A stretch of DNA of 64,000 bases, from positions 60,437 through 124,436 of the forward strand of contig CAZNDX010000001.1 of NCBI GenBank assembly GCA_964572035.1. Reading direction: 5' to 3'. The notes beneath the pieces were generated by a model, which saw only the letters and a list, made by a program, of their open reading frames with translations, was not told the origin of the DNA and ran no database searches. This DNA comes from an uncultured Methanosarcinales archaeon. Lineage in GTDB: Archaea > Nanobdellota > Nanobdellia > Woesearchaeales > ARS49. The translations under genes and the position numbers were made by a program. Of this stretch, positions 1 through 64,000 are shown in pieces (position 1 is the stretch's first letter; the number at the start of each line of letters is the position of its first letter).

Positions 1-245
1 CCAATTCTAACATTGTTTTCCCAAACACCCGCGTAAAACCTCGCGAACTGCAAAGAAACATTAGGGCCAGACAGGAATTCAGCGTTGCCTCCATCCACGA
101 AAATTATTTTTTTGGAAGACTCGGGCGAAAGGGTGAAAAAAGCGTCCTTTCTAATCGGAATCCGCTCCTTTCCCACCAAAATAACAGAGCCGGAATTAAC
201 CAACTTGCCCTGCAAAAACGGAATCAGCCTGTCAAAAACGGACAT
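1..245 (-). CDS. hypothetical protein, N-terminal fragment; the gene continues past the window edge
   Basis: Minus-strand ATG at 243-245 (cat on plus) opens a frame reading MSVFDRLIPFLQGKLVNSGSVILVGKERIPIRK... with no stop before position 1. It is missing from the ORF track because it is truncated. Confidence 0.4.
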   Translation of the reverse strand, partial: MSVFDRLIPFLQGKLVNSGSVILVGKERIPIRKDAFFTLSPESSKKIIFVDGGNAEFLSGPNVSLQFARFYAGVWENNVRI

Positions 246-285
246 ATGAAAGAATCAAACATTCCAATTAAAAAGAATATCGCAA

Positions 286-750
286 CTACAAACCAAGAAT
301 GTGGAACCCGCCAACGGAAATCGCCAAAACAATCAAACCCTCCACAAAACGCCCCGCAACCAAAGCGGCATAGCTCTTCCATCTTGACAAATCAAAAAAC
401 CACGCGGCAAGAGCACCAGTATAGCCTCCAGTTCCAGGAAACGGAAGGGAGACAAACAAAAGCAAGCCCCACGCGCCATATTTCTCGACATAAGGATGCG
501 CCTTGTGCCTTGTCTTCTCCATAAACTTGTCAAACAAAGAACGATAATGGCCGTGATGCATAAAACGGTGATGAATGTAATCAAGAAAGAAAAAAACAAA
601 GGGAAGCGCGGCAATATTCGCGATAACGCACAAAAAATAAGCAGCTATCGGATGAAGACCAGCGGCCATCGCCACAGGAATACCCCACCTAACTTCCAAA
701 ATCGGCAAAAAGCTGCCAATAACCGCAAGAGCAATCAGCCAGTAATCCAT
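286..750 (-). CDS. small polytopic membrane protein (COG2426 / small multidrug-export-like)
   Basis: 154-aa ORF with 4 hydrophobic segments and a GIP/Pro-rich TM pattern. The coding strand is A-rich. Confidence 0.45.
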   Translation of the reverse strand: MDYWLIALAVIGSFLPILEVRWGIPVAMAAGLHPIAAYFLCVIANIAALPFVFFFLDYIHHRFMHHGHYRSLFDKFMEKTRHKAHPYVEKYGAWGLLLFVSLPFPGTGGYTGALAAWFFDLSRWKSYAALVAGRFVEGLIVLAISVGGFHILGL

Positions 751-1970
751 ACCTTCTTCACCCTCGATTTAACATAATCGTCCTTGAACAAATCCTTAAC
801 AACATGCTCAGGCCTTGTTTCCTCACGCTCAATTTTCGCCCAAACACGGCCGTCTTTCACAAACGTTTTTGAATATCTCTTTTTGAATTCTTTGACAGCA
901 GACTCAATCTTCAACGGAGGACCCATCCAGTCCATAACCTTCGGAAGCTCTCTCGTCTTGAGCAAAAACCACCACTGGCCCTCATCATTACGATTCCAAC
1001 TCCAGCCGGAATCCAAAACAACAAAATCAGACAAATGATTTCTAATAAACTCAAAAGCGCGGACAAACTTGGTGCCGGAAATATCCTCTTTGTCAATAAG
1101 AGACAGAACGCCAACCTTAACAACGTGACCTTTCTTTCTCAACTTCTCAAAATCAATCTCTTTTTCCTCAAAACAATCAAGAGATGGCTTTTTAACGTAA
1201 GATTTCGCAGCTTCAATAAAACGATAAAAATTCTCATCAGTCAAGGCGGCGGCCGCGTTTCGGTTTGGCTGAACGGGATCAACCAATACCAAAGGACCTT
1301 CAGTCTTGCTCTTGTTAAGCACCAGCAAAGCCCTGCCCTTCAACGCGTTGTTGTAATCAAGAACAACCTTAGAACTCCACTTAGTCGCGGCCCTAATGAG
1401 CTTATCAAAACCGCCGTAATAAATCGTCAAAATATCAACAACATGGCCGGAAAAACCGCGAATATAACTCTCAGCGCCATAACACTTCGAGGCTTTGCAA
1501 AACTTTTTCACAAGACGAATGTCATCCTTAAACTTTTTCCCCTTCTTATTTACCCACGCGACGTGCAACGGCGAGAAATCAGTAACATTAACAGCATCCT
1601 TCGCCTTTCTTATGTCAAGAACGGGAACAAGCTCATATTTGACTTCATCCCGCACCCAAAAATAATCACGGCTGCCGTGCAAACGCTCAAACTTAAAAGG
1701 TTTCAAGGCCCGCTCAAGCAAATCGCTAATGTTATGGTCTTTATGCTTAAGATTGAACTTCACGAAAACATCAACATCATAATCGCCGGACAGCCAAGTG
1801 TCCTTCGCGTAACTGCCGCCCAAAACCGCCTTCGCAGCGATTTTATTTTTTTTAAGACTTTTATTGACAGAATCCAAAAACGCCTTAACAGACTTCAAAA
1901 CCTTTGAACGCTCCACCTTGCTCGGAACAATCTTGGACAAAACCTCTTTTCTAACTGAATTTTTCGACAT
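735..1970 (-). CDS. cca: archaeal CCA-adding enzyme (class I tRNA nucleotidyltransferase)
   Basis: 411 aa. It contains a GGSYAKDTWLSGDYDVDVFV nucleotidyltransferase motif (GS...D.D pair) and has length and architecture typical of archaeal CCA enzymes. Confidence 0.85.
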   Translation of the reverse strand: MSKNSVRKEVLSKIVPSKVERSKVLKSVKAFLDSVNKSLKKNKIAAKAVLGGSYAKDTWLSGDYDVDVFVKFNLKHKDHNISDLLERALKPFKFERLHGSRDYFWVRDEVKYELVPVLDIRKAKDAVNVTDFSPLHVAWVNKKGKKFKDDIRLVKKFCKASKCYGAESYIRGFSGHVVDILTIYYGGFDKLIRAATKWSSKVVLDYNNALKGRALLVLNKSKTEGPLVLVDPVQPNRNAAAALTDENFYRFIEAAKSYVKKPSLDCFEEKEIDFEKLRKKGHVVKVGVLSLIDKEDISGTKFVRAFEFIRNHLSDFVVLDSGWSWNRNDEGQWWFLLKTRELPKVMDWMGPPLKIESAVKEFKKRYSKTFVKDGRVWAKIEREETRPEHVVKDLFKDDYVKSRVKKVWITG

Positions 1971-2067
1971 TGAACAAAGATATGGAATATCCCTTTAAAA
2001 AATATGAGGAAAAAAACCATTTGGAGTAGTAACTAAACTTTATAAACACACGACGGATACAACACGT

Positions 2068-3255
2068 ATGATGGACGCGCTGCAAATAACGACATCAATC
2101 GCGGTACTCTTGTTCATAGGACTCATTTGCAGCTGGATAGGAAGGCAAATAAAACTGCCAGACGTTCTTTTGCTGCTTGGAGTCGGAATATTATTTGGGC
2201 ACTTGCAATACAAAGGACTGCCACTAGTGGACTTTCCACCCGCGTTTCTAAGCAGCCTCGCGATATTAGCGCTGGCGATGATAGTATTCGACGGAACCGC
2301 AAGATTACGTCTTCGCGAGCTAGACACGTTCTCATTAAAGGCAGTTAAACTCATAACAATATTCACACTGTTCATACTGATATTTTTCGCAATAGCCGCT
2401 CACTACATACTCGGGCTGGACTTCTGGACAAGCCTTCTTTTCGCGGCGATAATGACAGGAACAGGACCAGAAGCAGTGTTCGCGTTCACCCAAAAACTGC
2501 GAGTGTTCACAATTTTGAAATTGGAGAGCATTTTCAACACGCCGGTCAGCGTCATCCTGCCATTTTTGATACTTGACCTTTCAAAAAACGTGGCAACTGG
2601 AGCGGTAACAGAATTCGCAGAACAACTCGTGCCATTCATACTCGCGCTAGTCGTTGGAATCGGCTCAGGAGTATTCGTCGGAATAATACTGTTCAAAATC
2701 GTCCAAAAAGTATACGCGGACATCTACTCACCACTCGCAGTAATCGTCGCCGCACTTCTGTCATACGTCCTCGCTGAAAACCTAGGAGGAAGCGGAGTCC
2801 TCGCAGTAACAGCGCTCGGAGTATTCTTCGGAAACGTCTACGTAAAAGAAAAAATGACACTATTGGACATAGAATCAGTATTCGCCAAAACACTCCACAT
2901 ACTAGTCTTCATTTTGGCAGGAGTCGTCATTAAACTGCCACTGACAGCGGAATTTTTCATAAAATCAGGACTATTATTCGCAGCGTACCTCGCAATAAGA
3001 TTCATCTGCGTCTATCTGTCATTCAGAGACTTCACAAAAGGAGAGCTCGCAATACTCACACTATGCGCTCCAAAAGGAATCGCGACAGCCGCAGTAATTT
3101 TCATTTTGGCAGTCAGCGGAGCGCCTGACATCGTCGTTGACATGACCTTCGCGTTCGTGATATACAGCATATTCGTCGCGGCAATCGCCAGCTTCATAGT
3201 ATCAAGACACCTAGACCATGAAAACCATTTTGCTAGACACAAGCTTCCTCGTTGA
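2068..3255 (+). CDS. cation:proton (Na+/H+) antiporter, CPA1/NhaP-like
   Basis: 395 aa with about 11 TM segments. The N-terminus IGRQIKLPDVLLLLGVGILFG resembles the Na_H_exchanger family signature. Confidence 0.7.
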   Translation: MMDALQITTSIAVLLFIGLICSWIGRQIKLPDVLLLLGVGILFGHLQYKGLPLVDFPPAFLSSLAILALAMIVFDGTARLRLRELDTFSLKAVKLITIFTLFILIFFAIAAHYILGLDFWTSLLFAAIMTGTGPEAVFAFTQKLRVFTILKLESIFNTPVSVILPFLILDLSKNVATGAVTEFAEQLVPFILALVVGIGSGVFVGIILFKIVQKVYADIYSPLAVIVAALLSYVLAENLGGSGVLAVTALGVFFGNVYVKEKMTLLDIESVFAKTLHILVFILAGVVIKLPLTAEFFIKSGLLFAAYLAIRFICVYLSFRDFTKGELAILTLCAPKGIATAAVIFILAVSGAPDIVVDMTFAFVIYSIFVAAIASFIVSRHLDHENHFARHKLPR

Positions 3256-3604
3256 CTGCGTCAAAAACAAAGTAGACATCTGGCGCGAACTAGACAGAAT
3301 ACTCCCCCATAACTTCATGGTGGGAATACTTGACAGAACAATGGACGAGCTTGACACCATAATCACGACAAAAAAAGGAAAAGAAAGGGATGGAGCAAAA
3401 CTCGCAAAAACAATATTACTAACCAAACACGTCACGATTTACCCAACAGAAGGAGGACATACTGATACCCTGCTTCTTCGAAAAGCCGACGAGAACCACG
3501 TTGTGGCGACAAGCGACGGGGCGCTCAAGAAAAAACTAAAGGCAAAAAAACAAAGCGTCGTGATTTTACGAGGACAGAAAAAACTCGCACTAATTGAAGC
3601 CTAA
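3218..3604 (+). CDS. PIN-domain nuclease, Fcf1/Utp24-like
   Basis: 128 aa. LLDTSFLV... acidic residues are spaced as in archaeal Fcf1-type PIN domains. It overlaps the antiporter 3' end by 38 nt. Confidence 0.5.
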   Translation: MKTILLDTSFLVDCVKNKVDIWRELDRILPHNFMVGILDRTMDELDTIITTKKGKERDGAKLAKTILLTKHVTIYPTEGGHTDTLLLRKADENHVVATSDGALKKKLKAKKQSVVILRGQKKLALIEA

Positions 3605-4287
3605 TAATTCCAATTCAACTTCTTCGCGACTTCCTCAGTCATTCTGGAACGCAATAAGCCGAGAAAATTTTTCTTAAAATAATCCTCCGCCCCAGAAATC
3701 ATGATCTTCTCTGCCCTGCTCAAATGAAGAGAGCAAAAATACTCCAAAGCGGAACGCTCAGCCTCATCAATATAACCCTTGTATGAATTAAGAACAACAT
3801 CAAAAACCTGGCGAGTTAAACTCACTCCCTTAACGCAATCTTTCGCGCACTTTCTGGCCCTGTCGACAAGACTCGCAGCGATAGTGGTCGCCTGATAGGA
3901 AGAAACAAGAGTATCCAACGAAGCGAGCTTAAACGGATCTTCATCAGGAAAAATAAACAAAGGATCAACAACACGATCAATAACAAACCAAGGCTCATAC
4001 GAAAAAGAAGTCTTTAACGAACCGCTTTCATTCACAGAATCCACCAAAAGCTTGAAACCAGCAGAATAATAGTCCCTACCAATAGGAACGCACAAACAAA
4101 AATCAGGCCAGTCAAACTTTTTCAACTCCTCAACCTGGCGCTTATAGCCATTAAGCTCGTTCACAACAGAAGGAAGCTTAACCTTGGGCCTGACAACGGA
4201 ATCATACAAATCAGACCCCAACTTCCTTGAAATGTCAATATTCAACTCCTTAATGTGCCACTTCTTAGCGTTGCGATTGCCGGACAT
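3601..4287 (-). CDS. hypothetical protein
   Basis: 228-aa ORF with A-rich sense strand and no recognisable motif. A TATA-like ttaatata at 4305-4312 sits upstream on its strand. Confidence 0.4.
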   Translation of the reverse strand: MSGNRNAKKWHIKELNIDISRKLGSDLYDSVVRPKVKLPSVVNELNGYKRQVEELKKFDWPDFCLCVPIGRDYYSAGFKLLVDSVNESGSLKTSFSYEPWFVIDRVVDPLFIFPDEDPFKLASLDTLVSSYQATTIAASLVDRARKCAKDCVKGVSLTRQVFDVVLNSYKGYIDEAERSALEYFCSLHLSRAEKIMISGAEDYFKKNFLGLLRSRMTEEVAKKLNWNY

Positions 4288-4350
4288 GGAAAAGTTGGAT
4301 GAATGGTTGGTTAATATAGTTTGTTAGTGGGAAAAACAATAAAACCATAA

Positions 4351-4379
4351 TGAGGGGGCTCTCGGTCGCCGCCCCCTCA
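4351..4379. promoter_or_regulatory. GC-rich hairpin (9-bp stem tgagggggc/gccccctca) in the intergenic region upstream of rpoE
   Basis: Perfect inverted repeat read directly from the sequence. It is one of two GGGGGC-containing hairpins in the leader region. Confidence 0.4.
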
Positions 4380-4401
4380 TACTCCCCGCGACAGCGCAAC
4401 C

Positions 4402-4409
4402 TTTATAAA
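4402..4409 (+). promoter_or_regulatory. TATA box (tttataaa) for the rpoE-spt4-rps24e-rps27ae operon
   Basis: Canonical archaeal TATA octamer about 65-80 nt upstream of the candidate start codons 4473/4488. Confidence 0.5.
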
Positions 4410-4439
4410 CCCCCTTCAGGGAATATCGACTATAATGAG

Positions 4440-4470
4440 ATAGCGGGGGCGTCTAATTGCAGCCCGCTAT
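4440..4470 (+). promoter_or_regulatory. 5' leader hairpin (atagcggg...cccgctat, 8-bp stem) immediately before the rpoE start codon
   Basis: Inverted repeat located between the predicted TSS (about 4435) and the start codon. Confidence 0.4.
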
Positions 4471-4487
4471 TGATGGAGACCAAAAAA

Positions 4488-5066
4488 ATGTTTTACAAAA
4501 CACAAGTCAAAGACCACATCAGAGTACCGCCTCGATTCTTCCAATACAGCGTAGAAGAAGCAGTCTTGCGCGCAGTAAAAGAAAAATACGACGGCCTAAT
4601 CGACCCAGCCCTTGGAGTCGTAATCGACGTATCAGACGTCAAAGAAGTAGGGGAAGGCATCATAATCCACGGAGACGGAGCAACATACTACGACACCACG
4701 TTCAACTTACTGTGCTTCGTTCCAGAACTGCACGAAGTATGCGGCGGAAAAATCAAAGACATCGCAGACTTCGGAGCGTTCATAACACTAGGACCAATTG
4801 ACGGCATGATACACGTCTCCCAAACAATGGACGACTTCGTAACATTCGCCAAAGAAAAAGTGTTAACCGGAAGGGACAGCAAGAAAACCCTCAAAGTAGG
4901 AGACTCCTGCGTCGCAAGAGTCATCGCAGTATCATTCAAAGACGTCACCAATCCAAAGATTGGTTTGACAATGAGACAGCCAGGACTTGGAAAAACAGAC
5001 TGGATGAAAGAAGAGCCAAAAGCCGCGGCTTCCGAAGCCGACAAGAAGGTGAAGAAAGATGAGTAA
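4488..5066 (+). CDS. rpoE: DNA-directed RNA polymerase subunit E' (Rpo7)
   Basis: MFYKTQVKDHIRVPP... N-terminal domain with an S1 domain. An in-frame ATG at 4473 is an alternative start. The track ORF begins at 4350 but includes the promoter hairpins, so it is trimmed here. It is followed by spt4, S24e and S27ae as in the conserved archaeal cluster. Confidence 0.85.
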   Translation: MFYKTQVKDHIRVPPRFFQYSVEEAVLRAVKEKYDGLIDPALGVVIDVSDVKEVGEGIIIHGDGATYYDTTFNLLCFVPELHEVCGGKIKDIADFGAFITLGPIDGMIHVSQTMDDFVTFAKEKVLTGRDSKKTLKVGDSCVARVIAVSFKDVTNPKIGLTMRQPGLGKTDWMKEEPKAAASEADKKVKKDE

Positions 5067-5247
5067 AAAACACGCCTGCAAACTCTGCAAAGCCCTATAT
5101 GAGGGAAGCGAATGCCCACTATGCAAAGCTAAACAGCCAATACAGGGCTGGAAAGGAAGAATCAACATCATTGACGCGAAACAAAGCGACATAGCCAAAA
5201 AAATCGGCGCGGAACACGACGCCGAATACGCAATCAAGGTGAACTAA
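5059..5247 (+). CDS. spt4: transcription elongation factor Spt4 / RNAP subunit E''
   Basis: 62 aa with a zinc ribbon CKLC...CPLC. Conserved position after rpoE. Confidence 0.85.
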   Translation: MSKKHACKLCKALYEGSECPLCKAKQPIQGWKGRINIIDAKQSDIAKKIGAEHDAEYAIKVN

Positions 5248-5529
5248 ATGGACATACAAATAAAAGAAAACAAACTATTACACCGAAAAGAAGTCACAGG
5301 AACACTAGCGTTCACTGGAGCCACACCAAGCAACAAAGACGTTCAAGCAAAACTGGCTGAACACTTCAAGGTAACTCCAGAACAAGTCGCTGTAAAACAC
5401 ATTTACACAGACTTCGGGAAACCGTTCGCGAAATACGAAGCGAACGTTTACGACTCAAAAGAATTCTTGGACAAACTAGAGCCAAAGAAGAAAGAACCAA
5501 AAGCGGCGGCAGCGCCAGCAGCGAAGTGA
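5248..5529 (+). CDS. rps24e: 30S ribosomal protein S24e
   Basis: 93 aa. LHRKEV...TPS.KDV.AKLA motif typical of S24e. Alanine-rich tail. Confidence 0.85.
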   Translation: MDIQIKENKLLHRKEVTGTLAFTGATPSNKDVQAKLAEHFKVTPEQVAVKHIYTDFGKPFAKYEANVYDSKEFLDKLEPKKKEPKAAAAPAAK

Positions 5530-5726
5530 TAACAATGGCAGAAAAGAAAGAAGTCAAAAAAGGACCGCCAACAACCGGCGCGTGGAAAAGATACAAAATC
5601 TCAGGCGACAAAATAGAAAAACTAAACAAAAGCTGTCCAAAATGCGGACCAGGATTCCTCTTGGCAAACCACAAGGACAGAAAAGTCTGCGGAGCCTGCG
5701 GATACGCCGAGTTTACGAAGAAGTAA
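5526..5726 (+). CDS. rps27ae: 30S ribosomal protein S27ae
   Basis: 66 aa. CPKCGPGFLLANHKDRKVCGACGY zinc ribbon characteristic of S27a/S27ae. ATGA overlap with S24e. Confidence 0.85.
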   Translation: MITMAEKKEVKKGPPTTGAWKRYKISGDKIEKLNKSCPKCGPGFLLANHKDRKVCGACGYAEFTKK

Positions 5727-5761
5727 ATATTTTTTATTATCTAATTCAATAAAAGGGGAAA

Positions 5762-6124
5762 ATGAACGGATACATAACAAACATAGAAAAAGAAACTTTG
5801 GATAATAAAAATTACAGAAAAGTTCTCTACACAGCAAAACACAGCCAACTGGTCGTAATGAGTCTCAAGCCAGGGGAAGAAATAGGCGAGGAAACACACC
5901 ACCTAGACCAGTTCATACGAATAGAACAGGGAGAGGCAAAAGCGCTGTTGAATGGAAAAGAACACAAACTGAAGGCAGACTGGGCAGTGATAATACCCGC
6001 AGGAACAAAACACAACATAATAAACACCGGCAAGAAGGAACTCAAATTATACTCAATATATTCACCTCCAGAACACAAACCGGGAACAATACACAAAACA
6101 AAAGCTGACGAGCCAGGACATTAG
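5762..6124 (+). CDS. cupin-domain protein
   Basis: 120 aa. G(X)5HXH...E...G...H pattern (PGEEIGEETHHLDQ...IIPAGTKHNIIN) of the cupin_2 fold. Confidence 0.7.
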   Translation: MNGYITNIEKETLDNKNYRKVLYTAKHSQLVVMSLKPGEEIGEETHHLDQFIRIEQGEAKALLNGKEHKLKADWAVIIPAGTKHNIINTGKKELKLYSIYSPPEHKPGTIHKTKADEPGH

Positions 6125-6189
6125 AATTCTGACTTATTAAAAAAAATCAAAATTTTCTTTTTCATCCTGAAAAATACTAAAGATAAAAG

Positions 6190-6400
6190 AAAACAGTGAA
6201 AAGAGCAGGTGTTGGTCTTTCGCTGTGCGCCTTGACACAACGCCTTTTTTGCTGCAGGGAAAGTTGCGCTCGCGTTATCCCGCGCTCATCTTTCCACTGT
6301 TTCTTTCATAATACCAAAGGGGTTGGTGCACTATAACAACATTTGGAACGAACAGTACGGCTTGTCGTATTCCCAGTCATCTATCTCCATAAATTTTTAG
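6190..6400 (+). ncRNA. candidate structured non-coding RNA (unassigned)
   Basis: About 360 bp with no ORF on either strand in an otherwise tightly packed genome. It has a locally GC-rich core (cgctcgcg / cccgcgctc hairpins). Motifs GGGAAAG and ACAGUACGGCUUG are faintly reminiscent of RNase P RNA CR-I/CR-V, but the match is weak. Confidence 0.2.
6208..6250 (+). terminator. hairpin (ggtgttg...caacgcc, 7 bp with a G-U pair) followed by T6; possible terminator or 5' element of a structured RNA
   Basis: Stem-loop plus oligo-T read from the sequence. It lies 84 nt downstream of the cupin gene stop. Confidence 0.3.
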
Positions 6401-6485
6401 AAAGCGCCGCGCATTAAATACTCTTAAGAACCAAAAATTCACAACACTTAAAAGAAGAAAATTAAGAAAATTAAGATAAAAAAAA

Positions 6486-6818
6486 TTAGACAACAGGCTG
6501 TCTTATCGAGCCAAACGGAGCGGCCTGACCAACAACGTTGTTGTGCGCGCCATACATAATCTGACAACGATTGTTGCACCATGAATCAGTCATCTGGCCA
6601 GCGCCGGCGTGAGCCGCGATAAACTGAACCTGAGACTGACCGTAATACTGAGTTCCAAGGCCGTGATCATACGGAGTATAAGGAGTAATCTGACACCAGC
6701 AACCGCGCTGAGTGGTCATTACTGCTCCAGTAGGATCCGATGACACAAGTCCTATAGCGCTGACGACGCCCACCACGAGAACCGCGGAGAGCACAAAAAT
6801 AGCATGGGAGTTTTCCAT
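6486..6818 (-). CDS. small secreted cysteine-containing protein (signal peptide plus about 85-aa mature part)
   Basis: Start placed at MENSHAIFVLSAVLVVGVVSAIGLVSS (signal/TM). The mature region has CWC...C..RC. The gene is markedly GC-richer than its surroundings. Confidence 0.45.
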   Translation of the reverse strand: MENSHAIFVLSAVLVVGVVSAIGLVSSDPTGAVMTTQRGCWCQITPYTPYDHGLGTQYYGQSQVQFIAAHAGAGQMTDSWCNNRCQIMYGAHNNVVGQAAPFGSIRQPVV

Positions 6819-6897
6819 AGCAACATGAAGACAAGTTTTACTTATTAAAGTTGGGTACGACAAAAGCTATATAATTCTTGAAAAAAACTCAAAATGA

Positions 6898-7257
6898 ATG
6901 GGCAAATACGACCACATTAATTTTAGACCGCCACTTGCTGTAAGAAAAGCGGCGAAAAGAGGGCTGGAACTGCGCAAAAAATTCCACAGAGGCGGAATCA
7001 GCACACAAAAAGCGGGCAAACTAGGAATAGGGTCAGGAATAGAAAGAGCAGTAACACTCGCGAGAGGACTTCACGTCTCACCATCAACAGCAAAAAGAAT
7101 GAACAATTATTTCAACCGCCACCAGAAAGACAGAAAACCAAATTGGGGAAACCCCGCAAAACCCACAAACGGGTACATCGCCTGGCTGTTGTGGGGCGGA
7201 GATCCAGGAAGAGCATGGGCAAGAAAATTAGTCAGGCAAATGAAGGCAGCGGACTAA
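6898..7257 (+). CDS. hypothetical basic protein, translationally coupled to the chaB-like gene
   Basis: 119 aa, lysine/arginine-rich. Its stop TAA overlaps the downstream ATG (TAATG). Confidence 0.45.
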   Translation: MGKYDHINFRPPLAVRKAAKRGLELRKKFHRGGISTQKAGKLGIGSGIERAVTLARGLHVSPSTAKRMNNYFNRHQKDRKPNWGNPAKPTNGYIAWLLWGGDPGRAWARKLVRQMKAAD

Positions 7258-7454
7258 TGCCATACCGCTCAAACACAAAATTGCCGAAACGAATAAGAGA
7301 CAATTTACCACAAGGGGCTCAAACTATTTTTAGAAAAGCGTACAATAACGCATCAAAACAATATCCCACAACAGAAATTCGCAACAAAGTCGCCTGGAGC
7401 GCAGTAAAGCGAGTTTACAAGAAAAAAAGGGAGAAATGGGTTAGAAAAACTTAG
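7257..7454 (+). CDS. chaB: ChaB-family protein
   Basis: MPYRSNTKLPKRIRDNLPQGAQTIFRKAYNNASKQY...KVAWSAVKRVYKKKREKW matches the ChaB consensus (MPY..LP..V...LP.HAQ.IY..AFN.A...KVAW.AVK..Y...KW). The track ORF (7143) is N-terminally over-extended. Confidence 0.75.
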   Translation: MPYRSNTKLPKRIRDNLPQGAQTIFRKAYNNASKQYPTTEIRNKVAWSAVKRVYKKKREKWVRKT

Positions 7455-7500
7455 AAACCCGAAAAATTTATATTACAAACACGGTCTTTTTCTAAAAGGG

Positions 7501-8031
7501 ATGGTACAGGAAGGAATAGATTACAAGATATTACACGATTCGTTATACAAAGCGGCAGACATACTAGAATCCTTTGCTAAATGTGATCTGGATGAAGTGG
7601 CAGATTACGACGATTTACAATCACGAGCTAATTACCTTTTTCTCTCCAAATACGTAAAAGAATCACTGACAATAGTTGGAAACGAACCTGAAAAATGGAA
7701 ATACATCACTGAGCAGTATCTGAAACCTCCAAGCTACAACAATCGAACAAGAAATGAGCTCCCAAAAAAATGCAAAGAGGAAGTTATACAAAGAGATGGA
7801 AACAAATGCAGAGTGTGCGGAAAAGAACAATCACTATCAATACACCACATATTGCCTCATTCATTAAACGGTCTGGACTCCCCTGAAAACTTAATGCAAT
7901 TATGTCAAGAATGCCACAAAAAAGTAAGCAAAAAAGACCCACTTGATATTCTTATAAACGCGGCAATAAAAGGAAAAGCCTCCGGGGGGAATTGCACCCC
8001 CGACCTGCTGATTACAAGTCAGCCGCAATAG
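7501..8031 (+). CDS. HNH endonuclease domain protein
   Basis: The C-terminal region CRVCGK...SIHHILPHSLNGLDSPENLMQLCQECH is a complete HNH motif. The 3' end reads into the tRNA-like element. Confidence 0.7.
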   Translation: MVQEGIDYKILHDSLYKAADILESFAKCDLDEVADYDDLQSRANYLFLSKYVKESLTIVGNEPEKWKYITEQYLKPPSYNNRTRNELPKKCKEEVIQRDGNKCRVCGKEQSLSIHHILPHSLNGLDSPENLMQLCQECHKKVSKKDPLDILINAAIKGKASGGNCTPDLLITSQPQ

Positions 8032-8049
8032 CTACTATGCTACGGAGGC
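7978..8049 (-). pseudogene. degenerate tRNA-like element (anticodon arm reads UGU/Thr-like); possible integration-site remnant
   Basis: The minus strand folds as acceptor GCCUCCG/CGGAGGC (7 bp), anticodon stem GCUGA/UCAGC with loop CUUGUAA, and T-arm GGGGG-UGCAAUU-CCCCC. The D-arm lacks GG and the T-loop has G at position 55, so it is unlikely to be functional. It is followed by T-tract. Confidence 0.4.
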
Positions 8050-8161
8050 AATAGCAACAAAAATCTTGGAACACCTTTAAAAAAGTATCTCTAACATCAC
8101 TTAAAAGTGAACATACTCGCTTAAATATTAAGGATACATATGGAATTATTCTAGTGGTGAG

Positions 8162-10945
8162 GTGAGAATGGCAAATAAAGCAATTACATTGACTCCTCTG
8201 ATTTTTATTCTAGTGGTGTTAACGTTCGTTAATGTTCAGGGAGCGGAATTAAGTCAAGAAAAAATTTTCCAGTTTGACCATGCGCCCACCCAACAAGATT
8301 ACGACAATCTCTTAATTCGAGGATGCACGGTAACATATGAACCGAGACACTTAAACCTTCTAATCGCGACATGCACTGAACAAGAAGGCGCGATGACGAT
8401 GCAGCAAACACCGCAGATCGGACAAGTTTGGGAAAATGAAATGTTCTCATCGACATTAAGCGACGGCGCCCAAATAATAGAGGCAATTCAGGCATGGAAT
8501 TCAAGTTATAACGGAAGCGGAATTACAATAGGGATAATGGATACAGGCATTAACACAAGCCACTCCGCGCTGGCAGGACAATTTGACGGCGAAATTGACT
8601 TTTACGATGGAGGAACAGCAGAAGACCTGTGCAACCACGGAACGCCCGTCGCAGGAATACTCGCTTCACTAAACGAAACATATAGGGGAATAGCGCACGG
8701 GGCGAGATTTTATAATTTGAAAACGGGACAAATAGTTACCGGCTCTTGCGGCCACTCCAGTTCGGACATAATAGAAGCAATTGACTACTCAGTTGAAAAT
8801 GGAATAGATATCATTTCAATGTCAATAGGAGGAGCAGTTAGCAACTGCGACCTTTCAATAACTGCGCTTTACGTTAATGAAACAGTATATCAAGATGGAA
8901 TTCCGATAGTAATAGGTGCAGGAAACGGAGGATCAAGCAACAACAGCATATGGTCTCCGGGCTGCGCGCAAAACGCAATAACTGTGGGCTCAGTGAACAA
9001 AGACAGGACTTTGTCAAGTTTTTCAAGCAGAGGACCCGTCAACAATTACAACAAGCCGGATGTTTTGGCTCCCGGAAACAGCATAGCCAGTACGCATCTT
9101 GACGGAACATTCGCGGGAGGATTTAGCGGCACAAGCATGGCAACTCCTTTCGCCGCAGGAGTTGTCGCATTAATTCTTCAGGCAAACCCCGAACTTAACT
9201 GGACACAAATAAAAGAAATTCTCGCCAACAGCTCAACAGATTTGGGATACGCAGAAAATGAACAAGGGGCAGGACTTGTCAACGCCAGCAGGGCAGTTGA
9301 GATCGCTCTAACCGTAAACACGACAAAACCTCCAAAAACAACAGCAACAATCACAAAAACAGACAACACAAACCCGCTCAACATATCAAATTCAACGATA
9401 TTGAAATATCAAATAAATTTCACAATCCAAAACGGAACAGCGTACAACACGATAATTGAGGAAAATTACCCGGCAAATATAATATTCATTTCCTCGACTC
9501 CAATCCCAACGACCGGCGAAAATATCTGGGCAGCAGGCAATCTAACATCGGGACAAACATACCAAATAAACATAACTGTGAATGTAAGCCAAAACCTTCA
9601 AAATGGAACAATCCTCACAAACAAAGTCAACGCGACGTTCACGAATTCCACAAACGGACTGGAAACAAAAGAATACATTAAAAACACGACAATAACAAGG
9701 GACCAAACATTCGAGGATTACCCCGGAATATTGATTCTCGCGCAAAACACAAACGGGCCAACATATTATGACATTTACGACAATCAAACATTCGGCGCGC
9801 CTCAAAATTTTGAAACAAACGGAACACCCGCATGGATATTATCTGAATCAACCGAAACCAGAAACGAAACCGCAATAGCCATACAAAACAGCGACAACGC
9901 GATACACTTCTACATCCACACGCCTCAAACGAACGTAACTGACCCAATTTTATTGACGCAAGACTCGGGAGGCTCTCAAAGAAGATTTGACCTTGAGTAC
10001 GACAAAAACGGAAACGCGCTCATAGTTTTCGCAACAGGGAACAGCACGCCATCATACAAAATATGGGACGGAAACCAATTCATATCAAGCGGAAGCCTCC
10101 CTCAAGACGCATGCACAAGCAACACGGCATGGGTGCAAACCGCGGCATCCCCTGTTGATGAAACAGTGATAGCGATATACTCCGACACAAGCGGAAGATA
10201 TTGCGCCCAAGTTTGGAACGGAAGCCAGTGGGGACAAAGCAAACATTTCGACACCGATGCCGGCACCGCAACAGAAAAATTCAGCCTAGAATTTGAAGAA
10301 ACAAGCGGACACGCGCTCGCAGTATTTGAAAGCCCAACACAAGGAATCGTGAGCTACTGCGAATGGACTGGAATTTGGTGTTCTTCAAACACAGACCTGT
10401 CGGACAGAGGAAGCCAAAACGACTGGGTAAGACTTTCTTCCGAACCAACAAGCGACAGAATAATTCTTGGAACATATCAGAGCGGAAACGCAGATATTGA
10501 TGTAGTTGAATGGAACGGAAGCAGATTTGGAACATGGAAAACAATAGATCCAAGCGTTGAAACAGGAGGCGACAGAATATTTGACGTAAGCTACATAGGA
10601 AACACAGGAAAGGCAATGATAGTTTACACTGACAGCAACCAAAAAGTCCCATCGTTCTCAACATGCGAAAATTCCAACACCTGTTTTGGCGGCACATGGA
10701 GCTCCAACAGCTTAACAACAAGCAGCGGAAATAACTGCGGAGAAAACTCCGATTTGGATTTCGTAAAACTAACTCAAAAACCAAACACAAACCAAATTTT
10801 GCTGACCGGATTAAGCCAAACCCAGCACTATAAGTGCGCCCAAGCCTACAACGGAACAACATGGCAAACATGGACTAGCAATCTCGGAAGCGGAAGCGCA
10901 GATCTTGCGGCGGAAGACATTAGCGCGACATTTGACGCCGACTAA
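8162..10945 (+). CDS. secreted subtilisin-like serine protease (S8) with a long N-glycosylation-sequon-rich C-terminal extension
   Basis: Signal peptide, then the catalytic triad motifs IMDTGI (Asp), CNHGTPVAGI (His), GTSMATPFAAG (Ser). The C-terminal 550 aa are packed with N-x-S/T sequons. Confidence 0.85.
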   Translation: MRMANKAITLTPLIFILVVLTFVNVQGAELSQEKIFQFDHAPTQQDYDNLLIRGCTVTYEPRHLNLLIATCTEQEGAMTMQQTPQIGQVWENEMFSSTLSDGAQIIEAIQAWNSSYNGSGITIGIMDTGINTSHSALAGQFDGEIDFYDGGTAEDLCNHGTPVAGILASLNETYRGIAHGARFYNLKTGQIVTGSCGHSSSDIIEAIDYSVENGIDIISMSIGGAVSNCDLSITALYVNETVYQDGIPIVIGAGNGGSSNNSIWSPGCAQNAITVGSVNKDRTLSSFSSRGPVNNYNKPDVLAPGNSIASTHLDGTFAGGFSGTSMATPFAAGVVALILQANPELNWTQIKEILANSSTDLGYAENEQGAGLVNASRAVEIALTVNTTKPPKTTATITKTDNTNPLNISNSTILKYQINFTIQNGTAYNTIIEENYPANIIFISSTPIPTTGENIWAAGNLTSGQTYQINITVNVSQNLQNGTILTNKVNATFTNSTNGLETKEYIKNTTITRDQTFEDYPGILILAQNTNGPTYYDIYDNQTFGAPQNFETNGTPAWILSESTETRNETAIAIQNSDNAIHFYIHTPQTNVTDPILLTQDSGGSQRRFDLEYDKNGNALIVFATGNSTPSYKIWDGNQFISSGSLPQDACTSNTAWVQTAASPVDETVIAIYSDTSGRYCAQVWNGSQWGQSKHFDTDAGTATEKFSLEFEETSGHALAVFESPTQGIVSYCEWTGIWCSSNTDLSDRGSQNDWVRLSSEPTSDRIILGTYQSGNADIDVVEWNGSRFGTWKTIDPSVETGGDRIFDVSYIGNTGKAMIVYTDSNQKVPSFSTCENSNTCFGGTWSSNSLTTSSGNNCGENSDLDFVKLTQKPNTNQILLTGLSQTQHYKCAQAYNGTTWQTWTSNLGSGSADLAAEDISATFDAD

Positions 10946-11097
10946 TCTTATTACAAAATAAGTATGACGAAGTATTATATACTGGAAGTTCTAGCGAGAA
11001 TAAAATTATAAAAAGAGAACAATTTAAACTACATAAAAAGTAAAAAATAACTACAAAATAAGTAAAATTACTTAAAATGTAGCAAAGAGGTGAATGA

Positions 11098-11475
11098 TTG
11101 AAGCCAGACCAACACTTCGCGCCAATAACCATTTTCAACGGAAAACTAAGCCCTGGCGAGGCGCTCGTAAAACACTTACGGGAACACCACAACCTGCGGT
11201 TCACAGACATCGCTAAACTGCTAAACAGAGACCAAAGAGGAATCTGGTGCGCGTACAAGGCATCGCAAAAAAAAGAGCCAGAACACATTCCTTTTGACCC
11301 GCACCACATATTGTTCCCTGTGAACATGTTTTCTGACCGAAACTTCAGCATACTGGAACACATCGTGATTCATCTGCGGGAAAAATACACCGTAAAAGAA
11401 ATAGCGGAACTTCTAAACAAACACCCAAGCACAATAAGCACTATTCAGACGAGAGCAAGGAGGAAACAGCCTTGA
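11098..11475 (+). CDS. DNA-binding protein with two tandem HTH_10 / sigma-70 region-4-like helix-turn-helix repeats
   Basis: TTG start with AGAGG SD 7 nt upstream. Repeat 1 is LSPGEALVKHLREHHNLRFTDIAKLLNRDQRGIWCAYKAS and repeat 2 is FSILEHIVIHLREKYTVKEIAELLNKHPSTISTIQTRARRK. Its stop overlaps the TTG start of the giant surface protein gene. Confidence 0.55.
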   Translation: MKPDQHFAPITIFNGKLSPGEALVKHLREHHNLRFTDIAKLLNRDQRGIWCAYKASQKKEPEHIPFDPHHILFPVNMFSDRNFSILEHIVIHLREKYTVKEIAELLNKHPSTISTIQTRARRKQP

Positions 11476-14400
11476 GAATTCTGCCAATTTTACTGATATT
11501 GGCACTCGCTACGGCCACAGCAGGAGTTGACATATCAGAAATACTTGGCAAAAAATTGGAAGTAAAAAATGAAGAAAACAAAAATGAGAAACTAATTTCA
11601 GATACATTGTCAAAATTCACAGAACGATTAAAGGATAAAAACGAAATATCCCTAATTGACAAAACCGGAAAAGCGCAAATAAAACAAACATCCAGAAATT
11701 GGACGATCAACGCAACAATTGAAAATCACCCGATCAGAAAAATACAACTCAACAACGTAAGAGGAAAAAACAACACTCTAAAGATAGACACCCCAATAAT
11801 AAAAGACTCAAGACAGTCATACGCGATAGACCCCACGGAAATCAACTTCACCAACGGAGAAATAGAAGTAATCGCGAAAGGGGAGCACCTTTTCAAATGC
11901 CCCGGATGGAACTACACGACGGCAATCTGCGAAGAAACCTGCAAATTGAACAATGACCAAGAAGAAGTATGCCTTGAATGGTTTTACCAAAAAGAAATCA
12001 CTCCCGGACAACCATACACAATAGAGATAGCCCCAAATGACCCCGCGTTTTATGAAACATCCGCATCATCTGACGTGTCCGCAAGCCCCTATAACAGCAC
12101 AACAATACTAATCGCGTTCACCGATGTAACCCAAACCGACGTGGGATTTAAAATAATGGACACAAACGGGACTGAAATAGTAAATACAACACTTGTTGAC
12201 ACAACGGTTGACACAAGATCAAGAGTTGACTCAGCATGGATAAACTCAACACACTTCGTAATATTCTGGGCGGACACGCTTGAAAACGACGGAACATTTC
12301 AAATATGGAACTTCAACGGAACCCACGCGACAAGCGCGACAACTCCAATAGACGCAGACACAAGCATGGGAGGAATAAATGTTGACGTATCAATAGCCAT
12401 GCTAAACGACAGATTCGTAACCTGCTACGCGAACGACGGAGACTCTGACGCCGATTTCAGGGCTTTCGACTTTTTGGGAACACAAGTAGTTGGAGAAACC
12501 GCTGTTGACGGAAACATACTTCCAAGCGCACCCCTCCAAAACCAAATCGACTGCTCAGCGACGAGCAACAACAGATGGACTTATTTCACTTATGACGACG
12601 CTACTGTCAACGACGCGACATATTACATTCAAAGCGAAACAGGCGCAAGCATAGTAGGGGCAGTCGATATAGACACGGACGTCGGAGAGGAAGGACAAGT
12701 GACAGTCATAGGACTTAACGAAAACTTGTCAGGACTTGTTTGGTATGATTCAACAGACCAAGACATAACAATCGCGGGAGTCAACAACTCAGGAACAACA
12801 ATATTCGGACCAACCGACGCAGACACGGAAGCCGGGACTTCAAGCAGAGTCGCGGCGACAGGACTCAGGCAAGACAAAACATCAACCGACCAACTCTTCG
12901 CGTTCGCCTGGTACGACTCAGCAGACACCACAATAAAAGCGGCCGTTTATAGGACAAACGGGACACAATTCACCGCGCCATTCAACGTAACAACAACTCC
13001 AAACAGCACATATCAAATCATAGACATAACCGGAAGAGATAGCATAACAGGACAAGAAATATGCCCCGGCACGTTCATCGTCGCGTTCAGCAACTCAACT
13101 GGAAGAGGGGAATTCCTTGGCTTCTGGGCGAACAGTACACCATGGAACGGAACGTGCGTTGAAAACGAGCCACCCTCAATAAAAAACGCAACAGTTGTTC
13201 CTTCAATAGTGAACATAGGAAACAACGTGTGTTTCATTTTGAACGTTACAGACGCGGACGGTATAACGAACGTCACGGCAATCATAGACCCCCCACTTGG
13301 AGCCAACCAAACTCTGACTTTGAACGAAGGGTTATCATGCAACAGCATCCCAGGGGATAATTTATGGACAAACATTTACTTCCCAATAATTGACGCGACA
13401 CACATTTGGGGAACTGTAAACATAACAGACGGATTAGGGGTAACAACAACTCACGCGATTAATGTTAGTTTCGATGTATTACTCCCTTCGATATCAATTG
13501 AGGGAATTTACCCTCCAACTTTCGCAGCGTATAACGACGGAACAAACTTCAACGTCAGCCTGATTAATGTCTCGGATAACGTTTATACGACACAAACAAT
13601 ACCCGCAAATGTAAACACTCGAACATTCTTCAACTGGACACAGTTCAACTTAACCGACAAACAAATAAAAAACGCAGTTATTATAGTTGAGCATTCATAC
13701 TCGAACTCAACCAATCTCAACATAAGCCTTGACCAATTCAACGGAAGCGAATGGATCAGCAGATGCACACTCAGCGCAAGCCAAACTGACACAACCCACT
13801 TTTGCAACATAACCGTATTTGTAAATTCAACAACATTAAACAATCTTCAACTGAGATTGAACGCGAGCGCGACTTCAAATAGAACACAAAATGTGGACTA
13901 TATTGTTCTCAACCTAACCACAAACACGCCGCCAACAATCAACCACGACATAAACCAAACATACCTTTTGAACCAAACGGCGCTTCTAAGACTCAACGTC
14001 ACAGACCTCGAAAATGACACAATAATCAGAGTGAACGCCACAGTCACATCTCCAAGTGGAGCAACACTATTTTACAACTTCACAAACACAAACGGAACAT
14101 TATGGGACGCGACGCATGCCGACATGAAACTAAAAGGAATCTACAACATAACCATAAGGGCAACAGACAACCAAGGCAGCACAAGAGTAATTCAAACATT
14201 CTTCACAAGAAGAGCGTTTAACGTTGTCGACATAATAGAGCCAAAAGAAGAAGGAGTCCCAACGCTTCAGAATTTCAGCTTCCACAATTACACCGCCCAG
14301 ATAATCTCAAACCAATCAAACATACTTGCCCTATCCATAAACCTCACGGGAGCAGAAGTTAAACAAATTAACATAACTGGATACAACGAAAGCTCCCCAT

Positions 14401-16655
14401 ACAGCATAATTGAACTTAAAGACGATGAAGAAAACACGCCAAAAACAGTATCATTCACAGGATATCAAATAAACCCTGAAGGCCTTGACTTCACGAACGC
14501 GACACTTCTCCTGAACGCGAGCGGAAACCACTCATTATGGAAATGCGCGAACTACAACTTCACGGAAGAAAAATGCTTTGAAGGAAACTGGATAGAACAC
14601 CGAAACATAACAAAAGGCCAACTTTACACCGTAAATATAAACGCAACGGACCCCGCTTTTATCGAAACAACGGCGGCAGGAGACGTCGCAATGGACCCAC
14701 TAAACAACACAATATTCCTAATAGGATTTGTTGACATAGCTCAAACAGAGGTCTCATTTGAAATACTAAACACGAACGGAACAATAATCATTAATACAAC
14801 AGACGTGGACACAACAGTAACAACAAACGCAAGAGTTGACGTCAACTGGATAAACAGCAGCCACTTCGTAATATTCTGGGCAGACACAAACGATAACGAC
14901 GCGACATTCCAAATATTTAGCTTCAACGGAACAGCAACAACAAGCGTCGCAGGACCAATAGATGTCGACACATCAATGGGAAGCGCAAATGTTGACGTAT
15001 CACTCGCAATGCTAGACAACAGATTCGTAACGTGCTACGCGAACGACGCAGACTCTGACGCGGACTTTCAAGCATACAATTTCGCCGGAACACAAGTGGT
15101 TGTTGAAACCGCAGTGGATGGAAATATACAACCAAGCTCGCCGCTTCAAAATCTAATAGACTGCTCGGCAACAAACAACACCAGATGGACATATTTCACA
15201 TTTGATGACTCGACAGTCAACGACGCGACATACTACATTCTCGACAACACAGGAGGAACAATAGTGGGCGCGACAGACATAGACACAGACGTAGGAGAAA
15301 CAGGACAAGTAGCAGTAATTGGACTTAACAACAACCTTTCAGGGCTGGTATGGTATGACAGCACGGACCAAGACATATCAATCGCAGGAGTCAACAATTC
15401 AGGAACAACCACCTTCGGACCAACAGACGTCGACACAGGAGCCGGAACAGAAAGCAGAGTAGCAGGAGCAGCAGTCCGACAAAACAAAACATCAACCGAC
15501 CAACTATTCGCGTTCGCCTGGTGGTCACAAAGTAACGGAACGGTAAAGGCGTCAATTTACAGAACAAACGGAACGCAGTTCACGGCGCCGTTCAACGTAA
15601 GCGCATCGATAAACTCAACATTCCCAATAATAGACATAACCGGAAGGGACAACATAACAGGACAAGAAATATGCCCCGGCGCATTTTTAGTCGCTTTCAG
15701 TAACGGATCAACCGGCCAATTTGTCGGATACTGGGTGAACGGAACACCATGGAATGGAACATGCCCTATTGATTTAATAGCAACTCAACTAAACGCGAGC
15801 GACTTAAACCCTGATGAACTGGAAAACGTAACATTCAACGGAAGCATTTTCAACAACGGAACAAGCACCGCGTTTAATTTTATCTCAGCTATCGTGGATG
15901 GAAACTGCACTACTGGAACAATGATACAAAACAGAACAGTCAATCTCTCGGCGGGACAAAACACAACCCTAAACTTCAGCTGGAGCGCGACACCAGTGGG
16001 ACCGCACAACATAAGCTTTTGCGTCAACTACATAAACAATGTTCTGGAGGACAATTACACCAACAACAACATAACAATAACAATAAACGTCAAAGCGTAC
16101 AACGATTACTTCGGCAATATAACAGGAAATCTGACTCTTGACACAAACACAAACAACACTGAATACGACTGGAGATTCAATGACTCAGGAAACATCATCT
16201 TCACAAACTCACAAGTAACTGTGAACTTCACCGCGCTATACGCACTAGGAAGAAACACAACAGGCGGAATAGCGGTTAACGATTTTCTTGAAGCCGACCA
16301 AGCGCTGAACATGACAGGATTCAACGACAGCATACAAACACTATGGTCGACAAACGCAAGCCAGCCAAGACAAACAACAAACTTCACGGTGCGCGGAAGA
16401 ACAATAGAAAATGTGCCGTACATCAACAGCACAAACACAAGCAACTTCATAACAGGCATTTTGTGGCAATCTGTAAACAGCACAAGCAGAGAATTCAACG
16501 CGACGCAAAAGCAACCATTGCTGTTTGTAACAATGATAAACCGCAACCAAACAGGATTCTACGGAAGATATGATTATGAGGCGCACGTACCTGTGCTTCT
16601 GCGCTCCTATAATAGTACGTCCAACGCTTTGCAATATTTTGTTGAACTGAAATAA
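11472..16655 (+). CDS. giant secreted surface glycoprotein candidate (1727 aa) with a large internal duplication
   Basis: TTG start preceded by AGGAGG. Sec signal MRILPILLILALATATAG. There are more than 150 N-x-S/T sequons and acidic DxDxD motifs. Two modules of about 400 aa are roughly 75% identical. Confidence 0.8.
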   Translation: MRILPILLILALATATAGVDISEILGKKLEVKNEENKNEKLISDTLSKFTERLKDKNEISLIDKTGKAQIKQTSRNWTINATIENHPIRKIQLNNVRGKNNTLKIDTPIIKDSRQSYAIDPTEINFTNGEIEVIAKGEHLFKCPGWNYTTAICEETCKLNNDQEEVCLEWFYQKEITPGQPYTIEIAPNDPAFYETSASSDVSASPYNSTTILIAFTDVTQTDVGFKIMDTNGTEIVNTTLVDTTVDTRSRVDSAWINSTHFVIFWADTLENDGTFQIWNFNGTHATSATTPIDADTSMGGINVDVSIAMLNDRFVTCYANDGDSDADFRAFDFLGTQVVGETAVDGNILPSAPLQNQIDCSATSNNRWTYFTYDDATVNDATYYIQSETGASIVGAVDIDTDVGEEGQVTVIGLNENLSGLVWYDSTDQDITIAGVNNSGTTIFGPTDADTEAGTSSRVAATGLRQDKTSTDQLFAFAWYDSADTTIKAAVYRTNGTQFTAPFNVTTTPNSTYQIIDITGRDSITGQEICPGTFIVAFSNSTGRGEFLGFWANSTPWNGTCVENEPPSIKNATVVPSIVNIGNNVCFILNVTDADGITNVTAIIDPPLGANQTLTLNEGLSCNSIPGDNLWTNIYFPIIDATHIWGTVNITDGLGVTTTHAINVSFDVLLPSISIEGIYPPTFAAYNDGTNFNVSLINVSDNVYTTQTIPANVNTRTFFNWTQFNLTDKQIKNAVIIVEHSYSNSTNLNISLDQFNGSEWISRCTLSASQTDTTHFCNITVFVNSTTLNNLQLRLNASATSNRTQNVDYIVLNLTTNTPPTINHDINQTYLLNQTALLRLNVTDLENDTIIRVNATVTSPSGATLFYNFTNTNGTLWDATHADMKLKGIYNITIRATDNQGSTRVIQTFFTRRAFNVVDIIEPKEEGVPTLQNFSFHNYTAQIISNQSNILALSINLTGAEVKQINITGYNESSPYSIIELKDDEENTPKTVSFTGYQINPEGLDFTNATLLLNASGNHSLWKCANYNFTEEKCFEGNWIEHRNITKGQLYTVNINATDPAFIETTAAGDVAMDPLNNTIFLIGFVDIAQTEVSFEILNTNGTIIINTTDVDTTVTTNARVDVNWINSSHFVIFWADTNDNDATFQIFSFNGTATTSVAGPIDVDTSMGSANVDVSLAMLDNRFVTCYANDADSDADFQAYNFAGTQVVVETAVDGNIQPSSPLQNLIDCSATNNTRWTYFTFDDSTVNDATYYILDNTGGTIVGATDIDTDVGETGQVAVIGLNNNLSGLVWYDSTDQDISIAGVNNSGTTTFGPTDVDTGAGTESRVAGAAVRQNKTSTDQLFAFAWWSQSNGTVKASIYRTNGTQFTAPFNVSASINSTFPIIDITGRDNITGQEICPGAFLVAFSNGSTGQFVGYWVNGTPWNGTCPIDLIATQLNASDLNPDELENVTFNGSIFNNGTSTAFNFISAIVDGNCTTGTMIQNRTVNLSAGQNTTLNFSWSATPVGPHNISFCVNYINNVLEDNYTNNNITITINVKAYNDYFGNITGNLTLDTNTNNTEYDWRFNDSGNIIFTNSQVTVNFTALYALGRNTTGGIAVNDFLEADQALNMTGFNDSIQTLWSTNASQPRQTTNFTVRGRTIENVPYINSTNTSNFITGILWQSVNSTSREFNATQKQPLLFVTMINRNQTGFYGRYDYEAHVPVLLRSYNSTSNALQYFVELK
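11893..13157 (+). repeat. intragenic direct repeat, copy 1 (about 1.26 kb)
   Basis: Protein FKCPGWNYT...TPWNGTC. It shares identical nucleotide runs of at least 20 nt (e.g. cacttcgtaatattctgggc) with copy 2. Confidence 0.7.
14538..15764 (+). repeat. intragenic direct repeat, copy 2 (about 1.23 kb)
   Basis: Protein WKCANYNFT...TPWNGTC. About 75% aa identity to copy 1, offset about 2.6 kb. Confidence 0.7.
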
Positions 16656-16716
16656 AGCGAAATTTTGACTGATTTGGGATGTTTTTTTCGCTGTTTAATT
16701 ATTTTCAATATAAAAG

Positions 16717-16746
16717 ATATTTATCGATGCATGTATCGATAAATAT
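16717..16746. promoter_or_regulatory. inverted repeat ATATTTATCGAT-gcatgt-ATCGATAAATAT (12-bp arms) upstream of the winged-helix regulator gene
   Basis: Perfect arms read from the sequence. It shares a TGCATG core with the second palindrome. Confidence 0.5.
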
Positions 16747-16769
16747 TTAAACAAAACGGCAATAGAAGA

Positions 16770-16783
16770 CCTTGCATGCAAGG
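16770..16783. promoter_or_regulatory. 14-bp perfect palindrome CCTTGCATGCAAGG centred on the regulator start codon
   Basis: Read from the sequence. The ATG of ORF 16776 is the palindrome centre. Confidence 0.5.
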
Positions 16784-17246
16784 GGATCGCGTTCGAGAGA
16801 TAGTACTGAGTATAATCTCTAATTCTCAAACCCCGCTCGAAACCCCAGAAATCCTCGAACGCGTTCTTCAACAAACCAAGACGACAAGAACAATCGTCTT
16901 CAAACGCCTCACAGATTTGCGAGGCGACGGCGAGATATTCGGAGCGCACATCGGTTCCGGAAAAGGAACGTGGATTTGGTGGAACAAAGAACTGCACAAA
17001 GACGAGCAGAAAGCACCAACTTCCGACGACAAAATCGCCTCAAAAGTTCTCGAGACAATCTTCACTTCTCAAACTCCTCTAGAAACTAAGCAAATTGAGA
17101 AAATCGTGCAGGACGCGATCCCAACAACCCGCACGATAATTTTCAAACGCTTGACAGACTTGCGCGGCGACGGCAAAGTCAGAGGAAAACACGTCGGTTC
17201 CGGAAAGGGCGCCTGGATATGGTGGAGGGAAAATGCGACTAGATAA
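16776..17246 (+). CDS. tandem winged-helix DNA-binding protein (two ~70-aa repeats)
   Basis: Repeats SQTPLET.EI...TTRTI(V/I)FKRLTDLRGDG...G.H(I/V)GSGKG(T/A)WIWW occur twice. It lies just upstream of the paralogous secreted-protein genes and overlaps the first by 14 nt. Confidence 0.6.
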   Translation: MQGDRVREIVLSIISNSQTPLETPEILERVLQQTKTTRTIVFKRLTDLRGDGEIFGAHIGSGKGTWIWWNKELHKDEQKAPTSDDKIASKVLETIFTSQTPLETKQIEKIVQDAIPTTRTIIFKRLTDLRGDGKVRGKHVGSGKGAWIWWRENATR

Positions 17247-17916
17247 AAGTCTAGGCAAAGCGCTGATCGCAATCGCAATGGCCCTCATTATGGTAGCTGC
17301 AGCCTTCGCCCAGCCAGTAGGAGCGGGCGTGCAAACCGGAACACCAGTAACCAAGTCATTCATCAGCTCCGGAACAATAGGAGCGCAGGGAGGAAACGCG
17401 ACAACACTCAGCGCAACAACAGAAACGCAAACATTGTCCTGGCAGGGCTTCTACGGAGAAGTATCGGCCAATATGAGCCTGGAGAATTCAAACGGCAGCG
17501 TACTATACAGCTGGACCAACGCGACAAACGGAACAATATATCTCAGCAGAAAGGCAGCTGTCAACTTCGCCAACATAACAGCAGTAAACGTATGTACCGT
17601 CGATGAAAGCATCACAGGAACTGGCAGCGCAAGAGTAAACAACACATTCAGGTCAAGCAACAACACCGAGCTAATAGTTGGAGGAACAGTGATTCCACCT
17701 GGAACAGCGTGCGCGATGAACTCATACGTCAATAACGCAAGCCAGAGTAGCGCGTTCGAAGAAATCATCCTGACAGATGACGGAGTAACAACCATATACG
17801 CGACGCAGATAGAGGAGAACGCTCCAGGATTCGACGGACAGCCACACGACTGGCAGGCGCTAGTGCCATCCAACCTAACAACACTAACGTACTACGTATA
17901 CGTCGAATTCGAATAA
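17233..17916 (+). CDS. Sec-secreted protein, paralog family member A
   Basis: Signal peptide ending AFA-QP. Conserved AQGGNxT...WQGFYG core shared with 18010 and 20358. Sequon-rich. Confidence 0.65.
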   Translation: MRLDKSLGKALIAIAMALIMVAAAFAQPVGAGVQTGTPVTKSFISSGTIGAQGGNATTLSATTETQTLSWQGFYGEVSANMSLENSNGSVLYSWTNATNGTIYLSRKAAVNFANITAVNVCTVDESITGTGSARVNNTFRSSNNTELIVGGTVIPPGTACAMNSYVNNASQSSAFEEIILTDDGVTTIYATQIEENAPGFDGQPHDWQALVPSNLTTLTYYVYVEFE

Positions 17917-18009
17917 GCAAAACGAAATATTTAAATATCAGTATAGTCATATAAAAGGTCACCAGTATACGAAAACATATACTATAGTTGAGGGAAAAGA
18001 GGGATTTCA

Positions 18010-18690
18010 ATGAGAATAAAGACGCTAATTATCGGCATATTGATTTTAGCAGCAATGACAGTAATGGCTTACGCGCAACCACTCGGAGCGAGCACGCAAG
18101 TAGGAACCCCCCAAACAATCACGTCCGGGACTCCTGGCAACGCCACCGCGCAAGGTGGGAACATAACACTAGTCAACCTGACAGGGAGAGGAAGAGTAAA
18201 CGCCTGGCAAGGTTTCTACGGACAAGTAAGCGGAAACTTCTCACTTGAGGATACTACAGGGGACGTCCTTTACGCTTGGGATATCACAAACCACACAGGC
18301 GAAGTGTTCGCAAGCAGATTCTCAACAATCGATTTCACAACAGTCGCAGGAGTAACAACTTGCACAGTAGATGAAGATTTAACAGGGAACGGAAGAGAAC
18401 GAACAAACAGAACGTTCACAAACGCAACTGTAAACTTCACAATAGGAACCGTGAGCATAACTGAGGCGTGCAGAACATACACATACGTAAGCAACGCGAC
18501 TTCCACAAACTGGGAAGAAATAATCATCAACGCAACAGGCGTAACCAGCATTTACGTCGTCAAAATTAACGAATCCACACCAGTGTTTGACGGAACATCC
18601 CAGGACTACCAAATGATTGTGCCTGATAACAGAACGGCCGCGACAACAGTTTACTACTTTTACGCGGAATTTGACTCGACGAGCGAGTAA
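18010..18690 (+). CDS. Sec-secreted protein, paralog family member B
   Basis: Signal peptide ending AYA-QP. AQGGNITLVNLTG...AWQGFYGQVSG aligns with members A and C. Confidence 0.65.
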   Translation: MRIKTLIIGILILAAMTVMAYAQPLGASTQVGTPQTITSGTPGNATAQGGNITLVNLTGRGRVNAWQGFYGQVSGNFSLEDTTGDVLYAWDITNHTGEVFASRFSTIDFTTVAGVTTCTVDEDLTGNGRERTNRTFTNATVNFTIGTVSITEACRTYTYVSNATSTNWEEIIINATGVTSIYVVKINESTPVFDGTSQDYQMIVPDNRTAATTVYYFYAEFDSTSE

Positions 18691-18729
18691 ACAGATACCT
18701 TTTTAATATTCTTTTTTATTTGAATTTTT

Positions 18730-20394
18730 ATGAAAAAGGGATTTTTGCTAATATTTCTCATATTCGCGACAGCGGTCAGCGCTCAAGAAGTATACGTCGC
18801 CAACACAGCATCCTGGGAAAACATTTACAGCGCAGGAATATACAGCGCGCTATTAGGAAAAGAATTCTACTACCTCGTAAACGCGAGACATGCGGAAGCA
18901 TTGACAGCAGAACTGCCAAGAGGAGCAGACGTAACAGTAATCGAATCTGACAGAATCCCCTACGTAAAAAAATACGCAAACCGCTTAACAAACGCCGGAA
19001 TGAAATCACAAACAGTACTAGTTCCCGAGGATGACGCAAATCTTGACCTCGCAAAAAGACTCCCTCAAATAAACAGCTATTATCTAGTAAACCCAGTATT
19101 CGGATATGACGCGATAAGCGCCGCACCCCTCGCGATACAAACAAAATCATATGTGCTATTCGCCACAAAGGAAAACGCCAAAGAACTAGCCGAATTCCTC
19201 AGCAGCAAAACATTGTCAGGACTGACCATAGTTGGAGACGCAGACCAAGAAGTCATCAGCGCAGTCTCCCATCTAAACCCAAAAATAACCAACGAAGGAA
19301 ACAGATTCAAAAACAACATAGCCCTCGCCGAACAATACAGACAAGCAACAAACGCGCAACAAGCAATACTAACAAACGGAGAATTCCTAGAATACGACAT
19401 ATTCACAGCACAAAACCAGCCAATAGTATTCATAGGAAGAGACAGAGTCCCAGAACAATCACTCGAATACCTAAGGTCAGCACCATACAAAACATTCGTA
19501 GTCCTAGGGAAAGACCTCCTAGGAAGCAGCCAGTCAATAAAAACCTCAACACAAAAACCAGTATTCCTCAAATTCGCCAAAGGAACAACAGGACCAAACG
19601 GATTCCAAAACGTAAGAGGACTCGACCTATTCCCAACACCAGTATTCGAAATGCTCCTCTCATTCAAAACAATATACTACAACATCGACCAGCAGAAAGT
19701 AGAAATGGCAGTTCAAAACGAAAAGCCAGCAAGAACATACCTAGAAGCAAACATACTCCTCCAAGAAGGAGACACTCCAATCATAACACTAGGAGGAGAC
19801 GGATTCAGAATAGAAGGAAATACACAGCACACGTTCAGCTACGCCCAAGACTTAAGCGCCTACGCAACAAAAAACGTAACAGCGCAAGTAACAATACCAT
19901 ACGGCGAAAGCGAAGACACAATAGAAAGAGTTCTAACAGCAACACAACAACTAATATTCTTCTCAGAAAAAGACCTATGCAAACTAAGCATAAACGACGC
20001 AGAATACGACGACACAACACAGCGCTTCAAAATAACAGTCAAGTCGGACAAAGAATGCTACGCGCAAGCGACAATGCTAAACCTGACCATTAGCGATGAA
20101 ATCACCAACCCACAAAGCGGAACGGTAAGAATCGATGGAAAAACAACCATTGACGTCAAACAAAGAATGGACGAAGTTGACATCGCCGACAACCCAACAA
20201 TCACTGTAAGCGTCCGCTACGGAAGCGAGCCAAACGCGCTCATCAAAGAAATAACAAAAACAATGCCATTCAAGAGGACAAGCAGCATTAGCATGACGCT
20301 AATAATCGGAATCGCCGCAATAGCCGCAGTCGTATTACTAATAATTTTCATAATACTATGGAAACGAAAAAAACAACGGCGCTACTCGTACTGA
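18730..20394 (+). CDS. cell-envelope protein with putative cell-wall-binding (CW_binding_2-like) repeats and a C-terminal TM anchor plus basic tail
   Basis: Signal peptide. Segments such as DAISAAPLAIQTKSYVLFATKENAKEL resemble CW_binding_2 repeats. C-terminus LIIGIAAIAAVVLLIIFIILWKRKKQRR. Confidence 0.55.
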   Translation: MKKGFLLIFLIFATAVSAQEVYVANTASWENIYSAGIYSALLGKEFYYLVNARHAEALTAELPRGADVTVIESDRIPYVKKYANRLTNAGMKSQTVLVPEDDANLDLAKRLPQINSYYLVNPVFGYDAISAAPLAIQTKSYVLFATKENAKELAEFLSSKTLSGLTIVGDADQEVISAVSHLNPKITNEGNRFKNNIALAEQYRQATNAQQAILTNGEFLEYDIFTAQNQPIVFIGRDRVPEQSLEYLRSAPYKTFVVLGKDLLGSSQSIKTSTQKPVFLKFAKGTTGPNGFQNVRGLDLFPTPVFEMLLSFKTIYYNIDQQKVEMAVQNEKPARTYLEANILLQEGDTPIITLGGDGFRIEGNTQHTFSYAQDLSAYATKNVTAQVTIPYGESEDTIERVLTATQQLIFFSEKDLCKLSINDAEYDDTTQRFKITVKSDKECYAQATMLNLTISDEITNPQSGTVRIDGKTTIDVKQRMDEVDIADNPTITVSVRYGSEPNALIKEITKTMPFKRTSSISMTLIIGIAAIAAVVLLIIFIILWKRKKQRRYSY

Positions 20395-21887
20395 TATTTC
20401 TCGCAGGAATAGCGTTCGCGCAAGTTCCAGGGAGCGCTCCCGCTCAAGGAGGCAACATAACAATGGTGAACCTGAGCGTTTTCAATGAAACTCAGCGCTG
20501 GCAAGGATGGGTAGGAACAGTATTTTTCACAGGACCACTCACGCCACCAAGCGTTCCAGCAATAGGCGGAGAAATAAACTTCACACAAATAAACGTAACA
20601 AGCCCCTGCACCAGCCCAACAGCAGTAAGCGGATTCATACTGTTCAGCAACTCAAGCACAGCGCCAACAGGACTTGTCGCCGGAAATTTAACAATCCTTG
20701 ACCAATTCACAGGAGGAGGACCTGACAAGGGAAGCAGCACATTCACAGTCAACACAACATTCACAATCGGCGCGCCAATCACAAACGTACCAACAGCATA
20801 CCCGTACGTCAACAACGGAAGCCAAAGCACAGTATTCAGAGAAGGCTACCTGAACGACGCAGGAGGAAACATAGTTTTCGCGGTAGAAGTAAACCTGAAC
20901 ACCCAAGGATACAACAGCAGCTTCTTTGACTTCCAAGCGCTTCTCCCAGCAAGAAACAAAACAGCCGCAACTTGGTATTTGACAACAGACCTGCAAATAA
21001 CATGCCCGCCAGTCACCCCTCCATCTGGCGGAGGAGGCGGAAGACCATACTACCCACTATGCACTCCGTCGTGGAACTGCACAGGATGGGGGCCATGCCA
21101 AGACGGACTAATGCTAAGAAACTGCACATCTAACTTCTGCGGAAGAGCAATAGCAAGACCGCCAACAGCAAAAACCTGCGAAGCGATAATTTCACCTGAA
21201 ATGCAAGAACCGGAACTCATCGACAAACTGCACGGGACACAAATACTCGTTCAAGCGCCACAAGAGATAGAAATAGTCGCTGGGCAACTCACTCAAGTAT
21301 TAATCACCATACACAACCCAAATGACTACAGCATAGAAGACCTCAGCGCGACAATATCAACACCGTTCGTCACGCAAACATACACGCCACTCCAAACAAA
21401 ACCAAAGCTCTACCAACTTTTCGGAGTAATACCCAAAATAAAAAACATAGAAGAACACGCGATACGCTCAAGAACAACACCTACCCTAATGCTTCCAAAA
21501 GAAACCATAACACTCCCAGCATACCTTATAGGCCCTCCAATCATTCCGCAAAGAATATCAGCAACCCTCACGATAAAAAGCGGAGACATAACAATATTCA
21601 CACAACCAATAATTATAATAACAGAAGTCAACTCGCTAACACTAATGACTAACAAACAAGGAAGCACTATAACAGCATACATCATTCTAGATAACAGAGA
21701 ACAAAAAAGACAAAAAAAGTCTCTCGAACTGGATTTAAACCAAGGACGCACAACAAAACACGCAGACCTATTTGACATCACAATTGAACAAAACAAAGTC
21801 GCGACATACGCGCAAACATACAGAACAACATTCGATTACGACGCCGTTCGAGCGAGAACAGACAACGCAGTAATAGAGGTACGCTAA
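20358..21887 (+). CDS. Sec-secreted protein, paralog family member C with a Cys-rich linker and long C-terminal domain
   Basis: Signal ending AFA-QV. AQGGNITMVNLS...WQGWVG core. Linker PPSGGGGGRPYYPLCTPSWNCTGWGPCQDG...C..NFC. Overlaps the previous gene by 37 nt. Confidence 0.65.
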   Translation: METKKTTALLVLIFLAGIAFAQVPGSAPAQGGNITMVNLSVFNETQRWQGWVGTVFFTGPLTPPSVPAIGGEINFTQINVTSPCTSPTAVSGFILFSNSSTAPTGLVAGNLTILDQFTGGGPDKGSSTFTVNTTFTIGAPITNVPTAYPYVNNGSQSTVFREGYLNDAGGNIVFAVEVNLNTQGYNSSFFDFQALLPARNKTAATWYLTTDLQITCPPVTPPSGGGGGRPYYPLCTPSWNCTGWGPCQDGLMLRNCTSNFCGRAIARPPTAKTCEAIISPEMQEPELIDKLHGTQILVQAPQEIEIVAGQLTQVLITIHNPNDYSIEDLSATISTPFVTQTYTPLQTKPKLYQLFGVIPKIKNIEEHAIRSRTTPTLMLPKETITLPAYLIGPPIIPQRISATLTIKSGDITIFTQPIIIITEVNSLTLMTNKQGSTITAYIILDNREQKRQKKSLELDLNQGRTTKHADLFDITIEQNKVATYAQTYRTTFDYDAVRARTDNAVIEVR

Positions 21888-22009
21888 TGTACGTATTCGG
21901 AATAGACATACCAATAACACTGATTTTTCTATTCATTCTAGCCACGCAAATAATCATCATTATAGAGCTACTAATTTTAAGGAGGAAACATGATCGTCGC
22001 AGGAATTAA
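21887..22009 (+). CDS. hydrophobic micro-protein (40 aa) MYVFGIDIPITLIFLFILATQIIIIIELLILRRKHDRRRN
   Basis: ATG overlaps the TAA of the upstream gene (TAATG). Single TM helix plus basic tail. Too short for the ORF track. Paralogous to the next micro-ORF. Confidence 0.35.
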   Translation: MYVFGIDIPITLIFLFILATQIIIIIELLILRRKHDRRRN

Positions 22010-22088
22010 CCTCCCAATAACTGAAGCGATAATAATTCTGCAAACAGGCATCGCGCTATACTTTCTTTGGAAGATACTAAAGAATTAG
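21990..22088 (+). CDS. hydrophobic micro-protein (32 aa) MIVAGINLPITEAIIILQTGIALYFLWKILKN
   Basis: GGAGG 6 nt upstream of the ATG. N-terminus (M-x-V-x-GI-D/N-I/L-PIT) matches the preceding micro-ORF. Confidence 0.35.
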   Translation: MIVAGINLPITEAIIILQTGIALYFLWKILKN

Positions 22089-22116
22089 CAAAATCTTTAT
22101 AACAGGCACAAATTGG

Positions 22117-22581
22117 GTGAAGAATATGAAAGCCGAAGACTACAAACAGCTGCAAGCAAAACACAAAGACCTTCCTTCATTTGAGACACTAGACCAAGAA
22201 TTCTCAATATCACAGATTGACGCTGAAACACACCTGCTAATTGAAATTAAAAAGAAAATGGCGGAAAAACTAGAGCCGACAATAGACTTCCTCGCCGGAC
22301 TATTGAACCCAGAAGGGCTCACAAACATGTTTGAATGCAGAAACATGACAAAAAAAGACCAACAATCAATACTACAAACATACCAACACCTGATGGAGCA
22401 CTACCGGTACCTCCTTGAAACGGACATAATCTCAACTGATAACGCGCACGCCGACGCCATAGCAAGCATAACAAAAGCATGGCTCTCAAACAAAAAACCC
22501 CTTCTTGAGATAATAGGAAAAACACGCTGCAGCTGGCAGAAAAACATCGAGCCAAAAGAAATACTGGAGTACCTTGGATGA
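22117..22581 (+). CDS. hypothetical protein
   Basis: 154 aa. 4-nt overlap with adk suggests co-translation. No recognisable motif. Confidence 0.4.
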   Translation: MKNMKAEDYKQLQAKHKDLPSFETLDQEFSISQIDAETHLLIEIKKKMAEKLEPTIDFLAGLLNPEGLTNMFECRNMTKKDQQSILQTYQHLMEHYRYLLETDIISTDNAHADAIASITKAWLSNKKPLLEIIGKTRCSWQKNIEPKEILEYLG

Positions 22582-23108
22582 ACATAATAATTTTCGGGCC
22601 GCAAGGCTCGGGAAAAGGAACACAAGCCCAACTGCTTTCTGAAACGTTCGGAATGCACCACATAAGCTCAGGAGACATACTCCGCGACGGGGCGACACTT
22701 GGCGACAAAAAACTTCAAAAACTCAAAAAACTTTTAGACACAGGAGAAATGGTTCCCGACAAAGAAATCATCTCAGTCGTCAAAGAACACATCAAAGAAG
22801 ACGACAACATATTTGACGGATTCCCAAGAACACTGGAACAGGCGCACAAACTCGACGACATAATAGAAATCGACCTCGTCATAGAGCTTAACGTCCCAGA
22901 TGAAGAAGTCATCAAAAGAATGAAGCTGCGCAAAAGAGACGACGATAAAGAAGAACTAATCAAAAAAAGACTTGAGAACTATCACGACGAAACGGAACCG
23001 TTAATTGAATACTACAGGCCAAGAGGAATCGTCCACACGATCAACGCAAACAGACCAGTACAGGAAATATTCAACGACCTAGTAAAAATTGTTGAAAAGA
23101 CAAAATAA
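22578..23108 (+). CDS. adk: adenylate kinase
   Basis: P-loop IIIFGPQGSGKGTQA, an NMP-binding segment and a LID-less short form. Confidence 0.9.
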   Translation: MNIIIFGPQGSGKGTQAQLLSETFGMHHISSGDILRDGATLGDKKLQKLKKLLDTGEMVPDKEIISVVKEHIKEDDNIFDGFPRTLEQAHKLDDIIEIDLVIELNVPDEEVIKRMKLRKRDDDKEELIKKRLENYHDETEPLIEYYRPRGIVHTINANRPVQEIFNDLVKIVEKTK

Positions 23109-24056
23109 TCACGCGGGTTCAAATAACTGGCGTATAAATTCCGTCGCGTAGCATCCCTTCGGAAGCATAAACTCAATTGTAAATTTCTTCTTATCTGGGA
23201 AAAACTCATCATCAGACAACTCAGAAACCCTAATACCTGCGGCCTCAGCATAAACATTTCTCTGCGAACCTTCGGAAGAAACTTCCGGAAACTCCTTAAT
23301 AACAAAATCACGAGGAGTAATGCCTTCTTCCCTCAAAATGTCGCGAATAGAATCATCAACAACCGTATCAAAACCGACAAGCGGCAAAACATCCTTCTTC
23401 GACTTCAGCGCAGCATTATTCCAAAGCTCGCTCTGATAAGAATGAACAAACAACAACAAAAGCTTCCTCTGAACAAGACGCAAAGCGCCAATAAAATCAT
23501 TTTTGTCAACAAAAATTTTCATCTTAGGCGCAAGAGAAGGGTTATCATCCATAATCATCAACGCGGCGCTCTTAAAATCACGCTTGACAATCGCGCGGCC
23601 AATTGACGCATTTCTTTTTGAAAAACGCTGTTCGCCAAACAAATTGACAAATTTGGTTTTAACCTCGGGAATCGAGTCAACATTTCTCACAACCAAACAG
23701 AATTTATTTCCAATCAATTCGCCAGTATGAACGGGCTCCTTTCTCCTGCCCAAAAACTCAGCGGACATCATAGAATCATCAAGAGCGTCAATGATTTCCT
23801 TTTTCAAACCCTTAACAGAGCAAACTTGCGATGTGACGCCCTGACGGTCCTTATTTCCCGCGCAGGAAATATCACCTATGTTAACGCGCCACAACCGGGC
23901 AAGTCGCGAAACAGCCTCATAAGTAGTAAGGTCACGCTTCTTCAATCTAAAAATTGAGAACTTGCCATCCCCCTCATCCTTGACATCGCTGATTTCAGTA
24001 ACAGCGAAATCCTCCGGAACATGCTTAATCACATACATAACTCCATTCCGCCCCAT
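23109..24056 (-). CDS. truD: tRNA pseudouridine synthase TruD/Pus7-like, paralog 1 (315 aa)
   Basis: N-terminal VIKHVPEDFAVTEI and motif II CAGNKDRQGVTSQVCSV (the catalytic Asp context GxKDxxxxT.Q). Confidence 0.7.
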   Translation of the reverse strand: MGRNGVMYVIKHVPEDFAVTEISDVKDEGDGKFSIFRLKKRDLTTYEAVSRLARLWRVNIGDISCAGNKDRQGVTSQVCSVKGLKKEIIDALDDSMMSAEFLGRRKEPVHTGELIGNKFCLVVRNVDSIPEVKTKFVNLFGEQRFSKRNASIGRAIVKRDFKSAALMIMDDNPSLAPKMKIFVDKNDFIGALRLVQRKLLLLFVHSYQSELWNNAALKSKKDVLPLVGFDTVVDDSIRDILREEGITPRDFVIKEFPEVSSEGSQRNVYAEAAGIRVSELSDDEFFPDKKKFTIEFMLPKGCYATEFIRQLFEPA

Positions 24057-24093
24057 AAATGTTTAAATAATCTTCGAAACACTCAGGAAGACG

Positions 24094-24573
24094 ATGAGCG
24101 CGCCAAAACTATACTACTTTTCCTGCCTGTTTTTCTCATACACGCGCCTGCATTACCCAAAGGACAAAATCACGTTCCCGGAATATGACTTCCTTGAATC
24201 GTACAAATCAGTTCTAGAAACAATCAAAGACTCAAAAAAAGCGTACAAAGAAATCAGCGAGATATTCAATTTTGTAAGAGTAAAACGAACAATATACAGC
24301 CCGCGCATACAGGAAATAATACAATTCGGAGCCAACGCGGGGCTCGTCAACCCGATTGATGGAAAATTTGAACAATGCAAAATCACAGTAATGAGGGAAG
24401 GGGCTCACGGAATAATACACTATTTTGGACCAGACAAACAACTCGAAGAAACAATAGAAAAGGCGTGCAATCAAATGGCAGAAGCAAAAGACTTCCTTCT
24501 TCCCAAAAGACTTCGCGAAATCAGGAACGCGAGAAAAACAAGCCATCCGAAAGAGATAGAAACAACATATTAA
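24094..24573 (+). CDS. hypothetical protein
   Basis: 159-aa ORF with A-rich sense strand and no recognisable motif. Confidence 0.35.
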   Translation: MSAPKLYYFSCLFFSYTRLHYPKDKITFPEYDFLESYKSVLETIKDSKKAYKEISEIFNFVRVKRTIYSPRIQEIIQFGANAGLVNPIDGKFEQCKITVMREGAHGIIHYFGPDKQLEETIEKACNQMAEAKDFLLPKRLREIRNARKTSHPKEIETTY

Positions 24574-24613
24574 CGCAATTCTTATAAGACACTTGCAAAG
24601 AAAACAAGATTAT

Positions 24614-24688
24614 GCGCCGGTAGCTCAGCTTGGATAGAGCGTTCGGTTCCTAACCGAAAGATCGGGGGTTCGAATCCCCTCCGGCGCG
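24614..24688 (+). tRNA. tRNA-Arg (anticodon CCU)
   Basis: Cloverleaf with acceptor GCGCCGG/CCGGCGC, D-stem GCUC/GAGC, anticodon stem UUCGG/CCGAA with loop UUCCUAA, and T-arm GGGGG-UUCGAAU-CCCCU. Confidence 0.85.
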
Positions 24689-25927
24689 CTACCATTTTCT
24701 TTTTGTCTTAAACACTTCGTGCGCGATAGAAGAAATCCAATTCGCGGCGGTAAAGTAAGGCATAACAACCAAATAGCCTACAATCGACAAAGCGTTCTGC
24801 TTAATAGGCTCTTTAAAAGCCTTGTGCGCAACATACCACATATACGCGCCAAAGATAAACACTAAAATCAAAGGAACAGTAACCTGAACGTTTCTCGCCA
24901 AAACAAACTCCTTAATTGTAGGCCAATCGAGCAAAGTAGTCAAAAAATAATTGTCAATTGTCAAACTTCTGTACAAAAAGTCAAGACCCCTTGAGCCAAA
25001 ATCAAACGAAATCAGCGCGGCGTTCGCGATAAGAAGCAAAATAGCCGCTACGTTAATCGGCATCTGGAACATACCAAAAATACCGTGCTTCTGAGAAAAG
25101 AACAACTTTCTGTATCTTATATGGTTGAAAATGTAACCTCTCGTCCATCTGATTCTCTGACGCCACAAGTCACCCATTGTATTCGGAACAGAAGTGTAAG
25201 TAACGCTTTCGTGCTCCATCTTGATGTTGTAGCCATTCGCCTTCAAACGCATAGCGATTTCCAAATCCTCAGTAAGATTATCACGATTCTCATCAAAACC
25301 GCCAAGCTTTCTCAAAACATCCATTCTGTAAATAGAAAGAACGCCAGGAGTCATGGACAATGTGCCGAAGTTGGCCATAACGTTTCTAACAAGAGCAGAC
25401 ATAATATACTCAACCTTCTGAAGATTCTCAAGCAAAGACTTAGGATTATCAACACGAATTCTGCTAATGACCGCGCCAACATTTTTGTCAGTAAAATTGC
25501 TTAATGACTTCTCAATGCTACCTTTTGAAATACGGCTGTCAGCATCCATAACTGAGAAGAACTCGCCTTTCGCGTGCTTGATAGCAACATTGACCGCGCT
25601 TGACTTACCGCCGTTCTTCTTTGTGAAAACACGAAGAGGAAGTTTTGGATTCGCTTTTTTAAATGCGACAAGACGCCTGTAAGTATCGTCCTCACTGCCG
25701 TCATCAACAACAATAACATCAAGCAAAGAAAGCGGATAACCTGAATCAAAAACAGACTTGACAGTCTTTATGGCATCCTTGTCATGATTTCTACTAAAGA
25801 CAGGAATGCCAATCGATACCAATCCACGCACCCTTTTTGTAGGCTTTTTGTCGTAAATGAAATGAAGCCACACAAGGGTGAGCCACAAAGTGAGGAACGT
25901 GATGCTCCACACTACAAGCTGCACCAT
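24689..25927 (-). CDS. membrane-bound family-2 glycosyltransferase (processive polysaccharide/chitin-synthase-like)
   Basis: N-terminal TM, GT-A core (VIVVDDGSED ... DADS ... QRIRWTRG, i.e. a Q(R/Q)xRW motif) and C-terminal TM helices. Confidence 0.8.
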   Translation of the reverse strand: MVQLVVWSITFLTLWLTLVWLHFIYDKKPTKRVRGLVSIGIPVFSRNHDKDAIKTVKSVFDSGYPLSLLDVIVVDDGSEDDTYRRLVAFKKANPKLPLRVFTKKNGGKSSAVNVAIKHAKGEFFSVMDADSRISKGSIEKSLSNFTDKNVGAVISRIRVDNPKSLLENLQKVEYIMSALVRNVMANFGTLSMTPGVLSIYRMDVLRKLGGFDENRDNLTEDLEIAMRLKANGYNIKMEHESVTYTSVPNTMGDLWRQRIRWTRGYIFNHIRYRKLFFSQKHGIFGMFQMPINVAAILLLIANAALISFDFGSRGLDFLYRSLTIDNYFLTTLLDWPTIKEFVLARNVQVTVPLILVFIFGAYMWYVAHKAFKEPIKQNALSIVGYLVVMPYFTAANWISSIAHEVFKTKRKW

Positions 25928-26012
25928 ATCGTCAATAAATCAACCCTCCCTTTATAAAGGTTTCGGTAGATTTAAATACTAATAAAGAAGTGTTGTCACT
26001 GAGGGGTAACTC

Positions 26013-26684
26013 ATGAACAGAGATATATTAAGCGTAACAATCATCAGCATTCTCATATACGCAATACTCATACCCATATCATATTTCTACGGAACACAAG
26101 GATTCGTGCCAGAACTCATATTATTCATGGCAGTTGGCGTGTTTTTCGCATGGATGTACAACACACTGAAACTCAACATACCAATTTTGACCCTGCTTCA
26201 CATTGGATTAATACTACACTCGTTCGGAATATTCGGGTGGTACCACACATCGCCAATACCAATCAGCTGGGAAAGAATAACCCACTTCTTCGGAATACTC
26301 CCAATGTCAATGATGTTTTACACCTGGATGAGCCAATTCACGGACGCCAAACTTTTTACGAGAAAAAATCTATTCATGATAATCACTGTGTTCTTCGCGG
26401 CAACTGGAGTCGGAGCGTTAGTTGAAGTCGGCGAATTCGTCGGCTATTTGACACTCGGATACGGAGAAGGCGCGCTAATGTTCGGAGACGGAGACAGTGT
26501 TGGCGGATCAGACGTCATAGACACAATCGGTGGCGGATGGATAAACGCCAGCTGGGACATGATATTCAACATATTCGGAGCGATAACAGGAATAATCATA
26601 ATGCTCTGCACAAAAATATTCTACAAAAAACCAACAAAAGCATACTACTTTGAGCCAATGGAAAGCTTTTCAAGAAAATTATAA
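26013..26684 (+). CDS. hypothetical polytopic membrane protein
   Basis: 223 aa with about 6 TM segments. Confidence 0.4.
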   Translation: MNRDILSVTIISILIYAILIPISYFYGTQGFVPELILFMAVGVFFAWMYNTLKLNIPILTLLHIGLILHSFGIFGWYHTSPIPISWERITHFFGILPMSMMFYTWMSQFTDAKLFTRKNLFMIITVFFAATGVGALVEVGEFVGYLTLGYGEGALMFGDGDSVGGSDVIDTIGGGWINASWDMIFNIFGAITGIIIMLCTKIFYKKPTKAYYFEPMESFSRKL

Positions 26685-28502
26685 TCAAACCAACTTCTTA
26701 AGCATCTCAACAATCTTCTGACCGGGAGCTTTTCCCCTAAGCTCAGCCATCGCCTTGCCAATCAAAGCGTTAAGTTGAAGACCTTTGTTTTTGTCAACAA
26801 TCTTTTTCAAAGCGGACTTCAAATCAGCATCAGACATCTGCTTAAAATTCTGCAAAACATCGACAACAGGCTTGTTCTCTTTCAGAATATCAATAACATT
26901 TTCCTTTGAAATTTTGCCATTTGACAAAGCGTCAAACAATTCAAAATAATCATCATCATTTGGATTAATCTCCACATTGAACTCACGGCGAATCTGGGCA
27001 GCAGCGCCAACCAAAACCTCCGCAATATAAGACGGCTTAACATCCTTGAACTTCCTCACGCAATCCTCAAACAACAAAACACTCTCAGACCTGGCCACTG
27101 CGCTTGCTACATCCTTTGAAAGACCGAGCTTTTCAAATCTAACAATTTTTTTCTCAATAAGCTCAGGAACAGGAACGCTGTCCAACAATTTTTTAGTGAT
27201 TCTAACCGGAAGAACGTCAGTCTCAGGGTACATTCTCGCGGCGCCAGGCATAGGACGCATAAAAGTAGTTGTGCCGTCAGGATTCGCCCTTCGGACTTCT
27301 TTCGGAACACCCTTCAACGCAATTCCCGCGCGGAAAGCCGCTGTTTCCAACGCTTTCTCCGCTTTATGCTTTAAGTCGGCGACAAGAATAAACGCGTCAT
27401 TAGCACCGCACTTAAAATGCTCCTTCAGCATCTCAACTTCATCAGGAGTAACGCCATAATTTGGAAGCTCATCGCTATGAAATAAACCGCCAACACCTGA
27501 AGCAACCTTAGCGCGGTCAGAAAGCTCAGTGCCAAAACGCTTGTTCGGCTGGAGTTCCTTTCCAAGCAAACCAGCGAAACCAATCAAACGCATACCCAAA
27601 ACAGCGCCACCCTTCGCAAGAGTTGACGCTATAACTTTGCTCTTAGAACTCTTGAGAATATCCGAAACGTTGGAAATGTTCGTTTCAACAACCCAAATCT
27701 TTCGCTTCTTCAACTCAGACATAATCTCAAGAAGACCCTCTTGACGCTTCGCTTCAACTTCTACAAGAGTTGGGATCATAGCCAAATCCTGAGCCCCCTT
27801 GATCTCAACACGAGAACCGCCCTCAACAGAAACGTTAACGTCCTGACGAATAGTTCCAAGACCTCTCTTGCACAAACCAGTGCTTCTCAACAATAAACCA
27901 AGACGCTCAGCAACTTCCTGTACCTGCTTAGAATCGTGCAAATCGGGGCCTGTCGAGACTTCAAGCAGAGGAATGCCCAAACGATCAAGACGATACGTTT
28001 GACGCTCAGAATTGCCTTCCATATTTCTCGCGCTATCCTCTTCCACAATAATAGTAGGAATTGAAACAGCACCCTTTGAAGACTCAATACTTCCACCATA
28101 CGCAACAAGAGAAGAACGCTGAAAACCACTGGTGTTGCTTCCATCAACAACCGTTTTTCTCATCACTTGAACTTCATCAACAACCTTGGCGCCAGTAAGC
28201 TCAGCCATCATCAACGCAGCCTTCAGAGCATCTTCCCTCAAATTATTTGGAGGAGCCTCATCAAGCTCAATAAGACTTGAAGACTTAGGAGTCGCCTCGT
28301 AAATGAACAGCTTTCCTTTTTCCGCCTCACTCGCGGCAGCCGCGTCAATCTCGCCTGTTTCTCCCACGACGGCGTGCTGACGGCGCTCGGCAACAAAAGA
28401 AGGAGGAATATCCTCAATAACAGAATCCATCTCGCTAAACAACTTTTTAGTGTTCAACTGCTGGTGAATCTCAAGACCGCAAGTTATCTTCGCCATTTTC
28501 AC
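26685..28502 (-). CDS. gatE: Glu-tRNA(Gln) amidotransferase subunit E
   Basis: N-terminal KITCGLEIHQQL signature and 605-aa length. Directly downstream of gatD with 4-nt overlap. Confidence 0.9.
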   Translation of the reverse strand: MKMAKITCGLEIHQQLNTKKLFSEMDSVIEDIPPSFVAERRQHAVVGETGEIDAAAASEAEKGKLFIYEATPKSSSLIELDEAPPNNLREDALKAALMMAELTGAKVVDEVQVMRKTVVDGSNTSGFQRSSLVAYGGSIESSKGAVSIPTIIVEEDSARNMEGNSERQTYRLDRLGIPLLEVSTGPDLHDSKQVQEVAERLGLLLRSTGLCKRGLGTIRQDVNVSVEGGSRVEIKGAQDLAMIPTLVEVEAKRQEGLLEIMSELKKRKIWVVETNISNVSDILKSSKSKVIASTLAKGGAVLGMRLIGFAGLLGKELQPNKRFGTELSDRAKVASGVGGLFHSDELPNYGVTPDEVEMLKEHFKCGANDAFILVADLKHKAEKALETAAFRAGIALKGVPKEVRRANPDGTTTFMRPMPGAARMYPETDVLPVRITKKLLDSVPVPELIEKKIVRFEKLGLSKDVASAVARSESVLLFEDCVRKFKDVKPSYIAEVLVGAAAQIRREFNVEINPNDDDYFELFDALSNGKISKENVIDILKENKPVVDVLQNFKQMSDADLKSALKKIVDKNKGLQLNALIGKAMAELRGKAPGQKIVEMLKKLV

Positions 28503-29767
28503 AACAAGAAAGTCCGCGGGTCTTCAGAACTCGTAATCTCACCCGCGACATTCTGCCTCATAAAATCAACAGGATTCTTCTCCTTAAGCGCGACCATCAC
28601 CTTCGCGTAAGCGACTTCAGGAAGCATATCCTCCAAATAAACAGCGCCAAGACCAACGCTCAACTTTCTCAAATTAGTGTAAACGTAAGGATTCGCGCGC
28701 CCATAAATCGTTTGTGAGCAAATAAAGACGTGAACACCTTTCTTAATAGCCTTCTGAAGCTCAGGCTCCAAAGACTTTTTGTTATTAAGAGGAACGTGAC
28801 CAAGCGCCGTGCCGGCAATGACTATTGCCTTGACACCTTCTTTAACATGATAACCAATAATCCCTGGGTCCATATCAGGATAAGCGTAAATCAAAGCAAC
28901 ATCTGAAGACAAAGCGCGGACGGAAGTTTTTGAATGAGAACGCGGAGAACAATTTTGCACAGACTCAATCTTTCCATCAGGATAAACCTTCGCCAACGGA
29001 AAATCATTAATCGGACGGAAAGCGTCACGCCTTGTGGTGTGCATCTTTCTAACCTTAGTTCCACGAATTAAATAGCAAAAACTGTCGGAAGAAGTCGCGT
29101 GCATACAAGTCGCGACACAAGCGCCATTCCATCTCGCAGCTGCAATAACCGCGCACTGCAAATTATCAAAGGCATCAGAACTGCCACGATCAATGCTACG
29201 CTGCGCTCCCGTAATAATTACTGGCTTTGAAAGATCCTTCAACAAAAACGAAAGAGCCGCGCTCGTGAAATGCATGGTGTCAGTACCGTGAGTAATTACA
29301 ACGCCGTCAACATCAGGCAAAATTTTCGCAACAGAATTCGCCATCTTGACCCAATCTGAAGACATAGCGTCCTCGGACATCATACTCATAACAGGAACAG
29401 AGATAATATTCGCGACATCCTTAAGCTTCGGACACATAGCCACAAAATCAGAAGCGTCATAATCAGCGTAAACACCACCAGTACGATAATCAATTCTTGA
29501 AGCAATAGTGCCTCCAGTAGACAAAATAGCAACAGTAGGAAGCTTTGAATTCTTTTTCATCTCTTCCTTCTTAACTGGCTTTTCCTTAAACGATTCCAAA
29601 ATCTCCATATTTTTGATTTTTTTTGTTTCAATACCCATATTATAACCAGTTGTAAGTTTAAGAACAGTGATGTCATCCGACAAAAGCTCAGGCCTTGGCA
29701 GCAAAATACCCTCAAAAACTCCGTCAGAAGTTGTGACTTTGACCTTATCACCGGCTTTAGGTTTCAT
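28499..29767 (-). CDS. gatD: Glu-tRNA(Gln) amidotransferase subunit D (asparaginase-like)
   Basis: Asparaginase motifs ILSTGGTIAS and HGTDTM plus the N-terminal GatD-specific domain. Confidence 0.9.
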   Translation of the reverse strand: MKPKAGDKVKVTTSDGVFEGILLPRPELLSDDITVLKLTTGYNMGIETKKIKNMEILESFKEKPVKKEEMKKNSKLPTVAILSTGGTIASRIDYRTGGVYADYDASDFVAMCPKLKDVANIISVPVMSMMSEDAMSSDWVKMANSVAKILPDVDGVVITHGTDTMHFTSAALSFLLKDLSKPVIITGAQRSIDRGSSDAFDNLQCAVIAAARWNGACVATCMHATSSDSFCYLIRGTKVRKMHTTRRDAFRPINDFPLAKVYPDGKIESVQNCSPRSHSKTSVRALSSDVALIYAYPDMDPGIIGYHVKEGVKAIVIAGTALGHVPLNNKKSLEPELQKAIKKGVHVFICSQTIYGRANPYVYTNLRKLSVGLGAVYLEDMLPEVAYAKVMVALKEKNPVDFMRQNVAGEITSSEDPRTFLL

Positions 29768-29810
29768 AAAACATATTGACGAAACAGTCTTTAAAAGGAT
29801 TACTGTTTAA

Positions 29811-31340
29811 TTATTGCTTAAAAAAGTCCAAAAAGTCCTTTGTGACATAAGATATATCGACGCTGGAATAACCAATATCCTTGGCGAGTTCATCAAGAGT
29901 TTTACCAGTAGCGCCCCACTGCCACAAAGATTTCAAGAATTGACCCGCATCCTTTGACTTATACCATTCTTTTCCAAATTTCTCTTCAAGTCTTTTTCTA
30001 AGCATCGCCTCAAAAAGCCACGCGCGAACATAATCAGCGGCGTACAAACCCGAGTCAACATCTCTCAAGTAATTGTCTTTGCGATACTTAATCTTTGTCG
30101 CTTTAGTAAGAATATCCTTATACATCTCCGCGGCTGACTCATACTCGCCAGATTCAGGCTCAAACTTATCATTAAGTCTCTTCAAATCATTCCGGTGGAG
30201 CTTCAGCTCGTAAAGAACTTTAGAAGCGTAACGCCTGAAAAAGTAAAGTTTTTGCTGCATAATGAAATTCGCAAAACGCTTCGCGGCATCATCAGGCATT
30301 CCAACAAACTCTTTCAGCCAGTCAGGATTTGCGAGAAGGTATTCGCAAAGGAAAGCATAAGATTCTGAAACTGCATGGCCACCCATATGCTTTAGCTCAT
30401 AGGGAAGGTCTGGATTCACGTTAGCGAAATGCTCAGTGTGGCCGGACTCGTGCAAGAAAGCCTGGAAATCGTCCTGCCCGCCATGCGGCTTGATAACAAG
30501 AACAACTTCTTCTGGAACACGAATAGGCATACAAAAAGCTCTCGGAACTTTCTTTTCACGCTCCTCAATGTCAAGCTTGACGTTAGACTGTTTTGTAATC
30601 TCAAAACCAAGACCGCGCCAGAATTTTTCAGCGGTTGGAACAAGACGCTCTTTCTTAAAATAATCGTCAAACATTTTCGCCCGCGCGAGATAAGCAAAAT
30701 CCCAAGGATTCGCGTCAGAAAGCTTAACCTTGATGTGAGCAAACTGCTCAGCCATCTGCTTGGTGAACAATTCATCAGTATCAACCAAAAACTTTCTCAG
30801 CTGCTTCGCAAGAGAATCATAATCAGTTTCCTTTTCCAACGCGCAAAAATCAACATACTCAAGACCAGTAAGGTCCTTAATCATCCTATAATCCTTTTTC
30901 CAAAGCTTCTTGTCATAACTTGTGAGTTTCTTCTTTACCTTGTCCATTGACAAATAAAACTGCTTACGCTTCTTTCTATCATCCTCATTCATCAACAATG
31001 TAGGCACTTGGCGATAAGCGATATTTTTTCCACCTATACTGACTTCAGCCTTGGCCTCAAAAGCGTCAGCCTCATCGCTAATCTTTTTGACCTTATTGCC
31101 TACAAAAGCGCCAACCATAAAAGCGTACAAAAGACGAGCCTTGCGCTTTTCCTGAGTCCCATTCGCTAACTCGAATAACTTCTTAGCCTCAACAACATTC
31201 TTTTTAGAAAACAACTGAGGATATTTATCAAAAATAGCCGCCGAATTAATATCATCCTTCAAACCAGCGCTGTGAGCATACTCCTCGCGCATCAATTCCT
31301 CCTCAAACTTCGCAATATCAGATACAAGATGTGAGACCAT
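29811..31340 (-). CDS. zinc metallopeptidase, M3/M32-like (oligoendopeptidase F / carboxypeptidase Taq-like)
   Basis: 509 aa, largely helical, with HESGHTEHF (HExxH) at the position expected for these families. Confidence 0.55.
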   Translation of the reverse strand: MVSHLVSDIAKFEEELMREEYAHSAGLKDDINSAAIFDKYPQLFSKKNVVEAKKLFELANGTQEKRKARLLYAFMVGAFVGNKVKKISDEADAFEAKAEVSIGGKNIAYRQVPTLLMNEDDRKKRKQFYLSMDKVKKKLTSYDKKLWKKDYRMIKDLTGLEYVDFCALEKETDYDSLAKQLRKFLVDTDELFTKQMAEQFAHIKVKLSDANPWDFAYLARAKMFDDYFKKERLVPTAEKFWRGLGFEITKQSNVKLDIEEREKKVPRAFCMPIRVPEEVVLVIKPHGGQDDFQAFLHESGHTEHFANVNPDLPYELKHMGGHAVSESYAFLCEYLLANPDWLKEFVGMPDDAAKRFANFIMQQKLYFFRRYASKVLYELKLHRNDLKRLNDKFEPESGEYESAAEMYKDILTKATKIKYRKDNYLRDVDSGLYAADYVRAWLFEAMLRKRLEEKFGKEWYKSKDAGQFLKSLWQWGATGKTLDELAKDIGYSSVDISYVTKDFLDFFKQ

Positions 31341-31372
31341 AAAGCGCCAGTAGATACGATTAGTATAAAAAG

Positions 31373-31720
31373 GTGATGAACTTGCACTTTACCATGGCAA
31401 CCATAACCCAAGAAATCGAAGCAGACTGCCTAAACGTTGAGCACACAATCCAACGATTCCTAAAAGACACAACAGCAAACAACGAAGATTACGTTCTTCT
31501 CTTCGGATTCCTGGAACAGCTAAAAAAACATTTGAAGGAAATGCCCTTAAAATCGAAAACAACAATACAAGAATTCAACGAAGACCTATTGTCCCTAAAA
31601 TATTTGCACCAAAAAGAAGGAGAACTCTCGCTCATAAACAGACAATTCAGAAACATACTTGTAAAAATGCTTTCATACGTAAATATATTCAAAAGAGACA
31701 TCGCACTTGAGAGAAAATGA
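31373..31720 (+). CDS. hypothetical small helical protein
   Basis: 115 aa. 4-nt overlap with the next ORF. Confidence 0.35.
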   Translation: MMNLHFTMATITQEIEADCLNVEHTIQRFLKDTTANNEDYVLLFGFLEQLKKHLKEMPLKSKTTIQEFNEDLLSLKYLHQKEGELSLINRQFRNILVKMLSYVNIFKRDIALERK

Positions 31721-32163
31721 CACAATTCACACCAGAACTCGCCAAAAAAATGCTTGAAAGAATACTCACAAACAGCACGCCAGACATAAATCTACAAACA
31801 GTTGAAAGAATTGAAGCAGACATATACACACTCGAACACCTTGAACCGCCAAAAACTGAAAACAAACTATACAACACCACAATAATGACAGCGAAGAACT
31901 TGAGAATTCTTCTAAACATAATCATTGAAAACAGAAAACAATTCACGACCGCCATAAAAAGAATAGAAAAATCCACACCGCCACCAAAAGTCAGAACAAA
32001 AGAAGAGATTAAAGACGCGACTCAGGCACTAGACGTTTACGAAAAAGAAATCTTTGAACACGATAAGTTCGTCAAAACCGCCACAAAACCATACGAAAAA
32101 TCATACCATGCGCTTCTCGATATGTTCAGAAAAGAAATTTTTAATCTGGTGAAAAAATTATAA
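31717..32163 (+). CDS. hypothetical small helical protein
   Basis: 148 aa, co-directional and coupled with 31373. Confidence 0.35.
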   Translation: MTQFTPELAKKMLERILTNSTPDINLQTVERIEADIYTLEHLEPPKTENKLYNTTIMTAKNLRILLNIIIENRKQFTTAIKRIEKSTPPPKVRTKEEIKDATQALDVYEKEIFEHDKFVKTATKPYEKSYHALLDMFRKEIFNLVKKL

Positions 32164-32170
32164 AACTAAA

Positions 32171-34426
32171 TTAGCCGAAATAAATCGGCAACTCCTGCTT
32201 CATTTCCTTCGCGCGGGCGGAACGGAACCTCTCGCGCAAGTCCTCATACATCTTCTCAACATCCTTTGTAACAGATGGAGGGACTTTCTTCAAAGCTTCC
32301 TCAAAATCTTTCATCGTAACTTCTTTCGCACTCATATTAGCGCGCAAAGCAAGAATCGCAGCTTCCCTGCAAACAGCCTCGATGTCAGCGCCAACGTAAC
32401 CGTCAGTCTTGTGCGCCAAATCATCCAAATCAACATCCTGAAGAGGCATACTCTTGGAATGGACCTTGAACGCCTCCAAACGACCCTGGAAATCAGGAAC
32501 AGGACACAAAATAATCCTGTCAAAACGCCCCGGACGCAAAAGGGCAGTGTCCATAATATCCGGACGGTTAGTCGCGCCAATAACAACAATATCGTGCATG
32601 CCTTCCAAACCATCAATCTCGGTCAAAAGCTGGTTAACAACACGCTCGGTAACATTTGAGTCGCTACTCATCCCTCTTCTTGGGGCAATGCTGTCAACCT
32701 CATCAAAGAAAATAATTGTTGGGGATGTCTGGCGGGCCTTCTTGAAAACTTCCCTAACCGCTTTTTCAGACTCGCCAACCCACTTGCTGAGCAACTCAGG
32801 ACCTTTAACGCTAATGAAGTTCGCCTCGCTCTCGTTCGCGACAGCCTTGGCAAGCAAAGTTTTACCGGTGCCAGGAGGACCATACAACAAAATACCCTTC
32901 GGAGGCTTAACACCCAAACGACGGAAAGCGTCAGGACGCTTCAAGGGCCACTCAACAGCCTCCTTCAACTCCTGCTTGACAATTTCCAAACCACCAATAT
33001 CAGCCCACTTAACAGTCGGAACCTCAACAAGCACCTCTCTCAATGCAGAAGGTCGTACAACTTTCAAGGCTTCCTTGAAATCCTTCTTCCTAATCATCAA
33101 CTTCTCAAGCAACTCCTTTGGAAGAGGCTCATCCTTATCCTTATTCGCCTTGAGCTCAGGCAAAATCCTTCTCAAAACAATCATCGCGGCTTCCTTCGCC
33201 AACGCGGCAATATCCGCGCCAACAAAACCGTGAGTCACAGCGGCAATTTCTTTCAAATTGACATCCTTGTCAAGCGGCATATGACGAGTGTGAATTTTAA
33301 GCACGTTAAGGCGGCCTTCCTTATTTGGAACACCGATTTCCAACTCCCTATCGAAACGGCCCGGACGGCGAAGGGCAGGATCCAAAATGTTTGGCACGTT
33401 AGTCGCGGCAATAACAACAACCTTGCCACGGCTTTTTAGACCGTCCATCAAAGTCAACAATTGGGCGACAACACGACGCTCAACCTCGCCACGGGTTTCC
33501 TCACGCTTGGAAGCAATGGCGTCAACCTCATCAATAAAAATAATACTTGGAGCGTTCTTCTCCGCTTCCTCAAACTTCTTTCTGAGATTTTCTTCCGACT
33601 GACCGTAATATTTGGACATAATCTCAGGACCATTGATAAGGATGAAATGAGCATTAGTTTCGTTCGCGACAGCTTTCGCAAGAAGAGTTTTACCAGTGCC
33701 CGGAGGACCGTGGAGGAGAACACCTTTAGGCGCGTCAACACCCAAACGCTCAAAAACTTCCGGATGCTTAAGCGGAATCTCAATCATCTCACGAACCTTG
33801 GTAATCTCATCCTCCAAACCACCAATATCCTCGTAAGTAACCTCAGGAACTTCCTCGTCGCTAACTTCAATAGCTTCAGGATTCAGAACAACCTCGGTCT
33901 GCTCGGTAATTATGACGGCGCTCTTCGGATTTGTTTCGGCAACGACAAACTTCAAATCACCAAAACCAACCGCCATCATCTGCTCTTCCATCATATTGAA
34001 AACTTCATCAAAACTTCTGCGACGCCTTGGACCACCCAAAGAAATGATATCACCCTTAACCATTGCGCGACCCATCAAGCCCTGCTTGAAAATAACAGGA
34101 GACGCGCGAACAACAATTCCCTCTCTAGCCGGAGCAATAACAACTTTTTTCGCAGGCTGAACCTTCGCCTTTGTAACAGCAATAAGCTCGCCAATAGAAG
34201 TCTTGCAATTCTTTCTGGTCAGACCGTCCATTCTGACAATATTCAAACCAATATCGCCGGGATAAGCGCGGTCAACAATAGCAACGGTTTTTCTCTGGCC
34301 CTCAATCTCAACAATATCCCCAGGTCTGACATCTATCTCACGCATAAAACTGCTATCCATTCTAACAATACCCTTATGGACGTCGTCCTGAATAGCTTCC
34401 GCGACCTTTAACTTAACATCCGCCAT
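32171..34426 (-). CDS. cdc48: CDC48/VCP-like AAA+ ATPase (N domain plus D1 and D2)
   Basis: Two Walker A GPPGTGKT motifs, two DExD Walker B motifs, an SRH, and a CDC48 N-terminal double-psi barrel sequence. Confidence 0.9.
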
Positions 34427-34481
34427 AAACCACTCTCTAATAGATACTACATTATTTAAAAAACTTATGAAAGCCCAACAA

Positions 34482-34889
34482 CTACTTCATATTGACTTTT
34501 GGAAGAGGAATTGGAGGAGGCAAGTTAACCTCGCGTGAAAGAACCATAGCTTCCACGTTGGACCTCGCAAGAATGGTGTTAAGAACACTAGTCATAACTT
34601 CTTTTGGAACATTCTTGTCCTTTTTCCAAGACTTCACAATATCCGCCGATTTCTCAGGCGTCTCAAAGAAAGTAAGCGTGCCATTCAAAATCATAGTCGC
34701 GATTTTTGGCTCATAATTCGCGGTAAACTCAAAACGGAACTTAAGCGCGCTTTGCTTGCTCGCGCCAATCGCGACATCCGCTTTCTCAACATCCTGAATC
34801 GCGACATTATTGTTAACAGTAACTTTACCCTTTACAGGAGAATGCTTCTCCACAACAATCTTATCAAACTGCAATCCAACAACTGGCAT
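34482..34889 (-). CDS. hypothetical protein
   Basis: 135-aa ORF with correct strand composition. Confidence 0.35.
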
Positions 34890-34958
34890 ACCCTTGGAAA
34901 ACCCACAACCCTTTTAAATAGTTATCGCTTCTCGAATAAATAATAAAAGAGGCAATAA

Positions 34959-35921
34959 ATGGCGTTTTTCGAGATATTTACACACCCAATCGTGTTCAGC
35001 TTGTTCATACTAATCGCCAGCCTTTACATCCTTCTCAAAAGCGCAGACTACATAGTTCTAAGCATAGGAAGCTACGCGAAAAGACTGGGACTATCGGACG
35101 CAATAATTGGAATTGTCGTAATCGCCATGGCCGCATCAGCGCCGGAAATCATCAGCTCACTCACTGGATTTTTATCAAGCGGGGAGTCAGTAGGGTTCGG
35201 AAGCATCCTTGGAGCAAATATGGTACACGTCGGCTTCGCCCTAGGAATACTCTGCCTAGTTGGACGAAAAGTCAAACTTGAACCAAACATCTTCACCAAA
35301 AGACGACTACTAATGTGGGCGTTCCTAATGCTGCCGTTTATTCTGGCTCTCGATGGACAACTGTCGAGACCAGACGGAGCGATACTCGTCATCGCGTTCT
35401 GCACATACTTCGGAATATTATGGAAACTAGAAGGAACACTTGGAAAAATCAAGAAAAACGTCCACCTAAAACACATCTGGAAAGACGCACTCGTATTTCT
35501 TCTCGCATTTGTAGCCTTGATGCTATCAGGAAGATGGCTAGTATTCTCATCAGTCACAATCGCGAACGAACTAAACGTTCCAGCATACTTCGTCGCGTTA
35601 ACAATCATCGGAATCGGAACAACAATACCAGACATCGCAATAGAACTAAAATCAGTTTTTTCCAAAAGGGAAGGAATTGGACTTGGAGACTTACTCGGGT
35701 CGCTAGTCATTGAACTCTTGTTGTTTTTTGGAATATTGGCGCTAGTAAAACCAATAGACGTGAACTTAGGACTTGTGCTAAACGCGTTCATATTCCTTGT
35801 ATTGCTAATCAGCGCGATGATATTCTTCCTCAACAAAAAAGAACTCACTTGGAAACATGGCGCGTTCTTCATGGGCGGATACTTGCTGTTCCTTCTCATA
35901 GAAATTTACAAAATCATATAA
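34959..35921 (+). CDS. Ca2+/Na+ antiporter (CaCA family, YrbG-like)
   Basis: Two alpha-repeat signatures (GIVVIAMAASAPEIISS and TIIGIGTTIPDIAIEL) and about 10 TM segments. Confidence 0.8.
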   Translation: MAFFEIFTHPIVFSLFILIASLYILLKSADYIVLSIGSYAKRLGLSDAIIGIVVIAMAASAPEIISSLTGFLSSGESVGFGSILGANMVHVGFALGILCLVGRKVKLEPNIFTKRRLLMWAFLMLPFILALDGQLSRPDGAILVIAFCTYFGILWKLEGTLGKIKKNVHLKHIWKDALVFLLAFVALMLSGRWLVFSSVTIANELNVPAYFVALTIIGIGTTIPDIAIELKSVFSKREGIGLGDLLGSLVIELLLFFGILALVKPIDVNLGLVLNAFIFLVLLISAMIFFLNKKELTWKHGAFFMGGYLLFLLIEIYKII

Positions 35922-35944
35922 ACCACAACAAATGAAACAACAAT

Positions 35945-36739
35945 ATGATACTGTTTGACGACCATTGCCACTTAACGCACGAATTATACAAACAAGACTT
36001 AGACGCCGTGCTTGAGAGAGCGCGCAAGGCAGGAGTTAAAGCAATAATTTGCGCAGGAGTAAACGTCCCAACGAACAGAGAAGTCTTGGCGCTCGCGAAA
36101 AAATACGCACCATTAGTTCGATGCAGTCTTGGAATATATCCAACAGACGCAATAGGACTCGGAAGCGACGAAACAGGACTCAGCAGACAGACGGTTCCAT
36201 TCAACGTTGACGACGAACTGGAATTCATACGCTCACAAAAAGACCACATCGCAGCAGTCGGAGAAGCGGGATTAGACTACCACTGGACCAAAAAACCAGA
36301 ACACATCAAGGCGCAAAAAGAAAACTTCGCCAAGGTGATTAAGTTGTGCGAGGAGATTGGAAAACCACTAGTAGTTCACACGCGCGACGCGGAAGCGGAC
36401 TGCATAGAAATGCTCGCGAGCAGCAGTCTGAAGAAAGTCGTTCTGCACTGCTTCACCGGACGCAAAAACATCGTTAAAAGAGCGGCAGAATTAGGATACT
36501 ACTTTTCAATACCCGCAGTCATTGAAAAACTGCAACACTTCAAAATGGTCGCTGAAATGGTAAACATCAACCAATTATTGTCTGAAACAGACGGACCATG
36601 GCTGTCTCCAGTTCCAGGAAAACCAAACGAGCCGGCGAACGTCATTTATACAGTTCGCAATATAGCAAAAGTCAAAGGATTCACGGAAGAAGAAACCGCG
36701 AACAATTTGTGGCTTAACTATCAAAGGGTGTTTGGCTAA
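35945..36739 (+). CDS. tatD: TatD-family metal-dependent nuclease
   Basis: LFDDHCHL start. Motifs GEAGLDYH, VVHTRDA and the C-terminal ETDGP are typical of TatD. Confidence 0.85.
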   Translation: MILFDDHCHLTHELYKQDLDAVLERARKAGVKAIICAGVNVPTNREVLALAKKYAPLVRCSLGIYPTDAIGLGSDETGLSRQTVPFNVDDELEFIRSQKDHIAAVGEAGLDYHWTKKPEHIKAQKENFAKVIKLCEEIGKPLVVHTRDAEADCIEMLASSSLKKVVLHCFTGRKNIVKRAAELGYYFSIPAVIEKLQHFKMVAEMVNINQLLSETDGPWLSPVPGKPNEPANVIYTVRNIAKVKGFTEEETANNLWLNYQRVFG

Positions 36740-37260
36740 AGAGACAAAATATTTTCAAGCGACTCGACTTTTTTCAACAGCGCATTCTTTTTTTCGCCGT
36801 CCAAAACAAGAATCTTATCTTTCGCATCAGAGACTGCCTTTCTAACCAAATCGTACTCATGAGCAAACAAATACATATTCGCCTGACTAAGATACGCAGC
36901 CGCACTCTCCTCTGGCTTGGTAGTCGACGCCCACAGTCCAAAATGCGCAGCAATATCCAGCGCAACACGCTCCTCCCACCACTCTCCCTTGTCAAAATCC
37001 CTCTCCAAAAGAATAAGGCCAATATAACGATTCGCCTCACAAGCAGCATCTATTGAGCGATAAGATGAAGACAAAAAGTTCTCCTGCAAAGAAGCGTTAA
37101 AAAAATGCAAAGCCAAATTATAATCCCTGCTATTATACGCCCTCTTCGCGGAATCCAAAAAAGAGGCATACAACGGAATATCAGCAGCGCGGGGTTTGGG
37201 CTTTCCAAAAAACAAATTTCTCAAAAAAACATACGCCTTGTCAAAAAAAGATTCATTCAT
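36736..37260 (-). CDS. hypothetical helical (TPR-like) protein
   Basis: 174-aa ORF overlapping the tatD stop by 4 nt. Confidence 0.35.
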   Translation of the reverse strand: MNESFFDKAYVFLRNLFFGKPKPRAADIPLYASFLDSAKRAYNSRDYNLALHFFNASLQENFLSSSYRSIDAACEANRYIGLILLERDFDKGEWWEERVALDIAAHFGLWASTTKPEESAAAYLSQANMYLFAHEYDLVRKAVSDAKDKILVLDGEKKNALLKKVESLENILSL

Positions 37261-37294
37261 AAGATTTCACAGACGCAACACAAACATAAAAAGA

Positions 37295-37990
37295 TTACTG
37301 ATAACCCCATTCATACTTGAAAACTTCCCTTTTAATAGGACCTTTCAACAAAGTAATCGCGACTCCGTACAAACTCTTTGACAAAAATTTAACTCTGCCC
37401 TCTTTTTCCAGACGGCGAACAGAGACAAAAACCGGGGAGGGAAGAACATCAAAACGAGCGCCATAAGAACAAACACGAGAAACAAACTCAGCATCCTCCG
37501 CCCAAACAACACTCTCATCAAAACCCTTTGAAGCGTTAAACAAACCCTTTCTAACAAAAATATGAAAGCCGCAACACGCAGGCTTCACATTCTTAATAAC
37601 TTTGTAACCGGCGTTCCAAGCAGCGTGAATAACCCTATCATCAAAACGAGAACTTAACGGACGAAGCGTGGTTGTGGCTATATCAAGGTCGCGTTTCTTG
37701 AATAAGGAAACATTCTTTTCCAGAAAATCACTCGGCAAAATAACATCAGAATCCAAAAACAAAAGCAAATCACCCTTCGCCACTTTGGCACCTCTGTTTC
37801 TGCCAACACCAGGAAGACCACCATCAACAACCTTCGCCCCAAACTTTTTCGCAATTAAACGAGTTTTGTCAGAACTATTCGCGTCAGCGACTATGACCTC
37901 AAAATCCTGAAAAGACTGGCGCCTCAAACTGCGAAGAAGATTAGGAAGAAACTTCTCCTCATTCTTCGCAGGAATAATAACTGAAAGCAT
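37295..37990 (-). CDS. family-2 glycosyltransferase (Dpm1/GtrB-like, soluble form)
   Basis: LSVIIPAKNEE...VIVADANSSDKT...LFLDSDV (DxD) GT-A motifs. 231 aa. Confidence 0.8.
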   Translation of the reverse strand: MLSVIIPAKNEEKFLPNLLRSLRRQSFQDFEVIVADANSSDKTRLIAKKFGAKVVDGGLPGVGRNRGAKVAKGDLLLFLDSDVILPSDFLEKNVSLFKKRDLDIATTTLRPLSSRFDDRVIHAAWNAGYKVIKNVKPACCGFHIFVRKGLFNASKGFDESVVWAEDAEFVSRVCSYGARFDVLPSPVFVSVRRLEKEGRVKFLSKSLYGVAITLLKGPIKREVFKYEWGYQ

Positions 37991-38559
37991 CAGAAAAGTT
38001 TTCCTCCCTGATAATTTGACTCCTTTTGGGACTCGTAATGCGCGTGACCCTTAAGCTCAACAAAAGAAAACTGAGCAAACCTAGCGCCAAGCTCAATCTC
38101 TCCATCCATAAAAGGCAACAGCATAAAAGCGTGATAACCCTTATAGCCCGCTTCAGTAAAACCACAACCAAGAATGCTTTGAGTCAGCCTAAACAAAGAA
38201 GTTCGAAGCGCGGCGTGAATCATTAAATCAGAAGGAGTATTAACCTCCTCACAAGTCAAAACAAAATAAGGCTTTAACTTCTCAAGCTTGACTGAACCAG
38301 AAGTCATAACAAATTTCTCCTTAACATCATAACCGTCAAGGCGATTCTCAAAACCTTTTAGCACAAAAGCGCGCCCGAGCTTAGGAGCACGATTATCCAA
38401 TTTGCTAACAGCGAGCTTACCCCCGTCAACAATCTCCACAACACACGCAAGACGAACATCAAAACCATTAGCAGTAAGCTGAGCGTCAATATCGGCATAA
38501 TTAGTAATCAGATTTTTTTCCAAAATCAACTGTTTCAACACATCCCTTGAAAGATTCAT
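37990..38559 (-). CDS. dcd: dCTP deaminase / dUTPase-superfamily protein
   Basis: FDVRLA, and GFTEAGYKGYHAFMLLPFMDGEIELGARFAQ resembling the Dcd/Dut beta-clip motifs. Confidence 0.65.
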   Translation of the reverse strand: MNLSRDVLKQLILEKNLITNYADIDAQLTANGFDVRLACVVEIVDGGKLAVSKLDNRAPKLGRAFVLKGFENRLDGYDVKEKFVMTSGSVKLEKLKPYFVLTCEEVNTPSDLMIHAALRTSLFRLTQSILGCGFTEAGYKGYHAFMLLPFMDGEIELGARFAQFSFVELKGHAHYESQKESNYQGGKLF

Positions 38560-38590
38560 AACAAAAAAACAGCCGAATTGCTATATAAAA

Positions 38591-39115
38591 TTACCCCAAA
38601 ACGCCGTATAAGAAAACCCTCGGAGCCTTTGAGTGATGATTGACCCTTTTAACAAAGTGACGCAGACCTTTGGCGTTGACAAGCGTCAGAGTATTCTTTT
38701 CAGCGATTACTCTGGCGACTTCCCCAGAATCACCAATAAAAGAAGAGTAACCACCCCACTCCTGCTCTCTAGGAACAATGTCAACCATAACAACAAAACC
38801 GGATTCAGGCTTCAAACTATCATAAAGCAAAGTGTAATCCTTGTGCTTGAACTTTCTCCACTCAAGTTGTTTGAATTTCAGCCGTTTTCCAGCGATTTTT
38901 GACAAGAAAGCCTCCAATTCTGATTTCCACACCGGACCTTTCGCAAAAGAGTATGAAAATTTCAACGGCTCATATTTTTGTTTCCATTTCAAACCCAAAA
39001 CATCAGCCAACGCGGAAGGCATCAAAACATCATTCAAAGAAACGACGCCCTTCTTTCTAAAAGAAGAAGAAATTTCATCAATCATTTCATCAAAACCTGA
39101 GTTAATTCTAGCCAT
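38591..39115 (-). CDS. DSBH-like protein resembling the non-catalytic C-terminal domain of Tpa1/OGFOD1-type hydroxylases
   Basis: Start taken at MARINSGFDEM (ATG 39113-39115), 8 nt before the stop of the upstream oxygenase gene and in a different frame. Beta-rich with no HxD...H triad. Confidence 0.35.
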   Translation of the reverse strand: MARINSGFDEMIDEISSSFRKKGVVSLNDVLMPSALADVLGLKWKQKYEPLKFSYSFAKGPVWKSELEAFLSKIAGKRLKFKQLEWRKFKHKDYTLLYDSLKPESGFVVMVDIVPREQEWGGYSSFIGDSGEVARVIAEKNTLTLVNAKGLRHFVKRVNHHSKAPRVFLYGVLG

Positions 39116-39701
39116 GGAACCACCCTGCGAAGCTAACACGCTTTTGACCAATGACTTCTTCCACTTCGTGAAGGGATTTATTTGAAACTTCAAAAATAGT
39201 TAACGTATTGAATCTTGGCACTATTCTTTTCACGACATTCTTACCCTTGAACAAAGCAAGCGCGCCGCCATTTTCATCCTTAAAATTCTCAGAAAGATTA
39301 ACGACGTAAGCTATTTTTCTGCCCTCCAAACGATCATCATGGGGCAACAAATAATCAGTATCGCCATAAATAAAACCAGACATATCTATCGATGTTAATT
39401 TTTTACCAGTTATCTCAGAAATGAATGACAGGAATTCACGCGAGCCGAAAAATTTGTGAAAATCCTGCACAACTTTGGTTTTAGCTTTACTGCAATCGTT
39501 TGTTTGATGAAACTGAAACAAATCACTATTCTGATAATGAAACTTCTCCTTGAGCAAGGCAGACTTCAATTCCTTCGCGTTTTTGAAAAAATTAGGCAAA
39601 ACAAGATGAGGAAAAGGTTTTGCTGACTTGAAATCTTTTTTTAACTCGGAAAGCTTGCCAACATAGGAATCAGACAACCAATTCATACAATCAAAATACA
39701 C
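39108..39701 (-). CDS. 2-oxoglutarate/Fe(II)-dependent oxygenase, Tpa1/OGFOD1-like catalytic domain
   Basis: N-terminal FPHLVLPNFF, HxD in LLPHDDRLEG, a distal His in SLHEVEEV, and RVSFAGWFHG (Arg-x-Ser 2OG-binding context). Confidence 0.6.
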   Translation of the reverse strand: MYFDCMNWLSDSYVGKLSELKKDFKSAKPFPHLVLPNFFKNAKELKSALLKEKFHYQNSDLFQFHQTNDCSKAKTKVVQDFHKFFGSREFLSFISEITGKKLTSIDMSGFIYGDTDYLLPHDDRLEGRKIAYVVNLSENFKDENGGALALFKGKNVVKRIVPRFNTLTIFEVSNKSLHEVEEVIGQKRVSFAGWFHG

Positions 39702-39765
39702 AACAAACCTTTTAAACCCTTTCGAAAAGAAAATGACTAAAACTCTGAAGAACGAACCTATGATC

Positions 39766-39779
39766 TCGCCCGAGGCGGA
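39766..39779 (+). repeat. 14-nt copy of the tRNA-Val 5' end (cgaacctatgatct) located 50 nt upstream of the intact gene
   Basis: Exact match to 39816-39829. The flanking sequence does not fold as a tRNA. Confidence 0.6.
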
Positions 39780-39816
39780 ATCACAGGCTCGACTATTGCA
39801 TAGGAAATTAGACTTC

Positions 39817-39888
39817 GAACCTATGATCTAGTGGTTAGGATGCCTCCTTCACAGGGAGGATGCCCCAGTTCGAATCTGGGTAGGTTCA
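39817..39888 (+). tRNA. tRNA-Val (anticodon CAC)
   Basis: Acceptor GAACCUA/UAGGUUC, D-stem AUCU/GGAU, anticodon stem CCUCC/GGAGG with loop UUCACAG, and T-arm CCCAG-UUCGAAU-CUGGG. Confidence 0.8.
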
Positions 39889-39946
39889 TTAAGCGAAACA
39901 GATTCGAAAGTCTAGCCACTTCGTGGCTATCCCCCGAACAAGTTCG

Positions 39947-39970
39947 GGGTTCGAATCTGGGTAGGTTCAT
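39947..39970 (+). repeat. 23-nt copy of the tRNA-Val 3' end (ggttcgaatctgggtaggttcat) 57 nt downstream of the intact gene
   Basis: Exact match to the 3' T-arm/acceptor of tRNA-Val. It is preceded by two perfect hairpins (tagccac-ttc-gtggcta and cccgaac-aa-gttcggg) but lacks a cloverleaf. Confidence 0.6.
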
Positions 39971-39972
39971 AA

Positions 39973-40043
39973 GGGGTTGTGGTCCAGTGGTAAGATACAA
40001 GGTTCGGGACCTTGTGACCGGAGTTCGATCCTCCGCAACCCCA
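39973..40043 (+). tRNA. tRNA-Pro (anticodon CGG)
   Basis: Acceptor GGGGUUG/CAACCCC, 3-bp D-stem with loop CAGUGGUAA, anticodon stem CAAGG/CCUUG with loop UUCGGGA, and T-arm CGGAG-UUCGAUC-CUCCG. Confidence 0.8.
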
Positions 40044-41186
40044 TCACATCTCGAACAAAGACTTCAAAACAACAGTGGCATAACTGCCCTTTTGCAAATA
40101 GAATGAGACAACAACTTTCTTGAAACCCTTATGGCGCTCATCATCTTTCACTTCAAAAGACAAACCTTCAGGAACAACAACCAAATCACGCTCTCTCGCG
40201 ATAAAAGAGTACTTTGAAGTAAAAAAGTCCTCCAACTTCATATCTTCCACCTTGAGAACACTTTTGATAATCTCCATATTCTCCTTTGAAGTTCTCATAT
40301 CACCAGCAATCAATGGGAATGTCCCAGACAGGGACAACTGCCTCGCGAAAAACAAGCTGCCCGCCTCATACTTCACTGAAAAAAACGATTTGGACGTTTG
40401 CTTAATGAGACGCATAACACACTCATTCCAAATGTACGCTTGATACGATGAGAAAAACAACTCACGAACACCGCCAAAAACTTTGTCAAGAGCGCCGTCA
40501 AAATCCTTTGGATTCTTCGCAAGATGAGAAACAATAGACATCTCACCAGTTCGCTCAAGACCTTCCTTTCTCAAATAACCCTCGCACAACGCCCATGCAC
40601 CCCAATGAGCAAGAATAAACTTCCTCGCGTTTCTAACTTTAGCTTTCTGATGACGATTTGTAGCAGTAACTACTTTTTTGACAGCTTCTTCAACTTCACC
40701 GCGCAAAACATCCTTGGCAATAAATCCATCCGTTCCCTTCAAACTGCCAAAACGCTGGCTGTCAAAATAATTCGGAACACCCTTCTTGACCCAATCAACA
40801 TTCTTTTGCGCCCTCTCAATCTCGCCATCCCTCAACGCGCGAATCGCAATGGTGAACTTATTGCCTTTCAAACTGCCAGTTTTCAACATTTCATCAGAAA
40901 AACCAGCCAGTTCAGACTTCACGTTCTTCTCTTCAAACACTCCTTTTTGCGGGTCATCCGTTTCAACAGAAAAAAATTGAGAAGTTCTCGCGTGAGTATC
41001 CTTAAGACCAGCCACACCAATTCGCTTAAAGTTAACACCGCAACGCTTCGCCAAAACTTTCTCAGCGGCGAAAGTAGTCATATTAACCTTTGAAAGACGG
41101 AACACAGGGTACTTGCCCTTTGGTTTAATATCTACACTAGGCACTTCCTCAACAACGAAATCATCAGGAATTTCACGAAGCCTCAT
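40044..41186 (-). CDS. truD: tRNA pseudouridine synthase TruD/Pus7-like, paralog 2
   Basis: MRLREIPDDFVVEEV start (the track ORF is extended 40 codons upstream from a TTG). Motif II VAGLKDTHARTSQFFSV. The C-terminus resembles paralog 1. Start coordinate is +/-1. Confidence 0.8.
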   Translation of the reverse strand: MRLREIPDDFVVEEVPSVDIKPKGKYPVFRLSKVNMTTFAAEKVLAKRCGVNFKRIGVAGLKDTHARTSQFFSVETDDPQKGVFEEKNVKSELAGFSDEMLKTGSLKGNKFTIAIRALRDGEIERAQKNVDWVKKGVPNYFDSQRFGSLKGTDGFIAKDVLRGEVEEAVKKVVTATNRHQKAKVRNARKFILAHWGAWALCEGYLRKEGLERTGEMSIVSHLAKNPKDFDGALDKVFGGVRELFFSSYQAYIWNECVMRLIKQTSKSFFSVKYEAGSLFFARQLSLSGTFPLIAGDMRTSKENMEIIKSVLKVEDMKLEDFFTSKYSFIARERDLVVVPEGLSFEVKDDERHKGFKKVVVSFYLQKGSYATVVLKSLFEM

Positions 41187-41265
41187 ACGACGAAAATATA
41201 GGCACCAGTTTAAAAACCAATAGGTATAAAAACGAGCGACAGGGAATTGGAAAGCGAGTGACGAC

Positions 41266-41754
41266 ATGAACTTAAAGCATATAGTCTTTGAACAAACAAG
41301 CCTCAAATATTACCGACAGCTGGAAGAATACTGGGGCGACAACAGACGCAAAAAAGAAGGAGAGAACTACGCGAGAATAATACAAACAATAACAGATGAC
41401 GACCCAGAACGCCTTCTAAGAACCTTCTTTTCTTTGCCAATAACAGGAACAATAAACGTAAGGCACCCAGACAACCTCTGGCTAAAATTCCCATTATGCG
41501 ACGGGGAACCAGAAAATCTGGAAGCAGTTTGCGACTTCATAATGAACGACCCAGGAAGCAAAAACTTCCTTGAAATTGTGTTCTTACACAGAGGCCACGG
41601 ATACATAGAATTCGCCAAAGACAGGGAAAAACTTTACGCCTACAAAATCAACATAAACAAAAGACAACTGAAATTATTCAGCATAATAGGCGAAAAACCC
41701 CGCAACGGATTATACACACAAGGACTTCTTCTTCCGCCCGCGAAAACTATATAA
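41266..41754 (+). CDS. hypothetical protein
   Basis: 162-aa ORF divergent from truD. Confidence 0.4.
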   Translation: MNLKHIVFEQTSLKYYRQLEEYWGDNRRKKEGENYARIIQTITDDDPERLLRTFFSLPITGTINVRHPDNLWLKFPLCDGEPENLEAVCDFIMNDPGSKNFLEIVFLHRGHGYIEFAKDREKLYAYKININKRQLKLFSIIGEKPRNGLYTQGLLLPPAKTI

Positions 41755-41784
41755 ACGCACTTACGCTTGATGTCCTGAAAAGAG

Positions 41785-42078
41785 ATGAAACTAACAATAG
41801 ACACAAAACTTGATTCTAAAGAGGAAATACGCAAAGCAATCAAACTCTTGATGGGCATAGTTGGAGGCGCTCACGAAGTCTACAGCAACGAACTTCCGGA
41901 AGGGCCAAAACCAATCAGCCCGCCAAACATTTTTGAAAACCCTCCAAGCAACGGCTCAAATTTCATGAACATGTTTGACGTTCCAACGCCAACAGAAACG
42001 CCACAAACAACAACTCTTGCACCTCAACAACCAGAAGAACAAAAAGAGGACGATATTCCTTCGCTAGAGTTCTACTAA
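41785..42078 (+). CDS. hypothetical acidic, Pro-rich protein
   Basis: 97 aa. The C-terminal half is low-complexity (PTPTETPQTTTLAPQQPEEQKEDD). Confidence 0.35.
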   Translation: MKLTIDTKLDSKEEIRKAIKLLMGIVGGAHEVYSNELPEGPKPISPPNIFENPPSNGSNFMNMFDVPTPTETPQTTTLAPQQPEEQKEDDIPSLEFY

Positions 42079-42079
42079 A

Positions 42080-42550
42080 ATGGCAAAAATAGAAGAAATA
42101 GCGACGGATGTCAGAATTCTTCGCGAGAGATTGGTTGAAAAAATACCTGCACATTTCACAATAAGACAGGTGGTCGTGGCATTCTTTGGAGCCCTCTTTT
42201 TTGGATTCACCTTCGTTCTCAAAGGATTACTGCTGGACGTAGGGCTAAGACTTGACACGCTACAACTCGCGCTAATAACACTTTGCACCTGGATAATACT
42301 CACCGCAGAGATTTACTTCGTCGGATACCACCGAGTTCCAGACAAAAACAAAAGACACTTCGGACAATTCTGGGCAAAAAGATTCTTCACATACTACTTC
42401 ATCTCGCTATTTGTAGCTTACCTGCTGCTGTCAGTTTACGGAATCACCGCAATAGCCGGAAGCGCGGCAAACATGGCGAAACTGGTTGTCGCAGTAAGTT
42501 TCCCGGCAGCAATTGGAGCAGCGGCGTCAGACCTTCTAGGCAAATACTAA
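42080..42550 (+). CDS. hypothetical membrane protein (4 TM)
   Basis: 156 aa. It starts 2 nt after the previous stop. Confidence 0.4.
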   Translation: MAKIEEIATDVRILRERLVEKIPAHFTIRQVVVAFFGALFFGFTFVLKGLLLDVGLRLDTLQLALITLCTWIILTAEIYFVGYHRVPDKNKRHFGQFWAKRFFTYYFISLFVAYLLLSVYGITAIAGSAANMAKLVVAVSFPAAIGAAASDLLGKY

Positions 42551-42601
42551 TTCTTGTACAGTTTAGAAAAGCATAAAAGCAACTGATTAAGCCAAAATAT
42601 T

Positions 42602-43213
42602 ATGAAAGGGGCGTTTATCGCAGTTGAAGGAATTGACGGATGCGGAAAAGGAACTGTACTGACAAGACTCGCCGCAGACGTATTCAACCACAACAAAGAC
42701 TACAACATATTCCTAACAAGAGAGCCATACAAAAGAGACTGGGTAAAAAAATTCTTATCACAACTAGACCCCGTATCACAAGGCGAGCAGGCAGTGTCCT
42801 TATTTGTTGAGGACCGCAAGAAGCACCTAAAAGTCGTTGAACCACTGCTGAACAAAGGAGCAATAGTTCTCTGCGACAGATACCTGCACTCAACATTCGC
42901 CTACCAAATGGCACAAGGCATCAGCTTCGAGAAAATAAAAAAACTGCACACTGACATCAGAATGCCAGACCTTTGCATAATCATAGACATACCCGCGAGC
43001 GAATCAGTAAAAAGAATAGCTACGGGCAGAGAAAACACGCACGCATTTGAGCGAGAAGAATTTTTGGCCAAAGTAAGGGAAAATTATTTGAAAGTTGGAA
43101 AGGATTTGCACCACAACTGCCACACTGTGGACGGCAACAGAGACAGAGATTCCGTTTACAACGACGTGAAAAAAATAGTCATTTCTTTCTTGGAATCACG
43201 TAAAGATTTATAA
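42602..43213 (+). CDS. tmk: thymidylate kinase
   Basis: AFIAVEGIDGCGKGT P-loop, DRY motif (CDRYLHS), and a lid region. Confidence 0.9.
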   Translation: MKGAFIAVEGIDGCGKGTVLTRLAADVFNHNKDYNIFLTREPYKRDWVKKFLSQLDPVSQGEQAVSLFVEDRKKHLKVVEPLLNKGAIVLCDRYLHSTFAYQMAQGISFEKIKKLHTDIRMPDLCIIIDIPASESVKRIATGRENTHAFEREEFLAKVRENYLKVGKDLHHNCHTVDGNRDRDSVYNDVKKIVISFLESRKDL

Positions 43214-43237
43214 AAGCACCAAACGGCTTTAACAAGC

Positions 43238-43657
43238 ATGCCATACAAATTCCTAGAAGACGTCACATACGCAGACGTAGCGTTTGAAGCAAAAGGAAAA
43301 ACACTCAGCGAACTATTCCGCGAATCAGCTCTAGCGTTATTTGAAAGCATGGCAAATACTCAAACCGTCAAATCAGAGATAACAAAAGAAATAACACTCA
43401 GCGCCGACACAATAGAAAGACTGCTGTTTGAGTTTTTGGAAGACATAGTAGTAATGAAAGACACTGACGTAATGGTATTTCACGACTTAGATGTCACCGT
43501 TGATGAAGCAAAAAAAAGCGTCCACGCGACTCTACACGGCGACAAAATAAACCACCAAACACAAGAGCTGCACCAAGACGTCAAAGCGGTAACAATGCAC
43601 TATTTTAAAGTTGAAAAACAAAAAGAATGGACAGCGCGCGTGGTGCTCGACATATGA
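43238..43657 (+). CDS. archease (RtcB activator)
   Basis: MPYKFLEDVTYADVAFEAKGKTLSELF matches the archease N-terminal signature. It lies immediately upstream of rtcB with ATGA overlap. Confidence 0.85.
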   Translation: MPYKFLEDVTYADVAFEAKGKTLSELFRESALALFESMANTQTVKSEITKEITLSADTIERLLFEFLEDIVVMKDTDVMVFHDLDVTVDEAKKSVHATLHGDKINHQTQELHQDVKAVTMHYFKVEKQKEWTARVVLDI

Positions 43658-45105
43658 TAAACCGAAACATCGAAAAGCCAAAACTGGAAAGAAGCGGAGA
43701 CTACACCTGGGACATTCCAACAACATACAAAAAAGGAATGAAAGTCCCAGGAAGAATATACGCAAGCGAGGAATTAGTCAAAGAAATGGACCTCGCAGTA
43801 TTCGACCAACTGTCAAACGTAGCCTGCCTGCCAGGAATACAAGACTACGCATTCTGCATGCCAGACGCCCACTCAGGATACGGATTTCCAATCGGAGGAG
43901 TCGCGGCATTCGACCCAGAAAAAGGAATCATATCACCAGGCGGAATAGGATTTGACATCAACTGCGGAATGAGACTCGTTACAACTAATCTAACTTACAA
44001 AGATGTCAAGGACAAACTGCACAAACTTGTGGACTTGCTTTTTGAAAGAGTGCCATCAGGAGTAGGATGCACAGGATTCGTAAAGCTCGCGCGAGGCGGA
44101 TTCAAAACAGTAATGGAACAGGGAAGCAAATGGTGCGTTGACAACGGATACGGATGGACAGAGGATTTGGAAAGAACGGAGGATAACGGATGCTTCCCAT
44201 TCGCCGACGCAAGCAACGTATCAGACAAAGCAACAGGCAGAGGAATGAACCAACTAGGCACTCTTGGAAGCGGAAATCACTATCTCGAAATTCAAAGAGC
44301 GGCAGACATAGCAGACGAGAAAATCGCCGAGAAACTCGGCATTTACAAAAAAGACCAAATCTGCGTAATGATACACTGCGGAAGTAGAGGATTCGGACAC
44401 CAAATTGGAACAGATTATTTGAAAAAATTCACGGACGTAATGCCAAAATACAACATCTCAGTCAAAGACCCAGAACTCGCATGCGCGCCGTTCAACAGCA
44501 AAGAAGGACAAGCGTACTTCTCAGCAATGGCGTGCGCGGCAAACACAGCATTCGCAAACAGACAAGTCATACTCCATAGAGTAAGAGAAGTGTTCTCAAA
44601 AGTATTCGAACAAAGCGCCGAGAAATTGGATATGAACCTGGTTTATGACGTGGCTCACAATACGGCAAAACTGGAAGAACACGACGGACGCAAACTAGTG
44701 GTTCACAGAAAAGGAGCCACAAGAGCATTCGGACCCGGACGCAAAGAGCTGGCTCCACTCTTTAGAAAAATCGGACAACCAGTTATACTTGGCGGCTCAA
44801 TGGAAACAGGAAGCTACCTGCTCCTCGGAACAGAAGGAGCCATGAAGCAAACATACGGCTCAACAGCCCACGGAAGCGGAAGAACAATGAGCAGAACACA
44901 AGCAAGACGGGAAGTCAAAGGGCAGGAACTGCAAAAAGAAATGGAAAAACACGGCATATATGTCAGAACAGCAAGCTACTCAGGACTCGCCGAGGAAGCG
45001 GGAAAAGCGTACAAACCAATCTCAGAAGTTGTTGACGTGCTGCACAATTCAGGAATTTCTAAAAAACTAGTAGCGTTCAAACCAATAGGAAACGTCAAAG
45101 GCTAA
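43654..45105 (+). CDS. rtcB: RNA-splicing ligase RtcB
   Basis: Start at MINRNIEK (track ORF over-extended). Motifs include PDAHSGYGFPIGGV, GSGNHY, HCGSRGFGHQ and the STAHGSGR region with the catalytic His. Confidence 0.9.
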   Translation: MINRNIEKPKLERSGDYTWDIPTTYKKGMKVPGRIYASEELVKEMDLAVFDQLSNVACLPGIQDYAFCMPDAHSGYGFPIGGVAAFDPEKGIISPGGIGFDINCGMRLVTTNLTYKDVKDKLHKLVDLLFERVPSGVGCTGFVKLARGGFKTVMEQGSKWCVDNGYGWTEDLERTEDNGCFPFADASNVSDKATGRGMNQLGTLGSGNHYLEIQRAADIADEKIAEKLGIYKKDQICVMIHCGSRGFGHQIGTDYLKKFTDVMPKYNISVKDPELACAPFNSKEGQAYFSAMACAANTAFANRQVILHRVREVFSKVFEQSAEKLDMNLVYDVAHNTAKLEEHDGRKLVVHRKGATRAFGPGRKELAPLFRKIGQPVILGGSMETGSYLLLGTEGAMKQTYGSTAHGSGRTMSRTQARREVKGQELQKEMEKHGIYVRTASYSGLAEEAGKAYKPISEVVDVLHNSGISKKLVAFKPIGNVKG

Positions 45106-46257
45106 CTATTTAATAAAACCAAGAACAATATTGACGATTATTAAAGCCGCAAGAGTAAAGCTAACAAAAGACCAAATTCTCAAACCATGCCTCTTTGAAA
45201 CCTTAAGGCAAACAAGCTGGAACATCCTTCCGCCATCAAGAGGCCCCAAAGGAAGAAGATTGAACAAGCCAATACCCAGATTGAGCATAAAGAGCCAAAA
45301 CAAAAGACCTGAGGACCACTTCACAACAGGAGGCGCCCAGTTTCCGTAAGAACCAGCGAACTCAGAATTTGGAACACTATACGGTCTTGCAGATATTCCC
45401 AAAGTTTTAGACTCATTAAGCACCACTGAAAACAAAGAATCCCGAGTCTTAAGAGAAACAACTTCACCAGACGAATAACTCTCAAGCTTTGAACTCATCT
45501 CCTTAACATTCAAAACACGCTCGCCATCAACATGCGTTATAATTTCTCCAACATTCATTCCCGCCAAAGCCGCGCGAGAACCATCCGCAACAGTCACAAC
45601 CTCAACACCAACAGGAGAATAAGCGGCGCTCAACAAAGGAGACATCGCAAAAAACAAACCAAGAGCGAACAAAGCGAAAACCATATTCGCCATCGGACCC
45701 GCGGCGAAAACGGCAAGCCTTGCCCTCTTTGACTTACGATTCAAAACTTCCTCATCAGGCTCAACAAAAGCAGCAGGAACAACCGGCAAAACAAGGCACA
45801 AGAAAGCGAAACCGCTGCTCTTAACAGGAATACGATGCGCGAAAGACAACATACCATGAGCGAACTCGTGAGCAATAGCAAGAAGGAAAATGCTGATAAT
45901 CCAATAAGAGAAAGGAACAAAGAAAATTCCGTCAGCCTGCACTGGAAGAACAGGAGCGATACCTGGAGCCGCTCCACCAATGAATACCTTAACAGAAGAC
46001 CAGACAAGCTCGAGCGTGATTAAAATCATACCCAAAAAGCCAAGAACAATTCCAACGTCGCCAAAAATTCTCACCAAACGAGGATATTTCTTCGCGACCT
46101 TCTCCATCCAGTCAACGCCCCACTTGGACTTATACATTACAACGTAAATAATCGGAAAAAGGGCGCGCTGCAAAGTCAAGCGCTTTCGCTTAACCAACAA
46201 AAAAATACCAAGAAGAACAGCAAACACAATCGCCGCAATCGTGTCAGGACTCATCAC
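45106..46257 (-). CDS. site-2 protease (M50 family intramembrane zinc metalloprotease) with PDZ domain
   Basis: HEFAHGM (HExxH) inside a TM helix, the LDGG motif (LPLGPLDGGRM), and a central PDZ-like segment. GTG start at 46255-46257. Confidence 0.8.
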   Translation of the reverse strand: MMSPDTIAAIVFAVLLGIFLLVKRKRLTLQRALFPIIYVVMYKSKWGVDWMEKVAKKYPRLVRIFGDVGIVLGFLGMILITLELVWSSVKVFIGGAAPGIAPVLPVQADGIFFVPFSYWIISIFLLAIAHEFAHGMLSFAHRIPVKSSGFAFLCLVLPVVPAAFVEPDEEVLNRKSKRARLAVFAAGPMANMVFALFALGLFFAMSPLLSAAYSPVGVEVVTVADGSRAALAGMNVGEIITHVDGERVLNVKEMSSKLESYSSGEVVSLKTRDSLFSVVLNESKTLGISARPYSVPNSEFAGSYGNWAPPVVKWSSGLLFWLFMLNLGIGLFNLLPLGPLDGGRMFQLVCLKVSKRHGLRIWSFVSFTLAALIIVNIVLGFIK

Positions 46258-46415
46258 TTCTTACGCTTCGGCTTGAGCTTTTTATAATTACACTTGCGAC
46301 ACTTGACAAGGCCTTCAGCGATCATACGGGCAGAGGCTCTCTTAACCGACTTGCACTTGCGGCAAACAAACTTGTTCTTGAAAATTCGCGCGTCCGCCTC
46401 AGGGAACTTGACCAT
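46254..46415 (-). CDS. rpl40e: 50S ribosomal protein L40e
   Basis: 53-aa ORF missed by the track: MVKFPEADARIFKNKFVCRKCKSVKRASARMIAEGLVKCRKCNYKKLKPKRKK. The C4 zinc ribbon and basic tail are typical of L40e. Its stop overlaps the S2P start, and its start overlaps the aIF5A stop. Confidence 0.7.
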   Translation of the reverse strand: MVKFPEADARIFKNKFVCRKCKSVKRASARMIAEGLVKCRKCNYKKLKPKRKK

Positions 46416-46819
46416 TATTCATCCGCCCCCTGCTTTAGCTGTTTCATAACTTTCTCGCCCATAATAACCCAATAAAGGATTTTGCAATTTGGAACAACCT
46501 GATCCTTCATTTCCTCAGGAATCTTAAGGTCAAAAGTCTCAAAAGAAGTCTCATCCATAACGTTGGCGATGTCGCCAGTAACGGACAAAACTTGAGCAGT
46601 ATTTTTATCAATAAGAGGAACTTCAACGTTATCGTGCGCAGGCATAACAACTTCGCGCTTCTTCTCATCCAGAAGACCAATAGCCACAATGCGAACCTTC
46701 GCGTGACCGTGCTTTCCAGATTTTGAGGTATCCGTGCTAGAAATTCTGCAAGGAGCGCCATCAACCATAATGTAGCTGCCCTCCTTCAAGGTTCCCGCAC
46801 TAACAACTTTCGTTGACAT
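46415..46819 (-). CDS. eif5a: translation initiation factor 5A (aIF-5A)
   Basis: STKVVSAGTLKEGSYIMVDGAPCRI...SKSGKHGHAKV contains the hypusination loop (GKHG) and an OB-fold C-terminus. Confidence 0.9.
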   Translation of the reverse strand: MSTKVVSAGTLKEGSYIMVDGAPCRISSTDTSKSGKHGHAKVRIVAIGLLDEKKREVVMPAHDNVEVPLIDKNTAQVLSVTGDIANVMDETSFETFDLKIPEEMKDQVVPNCKILYWVIMGEKVMKQLKQGADE

Positions 46820-46859
46820 AACAACGAAAAGAAAAGAAGGGGTTTAAAAAGGTTACTAT

Positions 46860-47369
46860 TCAGCGGACATTAAGCTGCTGAATAGGGGTCACGACCTTTG
46901 TCTTACCCTTATAATAGACTGAAACCACGTAGCTTATCTTTGTTTTAATCTCGCCACGCGCGACAAACTTGTCATTTACCCATGCCTGCTCGTTAGGGTC
47001 AAACGCGAAGACATTGGAAGGCAATATACCCTCAACGCCATAGCCATAAAGCTCGGTTTCCCCATTCGGATAAATAACAGTTATCAGGAAAGAAACATCA
47101 TTTGCTATAGCAGGACTTCCAACTTCAGCCCTTGAAAGCAAAAGACGGCCAACAAGAGGAGTATTTGGACGAACACTCGCGGAAGGCTTATTGCCAATCA
47201 AATACGGATGCAAAGTGAACTGAATTCTGCCAAGACTTCCATCAGATACTGCGGCGCCGGTGGGACTTTTGAACTTGTAAAAACTATTGTACGGATTACG
47301 ATACGACGCCGCGGAAACCAAAGAGGCGCAAAAAACAACCAACAAAATCACAACAAGCAATTTTTTCAT
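46860..47369 (-). CDS. hypothetical secreted protein
   Basis: Signal peptide MKKLLVVILLVVFCASLVSAAS, then a beta-rich 150-aa domain. Confidence 0.45.
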   Translation of the reverse strand: MKKLLVVILLVVFCASLVSAASYRNPYNSFYKFKSPTGAAVSDGSLGRIQFTLHPYLIGNKPSASVRPNTPLVGRLLLSRAEVGSPAIANDVSFLITVIYPNGETELYGYGVEGILPSNVFAFDPNEQAWVNDKFVARGEIKTKISYVVSVYYKGKTKVVTPIQQLNVR

Positions 47370-47685
47370 GAAACATCACCTTTTTTAGAACAAAAAGAGA
47401 AAGAAGTATAAAAAACATTACGCCGCCAAATAGCCGCGCATAAAGCACAAATCAGAGGAATCCATATCCTCTTCCTCCTCAAAATAATCAATCGCCTGAT
47501 CATCGTAGAAGTCTACCATGCTCTCAACCTCAACTCCTGACGGCAAGTTTCCTTGGTCAGCAATTTCATCTGGTCAAAAAATATGTTTTGGATTTCCTGG
47601 GTTTCGTTCATATGTATCACCTCTTGAGAAAAATAGTTCATTTAGAGGTTTAAAAGCGCCATTTCACACAGTCCAGTGTCCAGTG

Positions 47686-48096
47686 TTAATGCCTCAAAGA
47701 AGCATGAAGAAGATCAAGCAAAGACTCTTCCCTCGCAATAATTAATGACAAAGCTTTTCTTACAGGCTCAGGACTGAATTCCGCACCCCTCGCGGCCAAA
47801 CGGACATGGTCTAAAACACTCACGCCCAAATCTTTGTTCTTTGAAGTTAAAATGTGAAGCTCATCAACAAGCTGATTCTGACACTGAGCATCCTTACACA
47901 AAGCGAGCTGGTCCTTCGCCTTTCCAACAATGGACTCAAGATTCGCGTTAAGAACCTCAAGACCCTGCTTAACAATCTGTTCCTCACCAAGAACGCCAGC
48001 GTCAATAATTCTGATTAAAACACTGAGCAAGCGCTTGGCGCGCTGAACCTTGAACTTCTGCAACTCCTCAAAACGCTGAACGTTTTTTACGTCCAT
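47686..48096 (-). CDS. hypothetical helical protein (possibly PhoU/DUF47-like)
   Basis: 136 aa, all-helical. Abuts the next gene with no gap. Confidence 0.3.
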   Translation of the reverse strand: MDVKNVQRFEELQKFKVQRAKRLLSVLIRIIDAGVLGEEQIVKQGLEVLNANLESIVGKAKDQLALCKDAQCQNQLVDELHILTSKNKDLGVSVLDHVRLAARGAEFSPEPVRKALSLIIAREESLLDLLHASLRH

Positions 48097-48669
48097 TTAG
48101 TCACGCCCCACCAAGTCAGCAGTGCACGCGCCAATAACCGCGCTCAAAGTGACCGTGGCAAGCTGTTTATACGCAAGGACACTGTCAGTCATAAACTCCG
48201 GATTGAAAAGCCAAAGCGAAAGGAAAGCAGTAATCAGCGCGACAACATACAAAACAGTCAAACGAAGAGGCAAAAACTTGGCCAACTTCGGATCCTTTAT
48301 TCTCCTGAAACCAGTAAAGTACATGAAAACACCGCCAAAACAATACGCGATTGGAAACAAAAGAGTCGCGCGAACAACATCAATCTCAGCCGCAACTTTG
48401 ATTCCATAAACAAAAGTGTAATGAGCCGCCACACCCAAGAAAGCACCTATAACTCCTTTAGAAATGTCCTTCAAAGTCAACTTTCTCAAAGGATGCTCGC
48501 CAACTTCCTCAGAAATCTTCTTCTCAAACGCCTCAAGCTCCCTAAGCTCGCGAAGCTCTTCCTTCTCCTCTTCGTGAACAAGCTGCTCCTCCTTCTCAAG
48601 ACGAGACTGATTTTTAAGAATTCTATCAAGCTTGCTATTGATATCTTCCAAAGACACCTTCTTTTTCAT
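48097..48669 (-). CDS. hypothetical membrane protein with N-terminal coiled coil
   Basis: 190 aa. N-terminal charged heptads (EKEEQLVHEEEKEELRELRELEAFEKK), then 4 TM. Confidence 0.4.
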   Translation of the reverse strand: MKKKVSLEDINSKLDRILKNQSRLEKEEQLVHEEEKEELRELRELEAFEKKISEEVGEHPLRKLTLKDISKGVIGAFLGVAAHYTFVYGIKVAAEIDVVRATLLFPIAYCFGGVFMYFTGFRRIKDPKLAKFLPLRLTVLYVVALITAFLSLWLFNPEFMTDSVLAYKQLATVTLSAVIGACTADLVGRD

Positions 48670-48711
48670 TAACAGAAATAAACACTCGAGTATATATAAA
48701 GATTGTTGGAG

Positions 48712-49770
48712 TTATAATGAGTTATTCTTCCAAGAAACCAAAGTGGTTGTGCCTTCCTTGCCGCCAACAACCTTCTTGGTATCAACAAAACCGCCCTGCG
48801 CGAGACGCTCAATTCTGCGCTGGAAAGTCTTATAGTTAGCCTCAGGGTCTTTTTCCTGGTACAATTTGAAGAGGTCGCCAATCTTCAGCTCTTCCTGGTT
48901 CTTGATTAAAGCCAAAATAGCTTTCGCGTCATCGCCAAGGTCCTCCTCCGGCTTAATACTAAAACCATCCATTTTCTCAAGCGCCTTTTTCACGTGCGCG
49001 TCTGAAATTTTCTTTGATAAAGAATCTTCCGCGGCAAAACCGGACTCTCTCAACAAGTGAAGACCAACACGAACATCGCCGGACTGGAACGCGCGGTCAG
49101 CGATTAATGAAATAGCAGTCTGGTCCCAAGAGCCAGGAACAAACGCAAAATCAACACGATGCTTCAAAATTCCCAAAATCTCATCCTTCGTGTATTTCTT
49201 GAAATCAATTCTTTCCGGAAGCAGTCTTGAACGGACACGCTCATCAACGTGATTATACCATTCAGGATGGTTGGTAATCATAATAATGGATTTCTTGAAG
49301 ACTTCAGTAAGAATGTCGTACAAAAAGTCAACATCAGAAACCTTGTCAACCTCGTCAAAAGCGAAAACAACAGCACTCTTATTGACGATGTTAAGAATAA
49401 TTTTGAAGAGGTCTTCAGTATTTTTGTTTTGGGTGAACTTATAGCCAAGCTGCTCGCAAAAATCGACAAAAATCTTGTAAGTAGAGTTTTTCTGCCAACA
49501 ATTGACATACAAAACGTGGACATCAGGAGCGTTAACATCAGGATGCTCTTCAAGTTCTTTTAGGACCAGCTTGACAGCCGCAGTCTTTCCAATACCAGGA
49601 GAGCCGGATATGATGCAGTTCCTTCCATTCCTGCCCTGAAGAAGAGGACTAATCATATGCGCAATCTGGTGATGCTGGGCCTCCCTATACGGAAGATTTT
49701 TTGGAAGCCACTCCGCATCAAGCGCATCCTCATTCTTAAAAACAGACTCCTGATTGCTAAACACACCCAT
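48712..49770 (-). CDS. orc1: Orc1/Cdc6 replication initiator
   Basis: The LPYREAQ motif, Walker A GSPGIGKTAAVK, Walker B VVFAFDEVDK, and a C-terminal winged helix. Confidence 0.85.
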   Translation of the reverse strand: MGVFSNQESVFKNEDALDAEWLPKNLPYREAQHHQIAHMISPLLQGRNGRNCIISGSPGIGKTAAVKLVLKELEEHPDVNAPDVHVLYVNCWQKNSTYKIFVDFCEQLGYKFTQNKNTEDLFKIILNIVNKSAVVFAFDEVDKVSDVDFLYDILTEVFKKSIIMITNHPEWYNHVDERVRSRLLPERIDFKKYTKDEILGILKHRVDFAFVPGSWDQTAISLIADRAFQSGDVRVGLHLLRESGFAAEDSLSKKISDAHVKKALEKMDGFSIKPEEDLGDDAKAILALIKNQEELKIGDLFKLYQEKDPEANYKTFQRRIERLAQGGFVDTKKVVGGKEGTTTLVSWKNNSL

Positions 49771-49820
49771 AACAAAAAGACCATAGATTAAGATTTAATA
49801 AGATTGTGGTGGTTGAATAA

Positions 49821-50135
49821 TTATCTAACTCTCGTCCCGCAATACCTGCAGAAAAAGTCAGCAGGAGAAACATTGGCCATGCAACGCGGGCAAAGCGCTT
49901 TTTGAGACTGAGCGTACTCCCTGACTCTTGGAGAGACCTGAGGGTGCGCCGCTTGGGAATGGGCAACCGGTTTTTCTTCCCTTGAGCCAAGCATGTAAAA
50001 CAAAGCAAGCTTGGCAACACCAACAACAACAAAAATTATTCCAACCCACACAAAAAAAGTCAAATCAGCAAAAATAGAAACGCCAGTAACAATCACTCCA
50101 ACGCCAAGCCAAGTCCACCACGGAATAGCGGCCAT
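49821..50135 (-). CDS. small membrane protein with C-terminal zinc ribbon
   Basis: Two TM helices, then CPRC...CRYC. Confidence 0.4.
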   Translation of the reverse strand: MAAIPWWTWLGVGVIVTGVSIFADLTFFVWVGIIFVVVGVAKLALFYMLGSREEKPVAHSQAAHPQVSPRVREYAQSQKALCPRCMANVSPADFFCRYCGTRVR

Positions 50136-51403
50136 TATTTCATCACCTCAAAGCCAGTATACTTCTGCAAAACCTTAGGAACATTAACGCTACCATCCTT
50201 ATTCTGGAAGTTTTCAATAATAGCAACAAGCGCGCGAGTTGTAGCGACGCACGTACTGTTTAGCGTGTGAGCGTACTCTCTTTTGTCCCCAATTTGAACC
50301 CGAATATTACATCCAACAGACTGGTAACTCGTGCAATTAGAACAAGAAACAACCTCGCGGAAAGCGTTCTGAACAGGATACCAAACTTCAATATCATACT
50401 TCTTCGCGGCAACAATACCCAAGTCACCAGTGCAGACATTAACAACCTGAAAATGCAAACCAAGGCTCTCAAAAAACTCCATCGCGTTCTTGATTAATTC
50501 TTCATGAATCTTCCACGACTGGTCAGGCTTGCAAAAAACAAGCTGCTCAACCTTATTGAACTGGTGGACTCTAAATATTCCTTTCTGGTCCTTGCCGTGA
50601 GCTCCCGCTTCCTTTCTGAAATTAGTAGAGATTCCGGCGTACTTAATTGGCAAATCTTTCTCTTCAAGAACTTCATTCATATACATCGCTGTCAAAGGAT
50701 GTTCGGAGGTCGCGATGGTGTACAAATCCTCACCCTCAATCTTGTACATAACTTCCTCAAAATCACCCAAGCTGGTTACACCCTCATAAGCTTGGCGGGA
50801 CATCATAAAAGGAGGAACAACAGGAACAAAACCCTTTTTTCTCATAAAATCCAAAGCATACTGGATTAAGGCATACTCAAGAACCGCCAGATCTCCTTTC
50901 AAAAAATACCATCTCGCGCCACTGATTTTAGCTGCGCGCTCAAGGTCAGCCCAGCCTTTCTCAACAATTAAGTCAGTATGGCTTTTCGGAGTAAACTTAA
51001 AACTTGGCTTCTTGCCAACAGTCTTAACCACTTGGTTTTCAGAATCGTCTTTTCCCTTAGGAACGGAATCGTGCATAATATTTGGAATTCTCAAAAGAAA
51101 ACCGCGAATACGACCTTCAAGCTCGGCAAGCTCCTTCTCGCCTTCCGCAATAATTTTTGGAATCTCTTTAGCTTCGGCGACAACCTTTGAAGCGTCCTTC
51201 CCATCCTTCTTCGCCTTGTTAATCTCCTCAGAAATCTTGTTTCTTCTAGCCCTCGCGGCGTCAACCTTGCCCTTCAACGCGCGCCAAAGCTCATCCTTCT
51301 TCAAAAGCTCATCAAGCAGTTCAATTAACTTAGAATCATTACGGCGACGCAAGTTCTCACGCACAATCTCAGGGTTTTCACGAACAAAATTAATGTCAAG
51401 CAT
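50135..51403 (-). CDS. serS: seryl-tRNA synthetase
   Basis: N-terminal coiled coil and class II motifs (FRKEAGAHGKD, GDLG..A.KYD.E.W). Confidence 0.9.
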   Translation of the reverse strand: MLDINFVRENPEIVRENLRRRNDSKLIELLDELLKKDELWRALKGKVDAARARRNKISEEINKAKKDGKDASKVVAEAKEIPKIIAEGEKELAELEGRIRGFLLRIPNIMHDSVPKGKDDSENQVVKTVGKKPSFKFTPKSHTDLIVEKGWADLERAAKISGARWYFLKGDLAVLEYALIQYALDFMRKKGFVPVVPPFMMSRQAYEGVTSLGDFEEVMYKIEGEDLYTIATSEHPLTAMYMNEVLEEKDLPIKYAGISTNFRKEAGAHGKDQKGIFRVHQFNKVEQLVFCKPDQSWKIHEELIKNAMEFFESLGLHFQVVNVCTGDLGIVAAKKYDIEVWYPVQNAFREVVSCSNCTSYQSVGCNIRVQIGDKREYAHTLNSTCVATTRALVAIIENFQNKDGSVNVPKVLQKYTGFEVMK

Positions 51404-51435
51404 AAAGAAAAAAGACGCACGTGTGTTTATAAATT

Positions 51436-53349
51436 TTAGGGCAATATACTCAAAATAGCGCCAACAATCCTCTTATACCACGGGACGCCATCAACAACCA
51501 TTCGAGCTTTAGCCTCAGACTCATAAGTCACACCCTTCTCATCCTCAAACTCCGCCAAAATAGTAAAAACAGGATTTGAAGAATAAAGCTGGGACGCCTC
51601 GACAACAACTGTGACATCCTGATCAATCAACAAATCGCCCATCGCCAAATTAGAAACCGCGCCAGCGCCAGAAACTCTGACCTTCACATTCCTCGGAACA
51701 GCAACACTTTGACGCTTCACCATAAAATTAATCTCAAAAACATCACCGGCTGAAACTTTCTGAGGCAAAATAACATCAGAAATCTCAACACTAGGGGAAT
51801 CAAGACGAATCAAAGACAACTGAGCCTTTGCGACATCAGAACCAAGCGTGGCGACAACCTCAACAGGATGAACGCCAGCTGACTTGGCAGGAACATTAAA
51901 CGAAACCTTAGACGCGCCTCTAGCTTCAAGAGTGACATCAACACAATTGGCTGAGCAAACCCTCGCGACACCACTCGGGCCATACGATTTCAAGACACAA
52001 TCAACAAAACCGACATCAGAAGAAATCATATCCTCCCTCAAAACGCAAGCCAACTCTATCGGATTAGGCTTTCTAACAGACGCCTGCTCAATCGCGGCAT
52101 CAACAACATTTTCCGACAAAGGAGACTCAAACTGACCAACACCAAAAGAAGTTGAAACGGTATCATTTCTAATCGTTGAAACAACAATCGGAACAGAATA
52201 CTGCATATTCTTGTTTATGTCATCCTTTATTTTTACTTTCCAACCGACGGCAGCTCTTGACTTCGGAGGCAAAATAACCTGCCTCGCAAAACCCTTTGAA
52301 ACCTCAAGCTCCTGAACAGGCGACAAAGTAAATTCCTTCGCCACATAATAATCGGCAAAATTCTCAAGCTCAAGAACAACCCCGTTATAGCTGCCGAAAC
52401 TCACGCGGTCGCGAACAACCTTCAAATTCATAGAAACATCATTGGGAACAGAACCTTCACTTGACAACTTATTCGCCTTAATAGTCAACGGATTCGTCTT
52501 AACACGACCGCCAAGCCATTCAACAGAAGTCGTCGGCTCACTAGGATCAAAACTTTCTTTCAACTTGATATGGCCTGGGTCAACCCAAGCGAACTCGCCA
52601 AAAGTAGGATCAAAAGGAACCCAGCCAACTCCCGGGAAATAAACCTCCGCCCAGCCGTGAGCGCCCCACGCGCCTGGGAAAGCGGGATTATCAGTATAAG
52701 CAACACCAGAAACAAACTTCGCGGGAATACCCAAAGAACGAACCATGGCTATAAACAAGCTCGTCATCTCATCACAAACACCATAACGATTCTCCAAAAC
52801 CCACGAAGCGGGCTGAGAAACATCCGCGGTCAGCGTACTAAGATTATAATCAACGTTAGTCTTAACCCACATCGCCAACTTAGACACAACAACAAACAAA
52901 TCATCCTCGCCATCCGCCAACGCCCTCGCCTGAGCGACTATAGCCGGATGGTTTGAATCAATATTCTTAGTCGGCTGCTGAAACTGCTTGAAAACATCAA
53001 TCCCAACAGGAAAAGGAATCTTCGCTCGAACACGAGGAGCGTCATTAGCAACGTCAACAACCGCGCGATAAGAATAAGACAAAGTCGGACCCTGAGGCCT
53101 TGACCAACCATAACGAACCCTATCGGATGAAATTACCGCAGGAGGATTCGCCTTGATTTCCCTAATCGCGGAAAACTCGCTGTTCTGAGGAACAAACATA
53201 ACATCAACAGCCAAATTCTTAACGTCACCATCCAAGTTCAACGAAGAAGAAACCTCGAGCTCAGTTTTGACAAGACCGGCTGAAAACCAATCAGTACTCG
53301 CGGCGAAAGCAAACGGGAGAATCAACAAAAATAAAAGAAGCCTCTTCAT
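51436..53349 (-). CDS. secreted transglutaminase-like (cysteine protease fold) protein
   Basis: Signal peptide. Core GVCDEMTSLFIAMVRS (Cys), HGWAEVYFPGVGWVPFDPT (His, Asp). Confidence 0.75.
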   Translation of the reverse strand: MKRLLLFLLILPFAFAASTDWFSAGLVKTELEVSSSLNLDGDVKNLAVDVMFVPQNSEFSAIREIKANPPAVISSDRVRYGWSRPQGPTLSYSYRAVVDVANDAPRVRAKIPFPVGIDVFKQFQQPTKNIDSNHPAIVAQARALADGEDDLFVVVSKLAMWVKTNVDYNLSTLTADVSQPASWVLENRYGVCDEMTSLFIAMVRSLGIPAKFVSGVAYTDNPAFPGAWGAHGWAEVYFPGVGWVPFDPTFGEFAWVDPGHIKLKESFDPSEPTTSVEWLGGRVKTNPLTIKANKLSSEGSVPNDVSMNLKVVRDRVSFGSYNGVVLELENFADYYVAKEFTLSPVQELEVSKGFARQVILPPKSRAAVGWKVKIKDDINKNMQYSVPIVVSTIRNDTVSTSFGVGQFESPLSENVVDAAIEQASVRKPNPIELACVLREDMISSDVGFVDCVLKSYGPSGVARVCSANCVDVTLEARGASKVSFNVPAKSAGVHPVEVVATLGSDVAKAQLSLIRLDSPSVEISDVILPQKVSAGDVFEINFMVKRQSVAVPRNVKVRVSGAGAVSNLAMGDLLIDQDVTVVVEASQLYSSNPVFTILAEFEDEKGVTYESEAKARMVVDGVPWYKRIVGAILSILP

Positions 53350-53990
53350 TGTATAACCGTCCCCACAAACTGCTTTCCATCAATACACCTTGAAAGATTG
53401 GGAAAATTTTTACCGCTAAGCACTATAACTTTCATCTTAAACTTTTTCGCAAGCTTTGACGCAACAGGGTCAAACGGCGCGTGCATACCAGAAACAAACT
53501 TTGACGAAATAAGACCAAGATAAGCATCCCAAGAAAGCCAGTTAAACGGCCTCGCGCCAAACTTTTTCGGATCCTTATTGTAAACGAAATCAACATTAGT
53601 GCAATTTATCACTTCTTTCACGCCGTTCTTCTTCGCCCACAAAACAGCGTCAACATCAGTAGAACCGCCGGTTTTCCAGCCACCAGCGACAATGATGTTA
53701 TCATTAGACTTCTTTGGCTCCTGTTTTACAGAGTTAACGCCAAGAACAACACGAACCAACTCCGCATTAAGCAAAGTCGCAGCAATACCGACATCATCGC
53801 GGGAATCGGACGAAACACCCAAAGAAGACGCGGCGCTCATATAATCTCTCGCGGGCTTTCCACCGCCGCACACAACAAAAAATTGCGCTTTCCTGCTTTT
53901 TATCAAAGAACGAAACGATTTTAGAAATTTAACATCAATTTTTCCAGAATTAATCAGACTACCGCCAACAGACAGCACCACTTTTTTCAT
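53346..53990 (-). CDS. pyrH: UMP kinase (amino-acid kinase family)
   Basis: MKKVVLSVGGS, FVVCGGG and GGWKTGGSTD motifs. Start taken at M7 of the track ORF. 4-nt overlap with the downstream gene. Confidence 0.8.
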   Translation of the reverse strand: MKKVVLSVGGSLINSGKIDVKFLKSFRSLIKSRKAQFFVVCGGGKPARDYMSAASSLGVSSDSRDDVGIAATLLNAELVRVVLGVNSVKQEPKKSNDNIIVAGGWKTGGSTDVDAVLWAKKNGVKEVINCTNVDFVYNKDPKKFGARPFNWLSWDAYLGLISSKFVSGMHAPFDPVASKLAKKFKMKVIVLSGKNFPNLSRCIDGKQFVGTVIQ

Positions 53991-54042
53991 AAAACACAAT
54001 AAATTCACACAATTTATAAAGGTTTTCAGACGAAATTAACAC

Positions 54043-54981
54043 ATGGACAAAATACCTGTAACAATCGTAACAGGCGCGCTAGGAAGCGGAAAAACAACAT
54101 TCGTAAACCAAGTGTTAACAGCCGAACACGGACTGCGCGTCGGAGTAATCGTAAATGAATTTGGCGAAATAGGAATAGACTCAGAACTTATTGTTTCCAG
54201 CAAAGAACAAATGATTGAGCTGGCAAACGGATGCGTGTGCTGCACAGTCCGCGGAGATTTGGTGGAAGCGGCAAAGCAACTCATCGCCACAAACAGAATT
54301 GATTACTTGCTTGTTGAAACATCAGGACTCGCAGAAGTCATACCAGTCGCGATGGCTTTTACAGTTGGTGATTTAGAAGAAAAATGCGACCTAGACAGCA
54401 TCATATGCGTAATAGACGCTGAAAATTATTATGATAATACAAGAAGACATCTTAGCGCGCTTGAACAATTACAGGCGAGCGACATAGTTCTCTTAAACAA
54501 AGTAGACTTGGTCACACCTGAAAGAATTGAAGACATCAAGGAAGATATCAAGAAAAAACTGCCAAACGCCACAATAATAGAAACGGTCAAAGCCACAGCT
54601 CCATTGAAAATGTTGTTGGGTGTTGGAAAGTTTGACATAGAAAAAACAAAAAGCTGGACTATAGAAGAAGACGAACACACCCACGAACACGTCGAAAGCT
54701 GCGTCGCCAAAACAGGACCGGTAGACTCCGACAAAGTGCAAGAGTTTTTGGAAAATCTGCCTGACAACATCTACCGCGCCAAAGGAATACTATGCATGAA
54801 AGAAAGCAAACCCGGCGAGGCTGATGAACTGCGAATTATTTTTCACAAGGTTGGAAAAAGGACTGGATTGGAATTCTCAAGACCATTTGAAGAAGGCGAG
54901 GCAAGGGAAACAAAGATTGTATTTATTGGGACAGAATTGGAGCCAAAGGAATTGCAGAAGAAATTGGAGAAGTGCGCGTGA
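54043..54981 (+). CDS. CobW/COG0523-family metallochaperone GTPase
   Basis: GALGSGKTT P-loop, GCVCCT metal-binding motif, and a C-terminal CobW_C-like domain. Confidence 0.8.
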   Translation: MDKIPVTIVTGALGSGKTTFVNQVLTAEHGLRVGVIVNEFGEIGIDSELIVSSKEQMIELANGCVCCTVRGDLVEAAKQLIATNRIDYLLVETSGLAEVIPVAMAFTVGDLEEKCDLDSIICVIDAENYYDNTRRHLSALEQLQASDIVLLNKVDLVTPERIEDIKEDIKKKLPNATIIETVKATAPLKMLLGVGKFDIEKTKSWTIEEDEHTHEHVESCVAKTGPVDSDKVQEFLENLPDNIYRAKGILCMKESKPGEADELRIIFHKVGKRTGLEFSRPFEEGEARETKIVFIGTELEPKELQKKLEKCA

Positions 54982-54992
54982 AAGAAAAAAAA

Positions 54993-55067
54993 TAGCGGGA
55001 GGTGGATTTGAACCACCGAGCTATGGGTTATGAGCCCATCGGGAACTCCTGGCTTCCCTACCCCGCT
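54993..55067 (-). tRNA. initiator tRNA-Met (anticodon CAU)
   Basis: A1:U72 terminal pair, three consecutive G:C pairs in the anticodon stem (GGG/CCC), loop CUCAUAA, and T-arm GGUGG-UUCAAAU-CCACC. These are archaeal initiator hallmarks. Confidence 0.8.
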
Positions 55068-55159
55068 GTGTTGTTGTTTGTTCTGGAAGTCTTTTATAAA
55101 GGTTTGCGTCACGAAACGTTTAAATAGCATCACACAGCGTTTTTGAATAATATCGATAT

Positions 55160-55245
55160 GCCGGCGTGGCACAACCTGGTACTGCGCGGGATTGCTAATC
55201 CCGTTTCCCGAAAGGGATTTCCCGGTTCAAATCCGGGCGCCGGCG
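55160..55245 (+). tRNA. tRNA-Ser (anticodon GCU), class II with long variable arm
   Basis: Acceptor GCCGGCG/CGCCGGC, anticodon stem CGGGA/UCCCG with loop UUGCUAA, variable stem CCC-GAAA-GGG, and T-arm CCCGG-UUCAAAU-CCGGG. Confidence 0.85.
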
Positions 55246-55249
55246 TTTT

Positions 55250-55756
55250 ATGAACAAATACGTTATCCACATCAAGCCATCAGTAGACTTAGAAGAAAGA
55301 CTAAAACAAGTCCAGCAAATAATCAAACCGCACACAAACAAACTCACAACATACTTTCACTCAACACTTCTTGTTGTCCGCGCGCAAAGTCCGGACTATC
55401 TTTGCGAACAACTAGAAAAAATACAACACTCGCCATTCTGCGTCGAGCCATCATCAGAACCATACGCGGCGTTTGACAAAGGCGCAATAGTTTTGAAACT
55501 GAGCTCACTTGGAATGAAAAGCCTTCACAATGAAGTGTTAAACTCACTAAGAGACGTTTACGAACAACAACCAAGCACGCCATACGTTGGGGAAAACTAC
55601 AACCCGCACATAACAATCGCTGACGGAAAACCTGAAGCGATAAAAAACATACCCTTCGTCAGGCTATGCGCGTTTCACTCAAACGAGTTTATCATTTCTG
55701 AGAAAAACGGCGGATGGAAAGAAATCGCCAAATATGAACTGAAAATAAAGAATTAA
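55250..55756 (+). CDS. 2H phosphoesterase (ThpR/LigT-like RNA 2',3'-cyclic phosphodiesterase / 2'-5' RNA ligase family)
   Basis: Two H-x-(T/S)-x motifs (FHSTL and PHITI) at the spacing typical of the 2H family. It starts 5 nt after tRNA-Ser. Confidence 0.65.
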   Translation: MNKYVIHIKPSVDLEERLKQVQQIIKPHTNKLTTYFHSTLLVVRAQSPDYLCEQLEKIQHSPFCVEPSSEPYAAFDKGAIVLKLSSLGMKSLHNEVLNSLRDVYEQQPSTPYVGENYNPHITIADGKPEAIKNIPFVRLCAFHSNEFIISEKNGGWKEIAKYELKIKN

Positions 55757-56088
55757 TATCTGTCCTTGTGCTGAAGCTGATTGTGAACGCTCTCAAACGC
55801 CTTGTGAAGCGCAGTTGGCAAATCCCAATCATCGTGGTTTGAACTGTCAATCAAAAACTTTGAAAACTGCAATTTCAAATGCATAGAATACTTCTTGCGA
55901 TCGCCTTCCTTACTGTAAACCTTAACTTGAAGACTTCCATTAATAGAATCGTTAGGGCGCTTTCTCTTGAGCTTGTCAAGTTCGCCCTCAACAACCGAGT
56001 TAAGAACTTCCCTTTCACCAGCCTGCAAGTCACCAACACCAATGTACTGAATGACTTGCGGTTTCTCGCTAGATTTTGTGCTAGACAT
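55753..56088 (-). CDS. hypothetical protein (possible HPF/RaiA-like beta-alpha-beta-beta-beta-alpha fold)
   Basis: 111 aa. Only topology-level resemblance to HPF/RaiA. Confidence 0.3.
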   Translation of the reverse strand: MSSTKSSEKPQVIQYIGVGDLQAGEREVLNSVVEGELDKLKRKRPNDSINGSLQVKVYSKEGDRKKYSMHLKLQFSKFLIDSSNHDDWDLPTALHKAFESVHNQLQHKDRY

Positions 56089-56151
56089 ACATTTTCTGGA
56101 AGAACACCCTTATTTAAACATTATGGTAGCAAAGATTTTTAATATTGACAG

Positions 56152-56814
56152 ATGAATAAAGAACACATGAAAATCTGCGGAATAGACGAAGCGGGACGAG
56201 GATGCGTAATAGGCCCCCTTGTAATCTGCGGCGCAATGATAGAAGAGGACAAACAGGAAAACCTCAAAAACATGGGCGTCAAAGACAGCAAACTACTGAC
56301 TCCGCTAAAAAGAGAAAGACTATTTGACGATTTGCAGGAAGTCGTGAAATATGAAATAATAATAATCAGCCCCTCCGAAATAGACTCGTACGTTCTTTCA
56401 GAAACTGGCGATAACCTAAACTGGCTTGAAGCGCAAAAAAGCGTGGAAATCATCAACAGACTAAAACCGGAAAAAGCAATACTCGACTGCCCAAGCCAAA
56501 ACACCAAAGCATACAAAGAATACGTCACCGAAAGACTGCTTCACAAGAAACTAGACATTAAAGCGGAACACAAGGCAGATTTCAATTACCCAATTGTAGC
56601 TGCCGCGAGCATACTCGCAAAAGTAACGCGCGACGCCGAACTCGCAAAAATCAAAAAAGACGTCGGCGAAGACTTTGGAAGCGGATACATGGCAGACCCA
56701 AAAACAGCGGCGTTCCTCAAAAAAAACTGGAACAAATACCCATCAATATTCAGACAAAGCTGGGCACCATACCAAGCATTACAAAAAGGCGGAGCTCAGA
56801 AAAAACTCATTTAG
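56152..56814 (+). CDS. rnhB: ribonuclease HII
   Basis: ICGIDEAGRGCVIGPLVI catalytic DEAGRG motif. 220 aa. Confidence 0.9.
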   Translation: MNKEHMKICGIDEAGRGCVIGPLVICGAMIEEDKQENLKNMGVKDSKLLTPLKRERLFDDLQEVVKYEIIIISPSEIDSYVLSETGDNLNWLEAQKSVEIINRLKPEKAILDCPSQNTKAYKEYVTERLLHKKLDIKAEHKADFNYPIVAAASILAKVTRDAELAKIKKDVGEDFGSGYMADPKTAAFLKKNWNKYPSIFRQSWAPYQALQKGGAQKKLI

Positions 56815-56817
56815 ATT

Positions 56818-57699
56818 CTAAATAGCAATAATAGCAGCACCAACAACAATAACGACAGCGCTCAAAACTTTCTTCAAAACTACGCTTCTCGACCAGTCCT
56901 CTTTCAAAACGCTTGGAACAAACAAACTAAAAAACAGAGACAAACAAAGAACAAACAAAGGCTGAACAGAACTCAAAGCGCTAACCAGGGAAACAGGCGC
57001 CAAAGCAAAAGCAGCAAGCAAAACAATCTTAGCAGTGAAAGCGAAAATCTCAGAAATACCCAAAATATGAACATTCTTCAAAACATGACCAAAATGTTTT
57101 CTGACACTTGGCATAAAAATTGTTGACGAAAGGCCAACAAACAATCCAAAAGACTGCGCAGAAAAAATCTGCCAATAACCAACACCCTCAAGGGAAAACT
57201 TCAAACCAACACTCACCAAAGCGGAAATAACACAGTTAAGCATAAGCCACCAAAAACCTTTTCTAACCGCAAATCCCTCGGGCAGCCTGTTTATCCCCAA
57301 AACAACAGCGCCACAAACACAAAGCAAAACACCCGCGACTTTAAACAAAGGAACTGCTTCACCTAAAAAAACAAACGCGAACAGCAAGACAAAAACAGGC
57401 TGAACATACCAAATTGAAATAACCCTTGAAACTTCCTCAGTTGAAAGAACAAAATAATACAACAAATAAAGAAAAGAGCCAACAACCCCTAAACCAAACG
57501 CTATCGCGAGCTTTGAAACTGGAACTCCCTCGAAAGAAACAAACAACCAGGAACCAACGCCAAACAACAAAGCGAAAAAACCAGCAACCGGCAAAATAGC
57601 GAAACAATTGACCATTCTTTTGCCGACCAAAAACTTATCGGCAACATTAGCCAACGCGGAAAGAAACGGCGCAAGAATAGCAAGAAAAACCCAATTCAT
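56818..57699 (-). CDS. EamA/DMT-superfamily transporter
   Basis: 10 TM arranged as two EamA repeats. 293 aa. Confidence 0.7.
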   Translation of the reverse strand: MNWVFLAILAPFLSALANVADKFLVGKRMVNCFAILPVAGFFALLFGVGSWLFVSFEGVPVSKLAIAFGLGVVGSFLYLLYYFVLSTEEVSRVISIWYVQPVFVLLFAFVFLGEAVPLFKVAGVLLCVCGAVVLGINRLPEGFAVRKGFWWLMLNCVISALVSVGLKFSLEGVGYWQIFSAQSFGLFVGLSSTIFMPSVRKHFGHVLKNVHILGISEIFAFTAKIVLLAAFALAPVSLVSALSSVQPLFVLCLSLFFSLFVPSVLKEDWSRSVVLKKVLSAVVIVVGAAIIAI

Positions 57700-57986
57700 T
57701 TCGCCTCAACGACCTTAACAATATGCCAGCCAAACTGCGTCTTGCACTTGCCAAGCTCATTAACAGGCAAAGAGAAAGCCAAAGTTTCAAACTCTTTAAC
57801 CATCTGATTACGGCCAAACCAGCCAAGGTCTCCGCCTTTTTTCCCTGACGGACAAATGGACTTCGCTTTCGCGAGCTCGCCAAAATCTTTTCCGCGGCGC
57901 AAATCAAACAACAACTCGTTCGCCTCCGCTTCAGACTTTACAAGAATATGCAACGCGTGAACTTTACTTGCCACGACTCTCACCAA
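57696..57986 (-). CDS. parvulin-type peptidyl-prolyl cis-trans isomerase
   Basis: HILVK...GGDLGWF...FGWHIVK rotamase motifs. 96 aa. Confidence 0.8.
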   Translation of the reverse strand: MVRVVASKVHALHILVKSEAEANELLFDLRRGKDFGELAKAKSICPSGKKGGDLGWFGRNQMVKEFETLAFSLPVNELGKCKTQFGWHIVKVVEAK

Positions 57987-58434
57987 GCTTAAACTCGTAC
58001 AATTTTACCGCACGACCTGAGTTGTCAGTTCCAACAATGTACAAAGTTTTGCCAAGTAAATTCTCAGGATTTTTCAAAGTCAATTTCGCCGACTTCATGC
58101 CATCCTCAATCGGTAATGGAGCGGAATAATTAATGCTTGGAACCTCGCAAGTCAAAGGAACATAAGACATCCACTTATCACGCTGATACTTCTCAATTTC
58201 AAGCTTGAAACCACTATGCATGCCAGAAATTTCGGACCTGTAAATGTCAACACGAACACCATCATGAGCGAAAACACCCTGAAGCTTGTCCTCAAGAGAC
58301 TTTTCTTTAGGCTTGTCTTGTGAGTTAGGCGAACTGTTTCGTTCACCAGAACGCGTACTGTTGTAAAAGACACTCGCGCCAGCAGCCAAGCCAATAATAG
58401 CCGCAATACCCAAAGCCCATTCTTTCTTGTTCAT
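57964..58434 (-). CDS. hypothetical membrane-anchored or secreted protein
   Basis: Start taken at MNKKEWALGIAAIIGLAAGASVF (ATG 58432-58434), which sits about 25 bp downstream of a palindromic TATA box, so it is likely leaderless. Confidence 0.45.
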   Translation of the reverse strand: MNKKEWALGIAAIIGLAAGASVFYNSTRSGERNSSPNSQDKPKEKSLEDKLQGVFAHDGVRVDIYRSEISGMHSGFKLEIEKYQRDKWMSYVPLTCEVPSINYSAPLPIEDGMKSAKLTLKNPENLLGKTLYIVGTDNSGRAVKLYEFKLGESRGK

Positions 58435-58456
58435 AGACGATAAGCCACACAGCCCC

Positions 58457-58488
58457 TTTATAAAGGTTGCCACCCTAATATTTATAAA
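58457..58488. promoter_or_regulatory. divergent promoter region with two TTTATAAA TATA boxes (58457-58464 palindromic; 58481-58488)
   Basis: Each TATA centre is about 24-26 nt from a start codon on the appropriate strand (ATG 58434 minus; GTG 58511 plus). This is consistent with leaderless transcripts. Confidence 0.5.
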
Positions 58489-58510
58489 CAACAAGTTCGC
58501 TAAAACCCTT

Positions 58511-61500
58511 GTGGAAACAGAGGCGAAACCGGTTGCAGAGCAGGTAACTCAAAAGCTAGCGAAAGCCACAAAAATCAACAGGCTCATCCTTGACGGTTTC
58601 AAATCATTCGGCAAATACACAGAACTGCAATTCGGGGAAGACTTCAACGTAATTCTCGGACCAAACGGAAGCGGAAAATCAAACGTCCTTGACGCGCTAT
58701 GTTTCGTCCTTGGAAAATCAAGCAGCAAACAACTAAGAGCTGAGAAATCAGCCAACCTGATCTACAATGGCGGAAAAACAAAACAGCCGGCAAAAGCCGC
58801 GGAAGTTTCAATAGTATTCGACAACAAAAACAAAATGTTCCCTCTTCCAGATGAAGAGATTAAAGTCTCACGAATAGTAAGAGCTGATGGCCAAAGCAAA
58901 TACAAAATCAACGGAACAACAAAAACAAGACAAGAACTCATTGAATTGCTAAATAACGCAAACATAAATCCTGACGGATACAACATCATACTCCAAGGAG
59001 ACATCATACGCCTTGTAGAAATGAGCCCAATAGAAAGAAGACAAATAATCGAGGAAATAGCAGGCATCGGAATGTATGAGGAAAAGAAACAACAGGCGCT
59101 CAACGAACTCCAAAAAGTCGGTGAAAGACTAAACGAAGCGGAAATAATTCTGAAAGAAAGAGAGACACACTTGAAGGAGCTAAAAAAAGACAGGGACCAC
59201 GCGCTAAGATACAAGGAACTCAACGACAAAATAAAACAAAACAAGGCAAGCTATCTCAAACGCAAAATCAACAGAAAACTCGATGAAATAGAGCAGCTTG
59301 AGAAAAAAAGCTCAGGACACAAGAAAAAACTCGAGCAATACAGAAACGAAATAAACAAACTTCGCAATGAAATAGGCGAGCGCAAACAAAAGATAGCGGA
59401 CATCAACAAGGAAATAGAACAAAAAGGAGAAGTAGAACAGCTCAAAATTCAAAAAGACCTAGAAAAACTGCGAATAGAACTCGTCACAAACAAAACAAGA
59501 GTATCAACAATAACAACAGACCTCTCAAGAATAGAACAACGCAAAGAACAGCTTGAAAAAAACCAAGAAGACCTCAGCCTCCGCATCAAAGACTTAACTG
59601 ACCAAAAAAACAACCTCGAAGCGCAACACAAAAGCATAATCAAAACACTATCCGACCTCGAAGGCACCATAAAAGCATTCAAAGCCAAAAACAATCTCGC
59701 GGACCAAGCAGACATCGACCAAAAATTCGCCGAACTCGACAAACAAGCAGAAGAAAAACAACGCGAAATACAAATTCTTCACGAAAAACAACAGAATTTA
59801 CTCAGGGAAAAAGACAAAGCAGAATTCCAACTCACAACAATAGACCAAAAAATAGCCAAAGTCGCAGAACTTCAAGGCGCGCACAAAGAAGAACTCAGCA
59901 TCCTCAACAAAAGAAAAGACGAATTCAAAAAAATAGTACTCGAGCTAAACGACCTGCTCAACCAGGACAGCAAAGACGCGAACACCCTTGCGCGAAGCAG
60001 AACAGAATTGCAACAACTCCGCGAAGAAGAACACAAACTCGCATTAAAAGACGCATCAGTCCGCGAATCACTCGGACAAAACATCGCAGTCAAAAAAATC
60101 CTTGAAAACAAAAACAAATTCGGAAGCGTGCACGGAACAGTCGCCGAACTAGGCAGCTCAGAAGGAAAATACGCAGCAGCACTTGAAGTCGCGGCAGCAC
60201 AAAAAATCAACAGCATAGTTGTGGACGACGACAAAACGGCCGCGAACTGCATCAACTATTTGAAAGACAACCAGTTCGGCACAGCGACATTTTTGCCGAT
60301 GAACAAAATAAAGCCGGCAGCAATCAAAGATGACGTCAAATCTTTGCTCAAGAAGAAAGGAGTTCACGGCCTCGCCATCGACTTAATTGACTTTGAACCG
60401 CAATTCAAAAACATATTCTCACACGTATTCGGAAACACAATAGTAGTTGACGACATACAAACCGCGCGAACAATAGGAATCGGCGAAGCAAGAATGGTAA
60501 CGCTTGATGGAGACATCTGCGAAACATCAGGCGCCATGACAGGAGGATTCAGGCACAAAAAATCAGGAAGCTTCAAAGAAAAAGAAGTCGGCAAAAAACT
60601 CGAACAAACCAGAGAACGACTCTCAGAACTTGAAAATGACCTATCAAAAACAGAACAACGAAGAAAAGAAAGCGAAGAAAAAATCCAAAGACTCAGAGAA
60701 TTAAAAGCAACCCTTGAAGGCGACATCATCAAACAAGAAAAAAGTCTGCACTTGGACACAGGCGACCTGGAAGCCACAAAAACATACAAAGAAGAGCTCG
60801 CCAAAACAAAAACCCACATAGAAAAAGAACTCCTCGCGCTTGAAGACCAAATAAGCGGAGAAACAGACACAATAACACAAATCAAAATCCAAAAAGAACA
60901 ATTGAGAGCAAAACTAACAGAAGCCCGCAACCCAAGAGTTCTCGCTGAACTACACGCGTTTGAGGAAAAAAGAAGACAACTAGACTCAGAAAAAGTCCGA
61001 GTAGAAACAGAGCAGAAAAACACAATTTCACAACTCAACGAAGTAATCTCTAGAGACCAAGACAACATCAAAAAAATACTCAAAGACCTAGATAAAGAAA
61101 GAGAAGCATTCACATCAGAAAAAGAAAACTTGGGAAAAATAATCGCGCAAGAAGAAAAAGAACTCAAAATAAAAGAAGAAGAGCAGGCTAAATTCTTCAC
61201 ACAATTCAAAGGATTACTTGAACAAACCAAAAAGTTCAACGAGGAAATCAACGGAAGAGAAAGCGCAATACTTGGCGTAGAGGAGCATTCAAGGCAAGAA
61301 GAACTGCGCGTAAACACACTCAGCATAGAAGAAGCGAGACTCAAAGCTGAAAACGCGGGATTCACCGCGGAATTTGAGCAATACGCGGGCGTAGAACTCG
61401 ACATGGAAAAGCCGGAAGAACAGCTCAAAAAGGAGATCAACGAGTTTGAAAGAATGATGACCAACATAGGAAACGTCAACATGAGAGCCCTCGAAATCTA

Positions 61501-62059
61501 CGAGACCGTCGAGAAAGAGTATCAGGTATTGACTGAGAAAAAAGGAACACTCCTCAAAGAAAGAGACTCAGTCCTTGGACTGATGGGAGAAATAGAAGGC
61601 AAGAAAAAAGAACTGTTCGTAGCTTCGCTAAACACAGTAAATGGGCAGTTTAAACGCATATTCTCACAGATAACAACCAAAGGAGAAGCGTATCTTGAAC
61701 TTGAAAACCCACAAGACCCATTCGCGGAAGGACTCAAAATAAACGTCAAAATCACAGGAAACAAGTTTTTAGACATAAGATCATTATCAGGCGGAGAGAA
61801 AACAATGACCGCCCTCGCGTTCTTATTCGCAATCCAAGAACACGAACCAGCAAACTTCTACGTCTTAGACGAAGTTGACGCGGCGCTGGACAAGGGAAAC
61901 AGCGAAAAACTCGCCAAATTAATCAGAAGCTACTGCACCAAAGCGCAATACTTAGTCATATCGCACAACGACGCGATAATAGCCGAAGGAGACGTTCTGC
62001 ACGGAGTATCAATGAACCAGGAAGCAGGACTCTCAAACATTGTCAGCCTTAGAGCGTAA
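58511..62059 (+). CDS. smc: chromosome segregation protein SMC
   Basis: N-terminal Walker A (ILGPNGSGKSN), long coiled coils, hinge (GSVHGTVAELG...), and C-terminal signature LSGGEKTMTALAFLFAI plus Walker B YVLDEVDAALD. The start is probably GTG 58511. The track ATG 58427 would overlap the divergent gene and both TATA boxes. Confidence 0.85.
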   Translation: METEAKPVAEQVTQKLAKATKINRLILDGFKSFGKYTELQFGEDFNVILGPNGSGKSNVLDALCFVLGKSSSKQLRAEKSANLIYNGGKTKQPAKAAEVSIVFDNKNKMFPLPDEEIKVSRIVRADGQSKYKINGTTKTRQELIELLNNANINPDGYNIILQGDIIRLVEMSPIERRQIIEEIAGIGMYEEKKQQALNELQKVGERLNEAEIILKERETHLKELKKDRDHALRYKELNDKIKQNKASYLKRKINRKLDEIEQLEKKSSGHKKKLEQYRNEINKLRNEIGERKQKIADINKEIEQKGEVEQLKIQKDLEKLRIELVTNKTRVSTITTDLSRIEQRKEQLEKNQEDLSLRIKDLTDQKNNLEAQHKSIIKTLSDLEGTIKAFKAKNNLADQADIDQKFAELDKQAEEKQREIQILHEKQQNLLREKDKAEFQLTTIDQKIAKVAELQGAHKEELSILNKRKDEFKKIVLELNDLLNQDSKDANTLARSRTELQQLREEEHKLALKDASVRESLGQNIAVKKILENKNKFGSVHGTVAELGSSEGKYAAALEVAAAQKINSIVVDDDKTAANCINYLKDNQFGTATFLPMNKIKPAAIKDDVKSLLKKKGVHGLAIDLIDFEPQFKNIFSHVFGNTIVVDDIQTARTIGIGEARMVTLDGDICETSGAMTGGFRHKKSGSFKEKEVGKKLEQTRERLSELENDLSKTEQRRKESEEKIQRLRELKATLEGDIIKQEKSLHLDTGDLEATKTYKEELAKTKTHIEKELLALEDQISGETDTITQIKIQKEQLRAKLTEARNPRVLAELHAFEEKRRQLDSEKVRVETEQKNTISQLNEVISRDQDNIKKILKDLDKEREAFTSEKENLGKIIAQEEKELKIKEEEQAKFFTQFKGLLEQTKKFNEEINGRESAILGVEEHSRQEELRVNTLSIEEARLKAENAGFTAEFEQYAGVELDMEKPEEQLKKEINEFERMMTNIGNVNMRALEIYETVEKEYQVLTEKKGTLLKERDSVLGLMGEIEGKKKELFVASLNTVNGQFKRIFSQITTKGEAYLELENPQDPFAEGLKINVKITGNKFLDIRSLSGGEKTMTALAFLFAIQEHEPANFYVLDEVDAALDKGNSEKLAKLIRSYCTKAQYLVISHNDAIIAEGDVLHGVSMNQEAGLSNIVSLRA

Positions 62060-63148
62060 AAGCTCAGCAAGCTTCTCAGCAGACTTATCCCAAGAATAAC
62101 TCTTCAGCATAACATTTCTTCCGGCAGAGCCAATCTTTTTTCTTAAACGAGCGCTGGAAAGCAAACCAGTCAAAGCCTTCTCAAGCTCAGAAACATCATG
62201 CCTTGAAAAAATAAAACCAGTCCTCTCATCACGAACATACTCAGGAACACTTCCAACAGGAGTCGCTATGACCGGCACGCCGCAAGACATCGCTTCCATC
62301 GTCGCCAACGAAGAAGTTTCTGTCAAACTTGGAAGGACAAAAACATCCATCGCCTGCAAATACTTAACAACATCATTTTGAGGCCCTGTCAAAACAACAC
62401 TCGAATCCTTTGGAACCTCATCAGCAACGCCGCCTCCAACCAAAAGCAGGACAACTTTCGGGAACTTTCTCTTGATTTTAATAAACGCGTGATACAACGT
62501 TCCCAAGTCTTTCTCCCTCGCCAAGCGGCCAACATAACCAACAACCAGCCTCGTCGGCAAAATGCCAACCTTTGCCTTCGCGGCAGGCTTTGACGCAGGA
62601 GGAACAAACACATCAGTCTGAACGCCAAGCTGAACAATCTCCTTCCTCGCTTTTATTCCATTAGCCGACAAAATATCCGCGACCTGATTCGAAGGACAAA
62701 TAAGCAAAGAACACCTGTTGTACAAACGCCTCGCGATAAGACGAACCGCTCGCTTCACAAGCCACTTGCCGTGCTTAACAGCGCCTTTCGCCAAATCCCA
62801 CTCAATGCTATGAATGAAACTCACAACAGGCTTTTTGTATTTCTTGGCTAGCTTAATGCCAGCCATACCGATAGGACCAATGGTTTGATTGAAAACTATA
62901 TCAGCCGACCTAATGTGCTCAGCCATCTTGCTCTTATCAGGACTTGAAAAATAAATATCACCAAACTTGATTTTCACAAGAGGAAAACGAATAACGTTAA
63001 CACCCAAATCAATCGGCTTCCCCTCAAACTTGGGGGCGAAAACAACAACTTGAGCGTTCTTTTTCAGAACAGGAATGAGCAATGAGAGAAATCTAGCTAC
63101 GCCGTCCCACCTTGGCAAAAACGAATCAGTAGTAATGACGACTTTCAT
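62033..63148 (-). CDS. family-4 glycosyltransferase (GT-B, glycosyl transferases group 1)
   Basis: C-terminal E-x7-E region with LPSLTETSSLATMEAMSCGVPVIAT. 371 aa. Confidence 0.8.
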   Translation of the reverse strand: MKVVITTDSFLPRWDGVARFLSLLIPVLKKNAQVVVFAPKFEGKPIDLGVNVIRFPLVKIKFGDIYFSSPDKSKMAEHIRSADIVFNQTIGPIGMAGIKLAKKYKKPVVSFIHSIEWDLAKGAVKHGKWLVKRAVRLIARRLYNRCSLLICPSNQVADILSANGIKARKEIVQLGVQTDVFVPPASKPAAKAKVGILPTRLVVGYVGRLAREKDLGTLYHAFIKIKRKFPKVVLLLVGGGVADEVPKDSSVVLTGPQNDVVKYLQAMDVFVLPSLTETSSLATMEAMSCGVPVIATPVGSVPEYVRDERTGFIFSRHDVSELEKALTGLLSSARLRKKIGSAGRNVMLKSYSWDKSAEKLAELLRSKADNV

Positions 63149-63786
63149 CTCAAACGATAAAACACCTCAGCAAACTGAGTTCCATTAACCAGACCGGAAA
63201 GCCAGTCTTTGAGAACCATTTTCCAAATTAGAACAGTAATTGCGACCTTTTGACTTTCGTGAGCAAGGAACGCCTTGACTTTTTTAGTAAAGGTTCCTGA
63301 AATGTCAACAACCAGTCTTGGAACGTTTCGGTTTTTCATCTTAAACAAAGACCAAATATCAAACGAATAAACGGGACACTTGATAGTCCCATCATCGCAC
63401 AAACGCATAACGAAATCGTGAACAGCACGATGGTCAGGATGAGCGTCAAGGTCGTGAGTAAAAATTTTCTCCGGCTTTTCTCTCGCAATTATTTTTTTAA
63501 CTTCTTTTACGACTTTTGGGTTGCTTAAACCTTCAATAAATTTGCCTTCCTGAATGTTAAGATACGCGACACCAGAACCGCCCATAATCTTGTCGGCCTT
63601 TAGGGACTCTGTGACTCTCTTTTTTATTATAACACCACGCTCAAGATGAGGATGAGACTGCTCTCCGTACGAACAGATAATCGTGAAGAATCTTTTACCT
63701 TCCTTCGCGTATTTGGTTAGAGCACCACCTGCACCAATAAGATGGTCATCATTATGGGCGGAAATGGCCAATATGGTGGATTTCAT
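63145..63786 (-). CDS. PIG-L/LmbE-family N-acetylglucosaminyl deacetylase
   Basis: ILAISAHNDDHLIGAGG (AHPDDE-type motif) and HPDH. 4-nt overlap with the GT4 gene. Confidence 0.8.
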   Translation of the reverse strand: MKSTILAISAHNDDHLIGAGGALTKYAKEGKRFFTIICSYGEQSHPHLERGVIIKKRVTESLKADKIMGGSGVAYLNIQEGKFIEGLSNPKVVKEVKKIIAREKPEKIFTHDLDAHPDHRAVHDFVMRLCDDGTIKCPVYSFDIWSLFKMKNRNVPRLVVDISGTFTKKVKAFLAHESQKVAITVLIWKMVLKDWLSGLVNGTQFAEVFYRLR

Positions 63787-63887
63787 ACGTAGAAGTTTTG
63801 GTGAAAAGGGTTTTTAAGGATGTCGCTAAAAAACGAGGTCAAAACCCCACAATCTTTTTAAACCCCAACCTGAGCAAAACACATTAA

Positions 63888-63958
63888 GCGCCGATAGTAT
63901 AGTGGTAGTACATCAGCCTTCCAAGCTGACTGCCTGGGTTCGAATCCCAGTCGGCGCA
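63888..63958 (+). tRNA. tRNA-Gly (anticodon UCC)
   Basis: Acceptor GCGCCGA/UCGGCGC, D-loop AGUGGUA, anticodon stem UCAGC/GCUGA with loop CUUCCAA, and T-arm CUGGG-UUCGAAU-CCCAG. Confidence 0.85.
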
Positions 63959-64000
63959 TCTATTTCAACGCTGCCTTCAAATTCTCAATAAACCTGTCAA

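Follow-up and report, generated by a model that had tools for sequence, protein, structure and literature searches.

The closest described relatives of the proteins considered here are Fe(II)/2-oxoglutarate (2OG) oxygenases that hydroxylate a proline of ribosomal protein uS12. Human OGFOD1 (PDB 4NHX/4NHY) is the 3-hydroxylase of Pro62 in uS12 (RPS23), and yeast Tpa1 (3KT7) and Schizosaccharomyces pombe Ofd1 (C-terminal domain, 6E0T) are uS12 prolyl 3,4-dihydroxylases. These enzymes contain two DSBH domains, a catalytic N-terminal domain (NTD) and a non-catalytic C-terminal domain (CTD), joined by a linker in one chain, with the minor beta-sheets of the two domains packed together. Nro1/Ett1 and Sre1 are known partners of the yeast Tpa1/Ofd1 proteins (PMC4396695). 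The report of the OGFOD1 structure described the subfamily as "found only in eukaryotes" and prokaryotic prolyl hydroxylases as single-domain proteins (PMC4396695). A 2015 review stated that protein modifications by 2OG oxygenases are common among eukaryotes as well as in many prokaryotes, with archaea excepted (PMC4543633). In our literature searches, no archaeal or DPANN OGFOD1 or prolyl hydroxylase was found.

Here, we describe a locus in a 64,000-nucleotide stretch of contig CAZNDX010000001.1 (the window), from a small archaeon of DPANN type, in which the two domains of such an enzyme appear to be encoded by separate genes. Our preferred reading, which we consider somewhat more probable than its alternatives taken together, is that these genes specify a two-subunit, split OGFOD1/Tpa1-type Fe(II)/2OG protein hydroxylase that most likely acts on uS12, and that the dUTPase-like and family-2 glycosyltransferase (GT2) genes that follow form a separate unit.

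Gene organization and transcription units

The ORF list and a direct reading of the sequence bear out the preliminary description of the region. Four tightly packed genes occupy the minus strand from 39701 to 37295, with 8 nt shared by the first two. The features are as follows.

39710..39716, minus strand: TATA-like box TTTAAAA, 30 nt upstream of the ATG at 39686
39701..39108, minus strand: gene 1, maximal ORF, 197 aa from GTG
39108..39686, minus strand: gene 1, likely ORF, predicted catalytic subunit, 192 aa from the ATG at 39686
39108..39115, minus strand: stop/start overlap of genes 1 and 2, 8 nt, ATGGCTAG
38591..39115, minus strand: gene 2, predicted non-catalytic subunit, 174 aa from ATG
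38582-38590, minus strand: TATA-like box of gene 3, TTTTATATA
37990..38559, minus strand: gene 3, DCD/dUTPase-like, 189 aa
37295..37990, minus strand: gene 4, GT2, 231 aa

The ATG at 39686 is the likely true start of gene 1, because homologues begin at M-x-W. The gene ends with ...TGG TTC CAT GGC TAG, and the ATG of gene 2 lies within the cATGg of this junction, i.e., inside the His-Gly-stop codons of gene 1 and in the +1 frame relative to it. This embedded start codon points to translational coupling of the two genes. A gap of 31 nt separates genes 2 and 3, whereas genes 3 and 4 share a single nucleotide (TGATG).

The positions of TATA-like hexamers were analyzed in the upstream regions of 56 crude genes of the window. 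Such hexamers peak sharply at -35 to -26 and are present there in 25 of the 56 genes. Genes 1 and 3, and likewise the gene that follows the four (36736-37260), have a TATA-like box at -30 or -31 from the ATG; none was found at -30 before genes 2 and 4. The TTTAAAA box is a putative promoter of a leaderless NTD-CTD transcript. A scan for bacterial-type promoters and terminators yielded sites no more common than in shuffled sequence. Because the boxes precede genes 1 and 3, and not genes 2 and 4, the region looks like two bicistronic units, NTD-CTD and dUTPase-like-GT2, rather than one four-gene operon. The tight same-strand packing on which an operon of four genes had been proposed is real, but its reading as a single unit is not favored by the TATA-like boxes.

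Genes 1 and 2 as counterparts of the OGFOD1 domains

Gene 1 matches the Pfam family PF13661 (2OG-FeII_Oxy_4, E 3.5e-24). Its metal and 2OG ligands, H121, D123, H178 and R188 (197-aa numbering), align to H155, D157, H218 and R230 of OGFOD1, and the ligands and the HxD...H motif are invariant in the family (15-48 homologues aligned). The best sequence match in the PDB is to residues 79-259 of human OGFOD1 (E 2e-28, 103 bits; 38.7% identity over 181 aa with the NTD); Tpa1 gives E 1e-8 and 38 bits, and other hydroxylases give E values of at least 0.004. All DPANN orthologues of gene 1 are 33-44% identical to the OGFOD1 NTD. In Foldseek searches, the AF2 model (pLDDT 96.6) matched OGFOD1 (4NHY) with TMq 0.90 and Tpa1 with TMq 0.86, and also the Ofd1 CTD with TMq 0.79. 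The last residues of the protein, GWFHG, coincide with the point at which the NTD of OGFOD1 gives way to the linker in the crystal structure.

The score of gene 2 against PF10637 (Ofd1_CTDD) in Pfam is just under the 27-bit cutoff (26.1 bits, E 7e-6), and its orthologues score above it, at 44-75 bits. The family profile matches OGFOD1 residues 456-543 in the PDB (E 8e-6). In the DPANN orthologues, identity to the core of the OGFOD1 CTD is 27-40%, and the CTD motifs DYTLLxD and FVKYVNH correspond to HYTLIHD and FVKHINH of OGFOD1. Tyr98 and Ser100 occupy the positions of the NTD His and Asp ligands; hhalign of gene 2 against the NTD family pairs DYTLLYDS with DYLLPHDD. The top Foldseek matches of the AF2 model (pLDDT 96.4) were OGFOD1 (TMq 0.85), the Ofd1 CTD (6e0t, 0.79) and Tpa1 (0.73). 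The E-values of these matches surpassed those for other DSBH enzymes by a factor of about 1e5. Because TM-scores alone cannot separate NTD-like from CTD-like DSBH folds, the CTD assignment rests mainly on the sequence profiles. Taken together, the data match best a predicted DSBH protein that lacks a metal site and is the counterpart of the C-terminal domain of OGFOD1, Ofd1 and Tpa1. Separately, the only long match of the CTD profile was P0173, a 1004-aa protein with several Ofd1_CTDD stretches and PF13661 in Pfam; it appears to be a fused protein, possibly a eukaryotic one.

The earlier proposal that the two-domain OGFOD1/Tpa1 enzyme is divided here between genes 1 and 2 is supported, the best solved-structure match of each half being the corresponding half of OGFOD1. 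A DSBH fold of the second ORF had been part of that proposal, and its model matches OGFOD1, the Ofd1 CTD and Tpa1 before all others. Nor does the oxygenase cluster with unrelated small-molecule hydroxylases: in the PDB sequence search OGFOD1 scores 103 bits, compared with at most 21 bits for other characterized oxygenases. JBP/TET proteins were absent from the PDB sequence matches and from the top 50 Foldseek matches of either model.

Proposed enzyme and substrate

We propose that genes 1 and 2 would be transcribed together as a leaderless bicistronic mRNA and translationally coupled through the start codon that lies within the final codons of gene 1. Such coupling would lead to 1:1 production of the two polypeptides, which may associate in the manner of the two domains of OGFOD1. 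The gene 1 protein is predicted to carry all residues of the catalytic site, HxD...H and the Arg that binds 2OG, and the gene 2 protein would represent the non-catalytic C-terminal DSBH domain with its metal ligands lost. By homology, the most likely substrate would be the conserved proline in the KQPNSA loop of uS12, in the decoding centre. Two observations lend this assignment indirect support: the target loop, EAKQPNSA, is unchanged in uS12 of DPANN (example peptide, LEKRQIEAKQPNSAMRKACVV), and in 4 loci the uS12 gene is found on the opposite strand less than 5 kb from the pair. DPANN archaea live mostly in low-oxygen settings and are generally regarded as anaerobes, which is awkward for an O2-dependent enzyme.

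A different view of the pair, unlikely in our judgment but deserving real weight, is that it is a genuine split OGFOD1-family enzyme whose substrate is not uS12 but a different protein linked to translation (some other ribosomal protein, or a factor of initiation or elongation) or a molecule that is not a protein. The case for uS12 is one of homology only, and other prokaryotic prolyl hydroxylases have different targets, e.g., PPHD, which acts on EF-Tu (PMC4543633) and is among the weaker sequence and fold matches of the window protein. The nucleoside-antibiotic oxygenases PolD and PasI rank directly behind OGFOD1/Tpa1 in fold (TMq 0.72-0.78), but their identity is 17-20%, compared with 39% for OGFOD1, whose lead in the PDB sequence search was noted above. 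The second subunit of Myxococcota is too diverged to match Ofd1_CTDD, which also fits a different substrate; against this, a non-catalytic CTD has so far been specific to uS12 hydroxylases, and DPANN have an identical target loop in uS12.

Downstream DCD-like and GT2 genes

Gene 3 had been described as dCTP deaminase-like, which holds at the superfamily level (PF22769, DCD-like, 35.9 bits, cutoff 27) and no further: both equivalog cutoffs are missed, with 42.1 bits against the dCTP deaminase model TIGR02274 (cutoff 92.8) and 41.1 bits against the archaeal dUTPase model NF002598 (cutoff 130). The best PDB match of the family profile is a "probable dUTPase" (9w59, E 3e-13). In alignments with solved dUTPase/DCD-like proteins, the EAGYKG motif of gene 3 falls opposite DAGYRG and DPGWDG, and EAGYxG, which replaces D(A/P)G(Y/W)xG, is invariant in 37 family members. 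The catalytic Glu that follows the D(A/P)G(Y/W)xG motif is specific to deaminases, and there is no Glu in the FMLL segment after EAGYKG in gene 3. The protein shares RSSLxR and a C-terminal YQGG with the archaeal dUTPase/dCTP deaminase superfamily (PF22769; 9w59, 8y1w, 2yzj, 1ogh), and differs from its known enzymes in the EAGYxG motif and in scores far under the equivalog cutoffs. The subfamily is narrow, with 95 clusters whose named members are all of Woesearchaeota type. Judged by its sequence, gene 3 is a divergent archaeal member of the dUTPase/DCD superfamily.

Gene 4 is, by the same kind of evidence, an ordinary small family-2 glycosyltransferase, as had been suggested. It scores 90.7 bits against PF00535 (cutoff 23.3) and has a DxD motif (LDSD); its best NCBIfam model, TIGR04283, gives 105 bits, under the cutoff of 182, and no specific equivalog cutoff is passed.

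It had also been speculated that the four genes form one pathway, in which a protein or nucleotide is hydroxylated and then glycosylated and the DCD-like enzyme supplies or processes a nucleotide. There is a precedent in Skp1 of Dictyostelium, on which prolyl hydroxylation is followed by glycosylation (PMC4543633), the four genes are tightly packed on one strand in the window, and about 17 related loci share the order NTD-CTD-DCD. However, the DCD-like gene follows the pair only in a clade with at least 54% NTD identity, and across all loci the GT2 gene adjoins the pair only in the closest relatives (L003 and L006/L007). The pair has no DCD or GT2 gene nearby in more than 40 loci. Conversely, L090, L091 and L092 have the DCD-like gene but not the oxygenase pair, and in L090 and L092 it still lies beside a TatD / Na-Ca-exchanger / CDC48 block. 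In the window, it is preceded by a separate TATA-like box at the usual distance, -30. On the basis of the phyletic pattern and the promoter positions, we reject a functional linkage of the pair to the DCD and GT2 genes; a common pathway seems very improbable and is largely refuted by the phyletic pattern. The window provides no evidence for a new hydroxylation/glycosylation pathway, and the dUTPase-like and GT2 genes are probably housekeeping neighbors in a conserved syntenic block and not part of the hydroxylase.

Conservation of the split

The comparison of the pair covered 80 species-level genomes, approximately 60 from DPANN, about 20 from Myxococcota and one from Poseidoniia; 76 of the loci could be evaluated. 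Two separate ORFs were present in all 76 and were adjacent in 75, and no fused prokaryotic NTD-CTD gene occurred among them; the NTD-CTD pair is the only linkage kept across all loci. The downstream start is usually located inside the upstream WF[HY]G-stop codons. The 8-nt overlap architecture was found in 36 loci (40 with in-frame ATGs counted), an 11-nt overlap in 14, and a 4-nt overlap (ATGA/GTGA) in 13+7. The relative frame is +1 in most DPANN, and +2 in Myxococcota and some DPANN. Among the homologues listed, 120 of 120 NTD proteins are 150-210 aa long, and 149 of 150 CTD proteins have at most 249 aa.

A one-nucleotide deletion at the junction would fuse the two frames, and a search for a fused gene in relatives had been suggested as a check for a frameshift or pseudogene; yet a frameshift introduced by sequencing or assembly, or the recent decay of a fused gene into a pseudogene, is scarcely credible given two ORFs in every evaluable locus, in assemblies of many studies and in three phyla-level groups, and the short homologues listed, and the variant in which the halves are fused by programmed ribosomal frameshifting is rejected because overlap length (8, 11, 4 or 1 nt) and frame vary between lineages, with no common slippery site, and in no case does the second ORF lack a start codon of its own.

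Relationship to known prolyl hydroxylases

These data lead us to a tentative proposal, which we think possible though somewhat short of even in probability: that in DPANN archaea, at least one marine member of Poseidoniia, and Myxococcota a heterodimeric, two-gene OGFOD1 hydroxylates the uS12 proline at the decoding centre, and that the eukaryotic single chain arose as a fusion of such a pair through a 1-nt change at the stop/start overlap. If this is true, ribosomal prolyl hydroxylation would be older than eukaryotes. The two-gene form is a plausible ancestor of the eukaryotic enzyme, or a derivative of it by fission. In a crude NJ tree, the enzymes of human and yeast grouped as the sister of the DPANN clade, apart from Myxococcota and Poseidoniia; with 110 columns and only two partial eukaryotic sequences, this tree lacks the strength to tell fusion from fission or transfer. 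The occurrence of the non-catalytic domain as a separate polypeptide makes its role in substrate binding or stability testable by omission. The locus also raises the question of why genome-reduced DPANN archaea keep an O2-dependent enzyme.

Compared with human OGFOD1, the pair has a catalytic domain that is 39% identical, with a common HxD...H...R site, and the two are alike in the GWFHG boundary and in a second DSBH domain without metal ligands. OGFOD1 is one polypeptide, whereas the window pair is two, in different frames. The pair lacks the 31-residue proline-rich linker of OGFOD1, and its CTD, at 174 aa versus about 270 aa, lacks the acidic loop of approximately 60 residues. The two-DSBH architecture is also common to Tpa1 and Ofd1, whose fold matches have TMq values of 0.85-0.87 (NTD) and 0.73-0.79 (CTD). 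The sequence match of Tpa1 to the window NTD is far weaker than that of OGFOD1 (38 versus 103 bits), and the pair is without the dimerization inserts and long linker of Tpa1. We know of no obvious archaeal counterparts of Nro1/Ett1 and Sre1.

Pseudomonas PPHD (4IW3/4J25), a bacterial EF-Tu prolyl 4-hydroxylase, has a DSBH core like that of the window NTD (TMq about 0.75) at 16-17% identity and E 0.004; unlike the pair, it is a single-domain protein without a second DSBH subunit. The OGFOD1 subfamily has been reported as restricted to eukaryotes (PMC4396695), whereas pairs of the window type are archaeal or bacterial. The conserved, apparently coupled two-gene form in DPANN, one Poseidoniia and Myxococcota bears both on this view and on the exception made for archaea in the 2015 review (PMC4543633).

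Gene organization in the window

The window (GC content approximately 43%) includes genes for Cdc48, GatD/GatE, TruD, RtcB, SMC and thymidylate kinase. Because of this gene content, and because the nearest named homologs belong to Woesearchaeota and Nanoarchaeia MAGs, its source is almost certainly a DPANN archaeon. Five closely packed minus-strand genes are bounded by a tRNA-Val/tRNA-Pro pair and a convergent TatD gene. The first four of these genes are the subject here:

39701/39686..39108, minus strand, gene 1 (NTD gene)
39115..38591, minus strand, gene 2 (CTD gene)
38559..37990, minus strand, gene 3 (dUTPase/DCD-like)
37990..37295, minus strand, gene 4 (GT2)

The ORF coordinates and the sequence of the gene 1/gene 2 junction (TGG TTC CAT GGC TAG, with the gene 2 ATG within cATGg) agree with the preliminary description, which reported four packed same-strand genes, the first two sharing an 8-nt frame-shifted overlap; gene 2 is in the +1 frame.

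Upstream of 56 crude genes of the window, TATA-like hexamers show a sharp peak at positions -35..-26 relative to the ATG, and 25 of these genes have one within this interval. This pattern is that expected of leaderless mRNAs, which suggests that transcripts in the window are mostly leaderless and makes it possible to infer transcription units from the sequence. The NTD gene, the DCD-like gene and the gene after GT2 are each preceded by such a box, and none was found at this position upstream of the CTD or GT2 gene in the same analysis of the window. The stretch thus most plausibly comprises three units: NTD-CTD, dUTPase-like-GT2, and the 174-aa gene following GT2.

In the tRNA region, an 84-nt spacer (39889-39972, plus strand) separates tRNA-Val (39817-39888) from tRNA-Pro (39973-40043). 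It carries a hairpin, CCCCGAACAAGTTCGGGG, followed by GTTCGAATCTGGGTAGGTTCA (39949-39969, described as the last 21 nt), an exact repeat of the tRNA-Val 3' end (39868-39888). A matching 5' acceptor strand is absent, and ARAGORN, with introns allowed, found no third tRNA; the repeat may have been left behind by an element that integrated into the tRNA 3' end, or it may represent a fragment of a tRNA. Elsewhere, positions 8162-21887 encode a 927-aa subtilase, a 1727-aa protein whose sole match is a CARDB domain, and ORFs of 554 and 509 aa, in this order. Neither of the latter two ORFs, nor another 509-aa ORF at 29811-31340, had a Pfam match. All five are possibly cell-surface proteins.

The two genes correspond to the two domains of OGFOD1

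Human OGFOD1, yeast Tpa1 and Ofd1 are uS12 (RPS23) prolyl hydroxylases with a catalytic NTD and a non-catalytic CTD, both of the DSBH fold. Gene 1 encodes a complete catalytic subunit and gene 2 a second, degenerate DSBH subunit; both are specifically related to these two domains of OGFOD1, as had been proposed from the sequence.

Gene 1 matches PF13661 (E 3.5e-24). In sequence searches of solved structures, its top match was the human OGFOD1 NTD (residues 79-259, E 2e-28), followed by Tpa1 (1e-8), with other prolyl hydroxylases far behind (E at least 0.004). Its identity to OGFOD1, 38.7% over 181 residues, is no lower than the 33% reported (PMC4396695) for the NTDs of the human and yeast enzymes. 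The iron and 2OG ligands of OGFOD1 align with H121, D123, H178 and R188, which are invariant across the family, and the C-terminal GWFHG coincides exactly with the crystallographic boundary between NTD and linker in OGFOD1. The AlphaFold model (pLDDT 96.6, pTM 0.92) ranked OGFOD1 first (TMq 0.90) and Tpa1 second (0.86) in Foldseek. Automated pipelines annotate NTD proteins as 'Rps23 Pro-64 3,4-dihydroxylase Tpa1-like'; thus, the catalytic half is already known to databases.

Gene 2 itself scores slightly below the 27-bit threshold of PF10637 (Ofd1_CTDD) at 26.1 bits, and its orthologs clearly exceed it (44-75 bits). Searched against PDB, a profile of gene 2 and close relatives had a sole match, OGFOD1 residues 456-543 (E 8e-6). 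In profile-profile alignment, gene 2 DYTLLYDS corresponds to DYLLPHDD of the NTD family. Since this places Tyr and Ser at the His and Asp ligand positions, the gene 2 domain is predicted to be non-catalytic, like the CTDs of OGFOD1 and Tpa1. With its AlphaFold model (pLDDT 96.4, pTM 0.90) as the Foldseek query, the highest-ranked structures were OGFOD1 (TMq 0.85), the C-terminal domain of Ofd1 on its own (0.79) and Tpa1 (0.73), with E-values approximately five orders of magnitude better than those of the next DSBH enzymes. Neither Foldseek list (top 50 matches) contained JBP/TET structures. As both halves are DSBH folds, TM-scores alone do not separate NTD from CTD (the NTD model scored 0.79 against the Ofd1 CTD), so the assignment of gene 2 as the CTD equivalent rests mainly on sequence profiles and motifs shared with OGFOD1 (DYTLLxD and HYTLIHD; FVKYVNH and FVKHINH).

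Conservation of the split

All 120 listed gene 1 homologs are 150-210 aa long. A full HMMER scan with the gene 2 profile yielded 389 cluster representatives; among the best 150, 149 do not exceed 249 aa, and the majority of these fall within 150-210 aa. The one long protein in this set, library protein P0173 (1004 aa), contains four Ofd1_CTDD stretches and a PF13661 fragment.

A search of one genome per GTDB species detected 80 homologous loci: approximately 60 in DPANN, one in Poseidoniia (L064, a marine group II archaeon) and approximately 20 in Myxococcota (L070-L089), whose second subunit is too diverged to match Pfam Ofd1_CTDD. After exclusion of four loci truncated by contig ends, all 76 remaining loci had a CTD-like ORF downstream of, and co-directional with, the NTD gene; it was adjacent or overlapping in 75, and in L031 alone, 768 nt intervene (L031:5588-6357). 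In 36-40 loci the two ORFs overlap by 8 nt, and the conserved C-terminal WF[HY]G supplies the ATG through its CAT/TAT-GGN codons; the overlap is 11 nt in 14 loci and 4 nt (ATGA/GTGA) in 20, mostly Myxococcota. Neither these loci nor the listed homologs included a fused prokaryotic gene. The split is thus ancient and, among the evaluable loci, universal rather than an error, which disposes of the frameshift or pseudogene that fused relatives would have indicated. Programmed frameshifting is unlikely because overlap length and relative frame vary by lineage and all the downstream ORFs have start codons of their own; the arrangement is most simply explained by termination-reinitiation coupling.

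Genes 3 and 4 are lineage-restricted neighbors

Gene 3 belongs to the dUTPase/DCD superfamily (PF22769, 35.9 bits), but it scores well under the equivalog cutoffs for both dCTP deaminase and dUTPase, so that the earlier label "dCTP deaminase-like" holds at the superfamily level only. Its family comprises 95 clusters, all of approximately 189 aa and with every named member of Woesearchaeota type. RSSLFR and YQGG motifs are retained, and EAGYxG is invariant in the family alignment at the site of DAGYRG or DPGWDG in solved archaeal dUTPase-like proteins. The top PDB match of the family profile was a 'probable dUTPase' (9w59, E 3e-13). We read gene 3 as a putative divergent archaeal dUTPase-like enzyme; the subfamily, approximately 35 residues longer at the N-terminus than the matched 155-aa archaeal enzymes, may differ in activity from canonical dUTPase. 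Gene 4 encodes a small, generic family 2 glycosyltransferase.

Neighborhood clustering showed that NTD-CTD is the sole linkage kept in all archaeal loci. A DCD-like gene lies downstream of the pair solely in loci whose NTD is at least 54% identical to that of the window, and GT2 solely in L003 and L006/L007; more distant pairs have other genes on their flanks. Some genomes have more distant DCD-like subfamily members but lack the pair; in two of these loci, L090 and L092, the gene still adjoins a TatD/Na-Ca exchanger/CDC48 block. With this restricted linkage and separate TATA-like boxes, the suggestion that the four genes form a hydroxylation/glycosylation pathway finds no support.

The block itself (CDC48, a 135-aa protein without Pfam match, Na-Ca exchanger and TatD; window 32171-36739) is syntenic across many Woesearchaeota-type genomes (e.g., L003, L004, L008, L090 and L092), and the pair, the dUTPase-like gene and GT2 are variable insertions at its TatD end.

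Proposed enzyme and substrate

We propose that the NTD and CTD proteins would be made in equal amounts and associate like the OGFOD1 domains to form a heterodimeric protein hydroxylase that depends on Fe(II), 2OG and O2. By homology, its substrate would be the proline in the KQPNSA loop of uS12. In four loci of one DPANN subclade (L041, L044, L066 and L068), a uS12 gene with the identical loop EAKQPNSAMRK lies less than 5 kb from the pair, on the opposite strand; this loop identity and proximity are suggestive, if weak, evidence. The principal alternative is the same enzyme acting on a different substrate; uS12 is a plausible target.

Comparison with known enzymes

In the structural study of OGFOD1, the subfamily was stated to be restricted to eukaryotes, with prokaryotic prolyl hydroxylases being single-domain proteins and the CTD proposed to originate by gene duplication (PMC4396695), and a 2015 review noted that protein modifications by 2OG oxygenases had not been found in archaea (PMC4543633). 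Full-text literature searches did not turn up any publication on enzymes of the OGFOD1 type from DPANN or other archaea. Both the conserved organization in two genes and the existence of the CTD as a protein in its own right seem not to have been described before. A crude NJ tree has the two eukaryotic sequences as sister to the DPANN clade, a topology too weak to indicate the direction of evolution. On the basis of homology, the pair would correct a published generalization and offer a tractable system in which to study the non-catalytic domain and how ribosomal prolyl hydroxylation arose. A single polypeptide is one defining feature of the OGFOD1 family, and the pair in the window lacks this feature.

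Follow-up and report, generated by a model that had tools for sequence, protein, structure and literature searches.

Does a tRNA gene flanked by exact partial copies of its own two ends record recombination at a tRNA target, the fragmentation of a tRNA gene, or something else? The question is raised by an intact, functional tRNA-Val(CAC) gene (39817–39888, + strand) in the 64-kb stretch of DNA from a Woesearchaeota-like DPANN archaeon that we analyzed, referred to here as the window. An initial annotation had proposed this gene and offered the first two explanations for its surroundings; the gene itself was called by both ARAGORN and Rfam (61.4 bits). With somewhat less than even confidence, we interpret the partial copies as the arms of two palindromic modules, which form structured leader and trailer repeats of a Val–Pro precursor and are gained and lost via their direct repeats. 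They are not fragments of a tRNA still to be assembled.

The upstream copy (CGAACCTATGATCT, 39753–39766, + strand) comprises flanking base −1 and tRNA-Val nucleotides 1–13. It is identical to 39816–39829 over 14 nt, the length originally described; 49 nt lie between the outer and inner sequences. The downstream copy (GTTCGAATCTGGGTAGGTTCAT, 39949–39970, + strand) comprises nucleotides 53–73 and one additional base, and repeats 39868–39889 exactly, with 59 nt between the inner and outer sequences. Here, the reported exactness held, but the reported length of 23 nt had to be corrected to 22 nt. Chance is no explanation for the repeats: a second 22-mer appeared in none of 100 dinucleotide shuffles, even allowing 3 mismatches, and two 14-mers with at most 2 mismatches appeared in 2 of 100. 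Comparison of the locus in relatives, which the initial annotation had suggested, recovered the same layout in independent metagenome assemblies (L002, L099, and L100), and since the locus is identical in these independent runs, a misassembly was ruled out. We also rejected a decayed tandem duplicate of tRNA-Val, as by inspection identity falls from 100% to random exactly at nucleotide 53, and the 72 nt ending at the outer copy are unlike the tRNA. Neither ARAGORN nor Rfam made a tRNA call over either partial copy, and in an Rfam scan of 39700–40060 only two tRNAs passed, the remaining hits scoring 13–22 bits, far under the thresholds.

The second of these tRNAs is tRNA-Pro(CGG) (39973–40043, + strand), called by ARAGORN and Rfam and intronless in the window. 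It had been noted right after the downstream copy and starts 3 nt past it. The tRNA pair is convergent with a gene on the minus strand (40044–41186) encoding the tRNA pseudouridine-13 synthase TruD (Pfam PF01142, E = 5e-71), whose product has an exact match on record. The TruD stop codon abuts the 3′ end of tRNA-Pro, so that read-through would yield RNA antisense to the tRNAs. RtcB and archease are encoded within the 64-kb window, as had been noted, and TruD joins them there.

Each end of tRNA-Val is present in a direct–inverted–direct arrangement, at both the 5′ and the 3′ side. The 5′ module consists, in order, of the direct copy of nucleotides −1 to 13, a GC-rich apical stem-loop (CGCC-CGA-GGCG, 39767–39778, + strand, from fold predictions), an imperfect inverted copy of the tRNA 5′ end, termed anti-A (AATCACAGGCTCG, 39779–39791, + strand), and a linker (39792–39815, + strand) that leads into tRNA-Val. 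The outer 5′ copy serves as the 5′ arm of a predicted leader hairpin (fold z = −2.7) and anti-A as its 3′ arm, pairing with 39753–39765. Three A·C mismatches in this pairing on the plus strand become G·U pairs on the minus strand, and the predicted stability is −16.0 kcal/mol on the plus strand versus −25.1 kcal/mol on the minus strand. In the related locus L088 the apical stem carries a compensatory swap (CGGC-AAA-GCCG), while its loop varies among variants, and three pairs of the leader show double changes. The linker is poorly conserved: it is identical in L004 and differs at 2–7 positions in L094, L088, and L090. The leader insert as a whole (49 nt, from the outer 5′ copy to the tRNA) is the same in the lineage with 83% TruD identity and altered in lineages with 94% identity; this divergence does not track that of TruD, and inter-strain recombination therefore blurs the argument from conservation. 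The insert is unlike the sequence upstream of the outer copy, and we thus discarded a tandem duplication of the upstream flank as its source.

The 3′ module follows a similar plan. Downstream of tRNA-Val lies the native Val–Pro spacer (TTAAGCGAAACAGATTC, 39889–39908, + strand), extended to take in anti-C (CAGATTCGAA, 39899–39908, + strand), an inverted copy of the T-loop and T-stem, followed by two hairpins and the direct copy of nucleotides 53–73. The hairpins (39913–39949, + strand) proved as perfect as initially described: hp1 (TAGCCAC-TTC-GTGGCTA, 39913–39929) has a 3-nt TTC loop, and hp2 (CCCCGAA-CAAG-TTCGGGG) occupies 39932–39949. Anti-C is 100% complementary both to 39869–39878, within the tRNA gene, and to 39950–39959. 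The first 10 nt of the outer 3′ copy pair with it, giving a 10-bp outer stem (39899–39908 with 39950–39959) that closes a predicted three-way junction with hp1 and hp2 (−33.1 kcal/mol, z = −5.3). Across six variants, the 24 pairs of the trailer are paired in 99.3% of cells, compared with 21–46% in slid controls; four pairs show compensatory double changes and none a one-sided change. These alignments indicate that the base pairs of the modules are kept by compensatory substitutions, which represent few independent events. Correction of DNA palindromes could also account for the compensatory changes. As to known RNA classes, a ribozyme and a C/D or H/ACA guide RNA were rejected, with no Rfam match near threshold and no box motifs visible by eye, and the strands of the three-way junction do not fit a hammerhead core.

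To follow the history of the modules, we examined related loci, which were fetched using TruD as an anchor. Twelve related loci display clean presence/absence alleles, with units of 63 nt and 81 nt; modules are also duplicated internally, and single copies have decayed. L003 has a plain tRNA-Val; in L087 the spacer alone separates tRNA-Val from tRNA-Pro; and L094 and L095, whose TruD proteins are identical, differ by a clean 81-nt indel. In L088, the trailer hairpin modules are duplicated in tandem and the repeat extends to 33 nt, including the flank, whereas in L097 a 40-nt repeat takes in the spacer, which is thus duplicated. Counting from the 3′ end of tRNA-Val itself as the start of unit one, there are 0 units of 81–82 nt in L094, ~1.3 in the window, and ~1.5 in L097, such that the units stand head to tail with a copy number differing by strain, as in a tandem repeat. 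All 14 fetched loci with a leader insert carry flanking self-copies, one of them (L090) in degenerate form. The outer 3′ copy is exact in L085, L088, L095, L097, and L099 and degenerate in L004. Throughout, tRNA-Val is invariant except for one D-loop base in all loci with this allele, including those whose outer copies are degenerate; this marks the inner gene as the functional one.

On the TruD tree the full arrangement occurs in both sub-clades, and it is therefore probably ancestral, with repeated precise losses. More distant loci (TruD identity at most 59%) have no tRNA-Val beside TruD. Within the lineage, the modules are inherited with their paired state kept by compensatory substitutions, and their own direct repeats mediate precise loss or expansion in units of 63 nt and 81–82 nt. 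The surrounding locus is a hot spot for changes in gene content, involving a DUF1003 gene, small ORFs, inversion of tRNA-Pro, and replacement of the tRNA-Val allele. tRNA-Pro has an intron of 13–15 nt in L087, L096, and L099, and is inverted in L094/L095, where it has a 33-nt intron, and in L090, where it is intronless.

The tRNA-Val of L096 is only ~70% identical to that of the window, yet its leader is laid out in the same way, with GAGCCCATGGT inside a 22-nt direct repeat, a GC stem, and ACCACTGGCTC as the inverted copy. Anti-A co-varies with the tRNA-Val allele, and comparison of the two sequences shows a 5′ module rebuilt from the tRNA-Val sequence of L096 itself. Comparable modules also occur beside tRNA-Pro, tRNA-Arg, and tRNA-Ser in other archaea. 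Of about two dozen tRNA genes examined at different loci, five are flanked, no more than 200 nt away, by self-copies of 17 nt or longer, and in four of the five, by inspection, an inverted copy separates the direct ones. Two loci, L005 and L011, carry tandem arrays of 3–4 units (93–107 nt each) that are conserved between them, even though their TruD proteins are only 73% identical. In each, the inverted T-loop copy matches its own tRNA (AATT versus AAAT), and hairpin a of the units co-varies at three of four pairs. In most hairpins of the modules at other tRNAs, G·U pairs make the tRNA-sense strand the more stable one by 3–6 kcal/mol, as expected of RNA.

Could the outer copies nevertheless be parts of a tRNA that is assembled after transcription? 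Under such a reading they would be exons joined to the tRNA body by the splicing endonuclease and RtcB, and we consider this extremely unlikely. It draws on RtcB and archease being encoded in the window, on the broad-specificity splicing endonucleases of DPANN archaea (PMC5829648), and on the fact that the same tRNA would result if exactly 63 nt or 81 nt were excised. An uninterrupted, high-scoring tRNA-Val of 72 nt is nonetheless already present. A scan of 39730–39985 for a strict bulge–helix–bulge (3-nt bulge, 4-bp helix, 3-nt bulge) found none in the repeats in register with a 63- or 81-nt excision. The 5′ copy lies upstream and the 3′ copy downstream, which is the normal rather than a permuted order, and for outer copies of nucleotides 1–13 and 53–73 there is no second body piece, as a split gene would need. 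Moreover, the inner tRNA is unchanged in L090 and L004, whose outer copies carry mutations, and likewise in L003, L094, and L096 (the 3′ copy), where such copies are missing. Taken together, these results led us to reject the split, permuted, and intron readings, and with them the initial proposal of a fragmentation remnant. The presence of RtcB and archease is explained by ordinary anticodon-loop introns, such as the 13–33-nt introns that tRNA-Pro carries at this same locus in relatives.

The preferred reading, that of structured leader and trailer repeats, takes its starting point from the putative promoter. Of the 15 related loci carrying tRNA-Val, 14 conserve a TATA-like box (TTTTAAA, 39710–39716, + strand), which lies 31–37 nt upstream of the outer, not the inner, 5′ copy, the same spacing as that to the plain tRNA of L003. 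The distance from the box to the anticodon is 130–137 nt, versus 68 nt in L003. This is the only promoter-like element ahead of tRNA-Val and tRNA-Pro; tRNA-Pro lacks a separate box, presumably being transcribed together with tRNA-Val, and the box is probably bidirectional, common to the minus-strand 2OG-oxygenase gene. Transcription from it would produce one precursor containing the leader module, tRNA-Val, the trailer module, and tRNA-Pro, from which RNase P and RNase Z would free both tRNAs normally, the modules being discarded or persisting as small structured RNAs. In the precursor, each direct outer copy would pair with the adjacent inverted copy and thereby stop a tRNA-complementary segment from invading the cloverleaf. 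On this proposal, the inverted copy and the decoy copy neutralize each other and would hence be kept or lost together. This transcription (suggested by the position of the box), the processing, and the decoy role are inferred, and the decoy idea was examined in folding models. The predicted pairing probability of the T-arm is 0.76 in the wild-type precursor, 0.06 with the outer 3′ copy scrambled, and 0.34 with anti-C scrambled. However, the inner acceptor stem has a modeled probability of 0.08 in the full precursor versus 0.61 in a minimal, L003-like precursor, and the thermodynamic model gave no benefit from the 5′ module; the modules may thus be neutral or even mildly harmful. L003, L094, and L090 fare well with one or both of them missing. 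As for origin, the modules may have begun as a local duplication–inversion, through template switching at the D-arm and T-arm hairpins, or as att-type mini-scars later shaped for pairing. For the hairpins that do not derive from the tRNA, we identified no template.

The initial suggestion of recombination or integration at a tRNA target is compatible with the geometry. In this scenario, elements carrying a replacement tRNA end would have integrated site-specifically into tRNA-Val, once in the D-arm region and once at the T-loop, duplicating the att identity block; deletions would then have left 49-nt and 59-nt remnants, and where other tRNAs carry tandem arrays, units would have accreted repeatedly at a regenerated target. 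When the window, L004, L085, and L003 are aligned, the outer copies adjoin the ancestral flanks (or, for the 3′ copy, tRNA-Pro), and clean empty-site alleles exist (L094 versus L095), as expected of att duplications. A repeat running from the T-loop to the 3′ end, reportedly the classical identity block of T-loop-type tyrosine integrases, was found in three of the five independent tRNAs with a 3′ self-copy (tRNA-Val and two tRNA-Pro genes), with that of L043 starting one base later. The gene-content changes listed above are also in keeping with a target locus. Element integration in archaea is known to leave partial tRNA genes (PMC9897764), and in Prochlorococcus islands, partial tRNAs standing in arrays are the mark of repeated integration (bioRxiv 10.1101/2020.12.28.424599). 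A plain integration scar nevertheless fits poorly, and we regard this origin as doubtful. Neither in the window nor in any relative do the repeats enclose an element with an integrase or any other gene, across ~12 variants and five other tRNA cases; at the tRNA-Val locus, only 49 nt and 59 nt separate the repeats in the window and its relatives alike. The intervals are uniformly 50–120 nt and share a common plan, which random decay of kilobase-sized elements would not give. Att scars do not feature an inverted tRNA-end copy inside the interval; the intervals here also contain hairpins kept by compensatory changes, and the inverted copies co-vary with the local tRNA allele, being rebuilt in L096. 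Furthermore, the boundary of the right-hand repeat differs by strain (22, 23, 33, or 40 nt), and the 5′ repeat stops where the D-loop begins, a site that integrases do not usually target. The variable neighboring ORFs have no Pfam match to mobile-element protein families. In IMG/VR (2.9 million viral contigs), in which DPANN elements may be under-represented, there was no exact match to the tRNA-Val 3′ end or the trailer insert and none to the tRNA-Pro ends of L005 and L011. The insert sequences have no other copy in the 64-kb window, where a search allowing up to 3 mismatches found no further leader insert or trailer hairpin, and a MITE or dispersed repeat was rejected on the same grounds.

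A second explanation without RNA function, which we judge unlikely, is that the modules are selfish or neutral palindromic tandem repeats produced by replication errors. A tRNA gene is a hairpin-prone, heavily transcribed site; fork stalling and template switching there would have copied the tRNA end first inverted and then direct, slippage would have expanded and contracted the units, and quasi-palindrome correction from arm to arm, which can keep DNA palindromes perfect with no selection on RNA, would have maintained the hairpins. The direct–inverted–direct layout at both ends of tRNA-Val agrees with this, as do the boundaries at small palindromes of the tRNA (mid-CTAG for the end of the 5′ copy, and the TTCGAA core of the T-loop for the start of the 3′ copy), the variation among strains in copy number and internal module number, and the consistently paired substitutions of the trailer stems, which arm-to-arm correction would also give. 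The strand preference of the hairpins is, in addition, inconsistent across loci. On the other hand, the apical stem, hp1, and hp2 do not derive from nearby sequence, G·U pairs favor one RNA strand in most modules, and the modules have persisted despite easy loss via direct repeats, both in the arrays at 73% TruD identity and across the two sub-clades. The strand preference of the leader raises a narrower alternative, in which its hairpin acts on the opposite strand as the 3′-end or terminator hairpin of a convergent TruD transcript that runs antisense through both tRNA genes and ends at a T-rich tract past the hairpin. On the antisense strand, six of seven variants have a nearly perfect hairpin (13 + 4 bp) at the −25.1 kcal/mol given above, the leader changes of L085 and L090 maintain pairing, as G·U, on the antisense strand only, three TTTT runs follow within 10–30 nt on the minus strand, and the abutting TruD stop codon fits such a transcript. 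The greater antisense stability and these leader changes hint at a function in antisense RNA or single-stranded DNA. A terminator role is still improbable: the hairpins of L096, L023, L005, and L011 have no antisense preference or prefer the sense strand, termination in archaea needs oligo-T only, and the 3′ module is left unexplained, as is the need for an arm to copy the tRNA.

We return to structured modules of the precursor as our working interpretation, and it is possible that they exemplify a class of structured repeat modules, anchored to tRNA genes and not described before, in DPANN and some other uncultured archaea, being either functional parts of pre-tRNAs or a new miniature mobile element. 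Such modules would be defined by a direct copy of a tRNA end (nucleotides 1–13, or T-loop to 3′ end) together with an inverted copy and extra hairpins, occurring as single units or in arrays of 3–4. In pre-tRNAs they would act as folding insulators or as a source of small RNAs, whereas a mobile version would be a miniature, tRNA-targeting element whose arms are rebuilt from the target. In the literature we found the integration-scar framework, and found neither the hairpin modules nor short-period arrays of tRNA ends described. If our interpretation is true, archaeal tRNA genes have a recurring way of gaining structured flanks from their own ends, and annotation pipelines would miss such modules or misread them as tRNA fragments. 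The locus would then offer a polymorphic, population-level system for studying the disruption and extension of tRNA genes (intron gain, fragmentation, and att-site evolution) and for asking whether tRNA-complementary segments of precursors need neutralizing. The presence or absence of tRNA-Pro introns and the replacement of tRNA alleles among near-identical strains make it a natural experiment in tRNA gene dynamics. Should the modules be inert scars, their value would lie mainly in a caution for tRNA annotation.

Several known systems resemble this arrangement in part. Like att duplications, it places a direct partial tRNA copy beside the ancestral flank with the intact gene regenerated, has a 3′ identity block from the T-loop to the 3′ end, and has empty-site alleles in relatives. 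Known cases, however, enclose elements of 9–23 kb with integrases (PMC9897764), whereas here the intervals are gene-free and 49–59 nt long, contain an inverted tRNA-end copy and covarying hairpins, and affect both ends of one tRNA. The arrays of L005 and L011 recall the tycheposon islands of Prochlorococcus in having several direct partial tRNA copies downstream of an intact gene; in those islands the copies are kilobases apart, with cargo and decayed elements between them, while here the period is 81–107 nt and the units share an internal architecture. The split and tri-split tRNAs and non-canonical introns of Nanoarchaeum and Thermoproteales likewise combine tRNA pieces with adjacent complementary sequence, in small archaeal genomes encoding RtcB and archease, but in our case the gene is intact, the junctions have no bulge–helix–bulge, and the fragments duplicate gene sequence and are dispensable. 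Quasi-palindrome or template-switch rearrangements also generate a short direct–inverted–direct segment with breakpoints at small palindromes; the modules differ from these in their extra hairpins, which have no local template, and in being kept over substantial divergence with compensatory changes. Finally, the spacers and processing stems of stable-RNA operons provide a precedent for conserved leader and trailer helices that are removed in maturation. In a processing stem, leader and trailer pair with each other on either side of the product, whereas each flank of tRNA-Val folds on itself, using a copy of the adjacent tRNA end.

Two intact genes lie on the plus strand at this locus, tRNA-Val(CAC) at 39817-39888 and tRNA-Pro(CGG) at 39973-40043. 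Both were called by ARAGORN and Rfam; neither made a call over the partial copies that flank tRNA-Val. The 5′ repeat, CGAACCTATGATCT, consists of one flank base and tRNA nt 1-13 (39753-39766 and 39816-39829), and the 3′ repeat, GTTCGAATCTGGGTAGGTTCAT, of nt 53-73 plus one base (39868-39889 and 39949-39970), all on the plus strand. This is the arrangement described in the initial annotation, with two perfect hairpins ahead of the 3′ copy and tRNA-Pro right after it, except that the downstream copy is exact over 22 nt instead of 23 and the gaps measure 49 nt (5′ pair) and 59 nt (3′ pair) instead of 50 and 57. The 22-mer pair never recurred in shuffled sequence, and the 14-mer pair was rare in shuffles, even allowing two mismatches. 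Searching the flanks of the window's six other tRNAs revealed no self-copy. These six have GC-rich acceptor stems; that of tRNA-Val is unusually A/U-rich (GAACCUA/UAGGUUC), and its position 10 is A in place of G10, the usual base in archaeal tRNAs. The divergent tRNA-Met and tRNA-Ser (54993-55246, 91 nt apart) match each other in inverted orientation over 11 nt of the T-loop (GGTTCAAATCC), most likely merely because this loop is conserved.

Downstream of a TATA-like box (39710) come the outer 5′ copy, termed A, and a 49-nt insert, X. Next, tRNA-Val is followed by a 59-nt insert, Y, the outer 3′ copy, termed C, the triplet TAA, and tRNA-Pro, beyond which the convergent gene for the tRNA pseudouridine-13 synthase TruD has its stop codon. 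X opens with a GC-rich stem-loop followed by an imperfect inverted copy of A, and A and X, the leader, fold into a 39-nt hairpin. Y starts with a spacer, TTAAGCGAAACAGATTC, which together with GAA includes CAGATTCGAA, where the T-loop and the 3′ strand of the T-stem recur as a perfect inverted copy; the two perfect hairpins stand 3′ of it. In the trailer (Y and C), this inverted copy is predicted to pair with C over its first 10 nt, closing a three-way junction (-33.1 kcal/mol, z = -5.3). Since the inverted copies stand in X and Y between the direct ones, each tRNA-Val end occurs as direct, inverted, direct. No further copies of X or Y were found in the 64-kb window, and no Rfam family fits the modules.

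We gathered the locus from independent assemblies (L-numbers), using TruD as an anchor. Judging by its TruD homologues, the host is a Woesearchaeota-like DPANN archaeon. The window arrangement recurs in L002, L099, and L100, which rules out misassembly. Overall, the partial copies recur in relatives, the comparison suggested by the initial annotation, with presence/absence and degenerate alleles. L003 carries a plain tRNA-Val alone, and L094 and L095, whose TruD proteins are identical, differ by a clean 81-nt indel of Y and C. Outer C is exact in L085, where tRNA-Pro is absent, and degenerate in L004; L090 lacks Y, and its outer A is degenerate. The hairpin modules are tandemly duplicated in L088, with a 33-nt repeat that takes in flank; in L097, a 40-nt repeat takes in spacer, and in L087 only spacer separates tRNA-Val from tRNA-Pro. 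In distant relatives (TruD identity of 59% or less), tRNA-Val is absent from this position. Since both sub-clades of the TruD tree include the complete arrangement (window and L097), it is most simply read as ancestral, with repeated precise losses via the direct repeats; exchange between strains is also evident.

Among close strains, tRNA-Pro(CGG) is polymorphic in intron and orientation: the window gene lacks an intron, introns of 13-15 nt interrupt the anticodon loop in L099/L100 (2644-2728), L087 (2644-2729), and L096 (2644-2727), L094 (2762-2867) and likewise L095 combine the opposite orientation with a 33-nt intron, and in L090 (2679-2749) the gene is inverted and intronless. The presence of RtcB and archease is accounted for by such ordinary introns, of 13-33 nt in tRNA-Pro of relatives. 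The initial annotation had also considered a remnant of split or permuted tRNA fragmentation. We reject this, together with an intron-bearing tRNA-Val, because a strict bulge-helix-bulge scan of the locus found no motif in register with a 63-nt or 81-nt excision, the tRNA pieces are in normal order, and the outer copies are degenerate or missing in some relatives with the inner tRNA unchanged.

The modules themselves appear to be maintained rather than decaying. In the trailer stems all substitutions are compensated (four pairs with double changes, none one-sided), and 99.3% of cells are paired, versus 21-46% in slid controls; the leader has three pairs with double changes, one being an apical-stem swap in L088. 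The most telling single case is L096, whose leader keeps the shared plan but is rebuilt from its own bases: GAGCCCATGGT lies within a direct repeat of 22 nt, accompanied by a GC-rich stem and by ACCACTGGCTC, the inverted copy. The tRNA-Val(CAC) at the same site in L096 (2730-2803 on the minus strand of that locus; acceptor stem GAGCCCA/UGGGCUC) is another allele, only ~70% identical to that of the window, next to a TruD that is 97% identical, which indicates that the tRNA cassette was swapped by allelic replacement through recombination.

Running ARAGORN on all 101 fetched loci and searching the flanks of each tRNA revealed five unrelated tRNAs with self-copies of 17-30 nt inside 200 nt, four of the five with an inverted copy between direct copies. 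tRNA-Arg(TCG) of a Nanoarchaeota genome (L023 2296-2531) has a 3′ self-copy as well as a 5′ one, the latter with a leader hairpin built like that of the window. tRNA-Arg(GCG) of an Altiarchaeota genome (L043 4575-4720) and tRNA-Ser(TGA) of a Thermoplasmata genome (L075 80-230) have 20-23-nt 3′ self-copies ~95-120 nt downstream, with hairpins in between. The remaining two are tRNA-Pro(TGG) of two Woesearchaeota, each followed by a tandem array (L005 6094-6520, L011 6523-6840) of three to four units with a 93-107-nt period. Each unit starts with a copy of the tRNA from nt 53 (T-loop) to the 3′ end, extended by flank; it also has a small covarying hairpin, an inverted T-loop copy tracking the local tRNA sequence (GGAATTGAAC vs GATTTGAAC), and a second hairpin; several hairpins have C-GAA-G loops. 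The two arrays are homologous despite a TruD identity of 73%. Owing to G.U pairs, most of these hairpins gain 3-6 kcal/mol of stability on the tRNA-sense strand.

The TATA-like box is conserved, always 31-37 nt upstream of the outer 5′ copy, with the same spacing to the plain tRNA in L003. Since spacing is counted from the outer copy, the modules probably lie inside the transcription unit. In the interval 39686-39716, the TTTTAAA box (39710-39716) stands only ~12 nt away from the GTG (39701) listed as the start of a minus-strand 2OG-oxygenase ORF, which probably starts at an ATG 15 nt further in, on a leaderless mRNA; the promoter region is probably bidirectional, common to this gene and tRNA-Val. 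At the other end, the TruD stop codon adjoins the tRNA-Pro 3′ end on the opposite strand (40043-40046), so any TruD 3′ UTR would be antisense to tRNA-Pro and tRNA-Val. The region between TruD and the 2OG-oxygenase (window equivalent 39702-40043) is a gene-content hot spot in L087, L088, L090, L094, and L096: depending on the strain, it contains a DUF1003 gene and small ORFs of 122, 132, or 156 aa, which are unrelated and without Pfam matches.

Our preferred reading, at somewhat below even confidence, is of one Val-Pro precursor in which the modules form structured leader and trailer segments, to be trimmed off by RNase P and RNase Z. Each outer direct copy would pair with its neighbouring inverted copy, keeping the tRNA-complementary segment off the cloverleaf, and the direct repeats would delete outer and inverted copy jointly. 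In a thermodynamic model, T-arm pairing fell from 0.76 to 0.06 with the outer 3′ copy scrambled and to 0.34 with the inverted copy scrambled; the two are thus predicted to neutralise each other. Because the model lends no support to a 5′ module role and predicts that the acceptor stem forms poorly in the complete precursor, and the window leader hairpin folds far more stably as antisense than as sense, we infer this function rather than assert it.

As to how the modules arose, miniature att-type scars, close to the integration at a tRNA target that the initial annotation proposed, are one possibility: geometry and T-loop boundary fit, but size, inverted copies, and co-variation do not, and viral contigs, in which DPANN elements may be under-represented, gave no exact matches to the tRNA ends or trailer insert. 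Local duplication-inversion through template switching is another possibility, consistent with the layout, palindromic boundaries, and copy-number variation, but not with the extra hairpins.

Integrated elements of 9-23 kb are well known to leave partial tRNA genes as footprints (PMC9897764), and repeated integration shows up as partial-tRNA arrays (bioRxiv 10.1101/2020.12.28.424599). In contrast, the modules described here are gene-free 50-100-nt units with hairpins and inverted self-copies, of which our literature search found no description. It is possible, if rather unlikely, that they represent a class of structured, tRNA-anchored repeats not described before.
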